The position numbers and the translations under genes were made by a program. Of a DNA stretch of 64,000 bases, positions 1 to 64,000 are shown piece by piece. Source of the stretch: an uncultured Eubacteriales bacterium. GTDB lineage: Bacteria; Acidobacteriota; Aminicenantia; Aminicenantales; Aminicenantaceae. The stretch is taken from positions 69 to 64,068 of the forward strand of contig CAYPGQ010000012.1 of assembly GCA_964410125.1 (NCBI GenBank), in the 5' to 3' direction. Position 1 is the first letter of the stretch; each line of letters begins with the position of its first letter. The notes under the pieces are model-generated. The model had not been told where the DNA came from and searched no databases. It was given only the letters and a program-made list of their open reading frames with translations.

Positions 1-594
1 GTAGTAGGGATCGAAGTAGGTGGGGGGTTGCCCGATCTCACAGCCCCCGATATTGATATCGAATCCCTGCTTGTCCGGATACCACCAACGGTGTCCCAGA
101 TGCCATTTTCCGATGTGGCAGGTGGCGTATTCGGCGGGCTGCAGCATTTCGGCTATTGTGATCTCACCAATTTCCATCCAGTAAGGATTTAGAGGGCAGA
201 GGAGTGGGCGGTCTTTGGTCTTCACGTATTCGACCGGGTTTTTTCCGGTTCCGATGGCTGTGTGGGCTTTGCGGTCGAGATGGTGGATCCAGTCGGTTAT
301 TCCGATTCTGGCCGGATAACGTCCTGTCATGATTGAAGCGCGCGTCGGTGAACACACGGCACAGGAAGCATACCCATTGGTGAATTTCATCCCTTGGGCA
401 GCCAGCTTGTCGATATTCGGCGTCTCATAATACCTGCTCCCATAACATGATAAATCCATCCAACCCAGGTCATCCACATTGATAAGGATGATGTTGGTTT
501 TTTGTTGACTTAGAGGATGGGCTTTCCCTTGCCAAAAGGACGAATTAGAGGAAAAAATAATTCCGAGGGATTTTAAAAAATCACGGCGGTTCAT
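1..594 (-). CDS. Sulfatase family protein (formylglycine-dependent); C-terminal part lies outside the window
   Basis: Absent from the ORF track because it runs off the window. Manual reverse-complement translation from ATG at 594 gives MNRRDFLKSLGIIFSS...NIILINVDDLGWMDLSCYGSRYYETPNIDKLAAQGMKFTNGYASCAVCSPTRASIMTGRYP. This shows the sulfatase N-terminal DD metal motif and the C-x-P-x-R formylglycine signature. It stays in frame to position 1 and is a paralog of the adjacent gene. Confidence 0.85.
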   Translation of the reverse strand, partial: MNRRDFLKSLGIIFSSNSSFWQGKAHPLSQQKTNIILINVDDLGWMDLSCYGSRYYETPNIDKLAAQGMKFTNGYASCAVCSPTRASIMTGRYPARIGITDWIHHLDRKAHTAIGTGKNPVEYVKTKDRPLLCPLNPYWMEIGEITIAEMLQPAEYATCHIGKWHLGHRWWYPDKQGFDINIGGCEIGQPPTYFDPYY

Positions 595-607
595 TTTTAG
601 CGTTTCC

Positions 608-2113
608 CTATTTTTTATTTTTGATCAATGGGAACAATTCCGATTCTGTCCGGGCAGTTTGCAGGATCTCCTCGATCTTGGCGACGATTTCTGGATGTTT
701 GAGGGCCAAATCGGCCTGTTCCCCGATGTCATCCTCAAGATTGTATAATTCGATGTTTTCTTCGAATCCAGGTCGATAGGCCTTCCAATTGCCCATGCGG
801 ACCGCTTGTTTTCCGTTGTATTCCCAGTACAGGTACTCGTGTTTTTTTTGTTTTTTGTCGTGGCCCAGAAAAGAGGGAAGAAAAGAAATGCCATCGATAT
901 TGTCCTGTGGATCGCAGCCCACGATGTCTGTGATGGTAGGCAGAACATCCCAAAAGGCCGATATGTGATCGGTTTTGCTTCCCGGCTGTATTTTTCCGGG
1001 CCAACGGGCAATCATCGGAACGCGGATGCCTCCTTCATACAACATGGTCTTGAGCCCTCGTAAAGGACCGGCGCTTTCGAAAAAGGCAGAGTCAGTCCCG
1101 CCATTAAAGGTCGGGCCGTTGTCGCTCGAAAACATCACCAAGGTGTTTTCGGCAAGGCCCAGTTCTTCCAGCAGCGCCAATATTTTGCCGATTTCCCTGT
1201 CCATCCGGGTTATCATCGCGGCGAATGCGGCTCTGGGTGTGGGGTGGGGGGTGTATCCCAAGTCCCCCAAATAAGGTGTTTCGGGGAAAGCTCCCTCATA
1301 TTCTTTCAGAGAATCTTCCGGGACCTGAATCGAGACATGTGGCACCGGAAACGGCAGATAAAGGAAAAAAGGGCCGGTTTTATTTTTTTTGATAAAGGTT
1401 AAGGCTTCTGCCACCATCTTGTCCATCGAGTAGGTCTGGCCTTTGTAATCTTCGTAGGAAGCTTTGTCGAGGGGATCTTTGTCTGTGGGAAACTTCTGAT
1501 GGGGAAAGAAGTATTTGTTTCCTTCGAGAAGGTCTTTTTCTTTGTTTTTCCATAAATGCGTGGGGTAGTAGTTATGGGCCAAACGCTGGCAGAGATAACC
1601 GTACCAAAAATCGAAGCCTTGCTGATTGGGTTCCCCGACATTTGCCGGACCTCCCAATCCCCATTTGCCTATAGCTCCGGTTGTATATCCTTTTTTCTGA
1701 AGGAGGGTGCCGATCGTTGTGGTGTTGGGCAGGAGCGGGCGGTTTCCTTCCAATGATGGGTCGTGCCATACATCTCCACGTTCCGGCATTTCGTCGTTGT
1801 CGCGGATGTAGGCGTGCCCGGTGTGCTTTCCTGTCAGAAGCACACAGCGCGAAGGAGCACATACCGGGCTTCCGGAATAATGTTGTGTGAACTTCATCCC
1901 CTGGGCAGCCAGCGAATCTATATTCGGTGTTTTGATCTTTTTCTGGCCGTAACTTCCAAGCTCGCCATAACCCAAATCATCGGCCAAAATATAGATGATG
2001 TTCGGAGACGGCTGGATTTTTTTGCAGCCCAGATGGACAAACGGAAGGGCAAACGCGGCGGATCCCAGTCCGATGGCCTTCAGAAAATCCCGACGATCCA
2101 TAGAGTTTTTCAT
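608..2113 (-). CDS. Exported sulfatase (arylsulfatase / GalNAc-6-sulfatase-like)
   Basis: 501-aa ORF. It has an RRDFLKAIGLGSAAFA Tat-like signal, the IIYILADDLGYGELGSYG metal motif and SPVCAPSRCVLLTGK (C-x-P-x-R). A 13-nt gap separates it from the upstream paralog. Confidence 0.9.
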   Translation of the reverse strand: MKNSMDRRDFLKAIGLGSAAFALPFVHLGCKKIQPSPNIIYILADDLGYGELGSYGQKKIKTPNIDSLAAQGMKFTQHYSGSPVCAPSRCVLLTGKHTGHAYIRDNDEMPERGDVWHDPSLEGNRPLLPNTTTIGTLLQKKGYTTGAIGKWGLGGPANVGEPNQQGFDFWYGYLCQRLAHNYYPTHLWKNKEKDLLEGNKYFFPHQKFPTDKDPLDKASYEDYKGQTYSMDKMVAEALTFIKKNKTGPFFLYLPFPVPHVSIQVPEDSLKEYEGAFPETPYLGDLGYTPHPTPRAAFAAMITRMDREIGKILALLEELGLAENTLVMFSSDNGPTFNGGTDSAFFESAGPLRGLKTMLYEGGIRVPMIARWPGKIQPGSKTDHISAFWDVLPTITDIVGCDPQDNIDGISFLPSFLGHDKKQKKHEYLYWEYNGKQAVRMGNWKAYRPGFEENIELYNLEDDIGEQADLALKHPEIVAKIEEILQTARTESELFPLIKNKK

Positions 2114-2291
2114 GAAAATTATGTATCACTGCCAGTCCTGAAAGTCAAATTTTCCAATTTTATATTGATATAATTTAGAAAGACATTTAAAATCTATCCC
2201 TTAACCTGGGTTATTCATGCACGAGCTTAAAATCAAGGGACAAGTTACCAGAAATTGGAGACATGTACCGATTTGTTTTAAAATAAGTAAA

Positions 2292-2332
2292 GTGTCCCCA
2301 ATTTCTAAATAGGTAAGGTGTCCCCAATTTCT
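2292..2332 (+). repeat. Two direct copies of the palindromic-element terminus in a divergent promoter region
   Basis: GTGTCCCCAATTTCT occurs at 2292-2306 and 2318-2332. The intervening CCAATTTCTAAATAGG matches the reverse complement of the central CTTATTTAGAAATAGG of copy A in 14 of 16 positions. The second copy ends 6 nt before ATG 2339. Confidence 0.75.
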
Positions 2333-2338
2333 GGGAAA

Positions 2339-4105
2339 ATGAAAAAAGGATCGAGACGAAGATTCCTGAAGAACGCAGCAGCGTTGGGAGCCGGTGCTGC
2401 TGCTTATCCTTCCCGCCTTTTTTCATCCCTAAGGCTCAGCCAAGGTGGTAATCTTCAAGATCGCCTTTTCCATTCGGAATATCCTTTCGGTTACGATTCC
2501 AATTACTTTGAGGCTGCGGAGAAGATTTTTTTTGGAGAATACCACAAAGCATTTATCAATCTTTTTATCAAACCGGACCGCCCTCTTGATATCAAGGTGT
2601 ACACATCCGACACAAAGGATGGACTTTTCAAAGCGCAACCTTTGAGCCTAACAGGAGTCAGCAACAACGTTGATATTGCTATAGATCATATCTATTCTCC
2701 AGAATTGCACTACAGGGTGGAATACAGGGAAGGAAAATCCTGGAAGTCGCTTGAAGCAAGATCTACGAAAACTCCGAATGTCTCTCTGGAGGCGGGAGAC
2801 AAGATCAGGGTTATCTTGAAAGGGGATGACCACGTATATGCTGACTTGAAGCACGATCCGGAAGACTCCGAATGGCGAAAAGATGTGTTACGCGGGGATT
2901 ACATCAGCAAAATGCTGAAGGAAATAATCGCGAATCCTGATTATCGGCCTGATGTGCCGATGCATAAAGTCGTGTATGGATTTTCGCTGGCCCATACCCT
3001 GAAGTACATCCTGGATAGCAAGCCGGATTTTATCATAGACCTTGGAGACACAGTGGGGCAGGATTCCTATCCGATTTGGGGAGCAGAGGGAAAATGGGAG
3101 GAGCTTTTGCCCAAGGATGCCTTGAACAAGCAGTCCAAAATCCTTTGGGAAAGGAAAAGACGCACCTTAAGTGCCATTACGCCTGAAATTCCCTATTATC
3201 AAATCTTGGGGAACCATGATGGAGAGGTCAATTGGTCTACAGATACCCAGCCCTATACACTCCCTTATGCTAAGGCCCATAGAAAGAGGATCTTTAGACA
3301 ACCTGAGTCCCTTAAAATGATGGAAAGAGTGAGATTGATGTCCGGCCTGAATAACGGTCGATATTCAAATGATGACTGGCTATTTAAAAATGCAGACCAG
3401 AACTATTTTCCGATATTATGGGGTGATGGGGACATTCGATTCTATCTTCTCGATGTCAATTCCTACCTTCTGAAAAAGCCTAAAACCATCTATGATTGGA
3501 CATTGGGTCCTAAACAAAAAGATCTGGTAGAATCTATGCTGTATGATGGGCATAGTTCCCCCTGGAAGTTTATCTGTTTTCATAATGTTCTGGGCGGCTA
3601 TCCTTTAGGTTCTCAAAAAGTCGTAGGGGCCTACGGGAGAGGTCCACTCTTCACCCGTGAAGATTATCAGAAAATCCATGAGATTGACCCAACCTTAAAT
3701 ATTGACCTTGACAGGGTGGAGCAAATTTGGCTTACAGAAAGGGCACAAGAAACCGAGGTGAGGGGATTTATATACGCGCATGATCACATATTTTTTGCCA
3801 GGAACATCGGCCAGACAAAATCAGGGAAAAAAATGATGGGTGTGTGTGCCGGTGCCACAACCTATTCTGGCTCGAGAGTGTATGATAATATTTGGAGTAA
3901 TCCCTACTGGGTAGCCTATTACGGAGATTTATACGAGCAACCTCCAACATTCCTTACACCTCCTGGGATTACTGTAATGGATATTGAAAAGAGCGGTGCG
4001 ACCATCAAATATGTGTGCACGGCTCCGCCGGAGATCATGTTTGCCAATATGCCGGAAGGGACAAAGCCGGGGGATGTCTTGAGAGAATACTGGATTCCAA
4101 GATAA
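2339..4105 (+). CDS. Exported metallophosphoesterase (calcineurin-like)
   Basis: The ORF track starts at GTG 2318. ATG 2339 gives MKKGSRRRFLKNAAALGAGAAA, a twin-arginine signal. Phosphoesterase motifs are DLGDTVGQD, ILGNHDGE, FHNVLGG and YAHDHIF. Confidence 0.8.
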   Translation: MKKGSRRRFLKNAAALGAGAAAYPSRLFSSLRLSQGGNLQDRLFHSEYPFGYDSNYFEAAEKIFFGEYHKAFINLFIKPDRPLDIKVYTSDTKDGLFKAQPLSLTGVSNNVDIAIDHIYSPELHYRVEYREGKSWKSLEARSTKTPNVSLEAGDKIRVILKGDDHVYADLKHDPEDSEWRKDVLRGDYISKMLKEIIANPDYRPDVPMHKVVYGFSLAHTLKYILDSKPDFIIDLGDTVGQDSYPIWGAEGKWEELLPKDALNKQSKILWERKRRTLSAITPEIPYYQILGNHDGEVNWSTDTQPYTLPYAKAHRKRIFRQPESLKMMERVRLMSGLNNGRYSNDDWLFKNADQNYFPILWGDGDIRFYLLDVNSYLLKKPKTIYDWTLGPKQKDLVESMLYDGHSSPWKFICFHNVLGGYPLGSQKVVGAYGRGPLFTREDYQKIHEIDPTLNIDLDRVEQIWLTERAQETEVRGFIYAHDHIFFARNIGQTKSGKKMMGVCAGATTYSGSRVYDNIWSNPYWVAYYGDLYEQPPTFLTPPGITVMDIEKSGATIKYVCTAPPEIMFANMPEGTKPGDVLREYWIPR

Positions 4106-4115
4106 AGGCAAAAAG

Positions 4116-6059
4116 ATGAAGATGACGAAGAATACAGGGATCAACCTGCTTGTCCTTTTGTTTTTTATCCTCCTGTCCATCATTATGCTTTGGCCGTTGC
4201 CCCTTCACATGGCCGATGCCTTTGTATCACATGTCGATCCTCTTTTGAACACCTGGATATTCGACTGGGATACATACCAATTGTTCAAGGATCCGTTTCA
4301 TCTTTTTGACGCGAACATATTTTTCCCGCTCAAAAACACGCTCGCTTTCTCAGAACACATGATCGTTCTCAGCCTGATCGCCTTCCCTGTCAGCCTGGTG
4401 TCGGGGAATCCGATTCTGGGGTATAATTTTGTTCAGCTGCTTGCCTATCTTTTATGTGGATTTGCCGTCTATCTGCTCGTCTATCACCTGACAAAAAGCA
4501 GGATCGCCGGGATCGTCGCCGGTATCATATTTGCTTTCAGTCCTTATCGTTTTCGGCAAATCGGACACATTCAAAACATAATGGTTTTTTGGACGCCTCT
4601 GAGCCTGCTCTACCTTCATAAAGCCATAAAAAAGCCATCCTGGAAATATGTGCTGTTGTTTGCGCTTTTTTTTGTTTTGCAAGCGCTATCCTGTGGGTAT
4701 TTAGGCGTTTTTTTGGCTATTGCTGTCGGGATATTTGTGCTCTATTATCTGATATTTATGCCCCGTGCCAATATAGCCCCCTTTTTCAAGAAACTGGTGA
4801 TTTCGGCCATACTCTCCGGTCTGATCATTGCCCCGTTTCTCGTTCCTTATCTTCAGGTCAAAAAAGAACACCGGTTCGCAAGGACGGTGGGAAGCAATAT
4901 TCAGTTTTCTGCCAACATTCTGGGATATGCCACGATTTCCCGTTTCAACAAAAATGTGTTTTACGAAGCCCAGTCTGTTGAAAACAGAATTGCGATAAAC
5001 ATGACGGATCGTGGGAAGCTTCGGCCTAAGGGAAGGGGGCTTTTCCCGGGAATAATGACGATTATGCTGGCCACGATGGCTTTTCTGTTTCCTCCGTATG
5101 CATCGAGATTCCCCAGCAGAATCCGCACTGCCGAAAAGACGGTGAATTCTCTGCTGCTGTTTGTTGTGGGAGTTGCGGGGATCATCATATTGAACAGGGG
5201 CTTGGTATTTTCTATTGCCGGGATAAAAATAAGCCTCATGCATCTGACAAATCCACTCTACCTGATCATATTTTTGTTCATTGCCAAGTTGGTACTCAGC
5301 CGGTTCACCCTCTGCAACTTCGACGATGAAAAAAACTCCACTGCCATTCACCAAAACTTTTATCTTTTTCTTGGCGTTTTTACCTGCATTCTCACTTTCG
5401 GTCCAAAAGTTTTCTATATCACCCATGATTTTGGCACCGGGCCTTACATGATTCTTTATAAAAACATCGTGTTATTCAAAGGGATCAGGGTTCCGGAAAG
5501 ATTCGGGATTTTTGTCATGTTGGCGCTAAGCGTCCTTGCTGGATACGGAGCAGCCAAAGTTCTGGCGATGATCAAATTAAGAGGGAAGGTTATCCTTTCC
5601 TGTTTCATCCTTGCCTTTTTGGTTTATGAATTTATCTGTGTGCCGTTCCCTTATGAAAAAATATCCCGGGAGCCGGCAGAGGTTTATAAATGGCTTGCTT
5701 CTTCAAAGGAAGAGTTCGCGATTTTGGAGTTTCCTTTGATAAAGCTTCAGACCAATAAATATTATATGTACTGGTCGATCCTTCACCGGAAAAACCTGGC
5801 CAACGGATCGTCCGGATTTAATCCCCCGATTTTTAATCAATTGAGAAAAATAGCACACGAAAGGGGGCCTTTTCCTCATCGAGAGTTCATCCAGTATGTG
5901 AAGACACAAGTCCCGGTGAAATATCTTATTCTCCACTTACAGAGTTTTTCTGATACGGATAAGGAAGAAATCCTCAAGAATGCTTCCCAATTTCCCGAGG
6001 ATTTGAAATTGGTCGAAGTTTTTAAGCAGGATGATTATGTTTACGAGGTTATATATTGA
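4116..6059 (+). CDS. Large polytopic membrane protein, function unknown (possibly GT-C-like glycosyltransferase fold)
   Basis: 647-aa ORF starting 10 nt after the previous stop. It has many hydrophobic segments throughout and no diagnostic motif that I recognise. The functional guess rests only on size and topology. Confidence 0.7.
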   Translation: MKMTKNTGINLLVLLFFILLSIIMLWPLPLHMADAFVSHVDPLLNTWIFDWDTYQLFKDPFHLFDANIFFPLKNTLAFSEHMIVLSLIAFPVSLVSGNPILGYNFVQLLAYLLCGFAVYLLVYHLTKSRIAGIVAGIIFAFSPYRFRQIGHIQNIMVFWTPLSLLYLHKAIKKPSWKYVLLFALFFVLQALSCGYLGVFLAIAVGIFVLYYLIFMPRANIAPFFKKLVISAILSGLIIAPFLVPYLQVKKEHRFARTVGSNIQFSANILGYATISRFNKNVFYEAQSVENRIAINMTDRGKLRPKGRGLFPGIMTIMLATMAFLFPPYASRFPSRIRTAEKTVNSLLLFVVGVAGIIILNRGLVFSIAGIKISLMHLTNPLYLIIFLFIAKLVLSRFTLCNFDDEKNSTAIHQNFYLFLGVFTCILTFGPKVFYITHDFGTGPYMILYKNIVLFKGIRVPERFGIFVMLALSVLAGYGAAKVLAMIKLRGKVILSCFILAFLVYEFICVPFPYEKISREPAEVYKWLASSKEEFAILEFPLIKLQTNKYYMYWSILHRKNLANGSSGFNPPIFNQLRKIAHERGPFPHREFIQYVKTQVPVKYLILHLQSFSDTDKEEILKNASQFPEDLKLVEVFKQDDYVYEVIY

Positions 6060-6105
6060 CTCTGTTAGATGATAATTGTTAACCTGGATTGAGATTGAGA
6101 TAGAC

Positions 6106-7983
6106 ATGGCATACTTAGTCCTCCAACTCAAAGATTTCGAAGTTAAAAGTTATAAAATCAGCAAAAAGGTCATAAAGATTGGCAGAAAGCCCTCCAACGA
6201 TGTCTCCTTATCCGATCCTTTTGTGTCCCGGGATCATGCAGAGATTAAGGCGCTCGAAGACGGTGGTTATGAGATGCGGGATTTGGGGGGAGAGAATCCT
6301 GTCAAAGTCAACGGGAGGATCATCTCCCAGCACAGGTTGCGGGATGGTGACAAACTGACCATGGGCCAATCGCTTTTGATTTTCAAGACAGATCCACCAG
6401 TCGCCAGTGCCAGCGTTGCGATGCTTGCCGCCGAAGACTTGTCTGAAAAAGCGGTGGAAATCGCCTCTCTTGATGCCAAAAAAACCATACCTTTTTCTCT
6501 GGATAAAATGGATACAAAAGATGTTGCCTCACTTCAAAGGGATCATCAGAGACTCATGCTCCTGTATGATTTTGGCAAGGCGGTCAATGCTCATCTCGAA
6601 GATCAAGATGAAATGTTGAATGAGATCATGAATGCGGCCTTGAAGACGCTGGAAGCGGAGAGAGGATTCATCGCTCTTGTAGATGAGAATACCGGGGAAC
6701 TGGCCTGTGAACTCGTTCGGAGCGAAACGGGAAGTGAATTGTCAGAAAAATTGGAAGTGAGCCGTACTATTGTCCACAAGGTTTTGAACGAAGGGGTTTC
6801 TATTATGACGGTCAATGCCCAGGAGGATACACAATTCGAGAAAGCCAAGAGTATCCGACAGTACAACATCCGGTCGGCTATGTGTGCCCCTCTGCTTTTT
6901 CGAGATGAGATTCTGGGCGTCGTCTATCTGGACAATCGGGGCTCGGTAGGAAGTTTTTCCCAAGACGACCAGATGTTCCTGATTGCGCTCTGTCACCAGG
7001 CGGGAGTTGCATTGGGAAATGCACGCCTCCACAGGCGCGTGGTCCAGGAGAATGTTTGGCTGGAAAACACCCTGAAGCCCAAGTTTCAGATCCTGGGCGA
7101 AGCCGAGAAGATGAAGAGGGTGTTCGATATCATAAAAAAAGTTGCCCCCACAAATATTACAGTGCTTGTTCAGGGAGAGACCGGGACAGGAAAGGAATTG
7201 GTGGCCAAAGCCATTCACACCCTCTCTCCACGCAGAGAGTTTGCGTTTGTTCCAGTCAATTGTGCGGCCATACCCAAGGAGTTGATCGAGAGTGAGTTGT
7301 TCGGTCATGAGAAGGGTGCCTTCACCGGTGCCACCAGCGCGCGCGAAGGAAAGTTCCAGTCGGCCCATGGCGGCACCATATTCCTCGATGAGATCGGGGA
7401 CATGAGTTTGGATTTGCAAGCAAAGGTTTTGCGAATCTTGGAGGATAGAGAACTTCAGAGAGTAGGAGGGAACAAGTCCATTCCGGTCGATGTCCGCATC
7501 ATTGCTGCTACAAACAAGGATCTGGCAAAAGCCGTGGAGGAGGGGACTTTTAGGGAGGATTTGTTTTATCGGTTGAATGTTGTGGCCGTGAATCTGCCTC
7601 TTCTTAAAGAAAGAAAAAAGGATATCATACCGTTGGCTGAATATTTCATTGCAGGAAGGGTGAAAAAAATATCCTCCAAAGCAAAGCGGCTGATGGAATC
7701 TTATGATTGGCCGGGCAATGTCAGAGAGTTGAGGAATTGTGTGGACAGGGCCGTTGTTTTGGGTGACGGGAAGGTCATTCAACCGGAAGACTTGCCCTAT
7801 ACTTTTCGAAAAGGAGGCCAGGTCATTCCTGCTCCTCTAGAAAGACTCGATCATATGGAGGAAGACCATATCGTGCGAGTGTTGAGGTACACAAACTGGA
7901 ATAAGAGCGATGCCGCCAGAATTCTTGGGATCACGCGGCAGACACTGGACAATAAAATCAAACGATACGCCATAAAAAAGTAG
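6106..7983 (+). CDS. Sigma-54-dependent transcriptional activator with FHA-GAF-AAA+-HTH architecture
   Basis: The track start is TTG 6076; ATG 6106 (MAYLVLQL) is more plausible. It has the FHA-like segment [24 protein letters not shown] and a central GAF-like region. AAA+ motifs are Walker [24 protein letters not shown] (intact GAFTGA loop) and Walker [11 protein letters not shown] Fis-type HTH ([19 protein letters not shown]) closes the protein. Confidence 0.92.
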
Positions 7984-7994
7984 GGGACGTCCCC
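7983..7994. repeat. Mini-palindrome GGGGACGTCCCC followed by tandem CCCCAATGG x2 (7991-8009)
   Basis: A perfect 12-nt palindrome overlaps the last base of the activator stop codon. It is followed by ccccaatgga ccccaatggt. It shares its termini (GGGGAC / GTCCCCAAT) with the long palindromic elements. Confidence 0.8.
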
Positions 7995-8157
7995 AATGGA
8001 CCCCAATGGTAAAAAAAATAGACAATATGCCCCCTGATTCACTGAGGGATTTCACGAAAATAGTTCGCTAAAAAAAAATTTAATCCCTTCCGGTTTCCCC
8101 ATATAACTCACTTTTTTTACGCACTATTCGTCACACGAGATAGAGGAGAGGTACATC

Positions 8158-8173
8158 TGGCACAAAAGCTGCA
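8158..8173 (+). promoter_or_regulatory. Sigma-54 (-24/-12) promoter
   Basis: The sequence is TGGCAC-aaaag-CTGCA. GG sits at 8159-8160 and GC at 8171-8172, with exactly 10 nt between them. This matches the TGGCAC-N5-TTGCW consensus except for one base in the -12 box. It lies about 105 nt upstream of ATG 8277 and directly downstream of the sigma-54 activator gene. Confidence 0.7.
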
Positions 8174-8181
8174 CCATTAGG

Positions 8182-8203
8182 TGTGAATGAGATGAAATTC
8201 ACA
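8182..8203 (+). promoter_or_regulatory. Inverted repeat TGTGAAT-N8-ATTCACA at the predicted transcript start of the sigma-54 promoter
   Basis: Perfect 7-bp arms (8182-8188 and 8197-8203) begin about 10 nt downstream of the -12 element. It could be an operator or a 5'-end hairpin. Confidence 0.4.
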
Positions 8204-8276
8204 TATGCATTAAGATTGACTCGCCTGAAGGGCAAAAAATGCCGATGAACAGTTCAGGATAGAGAGGAGGTATAAA

Positions 8277-8744
8277 ATGGATAAAAAAGTTATTAGTTTT
8301 TTTATAGCTGGTCTAATGATTGCTGGATTTGCGTTTTCCCAAGCAAGCCAGACTTGTGCCATCAGCGGGATCGTCAGAACTCCTGAAGGGGATTCTCTCC
8401 CTGGAATAATCGTCCTCCTTAAGTCTCCCACACTCGATTTGCCGGAGATCGAGGCCGTAACCAATGCATCGGGCATGTACGGATTTCCCTGCCTTTCTCA
8501 GGGCACCTATGAATTGACATTTATTTTCGCAGGATTACAACACGTTGTACAAAGTGGGATTGTTGTTTCGGCTGGGGAATCTATTTCATGGGATATCGAT
8601 TTGCCACTGCGGGCGAAAGATGAAACTGTTGTCGTGGAAGGAGATTTCCCGAAAGAACGCCATCAACGGATTACAATTCCCGAGATCCGCTTAAGTTTGT
8701 ACTGCCGAGGATTATTTACCTTGGTGCTAAGATCGTTTTTTTAA
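8277..8744 (+). CDS. Carboxypeptidase-regulatory-like domain protein; probable truncated paralog of the downstream receptor
   Basis: GAGGAGG RBS at 8264-8270 and a signal peptide. ISGIVRTPEGDSLPGIIVLL...ETVVVEGDFP aligns by eye with the N-terminus of the 9113 gene (IKGAVKDSDGVPLPGVSVTL...EEIVVVGQAP). The ORF then ends after an unrelated 40-aa tail, and no plug or barrel follows. Confidence 0.55.
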   Translation: MDKKVISFFIAGLMIAGFAFSQASQTCAISGIVRTPEGDSLPGIIVLLKSPTLDLPEIEAVTNASGMYGFPCLSQGTYELTFIFAGLQHVVQSGIVVSAGESISWDIDLPLRAKDETVVVEGDFPKERHQRITIPEIRLSLYCRGLFTLVLRSFF

Positions 8745-8768
8745 CCAACCCAATTCTTTACCCTTCTG

Positions 8769-8792
8769 AGGGAGGCTCTCCAGAGTCTCCCT
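8769..8792 (+). terminator. GC-rich hairpin without U-tract (possible attenuator or weak terminator)
   Basis: AGGGAGGCTCT-cc-AGAGTCTCCCT gives an 11-position stem with one G-T pair. It is followed by cctcctgcaaaaatt, so it has no T-run. Confidence 0.3.
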
Positions 8793-9112
8793 CCTCCTGC
8801 AAAAATTGTCAAACCCTCCATTTGTATGAAAATTAGACAAATGATTGCATGGTACCTCTATCCTATCTGTTTTCAATGACTTCCATCAATATTGCCTTGC
8901 TCTCCCTATTCTTTATGCCTAAATATCGAACAAAAGGAAAGGATTTTTTTTTATCCTACTGGGGTGGAAAGCTCATGGCACATTTATTGCTCAAAAGAAA
9001 TCTGAAATCACAGAAAGGAGGTGAGAATCGTCAAACGCAAAACAGCATCAAGGCAGAATGGAGTGAGGATTCGCTCTAGAGAAAAAATTTAAAAGAAGGA
9101 GGCAAGAGAGAA

Positions 9113-12046
9113 ATGAGACGAATAATCATATTGCTTGTGATTTTTTTTCTTATTGCGGTTTTTGTTTCGGCCCAGGAGTTCGGTTCTATCAAAGGTGCGG
9201 TTAAGGATTCCGATGGTGTACCTCTACCTGGTGTCAGTGTGACATTGGCGGGATCCAAGATCACGACGATGTCGGTTGTTTCTTCGGACAGAGGAAACTA
9301 CCGGTTTTTGAATCTCCCGGTTGCCAATGATTATGCCCTTAAGTTTGAATTAAATGGATTTAATACCATGATCAGAGATAAGCTGGTCATTGTGTTCGGA
9401 AGAGATCTCAATCTCGACATCACGATGCAAATGGCTGATATCACAGAGGAGATCGTCGTTGTCGGACAGGCTCCTGTCATCGACACCAAGAGGGCGCAGG
9501 TTGGCCTGAATGTCGGGGAAGAGATGATCATGGGATTGCCGACGGCGCGAAATCCTTGGGTGATCATGTCATTGATCCCGGGTGTACTTATCGACCGTGA
9601 AGATGTTGGAGGAAATGAGGCTGGACAGCAATCTTCTTATTACGGTCATGGTTCCTCGGAGGATGACAACACCTGGGGTATAGATGGCGCCAACATCACG
9701 GACAATTCGGCTTTAGGGGCAGCTCCTGCTTATGTCAACATTTCCAGCTACGAAGAAGTCCAAATCAACTACGGCAACAATGACATCCGGGCCCAGACAG
9801 GAGGTGTTCAGATCAACCTGGTTTCCAAGCGGGGCGGCAACGATTACAGCGGGACATTTTTTCTTGACTTGGAGAGGAATGCCTGGCAAGCAGACAATGT
9901 TCCCGATGATCTGGCAGACTTGGGGTATTCGGCGGCCGGTATCAACAGGCTGTATCAGTATGGCGCCAATTTTGGCGGCCCGCTTGTCAGGGACAAACTT
10001 TGGTTTTACCTATCATGGGGAGTTCAGGACATTGATGCCTTGACTCTCTCTGGTGATTCGGACCGGACATGGTTGGTTTCGGGATACGGAAGAATGGATT
10101 TCCAAATCACACCGAACCTCAAATTAAACTTTTTTGGCGAATATGACAACAAACAGAAGTGGAACCGGGCGGCGGTGGGTTACACACAACAAGATACCGA
10201 TACCTTGTGGAACCAGGTCGGCCCCAGTTCTTTTTACAAGGGAGAACTGGAGTACATCGTAGGAGACCTGTACCTCAACGCCAAAGCGAGCTTCATGGGA
10301 GGTCCTTTTACACTCGAACCGGTCCAAGGTCAAAGGACGGCCGATGGATCGGGCAATTACTTGGTACAAGAGTATTATCCCAGTTACTATCTATCTGGCA
10401 ACATCGATGAATACGGAACCGACAGGGATCAGATCAACGCAAATTTCAGCGGGATTTATTTTGCCGAAGATGTATTGGGTGGAGACCACGAATTCAAATT
10501 CGGTGTGGACTATGTGACGGCAACGACAACCACACACGATTATTACGAAGGCAACCTTACCTTGAATTATTGGGGGCCTGATAACACCCTCCCCAACGGG
10601 GAATGGTGGGAAGCCTGGCTGAACAGAGATTATATGTTGAATTACGCCTTCAATCGCTACAGTGCTTTCATCCAGGATACGGCTACTTTCGGCAGATTGG
10701 CCTTGAATCTTGGTGTCAGGTATGATGAGGAAAAGTCTCTGGTTAAGGATGTGGAGATCCCCGCTTCTCCCTGGCTGTCGCAGTACATGCCTGCTGTGAA
10801 ACTCGATGAATATGATCCTGGTGTGAAATGGTCTGTTTTTTCGCCTCGTTTGAGCCTGACTTATGACCTGTTCGGAACCGGAAAGGATATCATCAAGTTG
10901 TCAGTTGCACGCTATGGTTCTCAATCAGGAAATAACCTGGCGGATAGGGTCAATCCGCTCGGTTGGACAGAGATCGATCTGCTCTGGCAGGATAACAACG
11001 AAGACGGTCGAGTGACCAGCGATGAACTCTTCGGGTATGATTGGGATACGGGTGAGTTGAAGGATCCCAATGATCCCGATTATTGGCTCTGGTACAGCAG
11101 CTCTGTCAATCCTGATGATCCGACATCGCTTGTGTCTTTGAATAGGTATGACACCAATTACAATTCTCCGCTCCTGGATGAACTCAGCGTCTCGTATGAG
11201 AAAGAACTGTTCGCCGACTTCGCCACGCGATTAGAATTTTTCTACAAGAAAAGGCACAACCAGACTTGGCGGCGGTCGATCATGGCAGATGGCGAATTGG
11301 AAACAGAAGCGAATTACTATGTTGATAGCCAAGATGAAACAGTTGGTTACGACATCTACGGAAGAGATGAACTTTTCCCCTATGAGTACATCACCAATCA
11401 CCAAAAAATGTATGACAGATACCTGGGAGCCCAGTTGGTTATTACCAAGAGATTGTCCAACAAGTGGATGTTTAACGGATCGTTCACGTATTCGGATTGG
11501 AAAAGATACTACGAAGGTGAATATCTCGGGATCATCGATGATATCAAAGCGGATGATGTGATGGTCGGACTCAACAATCAGGAATACTTCCAGGGCGGTA
11601 TGGTTGCGCCGGAAAGCGGAGGCTCGGGTATTCAAGACATCTATGTCAATTCCAGCTGGCAGTTGAAACTATCCGGTTTGTACCAGTTTCCCTTAGGCAT
11701 AAACTTCAGCGGCGTTTTTTCTGCCCGCGAAGGTTATGTCATGCCGACCAATGTGCTGGTCAACATGCCTGGAATCGGATACAGGGAACTCTTCGGCAAT
11801 CCGGATGGCGGAGGAAAGTTCGGAGATCAGCGGTTGCCGGTATTCTGGGTGATGAATTTCAGATTGGAAAAAGTTTTCCAAGTGAGCGAGACTTCTTCGG
11901 TGACTTTGTCAGGCGATGCCTTCAATGTTACCAACTCCTCGCAGGCTTTGAAGAGAGAGTTGCGAATCACTGCAGATGACTTCGGTCAGGATTTGAGAAT
12001 TCTGAATCCCAGAGTATTCAGGATTGGAGTTAGATTCAACTTCTAG
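9113..12046 (+). CDS. TonB-dependent receptor-like outer-membrane beta-barrel with N-terminal carboxypeptidase-regulatory-like domain
   Basis: 977 aa with an AAGGAGG RBS upstream and a signal peptide (LIAVFVSAQE). It has the GSIKGAVKDSDGVPLPGVSVTLAG domain and ends in RIGVRFNF, the aromatic terminus typical of OM barrels. A strong terminator follows. Confidence 0.85.
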   Translation: MRRIIILLVIFFLIAVFVSAQEFGSIKGAVKDSDGVPLPGVSVTLAGSKITTMSVVSSDRGNYRFLNLPVANDYALKFELNGFNTMIRDKLVIVFGRDLNLDITMQMADITEEIVVVGQAPVIDTKRAQVGLNVGEEMIMGLPTARNPWVIMSLIPGVLIDREDVGGNEAGQQSSYYGHGSSEDDNTWGIDGANITDNSALGAAPAYVNISSYEEVQINYGNNDIRAQTGGVQINLVSKRGGNDYSGTFFLDLERNAWQADNVPDDLADLGYSAAGINRLYQYGANFGGPLVRDKLWFYLSWGVQDIDALTLSGDSDRTWLVSGYGRMDFQITPNLKLNFFGEYDNKQKWNRAAVGYTQQDTDTLWNQVGPSSFYKGELEYIVGDLYLNAKASFMGGPFTLEPVQGQRTADGSGNYLVQEYYPSYYLSGNIDEYGTDRDQINANFSGIYFAEDVLGGDHEFKFGVDYVTATTTTHDYYEGNLTLNYWGPDNTLPNGEWWEAWLNRDYMLNYAFNRYSAFIQDTATFGRLALNLGVRYDEEKSLVKDVEIPASPWLSQYMPAVKLDEYDPGVKWSVFSPRLSLTYDLFGTGKDIIKLSVARYGSQSGNNLADRVNPLGWTEIDLLWQDNNEDGRVTSDELFGYDWDTGELKDPNDPDYWLWYSSSVNPDDPTSLVSLNRYDTNYNSPLLDELSVSYEKELFADFATRLEFFYKKRHNQTWRRSIMADGELETEANYYVDSQDETVGYDIYGRDELFPYEYITNHQKMYDRYLGAQLVITKRLSNKWMFNGSFTYSDWKRYYEGEYLGIIDDIKADDVMVGLNNQEYFQGGMVAPESGGSGIQDIYVNSSWQLKLSGLYQFPLGINFSGVFSAREGYVMPTNVLVNMPGIGYRELFGNPDGGGKFGDQRLPVFWVMNFRLEKVFQVSETSSVTLSGDAFNVTNSSQALKRELRITADDFGQDLRILNPRVFRIGVRFNF

Positions 12047-12070
12047 ATGCTCCTGAAGTAGAAGCACGAA

Positions 12071-12111
12071 GAGCCCCTTCCTGCCCTTGTGCAGAAGGGG
12101 CTCTTTTTTTT
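12071..12111 (+). terminator. Rho-independent terminator
   Basis: GAGCCCCTTC (12071-12080) pairs perfectly with GAAGGGGCTC (12094-12103). Eight T residues follow at 12104-12111. Confidence 0.85.
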
Positions 12112-12173
12112 ATTGGGGACAGGATACCCTTTCACTTATTTAGAAATAGGTGAAAGGGTATCCTGTCCCCAAT
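12112..12173. repeat. Long palindromic intergenic element, copy A
   Basis: ATTGGGGACAGGATACCCTTTCAC (12112-12135) is the exact reverse complement of GTGAAAGGGTATCCTGTCCCCAAT (12150-12173). The centre CTTATTTAGAAATAGG is itself palindromic apart from one mismatch. Confidence 0.9.
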
Positions 12174-12177
12174 TTAA

Positions 12178-12206
12178 TTGACATGTATTGAACAAAATAA
12201 TATCCT
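12178..12206 (+). promoter_or_regulatory. Possible sigma-70-type promoter for the first kinase gene
   Basis: TTGACA (12178-12183), a 17-nt spacer, then TATCCT (12201-12206). The -35 box begins 5 nt after the end of palindrome copy A. The -10 box is weak. Confidence 0.3.
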
Positions 12207-12220
12207 AAGTTCTACCTTAA

Positions 12221-14737
12221 ATGAAATGTCCCAATTGCAGCGCCGACAATCCTGAATTATTCCGTTTTTGCAAGGATTGTGGATCTCCACTCGACCTAAA
12301 AATAAAGAAAGCTCCTTTCGAAGCCCTCAAGCCCCAAAAGCTTGCAATGGATAAATTATCTCCGGGCACTCTTTTTGCCGACAGATACCAGATCATCGAG
12401 GAATTGGGGACAGGAGGGATGGGCCGGGTCTACAAAGTCCTTGATAAAGAGCTGGATACCCTGGTTGTCCTGAAGGTTATATTGCCTGAAGTGTCTGCCG
12501 ATCCTGAGACAATTCCCCGGTTCAGGAACGAACTCAAGCTTTCGCGGGAAATATCCCATAAGAATGTCTGCCGGATGTTCGACCTGAACACGTCCAAAGG
12601 TACGTATTACATCACAATGGAATTTGTGGACGGCGAAAGCCTCAAGAAAATCATCCTGATGACGAAAAAAATGAGCGTGGCTACGGCCATCGACATAACC
12701 AAACAGATATGCGAGGGGCTTGGCGAGGCCCATCGGCATGGTGTCGTGCACCGGGATTTGAAGCCGGGCAACATCATAATCGATAGAGATGGCAACGCAA
12801 AAATCCTGGATTTTGGGCTTGCCAGATCCATCGAAAGCAAGGGAATCACCGCTACCGGGATTATCATCGGCACTCCCCAATACATGTCTCCCGAACAGGT
12901 GCAAGAAAAAACGGTCGATCAGAGATCTGACATCTATTCATTAGGTGTTCTCCTGTACGAAATGCTGACAGGACATGTGCCGTTCGATGGGGATTCGCCT
13001 GTCCGTGTCGCTTTGAGGCATGTCAAGGAAAAACCCATCGAGCCGAAAGATATCAATCTGAAGATTCCTCAAGTTGTCAGCCGTGTGATTTTGAAATGTT
13101 TGGCCAAAGAAAAGGAAGACAGATTTCAATCGACACAGGAATTGTCTGCGGAGTTGAAGCGGATAGAAAAGTCTTTTGCCAAAACAAAAACAGATGATTT
13201 CACGAGGAAGAAGAAAACGGGAATAGCTGGTATTTTCAGAGCCAAGAAAAAATGGGCTGCTTGGGGCAGCTTCGCGATTTTGGCTTGCCTGCTGGTGTTG
13301 GCTGCCATCGGCTTTTTTGGAAGAGATGGAGGGAAAGTTTTTGATTCGATCGCCGTACTCCCGTTCAAAATCGATAATATTGGACCAGGACAGGAATCGG
13401 AAACAGAGTACCTGGCCGATGCGATAACCGAGAGCATCATTACCAAACTGGCCAAACTGCCCGGTTTGAAAAAAGTTATAGCCCGGAGTTCTGTGTTTCA
13501 ATACAAAGGTAAAGATATCGACCCTCAGGAGGTTGGAAAGGAACTGGGTGTGGATACCCTGCTGGCAAGCCGAATGAGCCAGTATGGGGATGAGCTTTCC
13601 ATAACTGTCGAGCTTGTCGATACTGCCGACAACAGACGCATTTGGGGCGACAGTTATCAGATAGATAGAAATCAAATTTTCGAGGTTCAGGATAACATCA
13701 CTAATTCCATAACAGAAAACCTCCGGTTGGAATTGACAGGAGAAGAACGGGAACGCATTGCCAAGCGTTATACCGAGAGTTCGGAGGCTTTTAAAGCGTA
13801 TGCCAGAGGACAGTACTTGTGGAACAAAAGGACAGAGACAGATCTTCTCACCGCCATCGAACATTTTGAAGATGCCCTCCGGATAGATCCCAACTATGCC
13901 CTTGCCCATACAGGGCTGTCCCTCTCCTATCTCCTGCTGCCTGAATACGGCAACTACCTTCCGAGTGTCGCTTATCAAAAAGCCAAAGAAGCCGCATTGC
14001 GAGCTCTGGAGATCGATACCGACTTGGCCGAAGCGCGCACCTCTCTTGCCCAGATAAAAAGACGGTATGATTGGGATTGGATTGCAGCCGAAAGGGAGTA
14101 CAAACGAGCCCTCGAGCTCGATCCCAACTATGCAATGGCCCACCACTGGTATGGTTACGACATGATGTGCATGGGCCGGTATGACGAAGCCATTCAGATG
14201 ATAGAACGCGCCCACGAGCTGGATCCTCTTTCTTTGGTAATTAACAGGAATCTGGGCCAGGTCTATTACCGTTCCGGGCAATACGAACGAGGGAAAGAGG
14301 CTTTGCAGAGGGTCTTCGCAAAAAATCCGAACTTCAGCTATCTCCACTACCATCTGGGCAATATCGAGTTCCAGCAGGGCCGATATGCAGAGGCCCTGGT
14401 TTTGTTCCAGAGAGAGAAGGAGAACGCGAGAGGTTGGGCTATCCACATCCAGCCCTGGATAGGAATGACATACGCGAAGCAGGGGAAAACGGACGAGGCA
14501 CGAACGATATTGGCTGATTTAATATCTCAATCACAGCGGAATCATGTTCCCCCCACTCCTGTTGCCGCTTTGCATTTTGTTCTTGGAGATCTCGATGCGG
14601 GATTCCTTTGGCTTGAGAAGGCCTACGAAGGGTATGACAGTTGGGTTCGTCTTCTGAAAACCGATATAGTATTCGATCCAGTTCGGGAGGACCCACGGTT
14701 TCTTGAGATTCTGAAAAAGATCGGCTTGGAAAGATAG
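12221..14737 (+). CDS. Membrane Ser/Thr protein kinase with N-terminal zinc ribbon and C-terminal TPR repeats
   Basis: Zinc ribbon CPNCSADNPELFRFCKDCG. Hanks kinase motifs are GTGGMGRVYK, HRDLKPGNIII, DFGLA and GTPQYMSPE. One TM segment (WGSFAILACLLVLAAIGFF) is followed by an extracytoplasmic domain and then TPR-like repeats (DPNYALAH, DPNYAMAH). Confidence 0.92.
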   Translation: MKCPNCSADNPELFRFCKDCGSPLDLKIKKAPFEALKPQKLAMDKLSPGTLFADRYQIIEELGTGGMGRVYKVLDKELDTLVVLKVILPEVSADPETIPRFRNELKLSREISHKNVCRMFDLNTSKGTYYITMEFVDGESLKKIILMTKKMSVATAIDITKQICEGLGEAHRHGVVHRDLKPGNIIIDRDGNAKILDFGLARSIESKGITATGIIIGTPQYMSPEQVQEKTVDQRSDIYSLGVLLYEMLTGHVPFDGDSPVRVALRHVKEKPIEPKDINLKIPQVVSRVILKCLAKEKEDRFQSTQELSAELKRIEKSFAKTKTDDFTRKKKTGIAGIFRAKKKWAAWGSFAILACLLVLAAIGFFGRDGGKVFDSIAVLPFKIDNIGPGQESETEYLADAITESIITKLAKLPGLKKVIARSSVFQYKGKDIDPQEVGKELGVDTLLASRMSQYGDELSITVELVDTADNRRIWGDSYQIDRNQIFEVQDNITNSITENLRLELTGEERERIAKRYTESSEAFKAYARGQYLWNKRTETDLLTAIEHFEDALRIDPNYALAHTGLSLSYLLLPEYGNYLPSVAYQKAKEAALRALEIDTDLAEARTSLAQIKRRYDWDWIAAEREYKRALELDPNYAMAHHWYGYDMMCMGRYDEAIQMIERAHELDPLSLVINRNLGQVYYRSGQYERGKEALQRVFAKNPNFSYLHYHLGNIEFQQGRYAEALVLFQREKENARGWAIHIQPWIGMTYAKQGKTDEARTILADLISQSQRNHVPPTPVAALHFVLGDLDAGFLWLEKAYEGYDSWVRLLKTDIVFDPVREDPRFLEILKKIGLER

Positions 14738-14839
14738 TCCCGTAAAGTTATTTTACAGCAGTATATCGCTGCCTTGTTCCTTAACCTTACCCCACTTGGC
14801 ATGAAAATTGCTATTTATTATCAATGGAGTCAGAACAAA

Positions 14840-14868
14840 TTGGAATTTACAACGTATATATATATATA
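14840..14868 (+). promoter_or_regulatory. Possible sigma-70-type promoter whose spacer and -10 box are built from a (TA)7 repeat
   Basis: TTGGAA (14840-14845), a 17-nt spacer, then TATATA (14863-14868). The (TA)7 run occupies 14855-14868, and the ATG of the second kinase is at 14921. Confidence 0.35.
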
Positions 14869-14920
14869 GAGTGGAAACTTTGAGGACGTGAATTGAGTTT
14901 AAAAAGACGATAGAAGAAAA

Positions 14921-17900
14921 ATGAAGATAAAGTGCATGTCTTGCCAATTCGAAAACCCGCCGGATACGCGTTTCTGCGGAAATTGTGGGGAGCCGATTCA
15001 ATTCAAAGTGGAGGATGATGATCTGTTCGCCAAAACATTGGCTATGGACACGGCCATGGTTCGACTGGATAGAGGCACGGTTTTTGCCGGTCGGTACGAA
15101 GTCATTGAAGAGCTCGGCAGGGGAGGCATGGGAAGTGTCTACAGAGTGATGGATAAAAAGATAAATGAAGAGGTGGCGCTCAAGCTGATCAGACCGGAGA
15201 TAGTCGACAAAAAAGCCATCGAACGGTTCGGGGATGAACTGAAGTATGCCCGCAAGATCGCCCACAGAAATGTCTGCAAGATGTATGATCTGGACGAAGA
15301 AAAGAGCACCCACTATATAACCATGGAGTATATCCCTGGGGAAGACCTAAAGAGCATGATTAAAATGACCCGTCAGCTCGGGGTGCGTACTTCGATCATC
15401 ATTGCCAAGCAGATATGTGAGGGTTTGGCCGAAGCTCATCGTCATGGGATCGTGCACAGGGATTTAAAGCCCGGCAACGTCATCATCGATAAGGAAGGCA
15501 ACGCGCGGATTCTGGATTTTGGGATAGCCCGTTCTCTGAAAACGGGCCGGAAGACAGGCCATGGGATTTTGGTCGGAACGCCTGAGTATATGTCTCCTGA
15601 ACAAGCGGAAGCCAAAGAAGCCGATCAGCAATCGGATATATACTCGTTGGGAGTCATTATATTCGAGATGTTAACCGGAAGAGTGCCTTTCGATGGGGAG
15701 GGCTCTCTTGGTATAGCGGTCAAACACAAACTTGAAAAGCCGCCGATCCCGAGGAAATTCAATCACGAAATTCCTGAAGAGCTCAACCGTTTGATCCTGA
15801 AATGTCTGGAAAAAGACCGGAAAAACAGGTGCCAAAGTGTGCAGGAGCTTCACAGCGATCTGTCCAAAATCGAACAGGAACTGCCCACTACCGAACGCAA
15901 AATTCGGAGAAAAAGGCCCATCACATCCAGAGAGATAACAGTCAAATTCAATATAAAAAAACTTTTCCTGCCGGCACTCATCCTTTTAGCATTTATCGCG
16001 GTCGGTGTCATCGGCTGGAAGTTCTTCATAGAAAGATCGGCTTTTGCAGCTCCCGAAGATATGGTTTCTGTGGCAGTGATCAGCTTCGAGAACCAGACGG
16101 GAGATAGTTCGTTGGATTATCTGCAGGATGTCATTCCCAATCTTTTGATAACAAGCTTAGAGCAGTCCAAATCCTTTCGCATCACATCTTGGGAGAGGAT
16201 GAAGGATTTGCTGGAACAGTTGGGAAGAAAGGATGTTGCGGTCATCGACAGGGATCTGGGATTCGAGTTGTGCCGGCTGGATGGTATCCAGGCTATCATC
16301 TTGGGAAGCTACACAAAAGCGAACAACATGTTCGTCACCAATGTCAATGTTTTGGATGCCGAGACCAAAAGCCTACTGAAGAGTGTGAGCTCCAGGGGAG
16401 AAGGAGTGGACAGCATCCTGAAAAAACAGATCGATGCGGTGAGCCGGAAGATCGGTCACGGATCAGGAATCAGTGCGTTTTTACAGAGACTTAGAACCCC
16501 ACACATCAGGGAAGTTACCACGGATTCCATGGAGGCATACAACTACTTTCTCAGGGGTAGGGCGGACTTTGAAAAATATTACTACAACGATGCCCGTCGA
16601 TTTCTCGAGAGAGCTGTGGAGCTCGATCCGGAGTTTGCGTTGGCATATTACTACCTGGCAAGGGCTTATGCTACTTTGGGAAACAGAGCAGAGATGGAAG
16701 AGGCTTCCGAAAACTTTAAAAAATTCGGTAAAAAGCTCAAAGGAAAGGAAGGGCTTTTCATAGATGCGCTTCTTGTCCAGGCGGAAAACCCTAAAAAATA
16801 TCACAAAATCCTTCTGGAACTTGCTGAAAAATATCCCAAGTGGAAAAGAGTTCATTTTGAGCTGGCCCTGTATCACGAGCAAAAACGTGAGTATGATGAG
16901 GCGATTGTGTTATTGAACAAGGCGCTGGAGCTGGATCCCAATTATGGGTATGCCCTCAATCAACTGGCCTATGAGTACAGCTATAAGAACGAATATGATA
17001 AGGCACTCGAGTATTTCAGGCGGTATGCTTCCGTTTCTCCGGGGGATGCCAATCCGTTTGATTCGATGGGGGAGACCTATTTCCGGATGGGAAGATTGGA
17101 TGATGCCATACAGAAGTTCGAGGAAGCCCTGGAGGTTAAGCCCGATTTCGAGTCCGGTTGGAAAATCTCGTATATCTATGCCGTCAAACAAGATTATGAT
17201 GAGGCGATGAGATGGCTCGACCAATTCATAGACATGGCAGCGACAGACTCGCTCAGAGCTCAGGGACACCTGTGGAAGGGATATTATTACTACTTGCAGG
17301 GAAAGCTCGAGCAGTCGCTCAACGAAGTGGACAGGGCAGAAGAGTTGGCCAGGGAAGCGGACAACTGGAGAATGGTGGACGTGGCCTTCCGGTCGAGAAT
17401 ATGGTCATGCTATGATTGGGGAGAGATAGAGCGTTTTCATGAATACGCAGAGGCCAGGCATGATTACCGGACCGAAAATGAATACGGGACTCCAGAAGAA
17501 AATACCCTGATTTATACATTTTACCTGGGTATGTTGGATGTGAGGGGGGGGCAGATCGAGGCGGCGAAAGCGAACTTAACTGAAATCAGGTCCCTGTTAT
17601 CCGAGATGGATGAAGATAAAAGAAAGGCGAATGTGGTAACAGATCACGTTCTCTCACGCAGCATATTCCTTGCCGAAGGGCAGGCAGAGGAAGCCATCGC
17701 AGCACATGAAAAAGTACCGCCGCGCATGTTGAGTTTTATGGATTTTTATTCCTTCATCTACACGAATCTTCCTTACAGGATCGATTTTCCGGCGCAGGTT
17801 TTTCAGGCAAAGGGGAATTTGGATGAAGCCATCGCGGAATATGAAAAGTTGACCACGTTCGATCCTACGGCTGTCCTCTTCCGTCCGTTAATCCACCCCT

Positions 17901-18055
17901 TCGGCCATCTAAGGCTTGCCAAGTTATACGAGCAGAAAGGCCTCATTGATAAGGCTATCGAGCAGTATGAATTGGCCCTCTCCTACTGGCAGGATGCCGA
18001 TGCAGACCTGGCCCCCGTTATCGATGCCCACACCTCCCTCGCCCGCCTCCAATAA
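14921..18055 (+). CDS. Membrane Ser/Thr protein kinase with N-terminal zinc ribbon and long TPR region
   Basis: Zinc ribbon CMSCQFENPPDTRFCGNCG. Kinase motifs are GRGGMGSVYR, HRDLKPGNVII, DFGIA and GTPEYMSPE. One TM segment (LFLPALILLAFIAVGVIGW) is followed by about 650 aa of extracytoplasmic and TPR-like sequence. It is a paralog of the preceding gene. Confidence 0.92.
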   Translation: MKIKCMSCQFENPPDTRFCGNCGEPIQFKVEDDDLFAKTLAMDTAMVRLDRGTVFAGRYEVIEELGRGGMGSVYRVMDKKINEEVALKLIRPEIVDKKAIERFGDELKYARKIAHRNVCKMYDLDEEKSTHYITMEYIPGEDLKSMIKMTRQLGVRTSIIIAKQICEGLAEAHRHGIVHRDLKPGNVIIDKEGNARILDFGIARSLKTGRKTGHGILVGTPEYMSPEQAEAKEADQQSDIYSLGVIIFEMLTGRVPFDGEGSLGIAVKHKLEKPPIPRKFNHEIPEELNRLILKCLEKDRKNRCQSVQELHSDLSKIEQELPTTERKIRRKRPITSREITVKFNIKKLFLPALILLAFIAVGVIGWKFFIERSAFAAPEDMVSVAVISFENQTGDSSLDYLQDVIPNLLITSLEQSKSFRITSWERMKDLLEQLGRKDVAVIDRDLGFELCRLDGIQAIILGSYTKANNMFVTNVNVLDAETKSLLKSVSSRGEGVDSILKKQIDAVSRKIGHGSGISAFLQRLRTPHIREVTTDSMEAYNYFLRGRADFEKYYYNDARRFLERAVELDPEFALAYYYLARAYATLGNRAEMEEASENFKKFGKKLKGKEGLFIDALLVQAENPKKYHKILLELAEKYPKWKRVHFELALYHEQKREYDEAIVLLNKALELDPNYGYALNQLAYEYSYKNEYDKALEYFRRYASVSPGDANPFDSMGETYFRMGRLDDAIQKFEEALEVKPDFESGWKISYIYAVKQDYDEAMRWLDQFIDMAATDSLRAQGHLWKGYYYYLQGKLEQSLNEVDRAEELAREADNWRMVDVAFRSRIWSCYDWGEIERFHEYAEARHDYRTENEYGTPEENTLIYTFYLGMLDVRGGQIEAAKANLTEIRSLLSEMDEDKRKANVVTDHVLSRSIFLAEGQAEEAIAAHEKVPPRMLSFMDFYSFIYTNLPYRIDFPAQVFQAKGNLDEAIAEYEKLTTFDPTAVLFRPLIHPFGHLRLAKLYEQKGLIDKAIEQYELALSYWQDADADLAPVIDAHTSLARLQ

Positions 18056-18151
18056 TTAAATTGGGGACAGGATACCCTTTCACCTATTTAATGAGGGATG
18101 CCTATAACTGCCTATAAATAGGTGAAAGGGTATCCTGTCCCCAATTTAATT
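18054..18151. repeat. Long palindromic intergenic element, copy B (most complete)
   Basis: A 37-nt arm AATTAAATTGGGGACAGGATACCCTTTCACCTATTTA (18054-18090) is the exact reverse complement of 18115-18151, with a 24-nt loop between. The left arm overlaps the TAA stop codon (18053-18055) of the kinase gene by 2 nt. Confidence 0.95.
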
Positions 18152-18187
18152 TCCTAATTATGCTGTGTATCTGTATAATTAAGTAAT

Positions 18188-18225
18188 CAGGTATCCCGTC
18201 ACCTAATTATTGTCACCTAATTATT
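18188..18225 (+). repeat. Degenerate element terminus plus perfect 14-bp tandem duplication abutting a start codon
   Basis: GGTATCCCGTCACC resembles the right-arm end GGTATCCTGTCCCC in 12 of 14 positions. GTCACCTAATTATT occurs twice in tandem (18198-18211 and 18212-18225), and the ATG at 18226 follows immediately. Confidence 0.7.
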
Positions 18226-19011
18226 ATGAGAAGAAATTGTGTGCGGTTGATTCATTGGAAGCCAACAGAGGTGTTGGATGAGGTGGAGGATCTCCGTTTA
18301 GCTGGGTATGAGGTAGCCCACGAGGCACTGAGTCCTTCTTCGTTTCAGGAGATGAGAGAGAATCCCCCGGATGCTGTAGTGATCGATTTATCCCGAATCC
18401 CGTCTCAAGGACGGGATGTGGGCCTAGGTATCCGTAAATACAAGGCCACACGTCATGTGCCTCTGGTTTTTGTCGAGGGCGATCCAGATAAAGTGAAACG
18501 AGTCCAAGAGCTTTTGCCCGATGCGGTTTATACGACCTGGGATCGAATCCTGGATGGACTCGAGCAGGCCATCTCTCACCCACCCAAAGTCCCGGTTGTG
18601 CCGGCATCGGCTATGGCGGGATATGAAGGAGCCCCTTTGTCCAAAAAACTTGGGATCAAACCCAACGCGGTCGTTTATCTTATCGATGCTCCTAAAGGTT
18701 TTGAAACGGCTATTGCAAAATTGCCCGAAGGGGTGTCGTTCGTTAGAATTGCTCCGGATCACAACGATTTAGCGATTTGGTTCGTCAAATCACAGAAAGA
18801 ATTGGAAGGACGCATAAATCAGGTGAAATCGCGTATAGGGAAGGGTGGCCTCTGGATCGCCTGGCCGAAAAAAGCCTCAGGTGTCACATCAGATCTTTCT
18901 CAAACAGTGGTGCGGAAGGTGGGACTCAACTTTGGTTTGGTCGACTACAAAGTCTGTTTTATCGATAAAACATGGTCCGGCTTAAAATTCACCCTCCGGC
19001 CACAGAAATAA
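18226..19011 (+). CDS. DUF3052-like protein with N-terminal receiver-like (CheY-fold-like) region
   Basis: The C-terminal half LGIKPNAVVYLIDAPKGF...GGLWIAWPKKASGVTSDL...GLVDYKVCFIDKTWSGLKF matches my memory of the DUF3052 pattern. The N-terminal about 110 aa resembles a receiver (DAVVIDLS) but lacks the acidic pair. Confidence 0.6.
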   Translation: MRRNCVRLIHWKPTEVLDEVEDLRLAGYEVAHEALSPSSFQEMRENPPDAVVIDLSRIPSQGRDVGLGIRKYKATRHVPLVFVEGDPDKVKRVQELLPDAVYTTWDRILDGLEQAISHPPKVPVVPASAMAGYEGAPLSKKLGIKPNAVVYLIDAPKGFETAIAKLPEGVSFVRIAPDHNDLAIWFVKSQKELEGRINQVKSRIGKGGLWIAWPKKASGVTSDLSQTVVRKVGLNFGLVDYKVCFIDKTWSGLKFTLRPQK

Positions 19012-19331
19012 GCCGGGATTACTTCTTAGTCAATACTCTACTAATGGCATCATCTGTCAAAAGCGCATGGGCAGGTCTGGGATGCTCGGGATCAAAGACA
19101 CGCATGATCTCCTGTTTTTCGATTTTTGTGCCGCTTTCATCGATCGCGCCGAACATGTTCAAATCAGTCAGGAGGAGAGCTCGGTGTTGCACATTCCCTC
19201 TGATAAGCTATTATCACAGGGGGAATAATAACGGCAACTTCTTTTTTTTATTGACATTCATAATTTTTTTTATAATCATCTAGGAATAATAGAATTTGGG
19301 GATGTTCCGATTTAAACAAAGGAGGGACAAA

Positions 19332-19721
19332 ATGAAACTTCAGAAAAACTTGCTTATTATCCCAATGGTAGTTGCAGGAGTCTGGGGAATACTCGGATTA
19401 TTCTTTCCAGAGACGGTTTTTAAATTCTTGGGTACTCCGACAGAAAACATTAATCTCAATCTGACCTCTACTCAAATGATATTGGGCATAAGCCAAATCA
19501 GCCTGGGAATTATCGCCCTTTGGATGCGCTCTCTTAAAGATAAGGCTGTAATGAGCGGTGCGATGACAGTCGTGTCGGTGGTTTTTCTACTTTTTGGCTT
19601 GGAAGCTATCTTGGTGAATTTTCTGGTTGAGGGTCATACCATAAACATGATCCTTTTTGTACAAGGGATTGTTTTGATCGTTTTAGGAGTTCTTTTCTAC
19701 GCAGTCAGAAAACCGAAATAA
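19332..19721 (+). CDS. Small membrane protein (about 4 TM), function unknown
   Basis: The track starts at TTG 19296. ATG 19332 (MKLQKNLLIIPMVVAG) is preceded by AAAGGAGGG. The protein is hydrophobic throughout. Confidence 0.65.
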   Translation: MKLQKNLLIIPMVVAGVWGILGLFFPETVFKFLGTPTENINLNLTSTQMILGISQISLGIIALWMRSLKDKAVMSGAMTVVSVVFLLFGLEAILVNFLVEGHTINMILFVQGIVLIVLGVLFYAVRKPK

Positions 19722-19779
19722 AAAAAACCGCAGGTCACTTTTTCCACCCACTGAGTAAAAGGCATGGCTGCTCTTTGGG

Positions 19780-19803
19780 GGTCACAATTGCTGACCATTT
19801 TTT
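19780..19803 (+). terminator. Weak Rho-independent terminator candidate
   Basis: GGTCA-caattgc-TGACC followed by ATTTTTT. The stem is only 5 bp. Confidence 0.35.
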
Positions 19804-19945
19804 GCACATTTAGTCATTCAACTGCCCTCTCCATTTCCGTTTTCATCTCACAGATACGGTAATACAAACAGGCAGATCATGTCAAAACTTACCCCAATAC
19901 AGGCTGATTGTTACGTTATTCGTGGATGATCAAATGGGAATATGA

Positions 19946-22900
19946 TCATCGCCAGTCGCCTGAGGCAACGAACCCAGCCCAGTAGAAAGGATGTGTGCTT
20001 TTTTTCTTTTTGCGCAGCTCATAGAGTATTTCCAGGGATGCTTTACAAACGGACTCGGCCGTTCCCAGACCTTCACTGAAGCGTGCTTTGTAGAGCTCAC
20101 GCATCCACATTTGGGCTGCTTCGTCTTCGATGGCCCATAGGCTTGTAATTAATGTCTTTGCTCCTGCCAACCGGAATGCCCTTCGGAGCCCGAAAACTCC
20201 TTCTCCAGCTCTGATTTTTCCGACTCCTGTGTCGCAAGCTGATAGAACAACCCAATTCACTCCAGAAAGGTTGAGCGTGGCGACTTCTTCTGCAGTTAGA
20301 ATTCCGTCCTCTTCCTCTGGACCGGCAGCTTCTCGGTGGTTGGCGCCTGCAAGCGCCAATCCTGACAAAAGAAGGGGATTCTCGCCCGTGATAGGTGGAA
20401 GTTTTCCTACACTCCAACTAGACTCCCATTTATTTTCCAAACGCGCTAAAGCCGATGGACAGTTGTTTTCGAGAAAAAAGCCGTGGGTAGCGAGATGCAA
20501 GATCTTTTTTCCAGGAGCGGCCATTTTGAATTCTCTCTCGTTTGCCATGGCCCCAGTCAGTTTTAAGATATCTCCTTCTCTCTCCTGACTTTTCTTCCAG
20601 ATAGGCGTAACCTCGTTTATCTCTTTGTGGGTTGCAGGAAGTGGCGTAAACTTCAGGGACTTAAAATCTCCGCATTCCGAACGCATTCCTCGGAAATGAA
20701 AAACGGATTTAACTTTGGCGAGCAATCCCTTTTCGGGCTTACTTTCAGGAGACAGGGCAGCGAATAACGATGTTTCGTCAAATGTTGGATCCCCCAGTGC
20801 CAATAATCCCTCTCCCTTAACTGTGGAATCTCTTGAGGATATAAGATCGCGCTCCGCAGACAGATAGTGGAGAAGAGGCCCTTTTTCGATCAAATATTCT
20901 TTCGATCCCACAGGGAGGGCAGCGAAGTTTATGGTATGCAGGGCGCCGGCCGGGACCAATAAAACACTCCTGGAATCTCCGAGATGGGGGGCAATCGGGT
21001 CCCACACTTTGCGGCGAAGAGCTTCTCCCGCGGCTCGGTAAGCCGCAACTGACTCCTTCTCCGAGCGCCCTGGGATCCTAGTTCCTCTAGCGGCCTCTTG
21101 GCCCCAATCAAAGATAAGAGGTTCGATTTCTTCCGCCTTTCCAAGGGGAACTACTGTGGGATTTCTATTTTGTGCTCGGAGGACAAACGCCAAATAATAA
21201 GGTAGCTGAACTGGCCCATGAGCCAGACCATTTTCTGTTTCAACTTCTTTTGAAGGAGGTTCATAATGAATGTAGCGAGCGAAGGCTACAAGAGCAAATC
21301 CAGGTGGAAGGGATGATTTGATCTCAATCAAGCCAGTCCTGCTTTGTTCAAATGTTTCCCTGTAAGTGACGCTGGCCATGGCGAGCGTACGCTCTGCCTG
21401 TTCTTTCTCGATTCTGGCTTTACCCAATTTGTTATGATAGTTCTTTTCCTGAGAAATAGAACCAGTGCCTCGGACAACGAGATTTGCGAGGTTTTGACGA
21501 GCCGAGTTGAAGGATTCTACCGAGGCTGAGACTTCTGGATCAGAGATTTCGGTAAGGGTGCGATGCCGTGCTGCCATTTCATCGTATATGATGGCGCGGG
21601 ATCGAATAAGCGAATCCCAAACCTTGCCGAGATTTGCCTCCATTCCCTTTTGGCCTTTCACAGCTAGAGAAAGACAGATGTCAAGGCCCTGGGATTTCAT
21701 CGCAGCATTTGCGAGTGCTCCACGTTCTGAGAGGAGTGAGGTCATAAGACGAAGATGGTCCCTTGCAATCTCTTCAGAGTGCAGGGCTTCTTTGAGTGCC
21801 GTTGCTAATTGACCGTCATACAAAAGATATTCGGCGAGTTCGCAACGTATTGATGCCCAGGAGGGGTGCTCTGGGTTGACAATTTTCTCCTCGATCGCAT
21901 GGGCACTTTTTATCTTGTTAAGTGCCTTTTTAACCTCTCCTTTGTTAATAAAAAGAGCGGCAAGATTTTGGAGAGCACGAACCATTACAATATCATTAAT
22001 GAGAGAACCAACAGTATTTGGCTCATCAGTACGTCGACTCTCCTCAAGGATCGGTAAAGCTCGTTGTTGAATCTCCAGCGCAATATCGTAATCGCCTAAC
22101 AGCCTGAGTATTTTGGAATAAGTATTAAGTGTGATAGCCGTTCTTGGAGCATTTGGTCCGTAATGCTGCTTTTCTAACTCAAGGATCCTTATGACACAAA
22201 CTTCTGCTTGTCTGTAATTGCCCATGTCAACGAGCGTTTTTGAGTAGTTGTTGTAGAAAGTAATCAGGCCTCTGAATTCTTTGCCCAATGTCTCCTCTAG
22301 GATCGCTATGCAGCGTTCGAAAAGCATTCGTGATCTTTCATGGTCACCGATTATACCGAGCGCGATTGCAAGTGGATTTAGAGAGTAAGCCATCGTCCAG
22401 TGATTTGTTCCATAGAATTTTTCTTTGATGGGCAAAGCAAGTTCGAGGTAATGTATCATTTTAGTCCAGTTGCCCACGCTCCCATACATATTAGCTACGT
22501 TTTCCAATTGAGAGGCGACCTCTGGATGCTCTGGGCCAAGTGTTTTCTCAAGTATGGATATAGTGCGTTCCCATAAGATCAGCACGTTGTCATCACATCC
22601 AAATAAGTCTATTGTTTTACCTCGCTCGATTAGAGCATCTTCATTCCATCCAGACAAAATATCTGCCACATCTATGTCTTCGGATTCAAGAGCCTTCTCT
22701 CGGATTTCCAGGGAGCGTTCTATATGTGTCCTGGCTTTATTTAGCTGTCCAATACTTCCAAAAAAAATCCCAATTCTATCATGGGTTTTGGCTATACTTA
22801 TATGATCTATGCCAAAAACCATCTCCTTGATTCTAAGCGATCTTTCCAAAATCTCGTTTGCCTTATCCAGCTCTTTTTCCCAATAGTATATAGTTCCTAA

Positions 22901-23521
22901 TTCATCCAGAATTTTAGCGATCTCAGCATGATTTGGACCATATGTCTTTTCAAATATCACTAGAGCACGCTCTGCTAGTGACTTTACAATAGAGTTATTC
23001 CAGTGTTTATCAATCAATCCAGAGAGGCTAGCCAAGCTCCTTACTACCTCGGGGTGCTCTGGTCCAAAGACTCGTTCTCTGATCGACATGGCCTGTTCGA
23101 TCAACATCTGCACCTCGTCTTCGGCTTGTTTTTGCTTGAGTTCAAAGGGTTCGAGGGAGGCATCCCGCTCTTTCTTTGATTTTCTCTTAGTCCATTCCCA
23201 ATACTCGTGATGGGTCTGTATTTTCCTGCGAAAAATGGATTCAACCAAAACATCGAGCACCTGGGCTGCCTGTAGTGAATCTACCCCAAAAGTAACTTCT
23301 ACCTCGGTGAGAATCTTTCGGGCTAATGTTTCAGCATCGGCGTAAATGCCATCTTTCAGCAGCGCTTTTACTTCATCCAGTATTTGAAGTGCTTGATCCT
23401 CCTTGGCCGACGGAGGCTGAGATATCTCTTGAGCTGCCAGACTGAAAATCACGATGAAAAGAATGAGTGACAGAGTTGTGACAAGCCTAATCATTAATTT
23501 GTGCTCGATTTTCCATCTCAT
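19946..23521 (-). CDS. Exported TPR-CHAT protein (caspase-like clan CD protease domain), paralog 1
   Basis: 1191 aa with an N-terminal signal or anchor (LVTTLSLILFIVIFSLAAQE). About 545 aa of TPR_10/12-like repeats follow (recurring EKxxGPxHPxxA pattern). The C-terminal CHAT region has ILHLATHGFF (His codon 20483-20485) and VVLSACDTGVG (Cys codon 20234-20236). Its start lies 11 nt after the stop of the upstream paralog. Confidence 0.88.
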   Translation of the reverse strand: MRWKIEHKLMIRLVTTLSLILFIVIFSLAAQEISQPPSAKEDQALQILDEVKALLKDGIYADAETLARKILTEVEVTFGVDSLQAAQVLDVLVESIFRRKIQTHHEYWEWTKRKSKKERDASLEPFELKQKQAEDEVQMLIEQAMSIRERVFGPEHPEVVRSLASLSGLIDKHWNNSIVKSLAERALVIFEKTYGPNHAEIAKILDELGTIYYWEKELDKANEILERSLRIKEMVFGIDHISIAKTHDRIGIFFGSIGQLNKARTHIERSLEIREKALESEDIDVADILSGWNEDALIERGKTIDLFGCDDNVLILWERTISILEKTLGPEHPEVASQLENVANMYGSVGNWTKMIHYLELALPIKEKFYGTNHWTMAYSLNPLAIALGIIGDHERSRMLFERCIAILEETLGKEFRGLITFYNNYSKTLVDMGNYRQAEVCVIRILELEKQHYGPNAPRTAITLNTYSKILRLLGDYDIALEIQQRALPILEESRRTDEPNTVGSLINDIVMVRALQNLAALFINKGEVKKALNKIKSAHAIEEKIVNPEHPSWASIRCELAEYLLYDGQLATALKEALHSEEIARDHLRLMTSLLSERGALANAAMKSQGLDICLSLAVKGQKGMEANLGKVWDSLIRSRAIIYDEMAARHRTLTEISDPEVSASVESFNSARQNLANLVVRGTGSISQEKNYHNKLGKARIEKEQAERTLAMASVTYRETFEQSRTGLIEIKSSLPPGFALVAFARYIHYEPPSKEVETENGLAHGPVQLPYYLAFVLRAQNRNPTVVPLGKAEEIEPLIFDWGQEAARGTRIPGRSEKESVAAYRAAGEALRRKVWDPIAPHLGDSRSVLLVPAGALHTINFAALPVGSKEYLIEKGPLLHYLSAERDLISSRDSTVKGEGLLALGDPTFDETSLFAALSPESKPEKGLLAKVKSVFHFRGMRSECGDFKSLKFTPLPATHKEINEVTPIWKKSQEREGDILKLTGAMANEREFKMAAPGKKILHLATHGFFLENNCPSALARLENKWESSWSVGKLPPITGENPLLLSGLALAGANHREAAGPEEEDGILTAEEVATLNLSGVNWVVLSACDTGVGKIRAGEGVFGLRRAFRLAGAKTLITSLWAIEDEAAQMWMRELYKARFSEGLGTAESVCKASLEILYELRKKKKSTHPFYWAGFVASGDWR

Positions 23522-23532
23522 TTGTCCTGTCT

Positions 23533-26500
23533 CTATCGCCAGTCACCAGAGGCAACGAATCCGGCCCAGTAGAAAGGATGAGTGCTTTTGCCCTTTTTGT
23601 GCAGTTCATGGAGTACTTCAAGGGATGCTTTACAAACAGACTCAGCTGTTCCTAGCCCTTCATTGAAGCGTGCAGTGTACAGCTCTTGCATCCATTTCCG
23701 TGCAGCCTCGTCCTCGATAGCCCACAGGCTTGTTATTAATGTCTTTGCTCCTGCGATCCGGAATGCCCGGCGGAGTCCTAATACCCCTTCGCCGGCCCTG
23801 ATTATTCCTACTCCAGTGTCGCAGGCAGAGAGTATTACCCAGTCAACCCGGGATAAGTCGAGAGCTGCTACCTCTTCGGCAGTCAGGATTCCGTCCTCCT
23901 CTTCATGTCCGGAGCTTTCACGGTGGTTGGCACCTGCCAGCGCCAGGCCAGACAGGAGCAGAGGATTCTCCCGGGTGGTGGGTGGAAGTTCTTCTGTTTT
24001 TTCTTGTTCAGACTCTGAATGCTCCTCCGAACGCTTTAATGCTGGTTGGCCATTTCCCTCTAGGAAGAAGCCGTGAGTAGCGAGGTGGAGGATTTGTTTG
24101 CCCGGAGCTGCCATTTTAAATGCCCTCTCGTCCGCTTTGTCGCCAAGAAGCATTAAATCCTCGCCTCTATAATCTTGACCTCTTTTCCAGATATCCGCGA
24201 TTTCTTTTATCTCCTTTTTGGTCTCTGGAAGGGGAGTAAATTCTAAAGATTTAAAGTCTCCGGAGCTGGAGCGGGTTCCCTTAAAGGGAAGTAGAGACGA
24301 GACCTTAGAGAGGAAGGACTGCTTGGGCTCGACTCCGGCGGAAAGAGCAGAAAAAAACGAGGTTTCATCAAAGGCCGGATCGCCAAGAGCTAGAAGTCCT
24401 GTTCCTCTGACTGGCGGTTTCCCAGAGGATATAAGGTCTCGTTCTGCCGATAGATAATGGATCATGGGGTCATTTTCGATTAAGTATTTTTCAGATCCCA
24501 CAGGTAGGGCGGCGAAATTAACGGTGTGAAGTACTCCATCAGGAACCACAAAGACACATCTGGTTTCCTTAAGATGAATGGCTATCGGATCCCATATTTT
24601 CTGGCGGAGAGTTTCTCCTGCGGCCCGGTAAACGGAAACTGCTTCTTTCGCAGATCGCCCTTGAATTCTTATTCCCCTGGCGGCTTCCTGGCCCCAATCG
24701 AAGATAAGGGGTTCGATTTCTTCAGCCTTTCCCAGGGGAACGATCACAGGTTTTTCTTCTTGAGCCCGGAGAATAAAGGCTAAATAGGCTTGGCCCTGTA
24801 AAAGATCCCGGAACTGAACACTTTTATCTTTCAGGTCTTTTGGAGGAAGATCGTAGTGAATGTAGCGGGCGAAGGAAACAAGAGCGAATCCTGGAGTAAG
24901 GGATGTTTTAATCTCATCAAAACCAGCCCTCTCTCGAACTATCTCATCCCTGAAGATTATACTGGCTTCAGCCAGTGCCAGCTCTGCCTGTTCTTTTTCG
25001 CTTCTGGCCTTGGTGATAAGTCCACTGTAGTTTTCTTTTGAAGCCGTAGGGCCGGGGCCGCGGACTATGAGGTCTGAGAGTTGCTTGCGCGCTGAGGTGA
25101 GGGTTTGGAATAAAACATAGATTTCAGGATCTGCGGCTTCAGAAACAGTTCGATTCCGCATCATCATTTCGTCCAGAACAAGACCACGGGATCGAATGAA
25201 TGCATCCCAGGCTTTGCCTCCAGCTCCTTTGATTTCATCCTGGACTTGTACACCCGTGGAGAGGATCATGTCGAGGCTGCGGGCTTTTGTCGTATCATAG
25301 GAGAGTGCTTGGCGTCCCGAAGCTGATGTGAAATACTGCCGCAGATGGTTCCTCGCGATCTCTTCAGAACGAAAGGCATTCTTGATTGCTTCGGAGATCA
25401 GCCCATTACTCCATAGGTTCTCGACGTAATCGTTCAATACCCAGGTCATCGTGATATTGTCTGGGCCATGGGATTTCTCCCTGATCGCCAGGGCACGTTC
25501 TATCAGGGCGAGTCCCTTTTTGCCCTCTCCTTTATCGCAATAGAGGGCAGCAAGTTTCCTCAAAGGATTAACCATACGAGTGTCAGGACTCTGGTTTTCC
25601 TCCAAAATCTTTATGGCATGTTGAATAAAATCTATTGCCTCATCTATTTTTCCTTTGTGTCTCAGTATTGAGGCGGAGATGGATAGAGGAGGCACTGATT
25701 CTAGAGTACCCGGCCCGTAATATTCCTCCCATTTTTTCATAACTCGTTGGACATAAACTTCTGCTCGGGAATAATCTTTCATTTCGAGGAACATGCCTGC
25801 GAGGCTCCAGAGGTATCGGTCGAGTTCTGTTGATTCTGATCCATAAATTTCCCCTAGAATTGTGAAGCAGCGCTCGTATTGTAGTATTGATCTTTCATAA
25901 TCTCCTGATAACCGATACAAGAGTGCAAGGTTGTAAACATACCAGACCATTTTTTCGCTCTTTGGCCCATGGAATTTTTCGGCTAATACCTTTGCCCGTA
26001 TCAGGTATGGGCTTGCCTGAGAGTAGTTCCCAATATCCAAATGCTGTCTCCCTATTTCGACCAGGTGAGGTGCAATGTCTGGATGCTCTGGGCCGAGTGT
26101 TTTTTCCAATATGAACAAGGACCGTTCGTAAAGGGCAAACCATTCATCAATAGCGCTCATTTCAGAAGCTACTTTGCGCAGGATATCTAAAGAGCTCAAC
26201 ACTGCCTGGGAGTCGTAATTGGGGGCATTTTCCTTTAATGCCAGAGCACGTTCTAAAAAAGATTTGGCTTCAGTTAGTTCTCCGGTGTTATGTAGAATTT
26301 GTCCGATTATAACCAGGGGAACCACAAGGTTTTGGTCTTCGAGCCCGTGGATAGCTTCAATCTCACTGAGAACCTCTCGGGCTATGGTTTCGGCTTCGGT
26401 ATAATTTTTATCCTTCAATAGAGCTTTTGCTTTCTCAAGTTTCTGGAGTGTCTGATCTTCATCAGAGGTGGATGTTTCAAATTTTTCTTGAACTCCCAAA

Positions 26501-26580
26501 CTGAAAGTCACTATTAATAGAAAAATCGATACGGTTATGGAAAATTTAAAGGTTGATCTATTCTTGATTTCCCCTCTCAT
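23533..26580 (-). CDS. Exported TPR-CHAT protein (caspase-like protease domain), paralog 2
   Basis: 1015 aa with an AGGAGG RBS and a signal or anchor (FSITVSIFLLIVTFSLGVQE). About 370 aa of TPR-like repeats are followed by a CHAT region with ILHLATHGFF and VILSACDTGVG. The C-terminus THPFYWAGFVASGDWR is identical to that of paralog 1. Confidence 0.88.
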   Translation of the reverse strand: MRGEIKNRSTFKFSITVSIFLLIVTFSLGVQEKFETSTSDEDQTLQKLEKAKALLKDKNYTEAETIAREVLSEIEAIHGLEDQNLVVPLVIIGQILHNTGELTEAKSFLERALALKENAPNYDSQAVLSSLDILRKVASEMSAIDEWFALYERSLFILEKTLGPEHPDIAPHLVEIGRQHLDIGNYSQASPYLIRAKVLAEKFHGPKSEKMVWYVYNLALLYRLSGDYERSILQYERCFTILGEIYGSESTELDRYLWSLAGMFLEMKDYSRAEVYVQRVMKKWEEYYGPGTLESVPPLSISASILRHKGKIDEAIDFIQHAIKILEENQSPDTRMVNPLRKLAALYCDKGEGKKGLALIERALAIREKSHGPDNITMTWVLNDYVENLWSNGLISEAIKNAFRSEEIARNHLRQYFTSASGRQALSYDTTKARSLDMILSTGVQVQDEIKGAGGKAWDAFIRSRGLVLDEMMMRNRTVSEAADPEIYVLFQTLTSARKQLSDLIVRGPGPTASKENYSGLITKARSEKEQAELALAEASIIFRDEIVRERAGFDEIKTSLTPGFALVSFARYIHYDLPPKDLKDKSVQFRDLLQGQAYLAFILRAQEEKPVIVPLGKAEEIEPLIFDWGQEAARGIRIQGRSAKEAVSVYRAAGETLRQKIWDPIAIHLKETRCVFVVPDGVLHTVNFAALPVGSEKYLIENDPMIHYLSAERDLISSGKPPVRGTGLLALGDPAFDETSFFSALSAGVEPKQSFLSKVSSLLPFKGTRSSSGDFKSLEFTPLPETKKEIKEIADIWKRGQDYRGEDLMLLGDKADERAFKMAAPGKQILHLATHGFFLEGNGQPALKRSEEHSESEQEKTEELPPTTRENPLLLSGLALAGANHRESSGHEEEDGILTAEEVAALDLSRVDWVILSACDTGVGIIRAGEGVLGLRRAFRIAGAKTLITSLWAIEDEAARKWMQELYTARFNEGLGTAESVCKASLEVLHELHKKGKSTHPFYWAGFVASGDWR

Positions 26581-26700
26581 TACTTGCCTCCTAAAGAGAA
26601 TCCTGGAGCCGATGCTCTCCCCAAAAGCATTACAAATTATCAGGCATTAAGTATTATTGCTGGAAAAAATACCATATTAATACTTTTTTTTGTGTTTATT

Positions 26701-27324
26701 TCATCTTCTAATCCGAAAACGGATCAATTGAGACTTTAAGCGTTCTCCCTGCGATAAAGCCTCGACCTGCCACATATAAATCTGTCCTGGGATGAGGGAC
26801 TTACGTACGGATTCAGGCAGAATAGCAGTATCTCCCTTTACAGATCTCTCCCACACGAGATCGCCCGCTTCGGTGTAAAGCTTGGCCTCATATGAGTCGA
26901 TTCCTGAAATTGGTTTCCACCGGAGTTCACTGGGAGCAGTCACTTCTCCCACAGGTGAAACGATCAGGATTGAAACATCGTCATGGCCTCTAAGCCGCTC
27001 GGTTTTTTTCCATGGGCCTTGGAGCCACACAAAAACAAGGGCAATAATCATAACAGTTAGTACACTTGCTGCTGCAAAGGCCCATTTCTTTCGAAAAAAT
27101 CGGATAGGCGCTGTGTTTTTGACATCATGAAGTTTGACTTTTTGGGAAGGAGCCAGTTTTTCTTCTCTTATCAAGTTCGTGATGGGAGCAGCTTCATAGA
27201 GACTCTGAAAACAGTATTCGCACTCGAGTAGATGATTCTCGAACTGCCGTTTTTCCTCATCAGACAGAAGGCCGAGTTCGTAGCTGCCGAGAAGCTTTCC
27301 GATGTCCTGGTCAGTGCAGCTCAT
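26701..27324 (-). CDS. Anti-sigma factor (zf-HC2 type), single-pass membrane protein
   Basis: HLLECEYCFQSL is a zf-HC2-like motif near the N-terminus. There is one TM segment (WAFAAASVLTVMIIALVFVWL) and an extracytoplasmic domain of about 100 aa. The start overlaps the sigma gene stop as ATGA. Confidence 0.8.
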   Translation of the reverse strand: MSCTDQDIGKLLGSYELGLLSDEEKRQFENHLLECEYCFQSLYEAAPITNLIREEKLAPSQKVKLHDVKNTAPIRFFRKKWAFAAASVLTVMIIALVFVWLQGPWKKTERLRGHDDVSILIVSPVGEVTAPSELRWKPISGIDSYEAKLYTEAGDLVWERSVKGDTAILPESVRKSLIPGQIYMWQVEALSQGERLKSQLIRFRIRR

Positions 27325-27914
27325 ATCTCCACTCCAAATTTAGCCCTTAAAATTCTCATCAGGCTCTGACGAGCACGATAGATACGTGTGTAGACTGTTG
27401 CCATCGGGATGTCCCCAAGTTCTCTCTGGATTTCCTCCCTTGTTAGTCCCTCCTGGAGGAACTTTAGGACCTTGCCCCATGTGCCATTCTCGGCTGCGCA
27501 TATTTCTATGGCATCCCGGAGGATTCTTCCCAATTCCTTTTCCTCGAGACAGAATTCCGGGGTTTCGGGAGCAGGATTCTTGAGAGAATTCAAAACCTTT
27601 GGCCCAGAGACATGGGTTTCTGTTTTCAATTTAGTCCGGCGATAGGTGTCACCCAGTTTGTTCCTGAGGATTTGGAAAATGAAGGGCATGAGATGATCGG
27701 GATTTCGAACCGAAGTTCTTTTTTCCCAAAGGGTGCTCAATGTCTGTTGAACGACATCCTCCACTTCTTCCCTCTGTAATCTTTTTTGTGAGAGGCGGAC
27801 AATTTTTTTCCGAATCGAGCTGAAGGCTTCGCCGAAGGAATCAAGATCACCTGTCTGCAGCAGGGTATAGAGTTTTTCGATTGATGTTTTTTGCTCTTTG
27901 CTCCCTGTTTCCAA
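27321..27914 (-). CDS. ECF-type sigma-70 family sigma factor
   Basis: 197 aa with a TTG start (there is no early in-frame ATG). A region-2-like segment is VVQQTLSTLWEKR...LMPFIFQILRNKLGDTYRR. A region-4 HTH is REEIQRELGDIPMATVYTRIYRARQSL. Confidence 0.85.
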   Translation of the reverse strand: METGSKEQKTSIEKLYTLLQTGDLDSFGEAFSSIRKKIVRLSQKRLQREEVEDVVQQTLSTLWEKRTSVRNPDHLMPFIFQILRNKLGDTYRRTKLKTETHVSGPKVLNSLKNPAPETPEFCLEEKELGRILRDAIEICAAENGTWGKVLKFLQEGLTREEIQRELGDIPMATVYTRIYRARQSLMRILRAKFGVEI

Positions 27915-27928
27915 TATCCCTGCTTTTT

Positions 27929-27948
27929 GCCGACGTTATGCTGTCGGC
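27929..27948 (-). other. Hairpin in the 5' leader of the ECF sigma gene
   Basis: GCCGAC-N8-GTCGGC (6-bp stem) lies between the promoter and the RBS. T-runs flank it on the + strand, so it looks like a terminator only for the strand that has no gene here. Confidence 0.4.
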
Positions 27949-27973
27949 CGTTTTTCAGTGTTTGATGGTGCAA

Positions 27974-28001
27974 ATTATACATTTTCAATCAATCTTGTCA
28001 A
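27974..28001 (-). promoter_or_regulatory. Canonical sigma-70 promoter for the ECF/anti-sigma/CHAT operon
   Basis: On the minus strand the sequence reads TTGACA (28001-27996), a 16-nt spacer, then TATAAT (27979-27974). It lies 60 nt upstream of the TTG start at 27914. Confidence 0.6.
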
Positions 28002-28070
28002 TTGATTTATACTTCCGGTATTTCTTTCACTACTGTTCATAAAATGTAAGGGAACTGGGTATCTCTACTA

Positions 28071-29051
28071 CTATAATTTTGTCCTTATGAATAAAACCTC
28101 GAATTTAATATCCATGGAACCCTGCGAGGAAAAGATGGCATCGTATGTTACACCCTTTTTTTTCTTGTTGTATTGCATCTCAACACAAATATTATACCAG
28201 TCAGTGGCCCATGCATCATCTCCAATCCCTTGCCCAATGGTATAATCATAAAAAGGATTTTTTTCCATTCCAACGACAACTTTCCAAATATCCATATTTT
28301 CATAATCTTCCTGAATTCTTTCGAAATATCCATAGTCGCTGAGTTCGCCGTCGCTACCACCAAATTGAATAAAACTGTATTCAAAAAGGCCTAAATCTTC
28401 GCATGTAACGGGTTTGAATGCTAATGGCGCTGGACCTGAAATATTTGTGAGAAAATCCAGATATCCATGATAATTATTCGACCATTGTTCGAAATGGACT
28501 TCCTCTTGGATAGCTGAGCGATCTGTGTAAAACCTGAAATATACTTTGTCATAGCTTGGATGAGGATGATAGGATTCTCGCATGAAATAAAACATACTGT
28601 TAGGATCATCTTCAATATATCCTCCAGGGTAAATACACATTGCATTCGGCGTATTATCGTAAAAATGAGCGCCATGAGGAATGAAGTCAAAATCGATCTG
28701 AATAGGATTAAATACCTCAAAAGAAAAACGTGTCTGATAGTTACCATCAAACGGGAAGTGGCGAGTCTCGACCTCAACATTGACATTTGGCTCTGAGTCA
28801 TCATAAACCCAACCTAACCAATTTTCATCGTATCGATCAGGATCGCCTGCTGTGCCTTTAAGTCCCAATCCTGCCCCATCCAGTATGACTACACTCCATA
28901 CGTATTTTCCGCCTTTATCCTGACCTGGTGGTTTGTCCGGTTTGCCTAATGTTTTTACTTGGCCTTGAACAAAGTCAAGACCAACAAAAACAAAGGCAAA
29001 TGCGAGAATGACCACCAATCCAAAAAGTTTTAAACCATGGAATTTTTTCAT
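28071..29051 (-). CDS. Exported protein of unknown function
   Basis: 326 aa with a GGAG RBS and a signal or anchor (LFGLVVILAFAFVFVGL). It is rich in aromatic and acidic residues. I recognise no motif. Confidence 0.7.
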   Translation of the reverse strand: MKKFHGLKLFGLVVILAFAFVFVGLDFVQGQVKTLGKPDKPPGQDKGGKYVWSVVILDGAGLGLKGTAGDPDRYDENWLGWVYDDSEPNVNVEVETRHFPFDGNYQTRFSFEVFNPIQIDFDFIPHGAHFYDNTPNAMCIYPGGYIEDDPNSMFYFMRESYHPHPSYDKVYFRFYTDRSAIQEEVHFEQWSNNYHGYLDFLTNISGPAPLAFKPVTCEDLGLFEYSFIQFGGSDGELSDYGYFERIQEDYENMDIWKVVVGMEKNPFYDYTIGQGIGDDAWATDWYNICVEMQYNKKKKGVTYDAIFSSQGSMDIKFEVLFIRTKL

Positions 29052-29081
29052 AATGCTCTCCTTATTAAAAATTTTTCCCTT

Positions 29082-30944
29082 CTACCATACACAGATTACC
29101 ATTTCATCGTATGTAGACGGATATCCTGACTTGGAGGCCCATACCCTTATGAGGTAATCCCCTGTCCCGTCAGGTTTCTTTGTTTTAAACCTAAATTCGG
29201 CCACACCTTCCCCGTTGGTCGTTTCGTCGCGCAAGTAATATCTACCGGAAGCGGCATTCAATTCTACATGAATATCAGCACCAGGAACTGTCATGCCATC
29301 TGCATCCAAAACCCTCACTTGAACGTTGATGGTATCGCCAACCGTATAGCAGTCATCGGGAGGGATTTTGACGTTTTCAATAAGGACTAATAAGGATCCT
29401 GTACGCTCAACGACCCAAAAAGTTTCATCATCAATTCCAGTTAGATTTCGTGTATCAGTTACAGTTACCTCAGCCCGATATAATATTTCCGAATATTCTC
29501 CTGTTGCCAGGCCTTCAAATAAAAGTTCTCCGGTGTAAGTCCCTGCTGTTCCGGTTTCGATGAATGCCACGGGTCTGTAAATTGGAGTTTGACCAGGATC
29601 ATCCATATCGTAAAGATTGGTCTCAAAGGCAGTCGGAGGCAGGAAAGATATAGGATTGCCATTCTGATCGCTGACTACTGCAGTCAGGACAGCTATTTCA
29701 TCTATGTCATATCCATATTTATCCCGGCTCAGTTCAAAATTGACTGCTGGTTCCGGAGGTGCGACTGCTTTTTCTGCATCCACCATGCCATTGCCTTGCT
29801 GTTCTTCTGAGAGATTATACTCGTTATCCAACCATTCCGCTGTCCTGTTGAGTTGGTATCTCACTGCAGAGCCACTGATGTAATATCCGGTTGCCCAGGC
29901 CAGTGCTGCTACCCCTGCGACGTGCGGACAGGCCATAGAAGTTCCATCCATGAAGGTATAGCCGCCGTTTCTATAAGTGGAGTAAATGTCTACCCCAGGG
30001 GCAGTAAGTTCGACTGAAGGGCCATCGCTGCTGAATTCGGCAATATTATTGTATTGATCAATGGCTGACACAGCGACGACAGATGGGTGATCAGCGGGAG
30101 AGGTAACACCACCGCCCCAATTGTTCCCAGCCGCAGATACAAGGAGGAGCCCTGCAGCATAGGCCGCGTCACATGCATCTGTGACACCTTCACCATACAT
30201 TCTAAGGCTTATGGATACTATCTCAGCATCATCCGGAGTACCCCGGATTCCATCGGGGCCATCAACCGCCCATTCCAGGCCTGCGATAAAATCGCTCGCC
30301 TTTCCTCTCCCTCTATTATCCAGCACTTTCACACCGTAGAGCCATGCGTCTGGTGCAACTCCAACTACACCAAAGCCGTTATCATCGGCGGCAACGATGC
30401 CAGCACAGTGTGAGCCATGACCGTGATCATCATCCCAGGCATCAGGATCAGTTCCCTTATTCTTGCCCTTCCCGGAGACAAAATTCACCCCGTCGACGAT
30501 ATTGGCTATCAGATCAGGATGGTCCTTGTTGATGCCAGTATCGATGATAACAACATGGATACCGGCACCCTTGTTGTAAGGAGAATAATTCCATACCATC
30601 TCTGCATCTATACGGTCGACACCCCAACTGTCTGATAACTCATCAGCAAGGAAGATATCGCCATCTTCCTCCACATAGGTAACATTCGGATTGTGTCTCA
30701 GCCCTTTGATTGCAGTCGAGGGGACAGATGCAGCGATGACCGGAATAAGGTGGTAGGCATATTTGATCTTCCCTCCAGTTTTCTCCACCTGAGCTTTTTC
30801 AGACTTGCCCGGAAATTTCTTGAAACCTATCAGGACGTCCTCATGGCCGACTCCTTGAGCTCGGGCGACATCCTCAGTAAAGATGCCAAGTGCTGAGATT
30901 GCAAACAGGAGAAATAAAGATGTCAACAAAAATTTCTTCCTCAT
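29082..30944 (-). CDS. Secreted subtilisin-like serine protease (peptidase S8) with propeptide and C-terminal Ig-like region
   Basis: The track start is 30992. ATG 30944 (MRKKFLLTSLF) follows AAGGAGG. The catalytic triad contexts are VVIIDTGI (Asp), HGHGSHCAGI (His) and GTSMACPHVAG (Ser). Confidence 0.9.
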   Translation of the reverse strand: MRKKFLLTSLFLLFAISALGIFTEDVARAQGVGHEDVLIGFKKFPGKSEKAQVEKTGGKIKYAYHLIPVIAASVPSTAIKGLRHNPNVTYVEEDGDIFLADELSDSWGVDRIDAEMVWNYSPYNKGAGIHVVIIDTGINKDHPDLIANIVDGVNFVSGKGKNKGTDPDAWDDDHGHGSHCAGIVAADDNGFGVVGVAPDAWLYGVKVLDNRGRGKASDFIAGLEWAVDGPDGIRGTPDDAEIVSISLRMYGEGVTDACDAAYAAGLLLVSAAGNNWGGGVTSPADHPSVVAVSAIDQYNNIAEFSSDGPSVELTAPGVDIYSTYRNGGYTFMDGTSMACPHVAGVAALAWATGYYISGSAVRYQLNRTAEWLDNEYNLSEEQQGNGMVDAEKAVAPPEPAVNFELSRDKYGYDIDEIAVLTAVVSDQNGNPISFLPPTAFETNLYDMDDPGQTPIYRPVAFIETGTAGTYTGELLFEGLATGEYSEILYRAEVTVTDTRNLTGIDDETFWVVERTGSLLVLIENVKIPPDDCYTVGDTINVQVRVLDADGMTVPGADIHVELNAASGRYYLRDETTNGEGVAEFRFKTKKPDGTGDYLIRVWASKSGYPSTYDEMVICVW

Positions 30945-31046
30945 ATTTTTTCCTCCTTCGAAAATGTGTAAAGGAATATAAATCTCCTTCACTTATATAT
31001 ATTGCTGCTGTGGCAATTTTCTTCCCGTTATGGACTCTTCAGACAA

Positions 31047-33215
31047 TCATTGGTTATGGGGGACAGTAACAGTAGCACTGACAGTGAAAGTGTTCCCTGC
31101 ATCATCTGTTGCTGTATAAGTTATTTGGTATACTCTACCATCTCCTCTTCCCGATCTTTCAGCTCTTAAGTAAATATTGCCGTCCTCATCAAACTGGATA
31201 TCATCAAAGGTATGTCCATCACCCTCCCATGAATCATAAGTAGGATCGTAAGTGTTCGTTTCCTCTCCTTCATTCATTATTATTGAACTCAACCTCACGT
31301 CCGGAGCAGGATCACAGTTATCACTGGCAACAATGGTTGGGGTAATAAGAACCATCTTATGATTTGGCGGCCATAAAATATTCGGACTGACAGTAACGCT
31401 TAGCAGAGGTGGAGTCACATCCTGAACGATTACGGTTTGAGTTTGAGTTATTGCGTTGCCATTTCCGTCATCATAAGTCCAAGTTACTGTGTGAGTGCCT
31501 TGTTCCCCATAAATAAGGAGATCAGAAGTTGTGCCTGATATAGTCCCTGCACAATTATCTGTTGCAGTTGGGGTTGATGTTATCTCTGCAAAACACTCAC
31601 CGGTTACTGTAGGCAACTCCAGTACATCAGGTATTGGAGGTATGCTATCAACTACGGTTACGACGGCTTGGCATGTGTCTGATTCTTCAGAATCATCTGT
31701 TACAGTTAGAGTTACATAATGTTCGCCTACAATAAACGGACCTGGGGGATCAATCGAAAGAGTAATGGGATCATCATCTGGATCGTATGATCCTCCATCG
31801 ACATCCGCTGCGGTTATGTTTGCCTCACAGCTTCCATCTACGGGAACTTCAATATCCTGACAGATGACAACAGGAGGCTGATTAACAATTTTGCATTTAC
31901 CCGCACTCCCTGCTTGATAGATGGCCTGGATTTCGCCTTCCGAAAGCGCTCTGTTAAAGATTCCAACCTCGTCGATAAGACCAGGAAAATACCACTGTGG
32001 ATTCGTGGCATAGAGGTTTTTAAAGGCCCCAATAAGCACAGGTGACTCAGAAATGTGGATTCCGTTTGGCCTGTACCTCGAAGCAACCTCATAACCATTT
32101 TTGTATAGCTTATTCGTACCTGTAAGCGAATCATATGTCATGGCTACATGACTCCAAGTATTGCTAGGAATTTTTCCACCTATGAGCCCGTGATCAGGAG
32201 TGTTGCCGTCGCCAATCCCGCCAATAATTTTAATAACTCCGCCTATTTTTTTTATGGAAATTACATAGGAATCCGTGGATACGGTCTGTGGCCATTTTGA
32301 CAAAATGGTTGAAACCTGTCCTTCTCCTATTTCTTGTGGATATATCCATGAATCGATTGTAATATCCTCTGAAATTTTTAGATTCATAGGATCGCCAACA
32401 AAGATATAATCATTAACACCATCGAGGCTGAAGGTTTGATCAACCATCCCATCAGCAAAGGTTGCTCCAGACATCTCCATCCCATGATTTTCACCAACGA
32501 TATCCTCTGCATTTCCATCCCCAGGCCACCAGCTTACCATGTCAGTCGGTGGGGGAATACACTCCACTTCATAGCCCATGCCATTCAAGCCATTTACGTA
32601 ATGCTGCAGGATTTCTGTTGGTGTAAGAGTCCTGTCATATATTGCTACTTCGTCGATAAGCCCATTGAAATACTCATGATAGGGGGGGCCGCCGATATAC
32701 AAAATTTCTGTGGGTGTTAAACCTCCCATTGTGCTAGGTATTTCTAAAACACCATCGATGTAAACACCTACACCATCAACTATAGCAACATGATGCCAAC
32801 TATTTAGTATAATGGGAGAACCGAATGCGCTTTGACATCTTTCCCAATATCCTCGATGGATGCCGAAGCATGCATGAGATAATTCACCTCGAAATACTTT
32901 TTGAGTTTTATTTTGTCTTACATATATCCAGCCTTCTAAACTCATCTGAGAAAAATCTATGCTCATAGCTGGTATCTCAACAAAATCATTAAATCCATCA
33001 AAACTCAAAGCCCCTCCAACCAAGCCGTTTGTCCTTGTTGGCCCGTTAATTAAAATTCCATGATTATCTCCAACTGAGTCATAAGCAATCACTCCTTCTG
33101 CCTCATCGAACTTCCAATAGGCAATCATTCCCCCAGGGTAGAACTGAGAAAATACAAAGGAAACAAAGACGATGCAGACGATTAGAAGCATTCCAAAAAA
33201 AAGTCTTTTTTTCAT
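31047..33215 (-). CDS. Secreted protein with two LamG-like (concanavalin-A-like) domains and HYR/Ig-like repeats
   Basis: 722 aa with a signal peptide. The LamG_3-type endings GLIDEVAIYDRTLTPTEILQHY and GLIDEVGIFNRALSEGEIQAIY are present. Cys-containing repeats then follow (PPVVICQDIEVP..., ATDNCAGTISG..., ASDNCDPAPDV). Confidence 0.8.
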   Translation of the reverse strand: MKKRLFFGMLLIVCIVFVSFVFSQFYPGGMIAYWKFDEAEGVIAYDSVGDNHGILINGPTRTNGLVGGALSFDGFNDFVEIPAMSIDFSQMSLEGWIYVRQNKTQKVFRGELSHACFGIHRGYWERCQSAFGSPIILNSWHHVAIVDGVGVYIDGVLEIPSTMGGLTPTEILYIGGPPYHEYFNGLIDEVAIYDRTLTPTEILQHYVNGLNGMGYEVECIPPPTDMVSWWPGDGNAEDIVGENHGMEMSGATFADGMVDQTFSLDGVNDYIFVGDPMNLKISEDITIDSWIYPQEIGEGQVSTILSKWPQTVSTDSYVISIKKIGGVIKIIGGIGDGNTPDHGLIGGKIPSNTWSHVAMTYDSLTGTNKLYKNGYEVASRYRPNGIHISESPVLIGAFKNLYATNPQWYFPGLIDEVGIFNRALSEGEIQAIYQAGSAGKCKIVNQPPVVICQDIEVPVDGSCEANITAADVDGGSYDPDDDPITLSIDPPGPFIVGEHYVTLTVTDDSEESDTCQAVVTVVDSIPPIPDVLELPTVTGECFAEITSTPTATDNCAGTISGTTSDLLIYGEQGTHTVTWTYDDGNGNAITQTQTVIVQDVTPPLLSVTVSPNILWPPNHKMVLITPTIVASDNCDPAPDVRLSSIIMNEGEETNTYDPTYDSWEGDGHTFDDIQFDEDGNIYLRAERSGRGDGRVYQITYTATDDAGNTFTVSATVTVPHNQ

Positions 33216-33452
33216 GTTTTTTCCCCTTTTAAAATTAAATTTTGAATCGCTGATAATTGAAGTTTTTCAAATCCAAGGCAGCACCTCCTTTCAATAGTGA
33301 AGCCCTCTTTCAATACAATTTATTGTTGGAGTTAGGATTTCCTTCCCAAAAAAATCAGATAAAAGAAAAGTTTTTTTAAATAAAGAGAAGGGGAGTGACG
33401 TTTGTGGGGAAATTTTATAGAATCTTGGCATGAGTTAGATGAAGGAGAGGAA

Positions 33453-34565
33453 ATGACGTTGGAGAAAGGGACACATGAAGCCGGAAAAAGATTAGAATCG
33501 CTGGATGCGCTTCGGGGATTTGATATGTTTTGGATAATAGGAGGGGCATGGATATTCGGGAATCTCCATCAGATATTCAACAACCCAATCACAGGATTCA
33601 TCGATCGACAGCTTCAGCATGTACCATGGGTAGGATTCCAGTTCTGGGACCTGATCATGCCGCTCTTCCTTTTTATCGTGGGAGTGGCCATGCCCTTTTC
33701 CTTTGCCAAACGGCTGGCAAGAGGGAGCAGCCACAAAAAGCTCTATTTTCACATCATCATCCGTTTTTTCATTCTGTTTATCCTGGGGATAATTGCACAG
33801 GGCCATCTTCTGAGTTACGACCTTTCGAAATTGGCGATCTATTGCAACACCCTTCAGGCCATAGCGGCAGGTTATTTAATCGGTTCGATCCTCCTGTTGA
33901 ACCTCAATATCAAATGGCAGATAGGGGTGACTACGGGGCTGCTGCTTTTGTTTTGGGCCTTAATGGCATGGGTGCCGGTTCCTGGCTACGGGGCCGGACA
34001 GTTGACATCCGAGGGGAATCTGGCCATGTATCTTGATAAGCTGCTGCTTGGATCTTTTCAGGATGGGACTACTTACACATGGATTCTGAGCAGCCTGACT
34101 TTTGCCGGAACGGTTATGTTGGGTGTTTTCGGAGGGCTGTTGCTCCGGTCAAAAAAAACACAAATACAAAAAGTCTTGTGGCTTTTTGGGGCCGGAGTCC
34201 TATCCATTGGACTCGGACTGATCTGGAGCATCTGGTTTCCAATCATCAAACATCTGTGGACCAGCTCATTTGTGCTGTTTTCCGGAGGGCTCTGCTATCT
34301 TTTGTTGGGATTGTTTTATCTCATCATCGATGTCTGGGGTTATCGCAAATGGGCTTATGTGTTCAAGATCATCGGGATGAACGCGATTTTTGTGTACATG
34401 ATCACGCGCCTGTTCGATTTTCGCCGCATTGGCGATATTTTTGTCGGGGGATTGGCGGACCGCCTCGGTTCCTGGAACGGCCTTATTCAAGGGATGGCGG
34501 GATTTTTGGTCATCTGGCTGATTCTCTACTGGATGTACAAAGAGCGCACTTTTGTTAAGATTTAG
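33453..34565 (+). CDS. Membrane acyltransferase-like protein (DUF5009 / heparan-alpha-glucosaminide N-acetyltransferase-like)
   Basis: The track start is TTG 33402. ATG 33453 follows GAAGGAGAGG. The N-terminal RLESLDALRGFDMFWIIGG motif is followed by about 10 TM segments. Confidence 0.65.
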   Translation: MTLEKGTHEAGKRLESLDALRGFDMFWIIGGAWIFGNLHQIFNNPITGFIDRQLQHVPWVGFQFWDLIMPLFLFIVGVAMPFSFAKRLARGSSHKKLYFHIIIRFFILFILGIIAQGHLLSYDLSKLAIYCNTLQAIAAGYLIGSILLLNLNIKWQIGVTTGLLLLFWALMAWVPVPGYGAGQLTSEGNLAMYLDKLLLGSFQDGTTYTWILSSLTFAGTVMLGVFGGLLLRSKKTQIQKVLWLFGAGVLSIGLGLIWSIWFPIIKHLWTSSFVLFSGGLCYLLLGLFYLIIDVWGYRKWAYVFKIIGMNAIFVYMITRLFDFRRIGDIFVGGLADRLGSWNGLIQGMAGFLVIWLILYWMYKERTFVKI

Positions 34566-35013
34566 CCCCAGGTTTTAGTTTTCGAAAGATGGGAAGGTAG
34601 GTGAGAAACATCAAAAGGATGAGGTGAACATCCACGTATAAAAACAGCCTGATAATATCTTGGGGTGTAGAATGGCTGGGTCCAAGAACGACAAAAATCA
34701 TCACGATCAGTGTGATCAATATAATCAATACCAGCAAGAATATCCGGATGTGAAAAATGGATATAATTGGTTTGGGTGAGGATACAGCCAGGGCCATGAA
34801 CAGAAGAAAAGCAAGACTGAGCACAAGTGTGAGCAAATGAACGCTGCTGTAGGTGCTGTTGAATGGATTGGCATAGTGCCAAAAAACATCGAGAAACGCA
34901 TAATCACCGCTCACAGGACTTGGGCTTCTCATTTGGTATGCTAAAATTCCAATCAGGGAACAACTGATCGGAATATACAGGATAAGCAGTAACAGGATCT
35001 TGACTGATCTCAT
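34555..35013 (-). CDS. Small polytopic membrane protein, unknown function
   Basis: 152-aa hydrophobic ORF, convergent with the previous gene and overlapping it by 11 nt. Confidence 0.5.
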   Translation of the reverse strand: MRSVKILLLLILYIPISCSLIGILAYQMRSPSPVSGDYAFLDVFWHYANPFNSTYSSVHLLTLVLSLAFLLFMALAVSSPKPIISIFHIRIFLLVLIILITLIVMIFVVLGPSHSTPQDIIRLFLYVDVHLILLMFLTYLPIFRKLKPGAKS

Positions 35014-35084
35014 TTTCCCTCTCCAGCGTCTTTATTGTATACAACCCGGATCTGCGATACAAGGTTGCAAGAGCCTTGATTTTA

Positions 35085-35143
35085 TAACTGCAGGTTATAA
35101 AAATGGCAAAAAACGGGAATTGACTAACTGTAGGTTATAAAAA
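35085..35143. repeat. 19-nt direct repeat (1 mismatch) spaced 40 nt apart
   Basis: TAACTGCAGGTTATAAAAA (35085-35103) and TAACTGTAGGTTATAAAAA (35125-35143). The first copy lies inside the inverted repeat TTATAAC-tgcag-GTTATAA (35082-35100). The second copy overlaps the stop codon of the NAD-kinase-like gene. Confidence 0.7.
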
Positions 35144-36271
35144 GCTGACTTTGTAGATGATGGCTTCGCGGAAGCCGGTTATAATTCGGTAATGGCCGCT
35201 TAAGGTCTGGTCCAAGGCATTGTCTCCTGTATCCACGAGCAATGGCCGGCTATGAAAGGAATGAATCTTTTGTTTCGTGGCGACAACGATGATATTGTCT
35301 TTGCCGATCTGCTCGATGACTTCGGGACTGATCTGCTGATTGCCTCGCCCCAGCAGAAATCCCTGACCGCCGATGGGTGTCAGAATCAATTTTGTCGACT
35401 TCCCTGAAATCTTTTCAAGGATCTGGGCTTCGTTCATATCTTTGCCCAAAAGATTCTCCTGCCACACCAGGTCGACACCCAATAATGAATATTCTAATCC
35501 CAGTCTTTGCATGATGGTGCCGGTCGTCGTGCCAGGGCCAACAAGATAATAAAATTCATCCGACATATCCCCCGTCACTTCTGCGGCAATAGCTTCTTGG
35601 CTGTATTTTTCGTTCCCTGTGCTCCCGGCTTTTGTACGCTGGAGAAAACGCTCGACATGAGGAATCCGAAGATACCCATACAACCGGGCGGATACGATTT
35701 CTCTCCGCAATTCTTCCTCATCCACATCCATCACTTCGGCTTCCACGGTTCTCTGGACCGATTTCTGTAGGTACAGCGATGCAAGCTCTCCTGCCCTTAC
35801 AGGATGGGAGGCAAAAACGCCGGAATGGATTTTCACGCCAGCCGGGATGCCCAAACAAACCAGAGATGTTCCGACAGCACTGCATATGTCTCGCGCCGTT
35901 CCATCACCCCCGGCAAACAACAGCAGGTCCACATTTTTATCCAGCATGGCCTGGGCTGCATACACTGTGTCCTTTTCGGTCGTGACATCTCCCAAATCAG
36001 CCTTTATTACCTCAGACATAAATCCATATTCCAGAGCAATGTCTTCTCCCATCGGGGAAGGATAGGTGATCAGTTCTATTTCATTCTTGAGGCGCAAAAG
36101 AGGCTTAAATGCCCTCTTTGCCCTTTCTTCCGCCCAAGGCTGTGCACCAAGGGCGATCGCTTTTTCCAGGATTTCCTGTCCATCGGTTCCTTTTAATCCG
36201 ACCCGTCCTCCCATTCCGGCGATCGGATTGACGAGAAATCCCAGTTTTTTCCTTTCCAATGCCCTTTTCAC
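35135..36271 (-). CDS. ATP-NAD kinase family protein
   Basis: GGDGT motif (LLFAGGDGTARD) and an N-terminal LGFLVNPIAGMGGRVGLKGTDG segment. The track start ATG 36319 overlaps gcvPB by 52 nt. I prefer GTG 36271, which overlaps the gcvPB stop as GTGA and follows AAGGGAGA. Confidence 0.75.
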   Translation of the reverse strand: MKRALERKKLGFLVNPIAGMGGRVGLKGTDGQEILEKAIALGAQPWAEERAKRAFKPLLRLKNEIELITYPSPMGEDIALEYGFMSEVIKADLGDVTTEKDTVYAAQAMLDKNVDLLLFAGGDGTARDICSAVGTSLVCLGIPAGVKIHSGVFASHPVRAGELASLYLQKSVQRTVEAEVMDVDEEELRREIVSARLYGYLRIPHVERFLQRTKAGSTGNEKYSQEAIAAEVTGDMSDEFYYLVGPGTTTGTIMQRLGLEYSLLGVDLVWQENLLGKDMNEAQILEKISGKSTKLILTPIGGQGFLLGRGNQQISPEVIEQIGKDNIIVVATKQKIHSFHSRPLLVDTGDNALDQTLSGHYRIITGFREAIIYKVSFL

Positions 36272-37833
36272 TCTCCCTTTTTCTGCTTCTTCAGATAAGC
36301 CCGCCATGTAACGGCCCATTTTTTCGGGTCATCCAGCGGATTGGGATCGATTTTGTGCACCACGCTTTGGTAAGGTGCATTTTTCACCTTATCGGGATCT
36401 TCATAGGCCTCATTGACAGTCTTCTCCAGACCTGCCAAGTACTCATCCAGTTCAGCTTTTGAATAGGACTCGGTAGGTTCGATCGAGAATGGTTGGGGCA
36501 CGACCCAGGGATGATGGCTCGACCAGAGATGAAACCCAAAATCCACCATCCGGTTGGTGATATCCTCTGTGCTTACGCCCGTATCCTCAGTCAGTTTTTC
36601 CCAGGTGTACCGCACCTGTTCGATCCTGCCAGGAGTCTTCGGATAAGAAATGGCAGCACCCCCTAGCTCCTGGATCTTTTTTTTCACATAGTTGTTGTTG
36701 AGCACTGCCACTTCGGCCACCTCTCTGAGCCCTTCGGCTCCCAGGCTCATGATCCAAGCATAAGCTCTCAAAACGACCGGGAAAACTCCATAATAACCGC
36801 GCACTTTTCCTATGCTGTGGGGCAAATTATGGTTCAAGGAATACTTATTCCCGTCAAATTCCACCAGGGGCATGGGCATATAGTCGATGAGATTGTCACG
36901 GACGCCGAGGGCGCCAGTTGCTGGGCCACCGCACCCATGCGGGGACGAGAAAGATTTGTGCAGATTAAAGAAGCACATGTCGAAATCGGCCTCTTTGGCT
37001 CGTGTGATGCCCAAAAGCCCGTTGGCATTGGCTTGGTCATACCCGCAGAGCCCGCCTGTGTCATGGACGATCTTGGTAAACTCTTGGATTTTGTTGTTAA
37101 AAATCCCTATGTCTTCTGGGTTAGTTATCAGCAATCCTGCGGTTCTCTCCGAAACAGCTTTTTTCAGGGCTTCGATATCCGGTAGCCCGTATTCATCCGG
37201 ATAGAGTGTTATCACTTTGTATCCTTTGACAGCGGCGGCCGCTGCATCGGATGGATGGGAGAAGATCGTGGTGATGATTTCGTCCCTCTTTTGGCCCTCT
37301 CCCCGCAGTTCATGATATTTTTGGATGATGGACACCATTACCAGGATGGCCGCTGCCCCTCCCCCTGGCTGGAACGTGAATTTGTCCATCCCTGAGATCT
37401 CCTGGAGAAATGTATCCAGTTTGTACATAACCTCAAGAGCACCCTGAACCGTATCCTCGTCTTGGTAAGGGTGAATTTCTGCTGTTTTAGGGGAACGGAC
37501 AAACGATTCATTGATTTTAGGGCTGTATTTCATCGTGCATGTTCCCTGGCCGATATCGATGTTGAAATCAGCTCCCAGGGTGTGCTGGGAAATCCGCAAA
37601 AAATGTTTCAAAACACGCATCTGTGAAACCTCGGGGAGTGCGGGCTTGCTCTTGCGCCTCATGTTCTCGGGGATGCTGGAGATTCCATCTCCCGCAGCCT
37701 CCTGGATTTCCTGTTCGACTTCAGGGACCAGAATCCCTCTTTCTCCTGGGGTGTGCATCTCAAAAATGACAGGTTCATCCCATTTGGCCTGATGAAACTT
37801 TTCTCTTAACCTGAATGTGCTGTTTTTTTTCAT
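36268..37833 (-). CDS. gcvPB: Glycine dehydrogenase (aminomethyl-transferring) subunit 2
   Basis: 521 aa. It has the PLP-lysine context FFNLHKSFSSPHGCGGP and an N-terminus EPVIFEMHTPGERG typical of P-protein subunit 2. It lies directly downstream of subunit 1. Confidence 0.9.
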   Translation of the reverse strand: MKKNSTFRLREKFHQAKWDEPVIFEMHTPGERGILVPEVEQEIQEAAGDGISSIPENMRRKSKPALPEVSQMRVLKHFLRISQHTLGADFNIDIGQGTCTMKYSPKINESFVRSPKTAEIHPYQDEDTVQGALEVMYKLDTFLQEISGMDKFTFQPGGGAAAILVMVSIIQKYHELRGEGQKRDEIITTIFSHPSDAAAAAVKGYKVITLYPDEYGLPDIEALKKAVSERTAGLLITNPEDIGIFNNKIQEFTKIVHDTGGLCGYDQANANGLLGITRAKEADFDMCFFNLHKSFSSPHGCGGPATGALGVRDNLIDYMPMPLVEFDGNKYSLNHNLPHSIGKVRGYYGVFPVVLRAYAWIMSLGAEGLREVAEVAVLNNNYVKKKIQELGGAAISYPKTPGRIEQVRYTWEKLTEDTGVSTEDITNRMVDFGFHLWSSHHPWVVPQPFSIEPTESYSKAELDEYLAGLEKTVNEAYEDPDKVKNAPYQSVVHKIDPNPLDDPKKWAVTWRAYLKKQKKGE

Positions 37834-37846
37834 GATATTCTCCTGC

Positions 37847-39253
37847 TCACAGACGATTTCCGAGGATTTCCTCGAGGGATTGCCGGAGGGTATCGATATC
37901 CTTTTTGGTGTGGAGTTCTGTCACACAATACAGGGCACAGTAGCCGAACTCGGGAAATTCAGCGGATATATCCATGCCCCCGAATATTCCTTTTTCCAGG
38001 AGGGCTTTGTTGATGTCCTTGACTTTGAGTCCTGTTTCGTTAAAATCCACCACAAATTCCTTGAAATGAGAGGAATCGAACCGTGGGACCTTCACTCCCT
38101 TTAATGCGGAGAGTCGTTTCATCGCATACTGGGATTTTTGCAGGATCGATGTTCCAAGCTCATGAATTCCTTCAGGGCCCATAAGGGCCAGATACACACC
38201 GGCGGTTATTCCCCAAAGGGCGGAGTGGGTCCCCACAAACTCTTTCCCTTCCTCGCGTTCTGCAAACGAGGTTCGCTCATAGGCGACATCGCCAAAACCA
38301 TACTCTCCTTCCATGGTAGTTGTTGTGATCCCAAACAGTCGCGACGGGTATTCCATCACGAATTTTTCATCGTCATGAGTGGCGATAAAACCTGCCAATC
38401 CGCCTCCATAAAACATGTGGACCCCCAATCCTTGGATGTCCCCGCAGACGATGTCGGCCCCATACTGACTGGGAGGAGTCAAGATGCCGAGCGACGTGGG
38501 ATCGACTCCGACGAGACTCAATGCTCCGTTTTCATGCGCAATGTCCGCTATGGTCTGCCCCTGGGCTTCGATGAATCCGAGATAGGAGGGATTCTCGAAG
38601 TATATGCCGGCTGTGTCCTTGGAAAGTTTGGATTTGAGATCGTTAAGATCCAATTTTCCTGTTTCCGGACAATGTTTCACCATTCTGACTTTGACGACGG
38701 GATGACAGTAATTTTTAATGACCATCAGCCTCTCGGGGGAAATGATCTCGGAGACCAAGATCTCCTTTCGCCCCGTGATTCTCTCTGCCATCCGGATGGC
38801 TGTGCTGGCAGCCTGGCTCCAGTCATAGGTGGGGACATTGACAACATCCATATCCAGGAGCTCTCCCATCAGGCTTTCGTATTCGAACAGGGATTGGAAT
38901 CTTCCGTGGTCTTCATAGGGTTCTCCAGCATAGGCGGTCAGGAATTCTGAGCGTTGGTTGATTTCGTCGCAAATGGCCGGCACCTGGTGCTTGTAGCATC
39001 CCCCTCCCAGAAAGCTGATGTTTTCCTCGCATGTCTTGTTCTTGGAAAAAATTTCATCCATGTGGCGTTTTAAGGCATTTTCTGAAGTGAGTGGTGGAGG
39101 CAGGTTTAACTTTTTTTTATAGCGAAGATTTTCCGGTATGTCTGCATACAACTCCTCGATACTTTGGACCCCGATCTCTTCCAGCATCTGTTCCTTGATT
39201 TCAGGAACTGAGTTTGGAATATAAGGATAGACTCTTTTTCCTTGTTTTTTCAT
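37847..39253 (-). CDS. gcvPA: Glycine dehydrogenase (aminomethyl-transferring) subunit 1
   Basis: The track start is 39295. ATG 39253 (MKKQGKRVYPYIPNSVPEIKEQMLEEIGV) follows GAGGAG. The N-terminal pattern and size are those of P-protein subunit 1. Confidence 0.9.
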   Translation of the reverse strand: MKKQGKRVYPYIPNSVPEIKEQMLEEIGVQSIEELYADIPENLRYKKKLNLPPPLTSENALKRHMDEIFSKNKTCEENISFLGGGCYKHQVPAICDEINQRSEFLTAYAGEPYEDHGRFQSLFEYESLMGELLDMDVVNVPTYDWSQAASTAIRMAERITGRKEILVSEIISPERLMVIKNYCHPVVKVRMVKHCPETGKLDLNDLKSKLSKDTAGIYFENPSYLGFIEAQGQTIADIAHENGALSLVGVDPTSLGILTPPSQYGADIVCGDIQGLGVHMFYGGGLAGFIATHDDEKFVMEYPSRLFGITTTTMEGEYGFGDVAYERTSFAEREEGKEFVGTHSALWGITAGVYLALMGPEGIHELGTSILQKSQYAMKRLSALKGVKVPRFDSSHFKEFVVDFNETGLKVKDINKALLEKGIFGGMDISAEFPEFGYCALYCVTELHTKKDIDTLRQSLEEILGNRL

Positions 39254-39333
39254 GGGATTCTCCTCACAGGAAAAAGGATATAGGAAAAATTTCAAGGAGA
39301 CAATACTTAATTATATAAATGGGGGATATAAAT

Positions 39334-39403
39334 GGGGGACAGGATACCCTTTCACTTAATTCAGTGACCTTGCCATTAATTGGGGAATGGGTATCCTGTC
39401 CCC
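39334..39403. repeat. Long palindromic intergenic element, copy C (right arm partly degenerate)
   Basis: The left arm GGGGGACAGGATACCCTTTCAC (39334-39355) faces a right arm whose outer 15 nt, GGGTATCCTGTCCCC (39389-39403), are perfect. The inner right-arm positions have diverged (GGAAT against TGAAA). It is preceded by the direct repeat AAATGGGGGA x2 and followed by A8. Confidence 0.85.
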
Positions 39404-39468
39404 AAAAAAAATGTCCCGGGCCGCGGAGTTGCGGCGTTATCCCTGATCCCTCTTCAGGTGTTCGGGCC

Positions 39469-41526
39469 TTAGTCTAACTTGAACTGGACTGTGACCGTAA
39501 AAATAACTCCTCTGGGTTTCCCGTCGATAATTTTCGGTTCGTAAACCCATTGTTTAACGGCATCCGTGGCAGCCTGGTCCAGTTCCGGTATGGATCTTAG
39601 TATTTTCACTTTTTTCACCCTGCCGTAAACATCGGTTGTGGCTTCGATGATGACCACCCCTTCAATCTCGGCCTTTCTAGCAGATTCTGGATAAACAGGC
39701 TCGACTTTTTTGATCAGTTTTGGCGGTTTGATATCCCCTGTGGCATGCACTGGCTCAGCCAGCTTGAATGTGCATGTCACGGTGAAAATAACGCCTCTTG
39801 GCGCGCCATCAATGATCATCGGTTCATAAATCCACTGCTCGACAGCATCGATAGCAGCCTGATCCAGTACAGGGATAGACCTTAGTACTTTTGTGTCGAT
39901 GACCCGGCCATAAATATCGGTCGTCGCTTCCACAATGACCACGCCTTCGACCTCTGATTTTCTTGCTTCTTCTGGATAAATCGGCTTGATCATCTTGATC
40001 AACTTAGGGGGCTTGATGTCCCCCATAGCACGTACAGCGGGCTTTTGGTCGGTTCCTGTCACTCCTCCCTCAATAGCTTTTGCTTTCGTCCCTTTGTCAA
40101 GAGAAAACCGGCATGTGATGGTAAACACAATCCCTTTGGGCTCGCCATCGATGATCATAGGTTCGTAAACCCACTGTTTGACAGCATCCACAGCCGCTTG
40201 ATCGAGCTCAGGGATGGAGCTCAGGATCTTCACTTTTTGTACCCGGCCGCGATCGTCTGTCGTGGCCTCGATAGTGACGGTGCCTTCGATCCCTGCCTTT
40301 CTCGCTTCATCTGGATAAACAGGTTCGACTTTTTTGATCAACTTAGGGGGCTTGACATCCTTTTTCGCGGATTTTTTCTCCTCTTGATCCTGCTCTTTTT
40401 TGTCCTGTTCCTGCAAATCCGGCAGAGCTAAATCCACCTTTTCGATTGTGGCTTCAGGCTTTTCCGTCGCAAAGATCAGCCTGGAACCGGCAATCGCCAA
40501 GACAAACAAAAATGCCGCCACGACCATCAATGTGATGGTCGATTTTTTGAGATTAGTGTCCATGATCCTCTCCTTGGATAAGATGTGTTTGACCCGATCT
40601 TTCAGAGGGATGTGGGGAGACGCCAGTCCGACGGAAACCGGCAGCCACTTTAGAAACGCTGTCTTTTCCGCCAGGTTGATCAAACACTCCGCGTACTCTT
40701 TCGAGTCGTTTTGGAGGAGGACATAATTATCGGATATCTCTTCCCTCGCCCTGGAAAAGGATGTGCTCAGGGCATAGGCAAGAGGATTCCACCAGTTCAA
40801 AGCTGTTATAAGTCTTTGAAGTATTCCGGTAAACTGGTCTCGGTGATGGATATGAGACAGCTCATGAAGCAGAATCCCACGGATTTGACTGTCCTGTAAT
40901 TTGTGCAATAGACGTTCGGGAATAAGTATAAACGGTTTAAATACTCCAGCAGCCATAGGATAAGGCACATTTTGTGATGAGTAAAGCCGTGCTTTGTTTT
41001 TGCCGGAAAATACCTTTTCGGCTGAGTCCAGGACGGCACAGATCCGAGGATTGTGAACCTCTACCATTCCCTTTTTCAAGTTGCGTATGGAGATCATGCC
41101 TAGAATAAATCGAAGGAGCATGAATAAAAGGCCGATTCCCCAGACAATCCCGAATACATTGATGATCTTTACGACAACCGGTCCTGTCCAAAACAACCTG
41201 AAATAGTTGGTGTTTGCGTTGTTGGTATCGTCGATAGGCATCTCGGCCAGACCGTACTGGACAGAGACAGAGGGACTTGGGGTTTGCCCGATTGTTATCG
41301 GAAGGACGGTCCGAAGAGGCAGAAAGCCTAACTCGTTTAGCGAGACTGAGAGGAAGGGGAGAAGGATAAGAGCCAACATGGTTATCAGACTGATCCCGCT
41401 TCGAAGAGGAGCTGCTTTGTGTCTAACGACGTAAACGAGCAACGCACCTACCCCTAGGATCAAAAGAGTCTGAAAGGCTGCATTCAATACCCATTCGGCC
41501 GAAACGATGTTGTTGAGTAAACTCAT
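39469..41526 (-). CDS. BlaR1-like M56 peptidase-family membrane sensor fused to three tandem TonB C-terminal domains
   Basis: 685 aa with N-terminal TM segments and the M56 zinc motif LLHELSHIHHRDQ. After a K/E-rich linker come three copies of about 85 aa each of KPPKLIKKVEPVYPxxARKAxIEGxVxIEATTDxxGRVxKVKILxSIPELDQAAxDAVKQWVYEPxIIDGxPxGVxFTxT. Confidence 0.88.
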   Translation of the reverse strand: MSLLNNIVSAEWVLNAAFQTLLILGVGALLVYVVRHKAAPLRSGISLITMLALILLPFLSVSLNELGFLPLRTVLPITIGQTPSPSVSVQYGLAEMPIDDTNNANTNYFRLFWTGPVVVKIINVFGIVWGIGLLFMLLRFILGMISIRNLKKGMVEVHNPRICAVLDSAEKVFSGKNKARLYSSQNVPYPMAAGVFKPFILIPERLLHKLQDSQIRGILLHELSHIHHRDQFTGILQRLITALNWWNPLAYALSTSFSRAREEISDNYVLLQNDSKEYAECLINLAEKTAFLKWLPVSVGLASPHIPLKDRVKHILSKERIMDTNLKKSTITLMVVAAFLFVLAIAGSRLIFATEKPEATIEKVDLALPDLQEQDKKEQDQEEKKSAKKDVKPPKLIKKVEPVYPDEARKAGIEGTVTIEATTDDRGRVQKVKILSSIPELDQAAVDAVKQWVYEPMIIDGEPKGIVFTITCRFSLDKGTKAKAIEGGVTGTDQKPAVRAMGDIKPPKLIKMIKPIYPEEARKSEVEGVVIVEATTDIYGRVIDTKVLRSIPVLDQAAIDAVEQWIYEPMIIDGAPRGVIFTVTCTFKLAEPVHATGDIKPPKLIKKVEPVYPESARKAEIEGVVIIEATTDVYGRVKKVKILRSIPELDQAATDAVKQWVYEPKIIDGKPRGVIFTVTVQFKLD
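39472..40353 (-). repeat. Three tandem in-frame TonB-C domain repeats inside the BlaR1-like gene
   Basis: Repeat 3 is 39472-39729, repeat 2 is 39760-40014 and repeat 1 is 40099-40353. The spacers encode 10 and 28 aa. Confidence 0.9.
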
Positions 41527-41537
41527 GCTGGATCCCC

Positions 41538-41921
41538 TTACATATTCTTGAGCAGCGCACGAAGTTCTTTGATTTCTTCAGGGGAAACGTCAGAATCCTC
41601 GATCAGGCATTTGACAAGCTCTGCTCTCGATCCGCCAAAAACTCTGTTTTTGATGTCCTCGAGGATTTCCCTTCGGGTTTTCTGTTTTTCGACAACAGCT
41701 GAATAGACATATGTTCTTCCCATTTCCGTATGTTTCAGCCAACCGTAATCTTCCAACCGGTTCATCTGGACCTGGACGGTAGTCCTCCGGATCTTGTTTT
41801 TTCTCTTGGCATTGATGGCCTCCACAACATTATTGATGGTCACGTCACCCTTGTCCCAAACGACTTTCATGATTTCGAGGTTGGCTGGGGAGAGTTTGCG
41901 ATCCCGCTTTTTTATCGTCAT
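41538..41921 (-). CDS. BlaI/MecI/CopY-family transcriptional repressor
   Basis: 127 aa with a winged-helix N-terminus (LSPANLEIMKVVWDKGDVTINNVVEAINAKRKNKIRRTTVQVQMNRLEDYGWL). It lies 11 nt upstream of the BlaR1-like gene. Confidence 0.88.
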   Translation of the reverse strand: MTIKKRDRKLSPANLEIMKVVWDKGDVTINNVVEAINAKRKNKIRRTTVQVQMNRLEDYGWLKHTEMGRTYVYSAVVEKQKTRREILEDIKNRVFGGSRAELVKCLIEDSDVSPEEIKELRALLKNM

Positions 41922-41936
41922 CTTGTTTCCTTCCTA

Positions 41937-41977
41937 TAACGACATCTGTCGTTACTAATATAAACGACAATTGTCGT
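41937..41977. promoter_or_regulatory. Two palindromic operator candidates for the BlaI-family repressor
   Basis: TAACGACA-tc-TGTCGTTA (41937-41954) and ACGACAATTGTCGT (41964-41977, a perfect 14-mer) lie 16-56 nt upstream of the repressor ATG. Both contain the ACAnnTGT core known from BlaI/CopY boxes. Confidence 0.6.
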
Positions 41978-42124
41978 ATTGTCAAGTCTCTCCTTCTTTT
42001 TTTTAAATAATTACTTATGCAAGATTTACGCCAATATTCACTCTCCACGTCCTTTGTCAGCTCCCTGTTGTCCGTTTAAGATATAAATGGATTTGTAAAT
42101 GCAATAAATTTTATGTAAGAAATT

Positions 42125-42153
42125 TTGACATATAAATGATCCCATGGTATAAG
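42125..42153 (+). promoter_or_regulatory. Sigma-70-type promoter
   Basis: TTGACA (42125-42130), a 17-nt spacer, then TATAAG (42148-42153). It lies about 30 nt upstream of ATG 42185, which has an AAGGAG RBS. Confidence 0.6.
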
Positions 42154-42184
42154 CCAAGAAACGAATCCAAAAGGAGTCTGACCC

Positions 42185-43114
42185 ATGAAAAGACATAAAG
42201 GAAAAATGTCCCGGAAGGAATTTATTCAAAAATCCTCAGTCGCCTTTCTGGGATTTGGGGTATTAGGCTTTGGAAGCAAAAAAACTGGGACAAAAAAAAA
42301 ATCAAAGGCACCGTCCGGCCTTGTGAAATTAGGCAGGACAGGGATAAAAGTTCCACCTGTTGGATTCGGCGCGTCCCGTACGATGGAACCGTCTCTTGTC
42401 AATGCTGCGATAGATGCCGGTTTCAATTTTTTGGACACGGGGCGATCCTATTCCCGCGGGCAGAATGAAGTCATGGTTGGGGAGGTGGTGGAGCCGCGCA
42501 GGAAAGATGTGGTGATCCAATCCAAGCTCCGTGTGCGCCTCAAAAGCCAGGAGGATGGGTCGTTTTCTGCCGAAGACGTCAAAAAAGCGATAGATGATAT
42601 GACAGCCTCGATGGAAGCAAGCATGAAGGCTCTGCGAACGGATTACATCGACATCATGCTGGTCCATGGAGCATCCGATCCAGATGTCATCTATCATGAG
42701 GCTGTCATGGGATTTTTTGAGACGGCCAAAAAAGAGGGTAAAATACGGGCGTATGGATTCTCTTCCCACACTAACCAAGTCGAACTGCTGCAAGCCGCCA
42801 ATCAGAAAAAGTTTTATGAGGTGATCATGGTCCCCTACAATCACAAGGGATCCTATATCCATATGAGCTCCGGCAGCTTCAGCGAATGGGACCAACCGGC
42901 CTTGGAGATCGAGATGGATAAAGCCAAAAAACGAAATGTCGGCATGATCGCGATGAAAACATGTTCGGGCGGCCCTTATGCTCCTAATGATAAAACTGAA
43001 CCTTCTTTTGAAAATTCTCTCCGGTGGGTTCTTGCTCAGGAAAGAGTCCATTCCATGGCTGTAGCTATGGGCAATTTTGAGCAGATCGAAGAAAACCGAC
43101 AAGTTTTGCCCTGA
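42185..43114 (+). CDS. Aldo/keto reductase family oxidoreductase with N-terminal export-like signal
   Basis: 309 aa. AKR-like segments are FLDTGRSYSRGQNE, YIDIMLVHG and IRAYGFSSH. The N-terminus SRKEFIQKSSVAFLGFGVLG is Tat-like but degenerate. Confidence 0.75.
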   Translation: MKRHKGKMSRKEFIQKSSVAFLGFGVLGFGSKKTGTKKKSKAPSGLVKLGRTGIKVPPVGFGASRTMEPSLVNAAIDAGFNFLDTGRSYSRGQNEVMVGEVVEPRRKDVVIQSKLRVRLKSQEDGSFSAEDVKKAIDDMTASMEASMKALRTDYIDIMLVHGASDPDVIYHEAVMGFFETAKKEGKIRAYGFSSHTNQVELLQAANQKKFYEVIMVPYNHKGSYIHMSSGSFSEWDQPALEIEMDKAKKRNVGMIAMKTCSGGPYAPNDKTEPSFENSLRWVLAQERVHSMAVAMGNFEQIEENRQVLP

Positions 43115-43330
43115 TCTCTTATTTAAAAATTAATTTGTGTATCAATGCTTATTTTAGGATTATTCATCTGATGAACAATGCGACCCTTTTGCGGCCATGA
43201 AGGGAGCCACCAAATTACTGTTCTACACGGATGTGTAAATATGAAAAAGTCCATCATGGGCATGCCACTCGCGGAAAAAACGGCGTAATAACTTTCGATG
43301 CTCTGCGATTCGAGAAATAGAGGAGTTCAT

Positions 43331-44293
43331 GTGATATTGATAAACAATAATAAACTCAACGTTCTCATTATCAGCATTTCACTCGTTGCCTTTTTTTCTG
43401 CGGCTAGAAGTGGCCAGCAGACTGCCAGTAGGGTCGAGCCTCCGCGTACTGTGGATAAGTCATTTTCCTATGTCATAAAAAATCCGGCGTATCCCGAGGG
43501 AAAAGGTCCCGTTGTCCTTATTGATGAGGCGCATAATAATTTTCACACCGCGGTGGGGACCTATCTCCCGTTCGCCGATTTGTTGAAGCAAGACGGCTAT
43601 GTTGTCAAACAGGCTAAGGACAAGATATCCGTGGAACTCCTGAAGCCGGGAGTAATTTATGTGATCGCAGACGCTCAGCCGCCGTTTAAGGCCGGTGATC
43701 CCCCGACGTTTTCAGCGGAAGAGATTCAGATGCTCAACGAATGGGTGAAGAAGGGAGGAGATTTGTTCGTGATCACGGATCACATGCCCGATCCCGGAGC
43801 CATAAAGGACTTGGCGCTGTCGTTCGGGATCGAGGTTAGCAATGGCTATGTCATGCAAGGCCCGCCGCCCGGAAACCCTGGGCCTACCCTTTTCCAGAAA
43901 AAAGATGGATCACTTGCAGACCACTTTCTAACAAATGGACGTGGACCGGACGAAAAGGTAGACCGTGTGGCCACTTTTGCCGGTTCGGCTTTCCGATGCG
44001 ATGAAGGATTTCATCCTCTCCTGATTTTGGGAGAAGGATTCCGGTCCTGGATTCCCAAGGAATACAACAAATTTCCGCCTGGAACCCCGAACATCGATGT
44101 TTTGGGATGGTGCCAGGGGGGAATTATGCCCTATGGAAAGGGACGGATCGCCTTTTTTGCTGAGGCCGCTATGTTCACCGCCCAGGTTTTTGCCAATGGA
44201 CGTGTGAAAGCTGGGATGAACCATCCCCTCGGTCGGGATAACGCCCGTCTGCTTCTCAATATCCTTCACTGGCTATCCGATCTTCTGGATTGA
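43331..44293 (+). CDS. Exported hypothetical protein
   Basis: The track start is 43298. GTG 43331 follows AGAGGAG and gives ILINNNKLNVLIISISLVAFFSAA, a signal-like start. I see no confident motif. Confidence 0.6.
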   Translation: MILINNNKLNVLIISISLVAFFSAARSGQQTASRVEPPRTVDKSFSYVIKNPAYPEGKGPVVLIDEAHNNFHTAVGTYLPFADLLKQDGYVVKQAKDKISVELLKPGVIYVIADAQPPFKAGDPPTFSAEEIQMLNEWVKKGGDLFVITDHMPDPGAIKDLALSFGIEVSNGYVMQGPPPGNPGPTLFQKKDGSLADHFLTNGRGPDEKVDRVATFAGSAFRCDEGFHPLLILGEGFRSWIPKEYNKFPPGTPNIDVLGWCQGGIMPYGKGRIAFFAEAAMFTAQVFANGRVKAGMNHPLGRDNARLLLNILHWLSDLLD

Positions 44294-44361
44294 ATCGAAC
44301 CTGATTGCACTTCCAAAGTCTCTGGATAACTCTTGATTGAAATGCAATCATTCCTGATGAT

Positions 44362-46332
44362 ATGATAACGGAGAAAAGATTCTTACCGAAAAGAAAAAAT
44401 GCAAAAGGATCGACCATGAAAAACAAAAAAGCTTCTCATCCTGAAACACTCAAAAGATTCGGTACCAAAATCATCGATGATGTTTTTTCTGATGAAATAT
44501 CCATTTTTAAACCCAAGTTTGAGGTGGACTATGAAGCCTACCTCGAACGCCTCTGGAAGGCCAACCCGGAGATTTGCACTATCCTCAAAACAGCATCTGA
44601 CCTGGAATCCGCAAGGGATGGCTTGTACACATATTTGGAAAAAGCGGAGCGGAAAATCTTCGATGTGGATAACGACCTTCATATCCTGGAAAAAGCCACG
44701 GTTCGTGAGGGAATCCGTGTTTTTAAAAGCATCATCGGGCCTGTCAATGAATACCGTACCGGAGTTTCCGCCCTAGAAATTCTGTGGAGGCTTGCTCAGG
44801 ACAAACAGGAGGAATTGGACACAGAAATATCTGTGGGCTTTTTGATGGAATTCATCAACCTGTTTCGCAGTGTGATCGGCAAATCCAATATCTATCTTGA
44901 GAACAATGAGGTCAAAAAACACATACCGGATTTCCTGAAAATGGAAGGACTCGAGGCGTCTCGAGCGAGAAGCGGCATCCTGGATAATTTTGGATCCACC
45001 GTGAGAAAGTATTTCAAAAAGTTTCCCTCGGGACTCGAGGAAGAGGTGGTGACATGGAGAAAGGAGAATAAGGCGAGGATTTTGCGCTACTTTGGGGGGA
45101 GCAATCAGGATTGGAACGATTACAAATGGCAGTTGAAAAATGTTATCAGCGATTCGAAACCGCTTTTGGACCTGATCGAACTGACCAACGATCAAAAAAC
45201 ATCCATCGAGAAGGCCAAAAAAAACAAAATTCCTTTTGGAATCACGCCGTATTATCTCAGCTTGATGGATTCGAATATTTCCATCGGATACGATCACGCC
45301 GTACGAGCCCAGGTGATCCCTCCCAAGGAGTATGTGGACACCATGTCGCAGCACAAGAAAGATCGGAACATCCTATTCGATTTCATGGGCGAACATGACA
45401 CGTCTCCCGTAGATTTGATAACACGCCGCTACCCGTTTATAGCGATTTTAAAACCTTTTAACACCTGCTCCCAAATTTGCATTTACTGCCAGCGAAATTG
45501 GGAGATCGAACGGGTTCTGGACCCCAAGGCTCTGGCTTCTAAAGAGAAGATCGAAGAAGCGCTCGCTTGGTTGGATGAGCACAAAAGCATCGGCGATGTT
45601 CTTGTCACCGGCGGAGACCCGATAGTGATGAAAGACAGCCAGATCGAAAGGATACTGGATGTGCTGGCCCAAAAAAAACATATCTATCGGATTCGATTGG
45701 GAACACGCACCCCTGTGGTGTTACCGATGCGATGGACAGAAAATCTGCTCAGACTTGTTTCCAAATATCACAAACCTCCAAAGCTGGAAATAGCCGTGGT
45801 GATCCATTTTGAGCACTCCTATGAAATCACACCGGAATCGCTCAAAACCATCCAAGACATAAGAAAACTGGGAATAAGCGTCTACAACCAGGTTGTCTAC
45901 ACGATCGAAAACTCCAGGCGTTTTGAACTGGCAAAACTTCGTTGGGACCTGAAATCTATCGGTGTCGATCCGTACTACACGTTTAACATGAAAGGGAAAG
46001 AGGAGACCAAGCGGTACATGGTTCCGATCGCGAGGATTTTGCAAGAACGGAAGGAAGAAGCCCGTTTGCTGCCGGGTCTTGATCGAACCGATGAGCCGGT
46101 CTTTAACGTTCCCAAACTGGGAAAGAACCATCTTCGAGCCTGGCAGGACCATCGCCTGGTTATGATACTGCCGAACGGATCCCGCGTTTATGAATTTCAT
46201 CCATGGGAAAAAAATATCACACCTATTCCCCCCTATAACTATATCGATGTCCCGATTTATGAATACCTGGAAGAGCTGGCTGCCCGGGGTGAAAACATAA
46301 GGGATTACCGGACAATCTGGTATTATTACTAA
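44362..46332 (+). CDS. KamA-family (lysine 2,3-aminomutase-like) radical SAM protein with N-terminal extension of about 240 aa
   Basis: 656 aa. The CxxxCxxC cluster is CSQICIYCQRNW (Cys 369/373/376). KamA-type N-terminal landmarks WNDYKWQLKNVI and GITPYYLSLMD appear only from residue about 250. An alternative ATG is at 44416. Confidence 0.8.
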   Translation: MITEKRFLPKRKNAKGSTMKNKKASHPETLKRFGTKIIDDVFSDEISIFKPKFEVDYEAYLERLWKANPEICTILKTASDLESARDGLYTYLEKAERKIFDVDNDLHILEKATVREGIRVFKSIIGPVNEYRTGVSALEILWRLAQDKQEELDTEISVGFLMEFINLFRSVIGKSNIYLENNEVKKHIPDFLKMEGLEASRARSGILDNFGSTVRKYFKKFPSGLEEEVVTWRKENKARILRYFGGSNQDWNDYKWQLKNVISDSKPLLDLIELTNDQKTSIEKAKKNKIPFGITPYYLSLMDSNISIGYDHAVRAQVIPPKEYVDTMSQHKKDRNILFDFMGEHDTSPVDLITRRYPFIAILKPFNTCSQICIYCQRNWEIERVLDPKALASKEKIEEALAWLDEHKSIGDVLVTGGDPIVMKDSQIERILDVLAQKKHIYRIRLGTRTPVVLPMRWTENLLRLVSKYHKPPKLEIAVVIHFEHSYEITPESLKTIQDIRKLGISVYNQVVYTIENSRRFELAKLRWDLKSIGVDPYYTFNMKGKEETKRYMVPIARILQERKEEARLLPGLDRTDEPVFNVPKLGKNHLRAWQDHRLVMILPNGSRVYEFHPWEKNITPIPPYNYIDVPIYEYLEELAARGENIRDYRTIWYYY

Positions 46333-46353
46333 GATTTTTTTCAAGATAAAAGG

Positions 46354-47850
46354 ATGGGAATCGTGAAAACAACAGGCTTTAAAAAACTTATCATTTTCGG
46401 AACAGCAATAACATTCATTTTTGTATTTTTCAGTTGTAATAAGCCTCAAGAACAACCGGCTGAGGATATCATCAAAGGCAATCTTGGCATTGATCTGCAA
46501 ACAAAGTTGGAGTCATTTATTAACGAAGTCATCGAGGCGTATGACCTGCCGGGTCTGGCCATAGGCATTGTCAAAGATAATGAGATCGCTTATGCCAAGG
46601 GATTCGGATTCAAGAACATCGAAACGCGTGATCCCATAACCACAACAACATTGTTCCATATGGCATCGATTTCCAAGCCCTTTGTGGCCACAGCCATTAT
46701 GCAGTTGGTCGAAAAAGGGAAAATCGACCTTAATGCTCCCGTCATCACTTATTTGCCATATTTCAAACTGGATGGTGAGCAATACAAAGAGATCACCATA
46801 CAACAGATGTTGAGTCATGTCTCAGGCATGCCGGATGTCCAAGATTATGAGTGGGATAAGCCGCAGTATGACCCGGGGGCATTAGAACGGTATGTGCGCA
46901 GCCTGATAGGTGAAAAAATGATAGGTAAACCGGGCGAAAGATTTGCCTACAGCAACATGGCGTTTGAATGTTTAGGAGATGTGATTGGCAAGGTATCCGG
47001 AATGCCGTTTGCAGATTATGTGAAAAAATATATCCTTGATCCGAGCGGGATGAAAGAAAGCACATTCCTCAAAGCGGTAGGGCTAGCTGAAAATTGGGCC
47101 TCGCCGCATTTGAGTACCGTCAAAACTCTGGTGTGGAACGGATACCCGTACAACCGCATGCACGGTCCCAGTTCAACCCTTCATTCCAATGCTGTTGAAA
47201 TGTGTTCATGGGCAATCATCAATATGAACCACGGGACATACAAAGGGCAAAAAATCCTGGATTCTTCAAGTTATGAAGAACTCTGGACACAAAAAGCTCA
47301 GATCGGGTCAAAAGGCAGGAGCAAATCTGTGGGATTGAGCTGGTTTATAGGGGAATACAAAGGGGAAAAAACTGTCAGTCACGGAGGAGGTGATGTTGGT
47401 TTTAACACCACTTTTATCATGCTCCCGGAAAAAAACATCGCGGTGGTTGTGTTGTGTAATTTCATTCCGGCTCCGGTGGAGAAGGTATCATTGGCGGCGC
47501 TGGATGTTGTTCTCGGCTACGAGCCTCAAGAATTGGATCTGCCGGCCAGTGTTCGTGTGCTTAAAAGACTGGCTGATGAAGGCGTAGAGGCAGCGGTTGG
47601 AGAGTGGAATACCTTAAAGCAGGACTTTCCGGAAAAATATGACTTTAGTGAACAGCAGTTTTTCAATCCGGCCGGCATGGCGGTTGAACTGGATAGAGTC
47701 GAAGATGCAAAAAATATCATGAAGCTTTGTTTGGAATTACTTTCAGAAACCTCGCTGAATTATGCGTCTGATTATGTGAAACGTTATTTGAAAACTCATC
47801 CGGAGAATAAAGCTGCTGCTGCGATGCTCGAAATATTCAATAACAGATGA
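46354..47850 (+). CDS. Serine hydrolase of the beta-lactamase / PBP4* family, lipoprotein
   Basis: Lipobox-like FVFFSC. The motifs are SxxK (ASISKPF), YxN (FAYSNMAF) and HGG (VSHGGGDVGF). Confidence 0.8.
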   Translation: MGIVKTTGFKKLIIFGTAITFIFVFFSCNKPQEQPAEDIIKGNLGIDLQTKLESFINEVIEAYDLPGLAIGIVKDNEIAYAKGFGFKNIETRDPITTTTLFHMASISKPFVATAIMQLVEKGKIDLNAPVITYLPYFKLDGEQYKEITIQQMLSHVSGMPDVQDYEWDKPQYDPGALERYVRSLIGEKMIGKPGERFAYSNMAFECLGDVIGKVSGMPFADYVKKYILDPSGMKESTFLKAVGLAENWASPHLSTVKTLVWNGYPYNRMHGPSSTLHSNAVEMCSWAIINMNHGTYKGQKILDSSSYEELWTQKAQIGSKGRSKSVGLSWFIGEYKGEKTVSHGGGDVGFNTTFIMLPEKNIAVVVLCNFIPAPVEKVSLAALDVVLGYEPQELDLPASVRVLKRLADEGVEAAVGEWNTLKQDFPEKYDFSEQQFFNPAGMAVELDRVEDAKNIMKLCLELLSETSLNYASDYVKRYLKTHPENKAAAAMLEIFNNR

Positions 47851-47885
47851 GGATAAAAACCGGGATCTCGCAATGACAGATAAAA

Positions 47886-48485
47886 TTGATTATAATGACG
47901 GTGATGACGGATGAACAGATCGTCCAGCTGCTGAGAGAGGGGCAGGCAGCTGCCGCTGAAGAATTGTACAAAAAGCATGCCAAAAGCCTTTATGTGTATC
48001 TATCCCATGTATTGAATGTCCCGAATCCTGAGGATATGGTCCACGATATTTTCATCCGGGTAATCGAAAAGGCCCATCAATTCAATCCCAAAAAAGCATC
48101 TTTCCGGACCTGGCTGTTCCGGATTGCCCACAATCACGCGATCAATCTTTTCCGACGCCAAAAGTTGGTGAAGTTTCAGTCTCTCGAACAAAACATAGGC
48201 CAGGATGATGGTGGGAAGGAGCTTCATTTAGGAGATACCCTGGCGGATGAATCGCAAAATATGGACAAATCCTCGCTGGCACTCGCTGTCCGGGAGTGCA
48301 TCGGTAAACTAAAAAAAGAGACAGAGAGACAGGCCATCCTAATGTACTACATTTTTGGAAAAAACTACGAGGAGATAAGCGATGTTTTCGGCAAATCCAT
48401 CAGTGCCGTGCGGAAGTATGTGGTGTTGGCCGGGGAAAAAGTCAGGAATTGCCTCGAGGCCAAAGGAATCGGGGCTTTTGGATGA
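47886..48485 (+). CDS. ECF-type sigma-70 family sigma factor
   Basis: Region 2 is DMVHDIFIRVIEKAHQF...FRTWLFRIAHNHAINLFRR. Region 4 is YEEISDVFGKSISAVRKYVVLAGEKV. The track start is TTG 47886, and in-frame ATGs at 47895 and 47904 are equally possible. Confidence 0.85.
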   Translation: MIIMTVMTDEQIVQLLREGQAAAAEELYKKHAKSLYVYLSHVLNVPNPEDMVHDIFIRVIEKAHQFNPKKASFRTWLFRIAHNHAINLFRRQKLVKFQSLEQNIGQDDGGKELHLGDTLADESQNMDKSSLALAVRECIGKLKKETERQAILMYYIFGKNYEEISDVFGKSISAVRKYVVLAGEKVRNCLEAKGIGAFG

Positions 48486-48543
48486 ATTTGGGATGTAAAA
48501 ATCGGTCCTTAAAACGTATATAGGACTGGAAGCGAGAGATACG

Positions 48544-49626
48544 ATGGACAAGAAAAAGTTCGACAAGATCATGGATGAATGGGCAGCTCATGAGATGGAA
48601 GCTGCGCCTGATCTCAAGCCGAGTCCAGAAGTCTATCAAAAGCTCGAAGAAAAAAAGAAAAAACCACGATTTGTCTTGTTCTCCTGGCCAGTTCGCTTGG
48701 CGGCTGCCGGGATAGCGGCTGCCCTCATCATCCTGGTGATAGTCCTGCAACCGCCTAAGGAAGTGGGTCCGTTTGTGGGTTTGCGGAAAGGGGCTGTCAC
48801 AGATATGGCGGAAAAGGAGGAGGTTGAGGACAGGATGCAGGTTCTCGGTGAAGCGGAGGCAGAAGAACAGGTAGAAAAAGTTGGAAAAGCAGAAAGAGCC
48901 AAGATTCAGGAGAAAGTCAAGGTAGGGCAAAAAGAAGAGGGAATAGAAAAAACAGAATATGAAGAGCCGCCGGCAAAGATAAAGACTGTAGAAAAGATGG
49001 AGAAAGCCAAGGAAGTGGATAAAGAAGCCTTTGTTCAATCTAAAGAAGTTGCAGCTAGACCAAGGATGGAACTGAAAGCGGTGAAGAAAGATGTTGCGAG
49101 CGAAGTAAAAAGGAGTCAGATTACCGCTGCTGTTCCTGCTGCTGCTGTTATTCCTGAACGAATGGAGTTTCAGTATCAGCCAAAAGGATCGGAATCCATT
49201 GAAGGGTTGGATATCAGCTTGCCCCAGGATGAAACCATTTCTCTTTCTTCAGAGGATAATTACCGCTTGATATTACAGCTTCCTGAGGAGCGTTATATCT
49301 ATGTGTATCAAGTCGGAGCCGATAAACAGCTCGTTCGACTTTTCCCGAACACGGAATACAATCCGGCACAGAATCCTCTCCAAGCTGGGAAGACGATTTT
49401 TATTCCCTTACCTCCCAACTGGTTTTATGTAGAAAAAGATACAGGAGAATTGCTCATTTATGTGGTAACATCTGCCGAACCTCTCCAAAACTGGGATGAT
49501 ATATATGCAAAGATTGCTACGGGATTGCTGGATCAGATAGAGAAAGAAAAAAGGAAACCAGAAGATCAGGTTTCGGTTCGGGTGTTTAAGTTTAGCGTTC
49601 GTGGATCAGATCGGATCCATCACTGA
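48544..49626 (+). CDS. Single-pass membrane protein, putative anti-sigma partner, with K/E-rich linker and DUF4384-like C-terminal domain
   Basis: It sits directly after the ECF sigma gene and has one TM segment (LAAAGIAAALIILVIVL). A long EK-rich low-complexity stretch follows. The C-terminal YRLILQLPEERYIYVYQVGADKQLVRLFPN resembles the DUF4384 pattern. Confidence 0.7.
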   Translation: MDKKKFDKIMDEWAAHEMEAAPDLKPSPEVYQKLEEKKKKPRFVLFSWPVRLAAAGIAAALIILVIVLQPPKEVGPFVGLRKGAVTDMAEKEEVEDRMQVLGEAEAEEQVEKVGKAERAKIQEKVKVGQKEEGIEKTEYEEPPAKIKTVEKMEKAKEVDKEAFVQSKEVAARPRMELKAVKKDVASEVKRSQITAAVPAAAVIPERMEFQYQPKGSESIEGLDISLPQDETISLSSEDNYRLILQLPEERYIYVYQVGADKQLVRLFPNTEYNPAQNPLQAGKTIFIPLPPNWFYVEKDTGELLIYVVTSAEPLQNWDDIYAKIATGLLDQIEKEKRKPEDQVSVRVFKFSVRGSDRIHH

Positions 49627-49672
49627 TGGAGAATGTCAGAATAATCCTTTCATAAAATGTTTTTCCTTAAAA

Positions 49673-49706
49673 GTGTGCAAAATCGAGGCACACGTTTGTA
49701 TGTTTC
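49673..49706 (+). terminator. Rho-independent terminator candidate
   Basis: GTGTGC (49673-49678), a 9-nt loop, then GCACAC (49688-49693). A T-rich tail GTTTGTATGTTT follows. Confidence 0.4.
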
Positions 49707-49753
49707 AGTAGGGATCATGAAGAAAACAGAAAAAATCCATCGTTGAGGAAAAA

Positions 49754-51940
49754 ATGAAAAGAAAACTTCTATTGGTTTCTGGCTTAATAATTCTCTTGTT
49801 CGGGAGTGGCTACAGTCTTGATACATTGCCTGAGTTTTCATCCCCATACAAGACCGAAGATGGAAGAGAGATTGTGGTTATCTTGAGTGGAGATAGTAAC
49901 CACAGGCTCATTACCGTCACAGTCGAAAATGGGAAACAACTGAATTATGAGCAGAGACAATGGGGAAAAGGACGTCAGCTTTATGTCGATGCAGAGGATT
50001 TTCCGACGTTGGCTAAAACAGGGCTTCATTCAGATGTGGAACTGGAGCGGATAAAAATGATCACAGGGCGATCGATCGTTGAGATTACTGAATTAGGGCG
50101 GCCGGGAAGATTGTCTGGTGCAGGCTTTATGGCAGCTGATGAGGATATCATTTCCGTCCTCGGCGGAGACAATCGGTTGGTAAAAAAATTGGGATTGATC
50201 CATCCTCAGATGGCGAGGCCATTGTATCATGTTTGGAATATGATCCTTAGGGATTATGAGTTGAAAAGATCGGGAAGATTCTGGGAGCAATGTATTCTTT
50301 ATAATGAAAAAAAAGTTTTCATAAAAGCGGAGGGCAGCAAGGGATGGCAGGAGTCCCTGTTTCAAGATGAGATTATGGGAATGTATCAGATGAAGATGTG
50401 GAGGGAATTGGAGCCGGAAGAAAAGGCATTTCTATCTGATAAATATTCGGATCTGGGCGAAGTTCGAATGAAGGAGCTGCAAAAAAAGCTTTCCCACATT
50501 AACACCGGGGAGATGGTGCCATATTACATCATGCGTTATGGATTTTATGAGGGTCACATAGATTACCGGGCGGATCCGATTGCCATTTCCTTTGTCTTTG
50601 GATTTAAGAGCATTCAGGAAATCGAAGCGTCCTTTCCAGGAAAACTCTATGAGGCACTCACAGATCATCATACGAGAGAAAATGTTGACACGGCATTCAC
50701 ATTAGAGCAGTTGCAGGAGGATTTCCAGCAGATGCGGCGTGCCATGGAAGGTATGCACCCGGTCATGTACGATTACATGTCCAGGGAAAAATTTGATGTC
50801 TTGTTCAATCAGCGATTCAAGGAATTGAACAGTTCTATGGGGCTGGAAGATGCTTTTCGTGTGTTTGCTTCTCTGATGGCCCAGATGGGGTGCATGCATT
50901 CAAACGTTTGGATGCCTTCGGGATATTGGAATAATCTGTCCGGAAAGCTTTTTCCGATTAAGATGAGATTTATCGGCGAAGATGCCTATGCCTACCGTTC
51001 TTATAGTGAAACCGATTCGCTGCCCACAGGGGCAAAGATTTTATCCATCAACGGAAAACCGATGGAAGAAATTTTGCGGAATGTTAAAACGGTGATATCG
51101 GCCGATGCCAGTTCGGATCAATACAAGAAATTCCGTCTCGGTTTTCGTTTCCCGTTGATTTATTCGCTTTTTTACGGGCATCCGGATTCATTCGCGGTGG
51201 TTTATCAAGAACCGGGAGAAGGAACAGATCGAGATGCCGTGATACAACCGGTGCCGATCCTGAGGATCTGGAAAAATATGATAGAGCCGAGAGATCTGAA
51301 TCTAGATATTCGGAAAGATATAAGCACAGCCGTCATGACCATCCCGCATTTTGTCTATTACAACGATCACGACAAGTTTTATGGATTTATGGATGGATCC
51401 TTCGAGGAGATCGAAAAAAAAGGGATCAAAAATCTGATTATTGACCTGAGGAGAAATAACGGCGGCGATCCTTTTTGTGCGGCCCGTCTTTTTGCCCACA
51501 TTGCTCATGAGCCAGTGCCCTATTTTTCCAAGGCTTATGGGAGGTATGCCCGTTTGGCAGAGTCAGTCCCTTTGAGAGAAAAACATTTCAAAGGAAAACT
51601 GTATGTTCTGATCGATGGGGGAGGGGCTTCTACGACAGGGCATCTGCTGGGACTTTTGAAATATCACAAAATCGGGACGCTCGTCGGAGAAGAGACCGGA
51701 GCCACCTATGTCTGTCATGATGCCAAGAATTCTTTTTTATTGAAGCACTCCCGTTTTCAGGTTTCGGTGGCCACAGGAACCTTTGCCTCTGCAGTCCAGG
51801 GATTACCACAGGACCGCGGGATCCTGCCTGATATTCCTGTTTCCCCGACACCCCAAGACATGGCCGCCGGCATAGACACCATCCTCGAACACACCTTGTC
51901 ATTAATTCGGGGACAGGATACTCTTTCACTAATTAATTAG
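49754..51940 (+). CDS. Exported protein with unknown N-terminal domain of about 330 aa and C-terminal S41 (tail-specific protease-like) peptidase domain
   Basis: 728 aa with a signal peptide. The S41-type motifs are NLIIDLRRNNGGD and LYVLIDGGGASTTGH. The last 11 codons (RGQDTLSLIN) are encoded by the left arm of palindrome copy D. Confidence 0.75.
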   Translation: MKRKLLLVSGLIILLFGSGYSLDTLPEFSSPYKTEDGREIVVILSGDSNHRLITVTVENGKQLNYEQRQWGKGRQLYVDAEDFPTLAKTGLHSDVELERIKMITGRSIVEITELGRPGRLSGAGFMAADEDIISVLGGDNRLVKKLGLIHPQMARPLYHVWNMILRDYELKRSGRFWEQCILYNEKKVFIKAEGSKGWQESLFQDEIMGMYQMKMWRELEPEEKAFLSDKYSDLGEVRMKELQKKLSHINTGEMVPYYIMRYGFYEGHIDYRADPIAISFVFGFKSIQEIEASFPGKLYEALTDHHTRENVDTAFTLEQLQEDFQQMRRAMEGMHPVMYDYMSREKFDVLFNQRFKELNSSMGLEDAFRVFASLMAQMGCMHSNVWMPSGYWNNLSGKLFPIKMRFIGEDAYAYRSYSETDSLPTGAKILSINGKPMEEILRNVKTVISADASSDQYKKFRLGFRFPLIYSLFYGHPDSFAVVYQEPGEGTDRDAVIQPVPILRIWKNMIEPRDLNLDIRKDISTAVMTIPHFVYYNDHDKFYGFMDGSFEEIEKKGIKNLIIDLRRNNGGDPFCAARLFAHIAHEPVPYFSKAYGRYARLAESVPLREKHFKGKLYVLIDGGGASTTGHLLGLLKYHKIGTLVGEETGATYVCHDAKNSFLLKHSRFQVSVATGTFASAVQGLPQDRGILPDIPVSPTPQDMAAGIDTILEHTLSLIRGQDTLSLIN

Positions 51941-52005
51941 CGAGTGGATAGGACTCTATTCTAGGGTGACATAGAATTTAATTGGTGAAAGAGTATCCTG
52001 TCCCC
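51909..52005. repeat. Long palindromic intergenic element, copy D (compensated variant)
   Basis: GGGGACAGGATACTCTTTCAC (51909-51929) is the exact reverse complement of GTGAAAGAGTATCCTGTCCCC (51985-52005). Relative to copies A-C, the left arm has C>T and the right arm has the matching G>A. Confidence 0.9.
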
Positions 52006-52069
52006 AATTAAAAAATGGAATATTGGGGGGTTTTGGTTGTCTTTAATCTATAGAGGATGAAAAACACGA

Positions 52070-52621
52070 GTGGAAATTCTAGCCGGAATTGATATGATTG
52101 GGTACACAGCCGTGAAAGAAAAAAAATCCCAGGTTTTTGAAGAGTTGATGACATACCAGAAAAGGGTGTTCTTGATTTGCCTGGGTTTCTCGCGGAATGC
52201 ATCGGATGCTCAAGACCTAGCCCAAGATGTTTATCTCAAAGCCTACAAAAACATCGGAACTTTAAGTGAACTTTCGCGTGCGAAGTTTTGGCTTTTCAGG
52301 ATAGCCAGAAATACCTGCCTGAATTTCCAAAAAAAACATCGGCTCGATCGCATTTCTACTTTTGAGATAACACAAAAGATAAAAGATCCCCAGGCTCCCG
52401 AATCTGAAATGATCCATCAAGAACAACTCCACCTGTTAAAAGGGGCCATTCAAAAGTTGCCGAAAAAGCAACGAGATGTGTTTGTTCTGAAGGAATATGG
52501 CGACCTTTCCTACCAGGAGATAGCCGAAACCTTAAATATTGAGCTGGGGACCGTGATGTCGAGATTGAATCGAGCGCGTCAAGCAATAAAAGAACAAATC
52601 AAGGGAGACAATAATGTCTGA
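52070..52621 (+). CDS. ECF-type sigma-70 family sigma factor
   Basis: Region 2 is AQDLAQDVYLKAYKNIGTL...FWLFRIARNTCLNFQKK. Region 4 is YQEIAETLNIELGTVMSRLNRARQAI. The start is either GTG 52070 or ATG 52094. Confidence 0.85.
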   Translation: MEILAGIDMIGYTAVKEKKSQVFEELMTYQKRVFLICLGFSRNASDAQDLAQDVYLKAYKNIGTLSELSRAKFWLFRIARNTCLNFQKKHRLDRISTFEITQKIKDPQAPESEMIHQEQLHLLKGAIQKLPKKQRDVFVLKEYGDLSYQEIAETLNIELGTVMSRLNRARQAIKEQIKGDNNV

Positions 52622-53108
52622 ATATATTGATCTCATTCAGAAGGAAAAGGAAGAGGCTCTTCGGGATTATCGAGGAGACTCTTTCCGTTTGTGCCTGAAT
52701 AAAAAAATAGCCGAAGATTCAAAACCATCCCGTTCGTATGTACAATGGTTCCGTAAGCCAGTTTTTGCCGGGAGTACAATTCTCTTTATTATCTTCCTCG
52801 GGTGGCTATCCACGAAATATTTTCTCCCTTCCTCTAAAGTGCCAGAATCCGTGCGCATCAAAAACACTTTTGTGCAGTTGTTCAGCCAGCATGAAACCAT
52901 CCTGAATCAAAGCCCTCTTCAAGTTGAGCTAGATGCCGAAAAATCCGCCATTTATGAGTTTGAATGGTCGCTCAAACGCGTGATCTTCTCCATCCAAAGG
53001 GAAAATGCTCCAGGTGAAGATATCGTTCAGAACTTAAGCAAAGTCTTGCAAAATTCGGCTGTACTCCTAAAGGCCGAAAATAGTAAATCTGGAGAATTGA
53101 ATATTTAA
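52614..53108 (+). CDS. Putative anti-sigma factor (single-pass membrane protein)
   Basis: Its start overlaps the sigma gene end by 8 nt (ATGTCTGA). It has one TM segment (VFAGSTILFIIFLGWL). I see no zf-HC2 motif. Confidence 0.6.
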   Translation: MSEYIDLIQKEKEEALRDYRGDSFRLCLNKKIAEDSKPSRSYVQWFRKPVFAGSTILFIIFLGWLSTKYFLPSSKVPESVRIKNTFVQLFSQHETILNQSPLQVELDAEKSAIYEFEWSLKRVIFSIQRENAPGEDIVQNLSKVLQNSAVLLKAENSKSGELNI

Positions 53109-53126
53109 AACTGAAGGAGGTCTCAA

Positions 53127-54122
53127 ATGATGAAAAAAATGATTACTCTCTTATTGATCGTCTTATTTCTTATGATTTTGTGTGCTAATCTCAAGGCCAT
53201 TGGTTTATCCGATCCTACAGAGGAAAATGCAGGTTATGCGCTTCTGGATACCGTCTTTTTCACTTTCAAGGAGCTGGCAGAGATGAAGGAAAGTGTTATG
53301 GAGAAAACCCGAAAAGCACTTGCAGCTATGATGCACGATGCCAATAATGCTAAAGCTCAGAATCAAATCGATGATGTTTTTTTCAAGAGATTTCATAGGA
53401 TTCTGGTAGTCCTGAATATTGTGATTACCCCAGTGGAGAAGGATAAAAGCAACATCATGGGCCCTTATTACTTCAGAGAGATCAATGAATTCATCGAAGA
53501 TATCGAGGGAGAGAAATACGATGTCCAAAAAGCAGGAGGGCATGAGGCTATTAACAAACTCTCTCAAGCTATCTCCCACGAAGTCATCGAGCTTCGGCTC
53601 TATCTGGACACGAAGGAAAAACGGGAAAAGTTGATCGAAGAGTACGAAAAACAGATGGGTCTGGAAAAAATGGATGATTCCGAAGCGACCGGTCAAGCAA
53701 AGCAATTAAATTCCTTGAGAAAAGTTACTTTTATCAACCAGGCTATGACAGACTACATGACGGATTCTGGAGTTCCGCCCAAGCAGTCAGGCACATACAC
53801 AAGAGGAAGCGAATTTAACGAGGCTCTGTCTCCGTTTTATATCAAGGTGCTTCCGATAAGCGACAGTTGGGAGGGCAATTATCGGATATACACAGGAAAA
53901 GCCTGCAACGGTGTCTATGATGGCATCGAAGGCTGTACGGATAAAGATATTGTTATCGTTTCATACGGACGGGATGGCAAAAAAGAAAACTGGAAGTACA
54001 ATTCCAAGAAGCCGGAGGCCGGTCTTTATGAGATAAAATCTGACAAAGATTATGATAAAGACCTTGTGATATGGAACGGCAACTGGATCAGAGCACCTCA
54101 AATCGCTAAAAAGTATAAATGA
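53127..54122 (+). CDS. Exported protein with helical N-terminal region and GspG-C-like (type II pseudopilin globular domain-like) C-terminus
   Basis: Signal peptide present. The C-terminal LPISDSWEGNYRIY...IVIVSYGRDGKKE...DKDLVIWNG resembles the PxDPWGxxY...SxGxDGxxG...D pattern of T2SS GspG. There is no prepilin N-terminus. Confidence 0.5.
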   Translation: MMKKMITLLLIVLFLMILCANLKAIGLSDPTEENAGYALLDTVFFTFKELAEMKESVMEKTRKALAAMMHDANNAKAQNQIDDVFFKRFHRILVVLNIVITPVEKDKSNIMGPYYFREINEFIEDIEGEKYDVQKAGGHEAINKLSQAISHEVIELRLYLDTKEKREKLIEEYEKQMGLEKMDDSEATGQAKQLNSLRKVTFINQAMTDYMTDSGVPPKQSGTYTRGSEFNEALSPFYIKVLPISDSWEGNYRIYTGKACNGVYDGIEGCTDKDIVIVSYGRDGKKENWKYNSKKPEAGLYEIKSDKDYDKDLVIWNGNWIRAPQIAKKYK

Positions 54123-54123
54123 C

Positions 54124-55338
54124 CTAAGCAAAAAATTCTCGGGGGACCGCCTTTAGGCGAATAATGTCCTTTACTTTCTGACGAACATCGAAGCCATTGG
54201 GACAGAAGACACTGCAAGAGCTGCAATCCGTGCATGGTAGATGGGATCCCAAATCTTCGATCGTGCTGTGGGCCAGGCTCAAATTTTTATAGCCATAGGC
54301 ATACATATAACTTCTCATCAGGGTAGGAACATCCACGTTTGAAGGGCACTGCTCCTCGCATGTACCGCACTGCTGGCAGTAAAGCCCGGCATGGATCTTC
54401 CCCTCATCCAGCCTCAGATCTGCTTTTTCTTCTGGCGTCAACGTCAGATCTTCCATCACAGTAAGGTCCAGCTCCATCTGGTCGAACGCAGTGAATCCCG
54501 GAATGGATGTGTGGACATTTTCATTCTGCAGGGCCCACTTGAGGGCAGCTTTCATGTTGATCGGTTCCTGGCGTTCCTTATCCCAATACGCACCGGCCTG
54601 TGTCTTCATGGCCACGATTCCGATCCCTGCTTTAGCTGCGCGGTCCATGGCCTCTCCGATTTCTTTCTTGTTTTTTTGCCTGAAGTTGTATGCTGAAAGA
54701 ACGACATCGTAAAAACCGCTCTCCACAGCGGCATCCAGCATTTCGTGCTCGTTGCGGTGGGTTGTGAATCCTTTGAACCGGATCTTGCCCTCTTTTTTCA
54801 TCTTTTCCAGAAATTTCAAGGCAGGCTCGAAAAAAACGGTTTCTTTCACCGAGATGCCGTGGATGTACAGGATGTCGACATAATCCAAGCCCAACCGTTT
54901 GAGGCTGATGTTGAATTCATCCTCGAAGGATTGAACGTTTTTATCCGGCGGGTAAAGGCCGGTCTTTCGATCCTTAGAGTATGCGACTTTTGTGGCCAGC
55001 ACATAAGAGTCCCGTTTGCGTTCCTTGATCACGCCTCCGATCATTTCCTCGTTTTTGCCGTTCTGGTAACCGTGGGCTGTATCCAACAGAACGATTCCTG
55101 CGTCTAATGCGGCTGCCACGAGGTTGGGATTGTCCGCGTTCATAACACCCATGTTAACGACAGGAAGTTTTATTCCGGTTTTGCCCAGTGTCCGGTATAT
55201 GAAGTTTTCTTTTTCTCCTAGAGGCCGCTTGGAATGTCTGAGACCAGCTTTGAGAAAAGCGTTTCCTGCAGCAGTCCCGGCCAGGCCGAGGATTCCGTTT
55301 TTGATAAAGCGGCGACGATTGAATTTCTTGTTTTCCAT
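54124..55338 (-). CDS. Tat-exported aldo/keto reductase fused to a 2x[4Fe-4S] ferredoxin-like C-terminus
   Basis: The track start is 55371. ATG 55338 follows AAAGGAGAA and gives MENKKFNRRRFIKNGILGLAGTAAG. After the AKR core come CQQCGTCEEQCP and CTDCSSCSVFCP. Confidence 0.8.
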   Translation of the reverse strand: MENKKFNRRRFIKNGILGLAGTAAGNAFLKAGLRHSKRPLGEKENFIYRTLGKTGIKLPVVNMGVMNADNPNLVAAALDAGIVLLDTAHGYQNGKNEEMIGGVIKERKRDSYVLATKVAYSKDRKTGLYPPDKNVQSFEDEFNISLKRLGLDYVDILYIHGISVKETVFFEPALKFLEKMKKEGKIRFKGFTTHRNEHEMLDAAVESGFYDVVLSAYNFRQKNKKEIGEAMDRAAKAGIGIVAMKTQAGAYWDKERQEPINMKAALKWALQNENVHTSIPGFTAFDQMELDLTVMEDLTLTPEEKADLRLDEGKIHAGLYCQQCGTCEEQCPSNVDVPTLMRSYMYAYGYKNLSLAHSTIEDLGSHLPCTDCSSCSVFCPNGFDVRQKVKDIIRLKAVPREFFA

Positions 55339-55466
55339 GTTTTCTCCTTTTTTATGTTTCCAACTATTCATTTGACTAATACTATCAATTGCGTATATTA
55401 TTTCTATAGTTTTTCAAGAAGTCAATGGTTGAGTCGGTTAACCGACAAAATATATGGGTGGCATTC

Positions 55467-56243
55467 ATGCGACGTCTCGTTTTAGCGGTATTGGCTTTAT
55501 TCCTCTTTCTGTTCATTTCTTGTTCAAAAAATTCTTCCGTGGTTTTGGAAGCAACCTCTCAGTCAGAACAATGGACTGTTTCCAAGACGGGTTTTGTCAT
55601 TCAAGTCGGGGCCTTCCGCAACTTGGACAATGCGGTCCGATTGACGCTTTCGCTGAACTCCAAAAACCTTGATGCTTATTATTTCAAGCATGAATCCGGC
55701 CTGTATAAGGTTCGGTTCGGAAACTACCTTTCCCGACGTCCCGCCGAGGAGAATGCTGAACGCATCAAACAGGCCGGTTTCATCCAGGAATATTTTGTTG
55801 TAAGCCCGGAAACATATGCGGTCAGCCAATCCCGACAATCCGGCCTTGAATCTATTCGAAATGAGATCGTCACCCGTGCGCACAGCTTTTTAGGCATACC
55901 TTACCGGTGGGGAGGTTATACACCGGATAAGGGCTTTGACTGCAGCGGCCTGACCATGGCTGTCTATGACCTTGTCGGATTGCATTTGCCCCGGACATCC
56001 CTGGCCCAGTTCAGATCCGGCACTCCCGTTTCAAAGAAAAACCTCGATATGGGTGACCTGGTTTTTTTCCTCGGCCAAAACAAGAATAGGATCTCTCATG
56101 TGGGGATCTACACCGGAGATGGGAATTTCATCCATGCTCCCGGAAAAAACAAGATCATCCGGGTTGAATCTCTTTCCAACCAATATTTTCGGGATCATTT
56201 TGCTGGAGCCCGGACATATCTTTCCCCGGAAAGCCAAGATTAG
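55467..56243 (+). CDS. Lipoprotein with SPOR domain and NlpC/P60 (C40) cell-wall peptidase domain
   Basis: The track start is 55425. ATG 55467 gives MRRLVLAVLALFLFLFISC (lipobox). A SPOR-like segment is FVIQVGAFRNLDNAVRL...YKVRFGNY. The NlpC/P60 motifs are FDCSGLTMAVY and ISHVGIY. Confidence 0.85.
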   Translation: MRRLVLAVLALFLFLFISCSKNSSVVLEATSQSEQWTVSKTGFVIQVGAFRNLDNAVRLTLSLNSKNLDAYYFKHESGLYKVRFGNYLSRRPAEENAERIKQAGFIQEYFVVSPETYAVSQSRQSGLESIRNEIVTRAHSFLGIPYRWGGYTPDKGFDCSGLTMAVYDLVGLHLPRTSLAQFRSGTPVSKKNLDMGDLVFFLGQNKNRISHVGIYTGDGNFIHAPGKNKIIRVESLSNQYFRDHFAGARTYLSPESQD

Positions 56244-56349
56244 CAGGCCCTCACCCACTATGTGTAGGCAAACTCCATTGGAATAAGGTATCAGGTATGT
56301 CCGCAGCGCCATTGAGGATCTAGCCTTCACGAATTGTTCTTCGAGGGAA

Positions 56350-56375
56350 ACAATATGGGGACGTCCCCATATTGT
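56350..56375. repeat. 26-nt perfect palindrome built around GGGGACGTCCCC
   Basis: ACAATATGGGGACGTCCCCATATTGT is its own reverse complement. It lies in the 433-nt gap upstream of the radical SAM gene. Confidence 0.9.
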
Positions 56376-56676
56376 CGGCGATGTTGTATTGAGCACGACT
56401 TTTCCTTGGGATCAGAGATCAGGCTAAGCACGGGAACAAAAAATAGAGTTGTAGGGGTAGGGGTAAATGTGCGCAGTTCAACGCCGCTGAGAAGGGCGAT
56501 AAGGGAATGGCGTTAAAGATCCTCACTAGAGCGGAGGACATAACTGATGCCTAGAGATGTGCTTTGGTTGTAAAACCCACACAAAAGGGATGAGAAACAG
56601 CAATATCCCTTTGCCGATCCTCAGAATATTGAATCCAAGATTGTCTGTATGATATAATTTAACGTAACGGATTTTA

Positions 56677-58170
56677 ATGAATATTCTATTGATGGGGATG
56701 CCTGATGTCAGCAACGGGTATCCCACCCAAATGCTCACGACTCCCAATCTCGGATTGTCTTCCATAGCCGCGAATTTAGATGAAAAACATCATGTGAGGA
56801 TTGCCGATCTCGTTTTGAGGAGGAAGGGTGTAAAGAGAGCGATACAGGAGGCTCTTGATATAACAAAGCCCGATCTTATTGGCTTGAGTGCTATGACCTT
56901 TCAGTATAAGACAGCTTTAAAGGTCGCTTCCTACATCAAAGGGCATTATCCTGGGATAAAAATCGCCTTGGGAGGATATCATGCCACGCTCATGTATGAG
57001 GAAATCGCAGAGAGCCCCGATGGAACCTTTTTCGATCTCCTGTTCCGGGGGGAAGGTGACCTGAGTTTTAACGAGGCCGTGAATGCCCTCGAAAATGGAA
57101 CGGATTTAAAAGAAGTCGATGGACTTTCTTTTAAAAGGAACGGCAAATTCATCCATAACATGCCGAGAGAACTGGAAGATTTCTCACAGATTAAGCTGCC
57201 AGACAGGAAGGCGCGACTGTGGAATGATTTTGGTGTTTTAAAGGTCCCATGGGACCTGATCGAATTTTCCCGTGGGTGTTTGATGTCCTGCAATTTCTGC
57301 AATATACAAAGTATGTATGGGAGAACTTTCAGAACACACAAAATGGAAAGAGTGATGATGGATATCGTGCAGGCAAAACAAGCGGGCACGAAAATCTTAT
57401 TATTCGTCGATGACAACATCACGACGGATGTCAAACTTTTCAAGGATCTTTGTGACGAAATCATTACGAATGGCCATAACGATCTGATTTATGGAGTGCA
57501 GGCCAGCTCGATAGGGATTGCATCTTCGGAAACTTTGGTGGAGAAAATGGCTAAGGCAGGATTCAAGTACGTATTTTTGGGCATTGAAAGTCCCTCCAAG
57601 AAAAATCTTGCCGAGTTGAACAAGGGCGATATCGTGGAAAAAAGCGTGAGGTCCGTCAAATATCTGCAAAAACATGGGATCGCAATCGCAGGAGGGTTTA
57701 TCATCGGTAATCCCGAAGATGATCTTGAAAAGATCGAAGACACCTTCAAATTTGCCAAGAGCTTGAGAACCGATTTCTCTGCGGTCCAGATCTTGGTCCC
57801 CTATCCCAAAACAAAGATAAGAGAGAGGTTGATGCAAATCGGGCTTGTGGTGAAACCTGATAACTATGAAATGTATGATGGAGGCCATTCGGTCATAAAA
57901 ACCAAATTTCTTGACGAAAATCAATTATTCCTGGCAAGATACAAGTTCGGGAATAAATATCTCAGTGTGCGCGCATTGAATGTTTTGAAAACTCTCCTGA
58001 AAAACAGGAAAAAATCATTGCCGTTTCTCGTAGGGTCGTTAAAGCTGCTCCCTCCGGCCATTAGCTCATTGATGTTTGGATGGATCAGAAGGCTGGTTTT
58101 TAGTGAAAAAAGGAGGTTCTATAGATACGTGCAGAGAGTGACAACCCTGAATAAATTCGATATTGAGTAA
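56677..58170 (+). CDS. B12-binding-domain radical SAM protein
   Basis: 497 aa. An N-terminal B12-binding-like region (LIGLSAMTFQY, IALGGYHAT) is followed by the radical SAM cluster CLMSCNFCNIQ. Confidence 0.8.
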   Translation: MNILLMGMPDVSNGYPTQMLTTPNLGLSSIAANLDEKHHVRIADLVLRRKGVKRAIQEALDITKPDLIGLSAMTFQYKTALKVASYIKGHYPGIKIALGGYHATLMYEEIAESPDGTFFDLLFRGEGDLSFNEAVNALENGTDLKEVDGLSFKRNGKFIHNMPRELEDFSQIKLPDRKARLWNDFGVLKVPWDLIEFSRGCLMSCNFCNIQSMYGRTFRTHKMERVMMDIVQAKQAGTKILLFVDDNITTDVKLFKDLCDEIITNGHNDLIYGVQASSIGIASSETLVEKMAKAGFKYVFLGIESPSKKNLAELNKGDIVEKSVRSVKYLQKHGIAIAGGFIIGNPEDDLEKIEDTFKFAKSLRTDFSAVQILVPYPKTKIRERLMQIGLVVKPDNYEMYDGGHSVIKTKFLDENQLFLARYKFGNKYLSVRALNVLKTLLKNRKKSLPFLVGSLKLLPPAISSLMFGWIRRLVFSEKRRFYRYVQRVTTLNKFDIE

Positions 58171-58237
58171 TGCCGAAACTCTTGTATATCCTTTCTTATA
58201 TAAAAACACAAAGTGAAGAATTTTCTGAAAACAATTG

Positions 58238-59719
58238 CTATCGAACTCGGGCGAGAAGCTGACCGATTTTTTGAGCAATAGGGCTGGCTCCATTGTCGTA
58301 GTTGGACATCACCGCGACGATATACCCTTTGTCGAGATAGATATTCAAATTCGAGTTTATCCCATCAAATCCTCCGCTGTGGCCAACGACCTTGCCGTTT
58401 GGTCCTTCCTCGACCGTAAATCCGTAGCCGTAATATTCTCCCGCATAGTCTTTCCACATCTTATTCAAGGATTCTTGCGACACGAGCTTTCCTGTCTGAG
58501 TGGCCCGAGCGAATCGGTGGAGGTCTTTGACTGTGGAGAATCCGCCTCCGGCCGGTCCTCCTTTGATGACATGTTTGTAGAGGTTGTTTTGCCAGCCGTA
58601 CAGGCTGTTTCGATCCCGGCTGTACCCGATAGCCAGGTTTTCGACCGGATAATCCATTTCGTAACTATCGGAATCCGTCATGCCAGATGGTTCGTAGATG
58701 TTTTTCTGGATGTAATCGAAATAACTGCCGCCAGTTACGCTCTCGATCACCACCCCTAAAAGCAGCATCCCGGTGTTGCTGTACTGAAAGCGTTTCCCTG
58801 GTTCGAAAGCCAGCTTTTCTCCGTTCACCAGGGACTTGAAATTACCGACATACCTGAAGAGTTCTCTTGATCCCTTCATGTATGTTTCATTGAAATAGCT
58901 CCCTAATCCTGAGGTGTGGGTGAGCAGGTGATGGATGGTTATTTTGGAGGTAATCTCCGCGGGAAGCCATGACTTGTCCACGTACTTACTAATCGGGTCG
59001 TCCAGCGAAAGACTCCCTTTTTCGACAAGCTGCATGATGGAAGTGGCTGTGAACATCTTGTTCATCGACCCCAGGTTGAATTTGGTGTCGATATTGTTCG
59101 GTACATGGAAGCGTTTACTGGCTTCGCCACCCACAGATGTCATAAGGATTTTATCTCCTTTGGCGATGAGGAGTGTCCCTGAGAAGACATTCTTTTTAAT
59201 CAATCCCTCCATCATGTCTTTGAGGTTTTGGAGGAATTGTTCTTCGTTTAGAGCAGGTTCCTGAACATTGGAGGGAATTCTGGCGATTGTAAAATTCAAT
59301 CCAGAGATAAGGGAGTCGTTTTTTTCGTCGAGCCTCATGACAAAAGCACGCCAACTGCCGAAGTTCCGGTCCTTTAGGATAACGACGGTCTCACCTTTAC
59401 GCTCAGGGACATAGGTGCGTATGCTGTGAAAATCCATCCCGCCTGTTTCCTGAAATAGGCCGAGAAAAACATCGATGTGCTGATCCATGGGTGCAAAATT
59501 GCGAAATCTTTCCGTGCAGTATTTTTCCAAAAATTCACGCAAGCGATCGGGATCGTTGGCGTTTACGACCGTGATAACGGCTTCGATCCGCTCTCCTTTT
59601 ATTCCCGCAGGCATGACCGATTCGTCGTGGAAGCTGACTTCGCCCGGCTGTTGAGCCACAGCCGCTTGGAAGGTGAGAAGCAAGAGCAAAAGAACATAGA
59701 TAAATTTGCGCATTTTCAT
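58238..59719 (-). CDS. Exported serine hydrolase of the beta-lactamase family
   Basis: Signal peptide LLLLLLTFQAAVAQQ. The motifs are SxxK (GSMNKMFT), YxN (FQYSNTGM) and HSGG. The start overlaps the upstream gene stop as ATGA. Confidence 0.8.
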   Translation of the reverse strand: MKMRKFIYVLLLLLLTFQAAVAQQPGEVSFHDESVMPAGIKGERIEAVITVVNANDPDRLREFLEKYCTERFRNFAPMDQHIDVFLGLFQETGGMDFHSIRTYVPERKGETVVILKDRNFGSWRAFVMRLDEKNDSLISGLNFTIARIPSNVQEPALNEEQFLQNLKDMMEGLIKKNVFSGTLLIAKGDKILMTSVGGEASKRFHVPNNIDTKFNLGSMNKMFTATSIMQLVEKGSLSLDDPISKYVDKSWLPAEITSKITIHHLLTHTSGLGSYFNETYMKGSRELFRYVGNFKSLVNGEKLAFEPGKRFQYSNTGMLLLGVVIESVTGGSYFDYIQKNIYEPSGMTDSDSYEMDYPVENLAIGYSRDRNSLYGWQNNLYKHVIKGGPAGGGFSTVKDLHRFARATQTGKLVSQESLNKMWKDYAGEYYGYGFTVEEGPNGKVVGHSGGFDGINSNLNIYLDKGYIVAVMSNYDNGASPIAQKIGQLLARVR

Positions 59720-60375
59720 GAAGTTCTCCTTATATTATTTGCTTTTTTCCCTCTAGACAGCAGGTTAATCAAATAAAAAATGACAGGCATAACCAGCAGG
59801 AATATCGTGATGAACGTGGTTTTGCCCCTGCCGATTCTATCGATGAACTTGTAAAGCTCGTCGAACCACAATGTCCAGGAAATAACACCCACCCACATGG
59901 ATGGAAGGACGACGAAAAGCGTGTCCCTATCGCTGTATCCTTCTAGATTAGCAATGAAGGATCCGATGACTGCTCCGGTCCAGGGCAGGGGGATCCAGAC
60001 AAAAAAGGCTATGCCGAGGCGGCTCCATTTTTTAAAAAAATGTTTTCTATTTTCCGCTTTCGTTCTCATGGACCCGATGAATTTCGCCACTAATTTAAAC
60101 CTTTTGATTCCCTTTGAGAGGGATACGAACAAGGAGTAGACCAGTAAGATGTATGTTGTGTTGTAGAGAATGATGATCGGAATAATCAGCGAGGGCTTAA
60201 ACCCGTTTTCCAAGCCGACCGTGATAAAGGGAAGCCTTCCCCCGATATGGGCGGCGGCGATCATCGAAAGGAACTTGGTGGCCGAGGTTTGATCAAGGAT
60301 TGCGGATAAGATAAACAGAACGATTTCGATTCCCAACATCACGATGCCGATGCGGAAAGGCCAAAATTTTATCAT
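59716..60375 (-). CDS. Polytopic membrane protein, unknown function
   Basis: 219 aa with about 5-6 hydrophobic segments. It is translationally coupled to the downstream serine hydrolase. Confidence 0.6.
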   Translation of the reverse strand: MIKFWPFRIGIVMLGIEIVLFILSAILDQTSATKFLSMIAAAHIGGRLPFITVGLENGFKPSLIIPIIILYNTTYILLVYSLFVSLSKGIKRFKLVAKFIGSMRTKAENRKHFFKKWSRLGIAFFVWIPLPWTGAVIGSFIANLEGYSDRDTLFVVLPSMWVGVISWTLWFDELYKFIDRIGRGKTTFITIFLLVMPVIFYLINLLSRGKKANNIRRTS

Positions 60376-60448
60376 GGATTATGTCTGATAGTTTACCCTA
60401 TATTTGTGGCCCCTTTCCAGGAATTCATCGAACCCAAAGGATAAGAAT

Positions 60449-60460
60449 AGGGGACGTCCC
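60449..60460. repeat. Mini-palindrome variant GGGGACGTCCCT
   Basis: It matches GGGGACGTCCCC in 11 of 12 positions, and the core GGGACGTCCC (60450-60459) is a perfect palindrome. The 12-mer's last base (60460) is the first base of the transporter gene's stop codon (60460-60462). Confidence 0.7.
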
Positions 60461-61956
60461 TAAAGTGTTATCAGAGCGATGATTGTATACATTACAGCTC
60501 CTAAAACAGCTGCCAAAGTCGCCAATGGCAGTTGGGTAAACACATGATCCATTAAGTCTGTACCCGTGGCCAGTGAAGAAAGGATCGTAGTATCTGAGAT
60601 GGGCGAACAATTGTCACCATAAACCGAGCCTCCCGTAACAGCGGCGAAACAGAGCAGGTTAAAGAACGGATCAGGATTGACCGAATACGCAAGGGGCATC
60701 GCGATGGGAAAAACCACCGCATAGGTACCCCAAGATGTCCCGATGGAAAAAGATATAAACATGGTCACGAATAAAAAGATAGCCGGTAATAAAAAAGGAA
60801 TGATCAATTTCCCGCTCGCCCGGATGATGAAATTCGCCGTTCCTAATGATCCAGATACGTTTCCCAAAGTGACTGCCAGACCCAAGATTATGGCTCCGAC
60901 AGTGACTCCTTTGCATCCATTGATAAAACCCTCGATGACAATCTTTAATCGCATGCCTTGATACATGGCTAAGATCATGGCCGATAACGTGGCCAATATA
61001 AACGCTTCGGATACATAGAGCTTACCAATGATCAGATAAGGCCCTATAGCGACGGCTAAGAGTACCCCGATAGGAACAAGAAATCCCAGAATGGATGGTT
61101 TGAATCCCTCCGGGATTTTGAGATCTGATAATTCCTTTGAAATAAGTGGTTGGGCCCCACTCCTGTTTAAGGCTCCGGTGGATTTTACCCGTTCCATAGC
61201 CTTTTTCATCCGTTTACCATACCAAGGCAACTTTTCCCAGCTCAGCAGCAACGTGAATAAGAGGGCGAACCATGCATAAAAATTAAAGGGGATCGCTTTG
61301 AAAATATATGCTTTGCTCACGTCCAAATCAGCAAAGATGGGTGATGTGCCAAAAACAAGTCCTCCAATATAAAGAGGCCATACATTGAATGGCAAAACCG
61401 TGGCTACAGGAGAAGCGGTGGAGTCGATGATGTAAGAGAGTTCCTCATGGCTGACCTTCTTCTCGTCACATACAGGCCGGACAGTGGAACCAGCTAGAAT
61501 CGTGCTGATGGTCCCTCCTTGGTGAAAAAGCACACCCATAAGGTAGGCAAAAAACTTGGCGGTACGTCGATCTTTGGCGATCTTGGCACCGGCCCATCGA
61601 GCAAAATATTGAGCACCTCCTGTCTTCCCCCAGATGCCGATAAGACCCCCCAAGCACCAAAGATAGACCAGCAAGATCTCGCCGTATTTTGCACTTCCAA
61701 TCGATGGAATCAGGAACTCCTGGACAATGTTATACTTCCCGCTGATAAATCCTCCCAGCAATATGCCGGCAAAAAGGGAAGGAATGACTTCACGTGTAGC
61801 AAAACAAAGTATGAGGGTGACCAGCGCGGGCAAGATGGACCAGAAGCCGAAATCTTTTAACGTTTCGTCGAAATTTATAAAATCGGTGTTTACTCTTAGA
61901 TAGAGGATGACAACGATCCCGATCAGAACAAAGAGCCATTTTAGGTATCGTTTCAT
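60460..61956 (-). CDS. NhaC-family Na+/H+ antiporter-like membrane transporter
   Basis: 498 aa with about 12 TM segments. The segment FSIGTSWGTYAVVFPI resembles the conserved NhaC-family SWGT motif. The assignment rests on memory only. Confidence 0.55.
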   Translation of the reverse strand: MKRYLKWLFVLIGIVVILYLRVNTDFINFDETLKDFGFWSILPALVTLILCFATREVIPSLFAGILLGGFISGKYNIVQEFLIPSIGSAKYGEILLVYLWCLGGLIGIWGKTGGAQYFARWAGAKIAKDRRTAKFFAYLMGVLFHQGGTISTILAGSTVRPVCDEKKVSHEELSYIIDSTASPVATVLPFNVWPLYIGGLVFGTSPIFADLDVSKAYIFKAIPFNFYAWFALLFTLLLSWEKLPWYGKRMKKAMERVKSTGALNRSGAQPLISKELSDLKIPEGFKPSILGFLVPIGVLLAVAIGPYLIIGKLYVSEAFILATLSAMILAMYQGMRLKIVIEGFINGCKGVTVGAIILGLAVTLGNVSGSLGTANFIIRASGKLIIPFLLPAIFLFVTMFISFSIGTSWGTYAVVFPIAMPLAYSVNPDPFFNLLCFAAVTGGSVYGDNCSPISDTTILSSLATGTDLMDHVFTQLPLATLAAVLGAVMYTIIALITL

Positions 61957-62106
61957 ATCATCCTAATTTTCCCTGTTCATTTTACTTCGAAGCATTAATC
62001 CTATGACAGTGATTTGGATTTGTCAATTTGTCTACGATTGTTGAAGTGCTTATTGTCACGAGCAGGCAGTTTGAGATTTTGCTGATATTGTGGTATTAAT
62101 CTCCCG

Positions 62107-63507
62107 ATGAATATGGCCACAAAGCGGATCCTCGGAGCAGTCGCTGCTTCATTGATCTGTTTTGTAGCGCTTGCCTTGGGCCGTCCGGCCGATGCTGGCA
62201 GTATAAAGATTATCCAGACCCTTCTTCTTCTCGGGGCTATTGTCATCCTGTTTTTCACCACCCTCCGCCGTACAGGCGTCGCCTCCCAGATTTTTGTGGG
62301 GCTCGTCCTTGGTGCGGTTGCCGGTTTGATCTACGGGTCCGATGCAGCCGTCATCCGCCCAATCGGGACGGCTTTTATCCGTCTGATCAAAATGGTCGTT
62401 ATCCCCCTAATTTTCGCCTCTCTGCTCGTGGGGGTTGCCAGCCTCGGAGATATGCGTAAAATAGGCCGCATAGGCGGCAAAACACTGGCTTTTTACATCG
62501 CCTATTACATCTCTGCCGTTGCCCTTGGCCTTTTTCTGGCCAATACCCTCAAGCCCGGGTCCAATATTCCGGAATCGGTCCAGGCCGACCTCAAAGCAAG
62601 CTATGGAGAGACGGCCGATGCGCAGGCCTTGCATGCCGAGGAAAGACCCGGACTGGGAGAAGTCCTGATTAACATCATCCCGGACAATCCAGCCGACTCC
62701 TTTGTCAAAGCCAATATGCTCCAGATCATCTTCATCGCGATGTTCATGGGTGTTGTCATCTCCCTCCTCGACAAAAAAAGAATGCAGCCGGTCATCTCCT
62801 TTTTCGAGGCCATAAACGATATCATGGTCAAAATTGTCGAGATTGTGATAAGGATTGCACCATATGCGGTTTTTGCCCTCATTGCGGCTGTCGTAGGCAC
62901 GTTTGGCATGGATATTTTGATGTCGCTCCTGCGCTACTGTGTCGTTGTCATCGGGGGTTTGATTATCCTGGCTTTCACCTATCCTGCAGTCGTGACGCTT
63001 GTCACAAAATATCCCTATTTAAAGTTTTGGAAGGGCATTTACGAGGCGCAGTTGATTGCTTTCAGCACTTCCTCTAGTTCTGCCACACTGCCTGTGACCA
63101 TGGAATGTGCCGAGGATAAAATCGGTGTTTCAAAGCAGATTTCAAGCTTTGTCCTTCCCCTGGGTGCGACAATCAACATGAACGGTACAGCCCTCTATCA
63201 GGGGGTGACTGCCATATTTATCGCCCAGGTTTATGGGATGGACTTAAGCGTAGGAGACCAGCTTGCCATCGTCCTGACAGCCACTCTCGCTTCCATCGGT
63301 GCGGCCGGTGCACCTGCCATGGGTGTTTTGATGCTGGTTATCGTGCTCAGACAGGTCGGGATACCCATGGAGGGAATCGCTCTTGTCCTGGGTGTGGAAC
63401 GTATCCTGGATATGTCCCGGACCGTGATCAACATCACAGGCGACATTGCCGCTGCCACGGTCATCGCACACACCGAAAATGAACTCCATCCGGTAAAGGA
63501 GAGATAA
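62107..63507 (+). CDS. Dicarboxylate/amino acid:cation symporter (DAACS / GltP family)
   Basis: 466 aa. It has the family signatures FSTSSSSATLPV and ATINMNGTALYQGV, plus DMSRTVINITGD. Confidence 0.88.
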   Translation: MNMATKRILGAVAASLICFVALALGRPADAGSIKIIQTLLLLGAIVILFFTTLRRTGVASQIFVGLVLGAVAGLIYGSDAAVIRPIGTAFIRLIKMVVIPLIFASLLVGVASLGDMRKIGRIGGKTLAFYIAYYISAVALGLFLANTLKPGSNIPESVQADLKASYGETADAQALHAEERPGLGEVLINIIPDNPADSFVKANMLQIIFIAMFMGVVISLLDKKRMQPVISFFEAINDIMVKIVEIVIRIAPYAVFALIAAVVGTFGMDILMSLLRYCVVVIGGLIILAFTYPAVVTLVTKYPYLKFWKGIYEAQLIAFSTSSSSATLPVTMECAEDKIGVSKQISSFVLPLGATINMNGTALYQGVTAIFIAQVYGMDLSVGDQLAIVLTATLASIGAAGAPAMGVLMLVIVLRQVGIPMEGIALVLGVERILDMSRTVINITGDIAAATVIAHTENELHPVKER

Positions 63508-63571
63508 GGATCACCAGCGGCTGGCTTCATAAATCGAAAAAGAAATAAATTTCACAACGAGAGAAGTAGAC

Positions 63572-64000
63572 ATGGAAGACCAAACTCAAGTGATAAAGGA
63601 ACCAAGGACACCTTTTCCGGGTGTTTTTTGGGCAGCCAACACCATCGAGATCCTGGAGCGGTTTGCCTACTACGGGATTTTCATCCCCTTCGGCATCTAC
63701 ATGCAGCAGCTTGGTTATTCCGCCGGTGAACTGGGGATCGTCCAGAGCATTTTCCTGGCTTTTTCGTACGGGATCCCTATAATCTCTGGCACCTTTGCTG
63801 ACAAATATGGATTCAAAAAAGTCCTCATTGTCTCTTACCTGGCTTACCTGCCTTCGATCTTGCTCCTGCTGCTTACCAAGTCATTCTCCGGGATTGCACT
63901 GACCATGCTCACTATCGGTTTGGCGGCAGGTATCTTCAAGCCCCTGATTGCGGGCACAGTGCGGGCCGTCACCGACAAAACGAACAAAACGCTTGGGTTC
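63572..64000 (+). CDS. POT/PTR2-family peptide:proton symporter (MFS); N-terminal part only
   Basis: Manual translation from ATG 63572 gives MEDQTQVIKEPRTPFPGVFWAANTIEILERFAYYGIF...ADKYGFKK. ERFAYYG is the PTR2 signature. The frame stays open to the window end. Confidence 0.8.
   Translation, partial: MEDQTQVIKEPRTPFPGVFWAANTIEILERFAYYGIFIPFGIYMQQLGYSAGELGIVQSIFLAFSYGIPIISGTFADKYGFKKVLIVSYLAYLPSILLLLLTKSFSGIALTMLTIGLAAGIFKPLIAGTVRAVTDKTNKTLGF

What the first reader, a model, noticed from the sequence alone, without database searches (positions are those of the whole stretch)
19946..27914. ECF sigma / zf-HC2 anti-sigma operon whose cargo is two exported TPR-CHAT (caspase-like) proteases
Seen in the sequence:
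- Four co-directional genes sit behind one canonical TTGACA-N16-TATAAT promoter (27974-28001).
- The sigma stop and anti-sigma start overlap as ATGA, and the two CHAT genes are only 11 nt apart.
- The anti-sigma has HLLECEYC, one TM segment and an external domain of about 100 aa.
- Both large proteins begin with a signal or anchor, carry long TPR arrays, and end in a CHAT domain with an intact His/Cys dyad (HLATHGFF and LSACDTG; His codon 20483-20485 and Cys codon 20234-20236 in paralog 1).

Established knowledge: CHAT domains are clan CD caspase-like proteases, and ECF sigma factors are usually freed by regulated proteolysis of their anti-sigma.

Inference: exported, TPR-gated caspase-like proteases are genetically wired to an ECF switch. 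They could be the signal-sensing site-1 protease acting on the anti-sigma external domain, or the stress-induced output of the switch. I do not know of a characterised example, so this is my best candidate for an undescribed system. Two further modules in this window (47886-51940 and 52070-54122) repeat the logic of sigma, single-pass protein and exported protein.
Basis: partly seen in the sequence, partly recalled or inferred. Interest (0 to 1): 0.78.

Follow-up and report, generated by a model that had tools for sequence, protein, structure and literature searches.

The report
ECF sigma switch with exported caspase-like proteases
A bacterium of the Aminicenantes group carries a conserved operon that joins a stress sigma factor and its membrane anti-sigma factor to two exported caspase-like (TPR-CHAT) proteases; it looks like a split version of a recently solved fused anti-sigma/protease (DdvA), and it is far more widespread.

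Summary
Four co-directional genes sit behind a perfect TTGACA-N16-TATAAT promoter. They encode an ECF sigma, a zinc-finger single-pass anti-sigma with an FN3-like outer domain, and two TPR-CHAT proteins with N-terminal export signals and an invariant His/Cys pair.

The linkage is not chance:
- All 12 independent loci that encode a relative of this anti-sigma carry an adjacent large gene. It is a confirmed TPR-CHAT gene in 11 and a contig-cut gene of at least 764 aa in the twelfth.
- Of 36 metagenome loci of the wider TPR-CHAT family that could be judged on both sides, 24 have an ECF-type sigma gene within 2.6 kb.

The claim that no characterised example exists is outdated:
- Myxococcus DdvA is an anti-sigma fused to a periplasmic TPR-CHAT.
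- Craspase TPR-CHAT cleaves the inhibitor of an ECF sigma.
- The ECF54 group was reported with CHAT and subtilase neighbours.

A new result: a second, ECF-like promoter motif (GGGAAGAA-N14-CAATAAAT) marks the neighbouring secreted-protein genes but not the CHAT genes. This places the proteases on the sensing side in this lineage.

Most likely they act in trans as signal-gated site-1 proteases of the anti-sigma. That step is inferred, with confidence about 0.45.

Verdict: a new, widespread split variant of a known kind. Interest 0.6.

The parts
27974..28001 (-). Housekeeping-type promoter TTGACA-N16-TATAAT of the sigma operon
   Evidence: Matches 12 of 12 positions. The same two hexamers are conserved upstream of the sigma gene in L001, L002, L003, L005, L007 and L012.
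27929..27948 (-). Stable hairpin in the predicted 5' leader of the sigma mRNA
   Evidence: The fold gives -16.5 kcal/mol with z = -4.5. The stem is kept with base changes on both sides in L001 and L012. Its function is unknown.
27321..27914 (-). ECF sigma factor, 197 aa, TTG start
   Evidence: Sigma70_r2 scores 24.8 bits. TIGR02937 scores 43.2 bits against a cut-off of 42.9. It aligns over its full length with SigW, SigH/SigE and RpoE structures.
26701..27324 (-). Single-pass anti-sigma: zinc-finger anti-sigma domain, one TM segment, FN3-like outer domain
   Evidence: - The zf-HC2 hit is.
- Cys3, His31, Cys35 and Cys38 are invariant in 19 homologs.
- It aligns with RslA, RsiW and the DdvA N-terminus.
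- The TM segment lies at about residues 81-106.
- The outer domain matches fn3-type repeats of giant proteins.
26989..26991 (-). Arg112 codon of the invariant Arg112-Gly113 pair (ERLRGHDD), just outside the membrane; speculative cleavage site
   Evidence: Arg112 and Gly113 are invariant and Leu111 nearly so. An (L/V)R(G/S) motif also occurs in 11 of the 12 unrelated TPR-type outer domains of other CHAT-linked anti-sigmas. This evidence is weak, with chance about 7% by my estimate.
26581..26700 (-). Gap of 120 nt between the anti-sigma and CHAT2 genes, with an AGGAGG ribosome-binding site
   Evidence: No terminator-like site is found on the - strand. The fold is not unusual, z = -1.2. Only a weak 9-of-12 promoter-like site is present. 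Relatives have gaps from an overlap up to 113 nt.
23533..26580 (-). TPR-CHAT paralog 2, 1015 aa, N-terminal signal or anchor, His836/Cys920
   Evidence: Pfam CHAT gives E 1.9e-60 with TPR arrays. It is 51% identical to paralog 1 over 978 aa. The hydrophobic N-terminus is shown.
19946..23521 (-). TPR-CHAT paralog 1, 1191 aa, N-terminal signal or anchor, His1013/Cys1096
   Evidence: Pfam CHAT gives E 1.8e-61. The AlphaFold model of residues 561-1191 has pLDDT 79 and pTM 0.82. Foldseek matches Csx29 at 2.5e-11, DdvA at 6.5e-9 and separases.
30983..31026 (-). Putative target promoter of the ECF sigma (GGGAAGAA-N14-CAATATAT) before the S8 subtilase gene
   Evidence: It scores 34.8 bits with a matrix trained only on sites from other loci. 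The next best site outside the cluster scores 11.5 bits in 64 kb on both strands.
33304..33347 (-). Second copy of the same motif before the LamG-domain protein gene
   Evidence: It scores 23.1 bits with the independent matrix.
28071..33215 (-). Probable regulon: exported LamG protein (31047-33215), S8 subtilase (29082-30992, likely start at 30944) and an exported 326-aa protein of unknown fold (28071-29051)
   Evidence: - Pfam assignments are.
- The 326-aa protein is next to the sigma gene in every Aminicenantes locus with upstream sequence.
- Motif sites lie before these genes in all of those loci.

Best explanation
This is a three-part envelope signalling module made of an ECF sigma factor, its membrane-spanning zinc-finger anti-sigma factor, and two exported TPR-CHAT caspase-like proteases. 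The proteases are either periplasmic or tethered to the inner membrane. All four genes are co-transcribed from a strong housekeeping-type promoter.

Proposed mechanism:
1. The long TPR arrays bind an external ligand, probably a protein.
2. Binding switches on the CHAT protease. It then clips the anti-sigma factor on its outer side, near or in the linker before the FN3-like domain. This makes CHAT a site-1 protease acting in trans.
3. Intramembrane and cytoplasmic proteases remove the rest of the anti-sigma factor.
4. The freed sigma factor activates promoters of the type GGGAAGAA-N14-CAATAAAT. These lie in front of the adjacent genes for a secreted LamG protein, an S8 subtilase and a 326-aa exported protein of unknown fold.

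Shown here: the gene identities, the intact dyad, the fold, the conserved linkage, the export signals and the two promoter types.

Inferred: that CHAT cleaves the anti-sigma factor, that the motif is read by this sigma factor, and the nature of the signal.
For: 1. Linkage. A large gene follows or adjoins the sigma/anti-sigma pair in all 12 independent loci with a relative of this anti-sigma. It is a confirmed TPR-CHAT gene in 11 loci: L001, L002, L003, L005, L007, L010, L012 and the window itself, the Glassbacteria locus L011 at 26% identity, and two distant relatives from 68-70% GC genomes. In the twelfth (P0243) it is a gene of at least 764 aa that is cut by the contig end and not confirmed as CHAT.

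2. Breadth.
- Of 36 metagenome loci of the TPR-CHAT family evaluable on both sides, 24 have an ECF-type sigma gene within 2.6 kb.
- Pfam confirms these sigma genes: 32 of 32 match region 4 and 29 of 32 match region 2.
- Thirteen loci show sigma -> HxxxCxxC single-pass anti-sigma -> TPR-CHAT.
- L093 shows the same order with independent gene calls.
- Architecture types cluster on the CHAT tree.

3. Fusion precedent. DdvA joins the same three parts (zinc-finger anti-sigma domain, TM helix, periplasmic TPR-CHAT) in one chain, and its CHAT was proposed to cut its own linker (PMC11506125). The model of CHAT1 matches DdvA (8rot_A, E 6.5e-9), Csx29 (E 2.5e-11) and separases.

4. Functional precedent. 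Csx29 TPR-CHAT cleaves Csx30 and thereby relieves inhibition of an ECF sigma (PMC10028731).

5. Catalytic pair. His and Cys are invariant in 40 family members.

6. Export. Of 67 full-length family members, 62 have an N-terminal hydrophobic segment, against 3 of 35 sigma controls.

7. Promoters.
- The sigma operon keeps a consensus sigma-70-type promoter in all 7 Aminicenantes loci.
- A distinct bipartite motif with fixed spacing precedes the neighbouring secreted-protein genes and never the CHAT genes.
- This holds in an independent test.
Against: - No cleavage, binding or transcription was measured, so the direction of the relationship (input or output) rests on promoter patterns in one lineage.
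- In high-GC relatives the sigma operon itself may carry an ECF-like promoter (GGAAC/GAAAC-N14-16-CAAxAAT, seen by eye). There CHAT would be induced together with sigma.
- The TPR-CHAT family also pairs with sigma genes that have other partners, about 580-630-aa single-pass proteins. CHAT is therefore not tied to one kind of anti-sigma.
- The outer domain of the anti-sigma is not conserved between lineages: it is FN3-like here and TPR-like elsewhere.
- Read-through from the S8/326-aa transcript into the sigma operon cannot be excluded.
- Even for DdvA, CHAT cleavage is still only proposed.
- Signal-peptide predictors could not be run.
Confidence: 0.45

Rival explanations
1. The TPR-CHAT proteases are output effectors. 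They are co-induced with sigma by autoregulation or read-through and act on other envelope or foreign proteins, for example by processing the secreted S8 or 326-aa proteins or by degrading an invader's proteins. They do not act on the anti-sigma.
For: - Genes downstream of sigma/anti-sigma pairs are often regulon members (general knowledge of ECF systems; Casas-Pastor 2021, PMC7826278, notes that regulators and targets cannot be told apart from context alone).
- Possible ECF-like promoters lie upstream of sigma in high-GC relatives.
- No terminator separates the 326-aa gene from the sigma operon.
- The family also occurs with other sigma partners and, in 12 of 36 loci, with no sigma nearby.
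Against: - In all 7 Aminicenantes loci the operon has a consensus housekeeping-type promoter, while the ECF-like motif sits only before the neighbouring genes.
- The DdvA fusion places TPR-CHAT in the sensor position of an anti-sigma (PMC11506125).
- Architecture type co-varies with the CHAT clade.
Confidence: 0.25
2. TPR-CHAT is a co-sensor that regulates the anti-sigma without cutting it. It might bind the outer domain as a guard (like RseB on RseA) or as a ligand-dependent partner. In that case the dyad serves self-processing or cuts the ligand, not the anti-sigma.
For: - TPR arrays are protein-binding modules.
- In DdvA the bulky TPR-CHAT blocks RseP access until it is removed (PMC11506125).
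- The outer domains of the partner anti-sigmas differ between lineages, which suits binding more than a fixed cleavage site.
Against: - His and Cys are invariant across the family, which argues for catalysis.
- Every characterised TPR-CHAT (separase, Csx29) works by cutting a partner protein.
- A short (L/V)R(G/S) motif is shared by both outer-domain types, though this is weak evidence.
Confidence: 0.2
3. The adjacency has no functional meaning: a common TPR-CHAT gene simply lies next to a common ECF pair.
For: Both gene kinds are abundant in Acidobacteriota. At least 1842 relatives of the CHAT module were found, and this window alone holds 3 ECF sigma genes.
Against: - Linkage holds in 12 of 12 loci of the anti-sigma family, across sequences only 26% identical and genomes of 46-70% GC.
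- Of 36 evaluable loci, 24 (67%) have a sigma gene within 2.6 kb.
- Intergenic distances are short or overlapping.
- A natural fusion exists (DdvA).
Confidence: 0.03

Closest known systems
DdvS/DdvA of Myxococcus xanthus (ECF sigma plus transmembrane anti-sigma with a periplasmic TPR-CHAT; PMC11506125, PMC6061681)
   Same: - It has an ECF sigma and an N-terminal zinc-finger anti-sigma domain with a Cys-His-Cys-Cys pattern.
- It has a single TM helix and a TPR-CHAT of separase/craspase fold outside the membrane, with the His/Cys pair kept.
- Foldseek matches the CHAT1 model to DdvA 8rot_A at E 6.5e-9.
- The anti-sigma profile weakly aligns with the DdvA N-terminus 8rlz_A.
   Different: - Here the anti-sigma (207 aa, FN3-like outer domain) and the TPR-CHAT are separate genes, and there are two paralogous proteases.
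- No CBASS or CRISPR genes are nearby, and PADLOC gives no hit for these proteins.
- The probable regulon is secreted proteins.
- There is no detectable sequence similarity of the CHAT domains to any solved structure, DdvA included.
- The DdvA authors found fused forms only in Myxococcota and one Comamonas; the split form is widespread.
Craspase: Cas7-11 with Csx29 (TPR-CHAT), Csx30, Csx31 and CASP-sigma (PMC10028731)
   Same: A TPR-CHAT protease is genetically linked to an ECF sigma and its inhibitor, and cleavage of the inhibitor relieves sigma. Csx29 gives the best structural matches of the CHAT1 model (7xsr_C at E 2.5e-11, 8eex_B at 1.2e-10).
   Different: Craspase is cytoplasmic, RNA-guided and part of a type III-E CRISPR locus, and Csx30 is not a zinc-finger membrane anti-sigma. 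Here the protease has an export signal and no CRISPR genes are nearby.
Regulated intramembrane proteolysis of anti-sigma factors (RseA cut by DegS then RseP; RsiW cut by PrsW then RasP)
   Same: These are single-pass anti-sigma factors whose outer part must be cut first by a signal-sensing site-1 protease. The anti-sigma here aligns with RsiW and RslA, and the sigma with SigW and RpoE.
   Different: The known site-1 proteases are serine or metallo enzymes and are usually not encoded in the sigma operon. Here the candidate is a clan CD cysteine protease with a TPR sensor array, encoded in the operon.
ECF54 group of Actinobacteria (Huang 2015 and Casas-Pastor 2021, as summarised in PMC8999054)
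   Same: A conserved neighbourhood with CHAT, subtilase and carboxypeptidase-regulatory-like domain proteins, for which proteolytic control of sigma was proposed. The same three kinds of neighbour occur around the Aminicenantes module.
   Different: ECF54 is described as lacking an anti-sigma and is actinobacterial. Here a zinc-finger anti-sigma is always present. Group membership of this sigma could not be tested, because no ECF Hub models were available and the Huang 2015 text is not held.
SAVED-CHAT / PCaspase cascade of a type III-B CRISPR locus (bioRxiv 10.1101/2023.06.23.546230)
   Same: A CHAT protease is linked to a sigma factor and a Ser/Thr kinase. A TPR Ser/Thr kinase also lies near this module (14921-18055, and in L002 and L003).
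   Different: That system is cytoplasmic and activated by cyclic oligoadenylate through a SAVED domain, and the protease acts on another caspase.

Membership tests
ECF (group IV) sigma-70 factors | Regions 2 and 4 only, matched by curated ECF models | tested here: met
   - TIGR02937 sigma70-ECF scores 43.2 bits against a cut-off of 42.9.
- Sigma70_r2 scores 24.8 bits against a cut-off of 24, but Sigma70_r4_2 scores 19.2 bits, below its cut-off of 25.7.
- The protein is 197 aa long and aligns end to end with SigW and RpoE structures.
ECF (group IV) sigma-70 factors | Assignment to a named ECF group such as ECF54 | not testable with these tools
   No ECF Hub group models are available. The supplement of PMC7826278 is not held and Huang 2015 is not held.
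Zinc-binding class I anti-sigma factors (ZAS, Pfam zf-HC2) | N-terminal anti-sigma domain with H-x3-C-x2-C | tested here: met
   - zf-HC2 scores 27.6 bits against a cut-off of 22.2.
- His31, Cys35, Cys38 and Cys3 are invariant in 19 homologs.
- It aligns with RslA (E 0.009), RsiW and DdvA.
Zinc-binding class I anti-sigma factors (ZAS, Pfam zf-HC2) | Binds and inhibits the co-encoded sigma | not testable with these tools
   Only translational coupling (the ATGA overlap) and conserved pairing speak for it.
CHAT domain proteases (Pfam PF12770, caspase-haemoglobinase fold) | Full-length match to the CHAT model | tested here: met
   E 1.8e-61 and 1.9e-60 over profile positions 2-289 of 289.
CHAT domain proteases (Pfam PF12770, caspase-haemoglobinase fold) | Catalytic His (followed by Gly) and Cys (preceded by Ala), each at the end of a beta strand | tested here: met
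   - The motifs are HLATH-G and LSA-C.
- Both residues are invariant in 40 sequences.
- In the model His453 and Cys536 of the 631-aa segment follow strands 445-451 and 530-533.
- A residue-by-residue superposition on a solved active site was not possible.
CHAT domain proteases (Pfam PF12770, caspase-haemoglobinase fold) | Separase/craspase-type helical scaffold plus CHAT fold | tested here: met
   Foldseek against the PDB finds Csx29, DdvA and separases as the top 23 hits, with E from 2.5e-11 to 1.8e-5.
CHAT domain proteases (Pfam PF12770, caspase-haemoglobinase fold) | Peptidase activity and substrate | not testable with these tools
   This needs biochemistry.
DdvA-type anti-sigma factors | Anti-sigma domain, TM helix and periplasmic TPR-CHAT in one polypeptide | tested here: not met
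   The genes are separate: the anti-sigma ends at 26701 and CHAT2 starts at 26580 with its own ribosome-binding site and signal sequence. No fused form was seen in 12 related loci.
DdvA-type anti-sigma factors | Controls a CBASS/CRISPR defence island | tested here: not met
   PADLOC gives no hit for the CHAT, sigma, anti-sigma, 326-aa or LamG proteins. The neighbours are subtilase, LamG, NHL and PD40 proteins.
Type III-E Craspase | TPR-CHAT (Csx29) encoded with Cas7-11, Csx30 and Csx31 and a CRISPR array | tested here: not met
   The ORF and Pfam survey of the neighbourhood shows no cas genes, and the protease has an export signal.

The most novel reading that the evidence does not exclude
Exported TPR-CHAT proteins may be a widespread class of periplasmic receptor-proteases. 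Their variable TPR arrays would recognise extracellular proteins. They would then cut a membrane anti-sigma, perhaps at the conserved Leu-Arg-Gly just outside the membrane, so that a caspase-like cleavage carries a signal across the inner membrane to an ECF sigma. Paralog pairs such as the two here could form heterodimers, as DdvA forms dimers, and so widen the range of ligands. This would be a general, CRISPR-independent bacterial counterpart of protease-gated transcription. It would give the still untested DdvA model a genetically separable test system.
Probability: 0.3. Interest if true: 0.75.

Novelty: new variant of a known kind. Interest (0 to 1): 0.6.

Why it matters
The idea that a caspase-like TPR-CHAT protease can serve as the first protease in anti-sigma degradation rests so far on one fused protein. 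In DdvA, protease and substrate cannot be separated genetically, and the trigger is unknown. Here the same parts are separate genes, and the arrangement recurs widely in Acidobacteriota-type metagenome loci and in Candidatus Glassbacteria.

That makes the hypothesis directly testable: mutate the protease without touching the anti-sigma. This work also supplies a candidate reporter promoter (GGGAAGAA-N14-CAATAAAT). The module would add a new class of site-1 protease to ECF signalling. It would also point to what these abundant, uncultured sediment and soil bacteria switch on in response, namely secreted subtilases and lectin-like proteins.

Tried and rejected
- Sequence searches of the CHAT domain against the PDB found nothing, either as a single sequence or as a 12-sequence profile. 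Full-length queries hit only TPR proteins such as kinesin light chain. Only fold comparison worked.
- The genome-contig scan with the anti-sigma profile returned only 4 loci because of its pattern step. The exhaustive profile search showed the family is much larger.
- The 326-aa neighbour has no Pfam, NCBIfam or PADLOC hit. Its confident model (pLDDT 82) has no significant PDB fold match; the best E is 0.03.
- The text of Huang 2015 (ECF54) and the supplement of Casas-Pastor 2021 are not held, so ECF group assignment was not possible.
- I considered a defence-island role as for DdvA. I rejected it for lack of any defence gene hits apart from generic kinase and subtilase matches.
- I considered an RNA element in the leader or the gaps. 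Rfam and tRNA scans were empty.
- The AT-rich promoter matrix finds nothing in the 65-70% GC relatives. ECF-like boxes seen there by eye were not tested statistically.
- One distant anti-sigma look-up landed on a 1.2-kb contig and was uninformative.
- The Leu-Arg-Gly cleavage-site idea rests on a 3-residue motif, which I rate as weak.

Full report
**1. What is there**

The region holds four co-directional genes on the minus strand:
- an ECF sigma factor (27321-27914, 197 aa, TTG start);
- an anti-sigma factor (26701-27324, 207 aa), whose ATG overlaps the sigma stop as ATGA;
- two large paralogs, CHAT2 (23533-26580, 1015 aa) and CHAT1 (19946-23521, 1191 aa), 11 nt apart.

Pfam gives CHAT at E 1.8e-61 and 1.9e-60 over the whole profile. 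It also gives long TPR_12/TPR_10 arrays, zf-HC2 for the anti-sigma, and Sigma70_r2 just above its cut-off for the sigma. NCBIfam's ECF superfamily model is just reached, 43.2 bits against 42.9. The sigma aligns end to end with the SigW, SigH/SigE and RpoE structures.

A perfect TTGACA-N16-TATAAT lies at 28001-27974.

Both residues are invariant in 18- and 40-sequence family alignments.

The anti-sigma has four features:
- invariant Cys3, His31, Cys35 and Cys38;
- one hydrophobic segment;
- an outer domain of about 100 aa;
- a match of that outer domain to fibronectin-III-like repeats, found by an exhaustive profile search in giant repeat proteins.

Names given to homologs place the organism in Candidatus Aminicenantes (Acidobacteriota).

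**2. Fold and catalytic site**

Sequence searches against solved structures found nothing for the CHAT part. An AlphaFold model of CHAT1 residues 561-1191 has pLDDT 79 and pTM 0.82. By Foldseek it matches:
- the Craspase TPR-CHAT Csx29, E 2.5e-11;
- the Myxococcus anti-sigma DdvA, E 6.5e-9;
- separases.

Together these fill the top 23 places. In the model the His follows a strand and precedes Gly, and the Cys follows a strand after Ala. This is the canonical arrangement of this protease clan (established knowledge of clan CD enzymes).

**3. Export**

Both paralogs start with a positively charged stretch and then 18-20 hydrophobic residues. These end in Ser-Leu-Ala or Ser-Leu-Gly. This fits a Sec signal, or an uncleaved N-terminal anchor given the long hydrophobic core.

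Across the family, 62 of 67 full-length members have such a segment, against 3 of 35 sigma factors used as controls. Many members show plain Ala-x-Ala sites. SignalP was not available.

**4. Is the linkage real?**

- *Starting from the anti-sigma.* A large gene follows or adjoins the sigma/anti-sigma pair in all 12 independent loci that encode a relative.
  - The loci are eight Aminicenantes loci including the window, one Candidatus Glassbacteria locus at 26% identity, and three distant relatives. Two of the three distant relatives come from 68-70% GC genomes.
  - The large gene is a confirmed TPR-CHAT gene in 11 of the 12 loci.
  - In the twelfth (P0243) it is a gene of at least 764 aa, 13 nt downstream. 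It is cut by the contig end and has no Pfam record.
- *Starting from the protease.* The C-terminal 631 aa has at least 1842 relatives.
  - In 80 metagenome loci, 36 could be judged on both sides.
  - Of these 36, 24 have an ECF-type sigma gene within 2.6 kb.
  - Pfam confirmed the sigma genes.
  - Thirteen loci show the same three-gene order with an HxxxCxxC single-pass anti-sigma.
  - An NCBI genome shows the same order with independent gene calls.
- *Other arrangements.* Two others recur:
  - CHAT -> sigma -> a single-pass protein of about 580-630 aa;
  - a divergent sigma with another protein gene (about 420-710 aa as ORFs) lying between it and CHAT.
- *Co-inheritance.* On a rough tree of CHAT C-termini the arrangements cluster. 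This suggests long co-inheritance of each protease clade with its regulator type.

**5. What is already known**

- DdvA of Myxococcus xanthus has a zinc-finger anti-sigma domain, a TM helix and a periplasmic TPR-CHAT with a His/Cys pair. Its authors propose signal-induced CHAT self-cleavage as the site-1 step before RseP. They report fused homologs only in Myxococcota and one Comamonas (PMC11506125).
- In type III-E CRISPR systems the TPR-CHAT Csx29 cleaves Csx30, which inhibits the ECF sigma CASP-sigma (PMC10028731).
- A review notes that ECF54 has conserved CHAT, subtilase and carboxypeptidase neighbours and that proteolytic control was proposed (PMC8999054). The same three kinds of neighbour surround the Aminicenantes module.
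- I found no paper that describes the split, exported, three-gene form.

**6. Input or output?**

The TTGACA/TATAAT promoter is conserved before the sigma gene in all seven Aminicenantes loci. In three of them a leader hairpin with compensatory changes follows it.

A different bipartite motif, GGGAAGAA-N14-CAATAAATAT, has fixed spacing in 12 of 12 sites. It lies 70-130 nt before the neighbouring genes for the LamG protein, the S8 subtilase, the 326-aa protein and NHL proteins. This holds whether those genes are co-directional with sigma or divergent from it.

A matrix trained only on sites from other loci was used as an independent test:
- the two window sites score 34.8 and 23.1 bits;
- the next best site in 64 kb scores 11.5 bits;
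- the best site in 20 shuffles scores 20.0 bits.

Three further sites that were not used for training appeared before genes of the same cluster. The motif has the layout of ECF promoters, a GGAAx box, a 16-nt spacer and a short -10 box (established knowledge). It never precedes a CHAT gene.

I therefore read the secreted proteins as the regulon and the CHAT proteins as part of the constitutively made sensing apparatus. Three caveats apply:
- The assignment of the motif to this sigma is inferred from adjacency.
- Read-through into the sigma operon is possible.
- In high-GC relatives an ECF-like box may precede sigma itself (seen by eye only).

**7. The 120-nt gap**

No terminator-like site is found on the coding strand, and the fold is unremarkable, z = -1.2. 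A strong AGGAGG precedes CHAT2. Relatives have gaps from an overlap up to 113 nt. Co-transcription is likely but unproven.

**8. Mechanism proposed**

A ligand binds the TPR array and the CHAT domain becomes active. CHAT then cuts the anti-sigma outside the membrane. Site-2 and cytoplasmic proteolysis follow, and the released sigma activates the adjacent secreted-protein genes.

A speculative detail concerns the cleavage site. Arg112-Gly113 just outside the membrane is invariant. An (L/V)R(G/S) motif recurs in 11 of the 12 unrelated TPR-type outer domains of other CHAT-linked anti-sigmas. The motif is short, and I estimate about 7% chance of such sharing. Known TPR-CHAT enzymes cut after Arg, Met or Leu (PMC11506125).

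The two paralogs differ mostly in their TPR arrays: about 27% identity at the N-terminus against about 70% in the CHAT part. This would suit different ligands or a heterodimer, but nothing here tests that.

**9. Verdict**

The mechanism is plausible by analogy and fusion, but it is inferred. The system is a new, widespread split variant of a known kind, not a categorically new system.

Noticed in passing
window 30983-31026(-) and 33304-33347(-); L001 7007 and 8131; L002 7545 and 9183; L003 8096 and 9195; L005 3781, 7969 and 9228; L007 3807, 6107 and 8156; L012 1297: A bipartite motif, GGGAAGAA-N14-CAATAAATAT(AAGTGAAGGA), with fixed spacing lies before the secreted-protein genes next to the sigma operon. 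It is highly specific, with only these two sites in the 64-kb window. It is probably the target promoter of the linked ECF sigma.
   Followed up: yes
window 28071-29051(-): An exported 326-aa protein lies next to the sigma gene in every Aminicenantes locus, often duplicated. Its 52 homologs share contigs with the anti-sigma family. It has no Pfam, NCBIfam or PADLOC hit. Its confident beta-rich model has no PDB fold match; the best E is 0.03.
   Followed up: partly
window 27929-27948: A stable hairpin (z = -4.5) lies in the predicted leader of the sigma mRNA. It is kept with compensatory changes in L001 and L012. On the + strand the scan lists it as terminator-like. Its function is unknown.
   Followed up: partly
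window 47886-51940 and 52070-54122: Two more ECF modules are present. One is sigma + single-pass DUF4384 protein (no zinc-finger motif) + exported S41 peptidase. The other is sigma + single-pass 164-aa protein + exported 331-aa protein with no family hit. The pairing of a sigma with an exported protease therefore recurs with a different protease class.
   Followed up: partly
window 14921-18055(+); also L002 3807-6327 and L003 2526-5045: A Ser/Thr kinase with an N-terminal zinc ribbon, one TM segment and an outer TPR array lies near the module here and in two relatives. The kinase hits to PADLOC models are generic.
   Followed up: no
L045, L070, L077, L082, L083, L085; L048, L055, L056, L071, L073, L086: Two other recurrent architectures of the same TPR-CHAT family were seen. 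In one, CHAT is followed by a sigma gene; in L070, L077, L083 and L085 a single-pass protein of about 580-630 aa follows, while L082 has a 321-aa zinc-finger anti-sigma instead and L045 ends too early to tell. In the other, a sigma plus a similar single-pass protein lies divergent from CHAT, with a gene for a protein bearing a WTVMVYM-type N-terminal motif (about 420-710 aa as ORFs; possibly another peptidase) in between. These partner proteins were not identified.
   Followed up: partly
window 26704-27006(-) (anti-sigma outer domain); P0234, P0239, P0248, P0265: The outer domain of the anti-sigma is homologous to an fn3-like repeat. That repeat is present in up to 29 copies in giant proteins of up to 5228 aa.
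   Followed up: partly
L018, L020, L021, L022, L031 (about 60-130 nt upstream of the sigma gene); L096 and L097: In high-GC relatives a box resembling GGAAC/GAAAC-N14-16-CAAxAAT, or GAAGGAA(C/T), lies upstream of the sigma gene. This hints at autoregulation and at a promoter specificity shared with the Aminicenantes motif. It was seen by eye only.
   Followed up: no
L001 9513, L002 9515, L003 9515, L005 9486 (inside the sigma coding region): Weak look-alikes of the promoter motif (12-19 bits) lie about 100 nt into the sigma gene in several relatives; the window copy scores below threshold. They probably reflect coding constraint, but an internal promoter is not excluded.
   Followed up: no
L001 10670-15856: In the complete Aminicenantes chromosome CP070750 the single TPR-CHAT gene encodes 1728 aa. 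It has an extra TPR region of about 680 aa instead of a second paralog.
   Followed up: no
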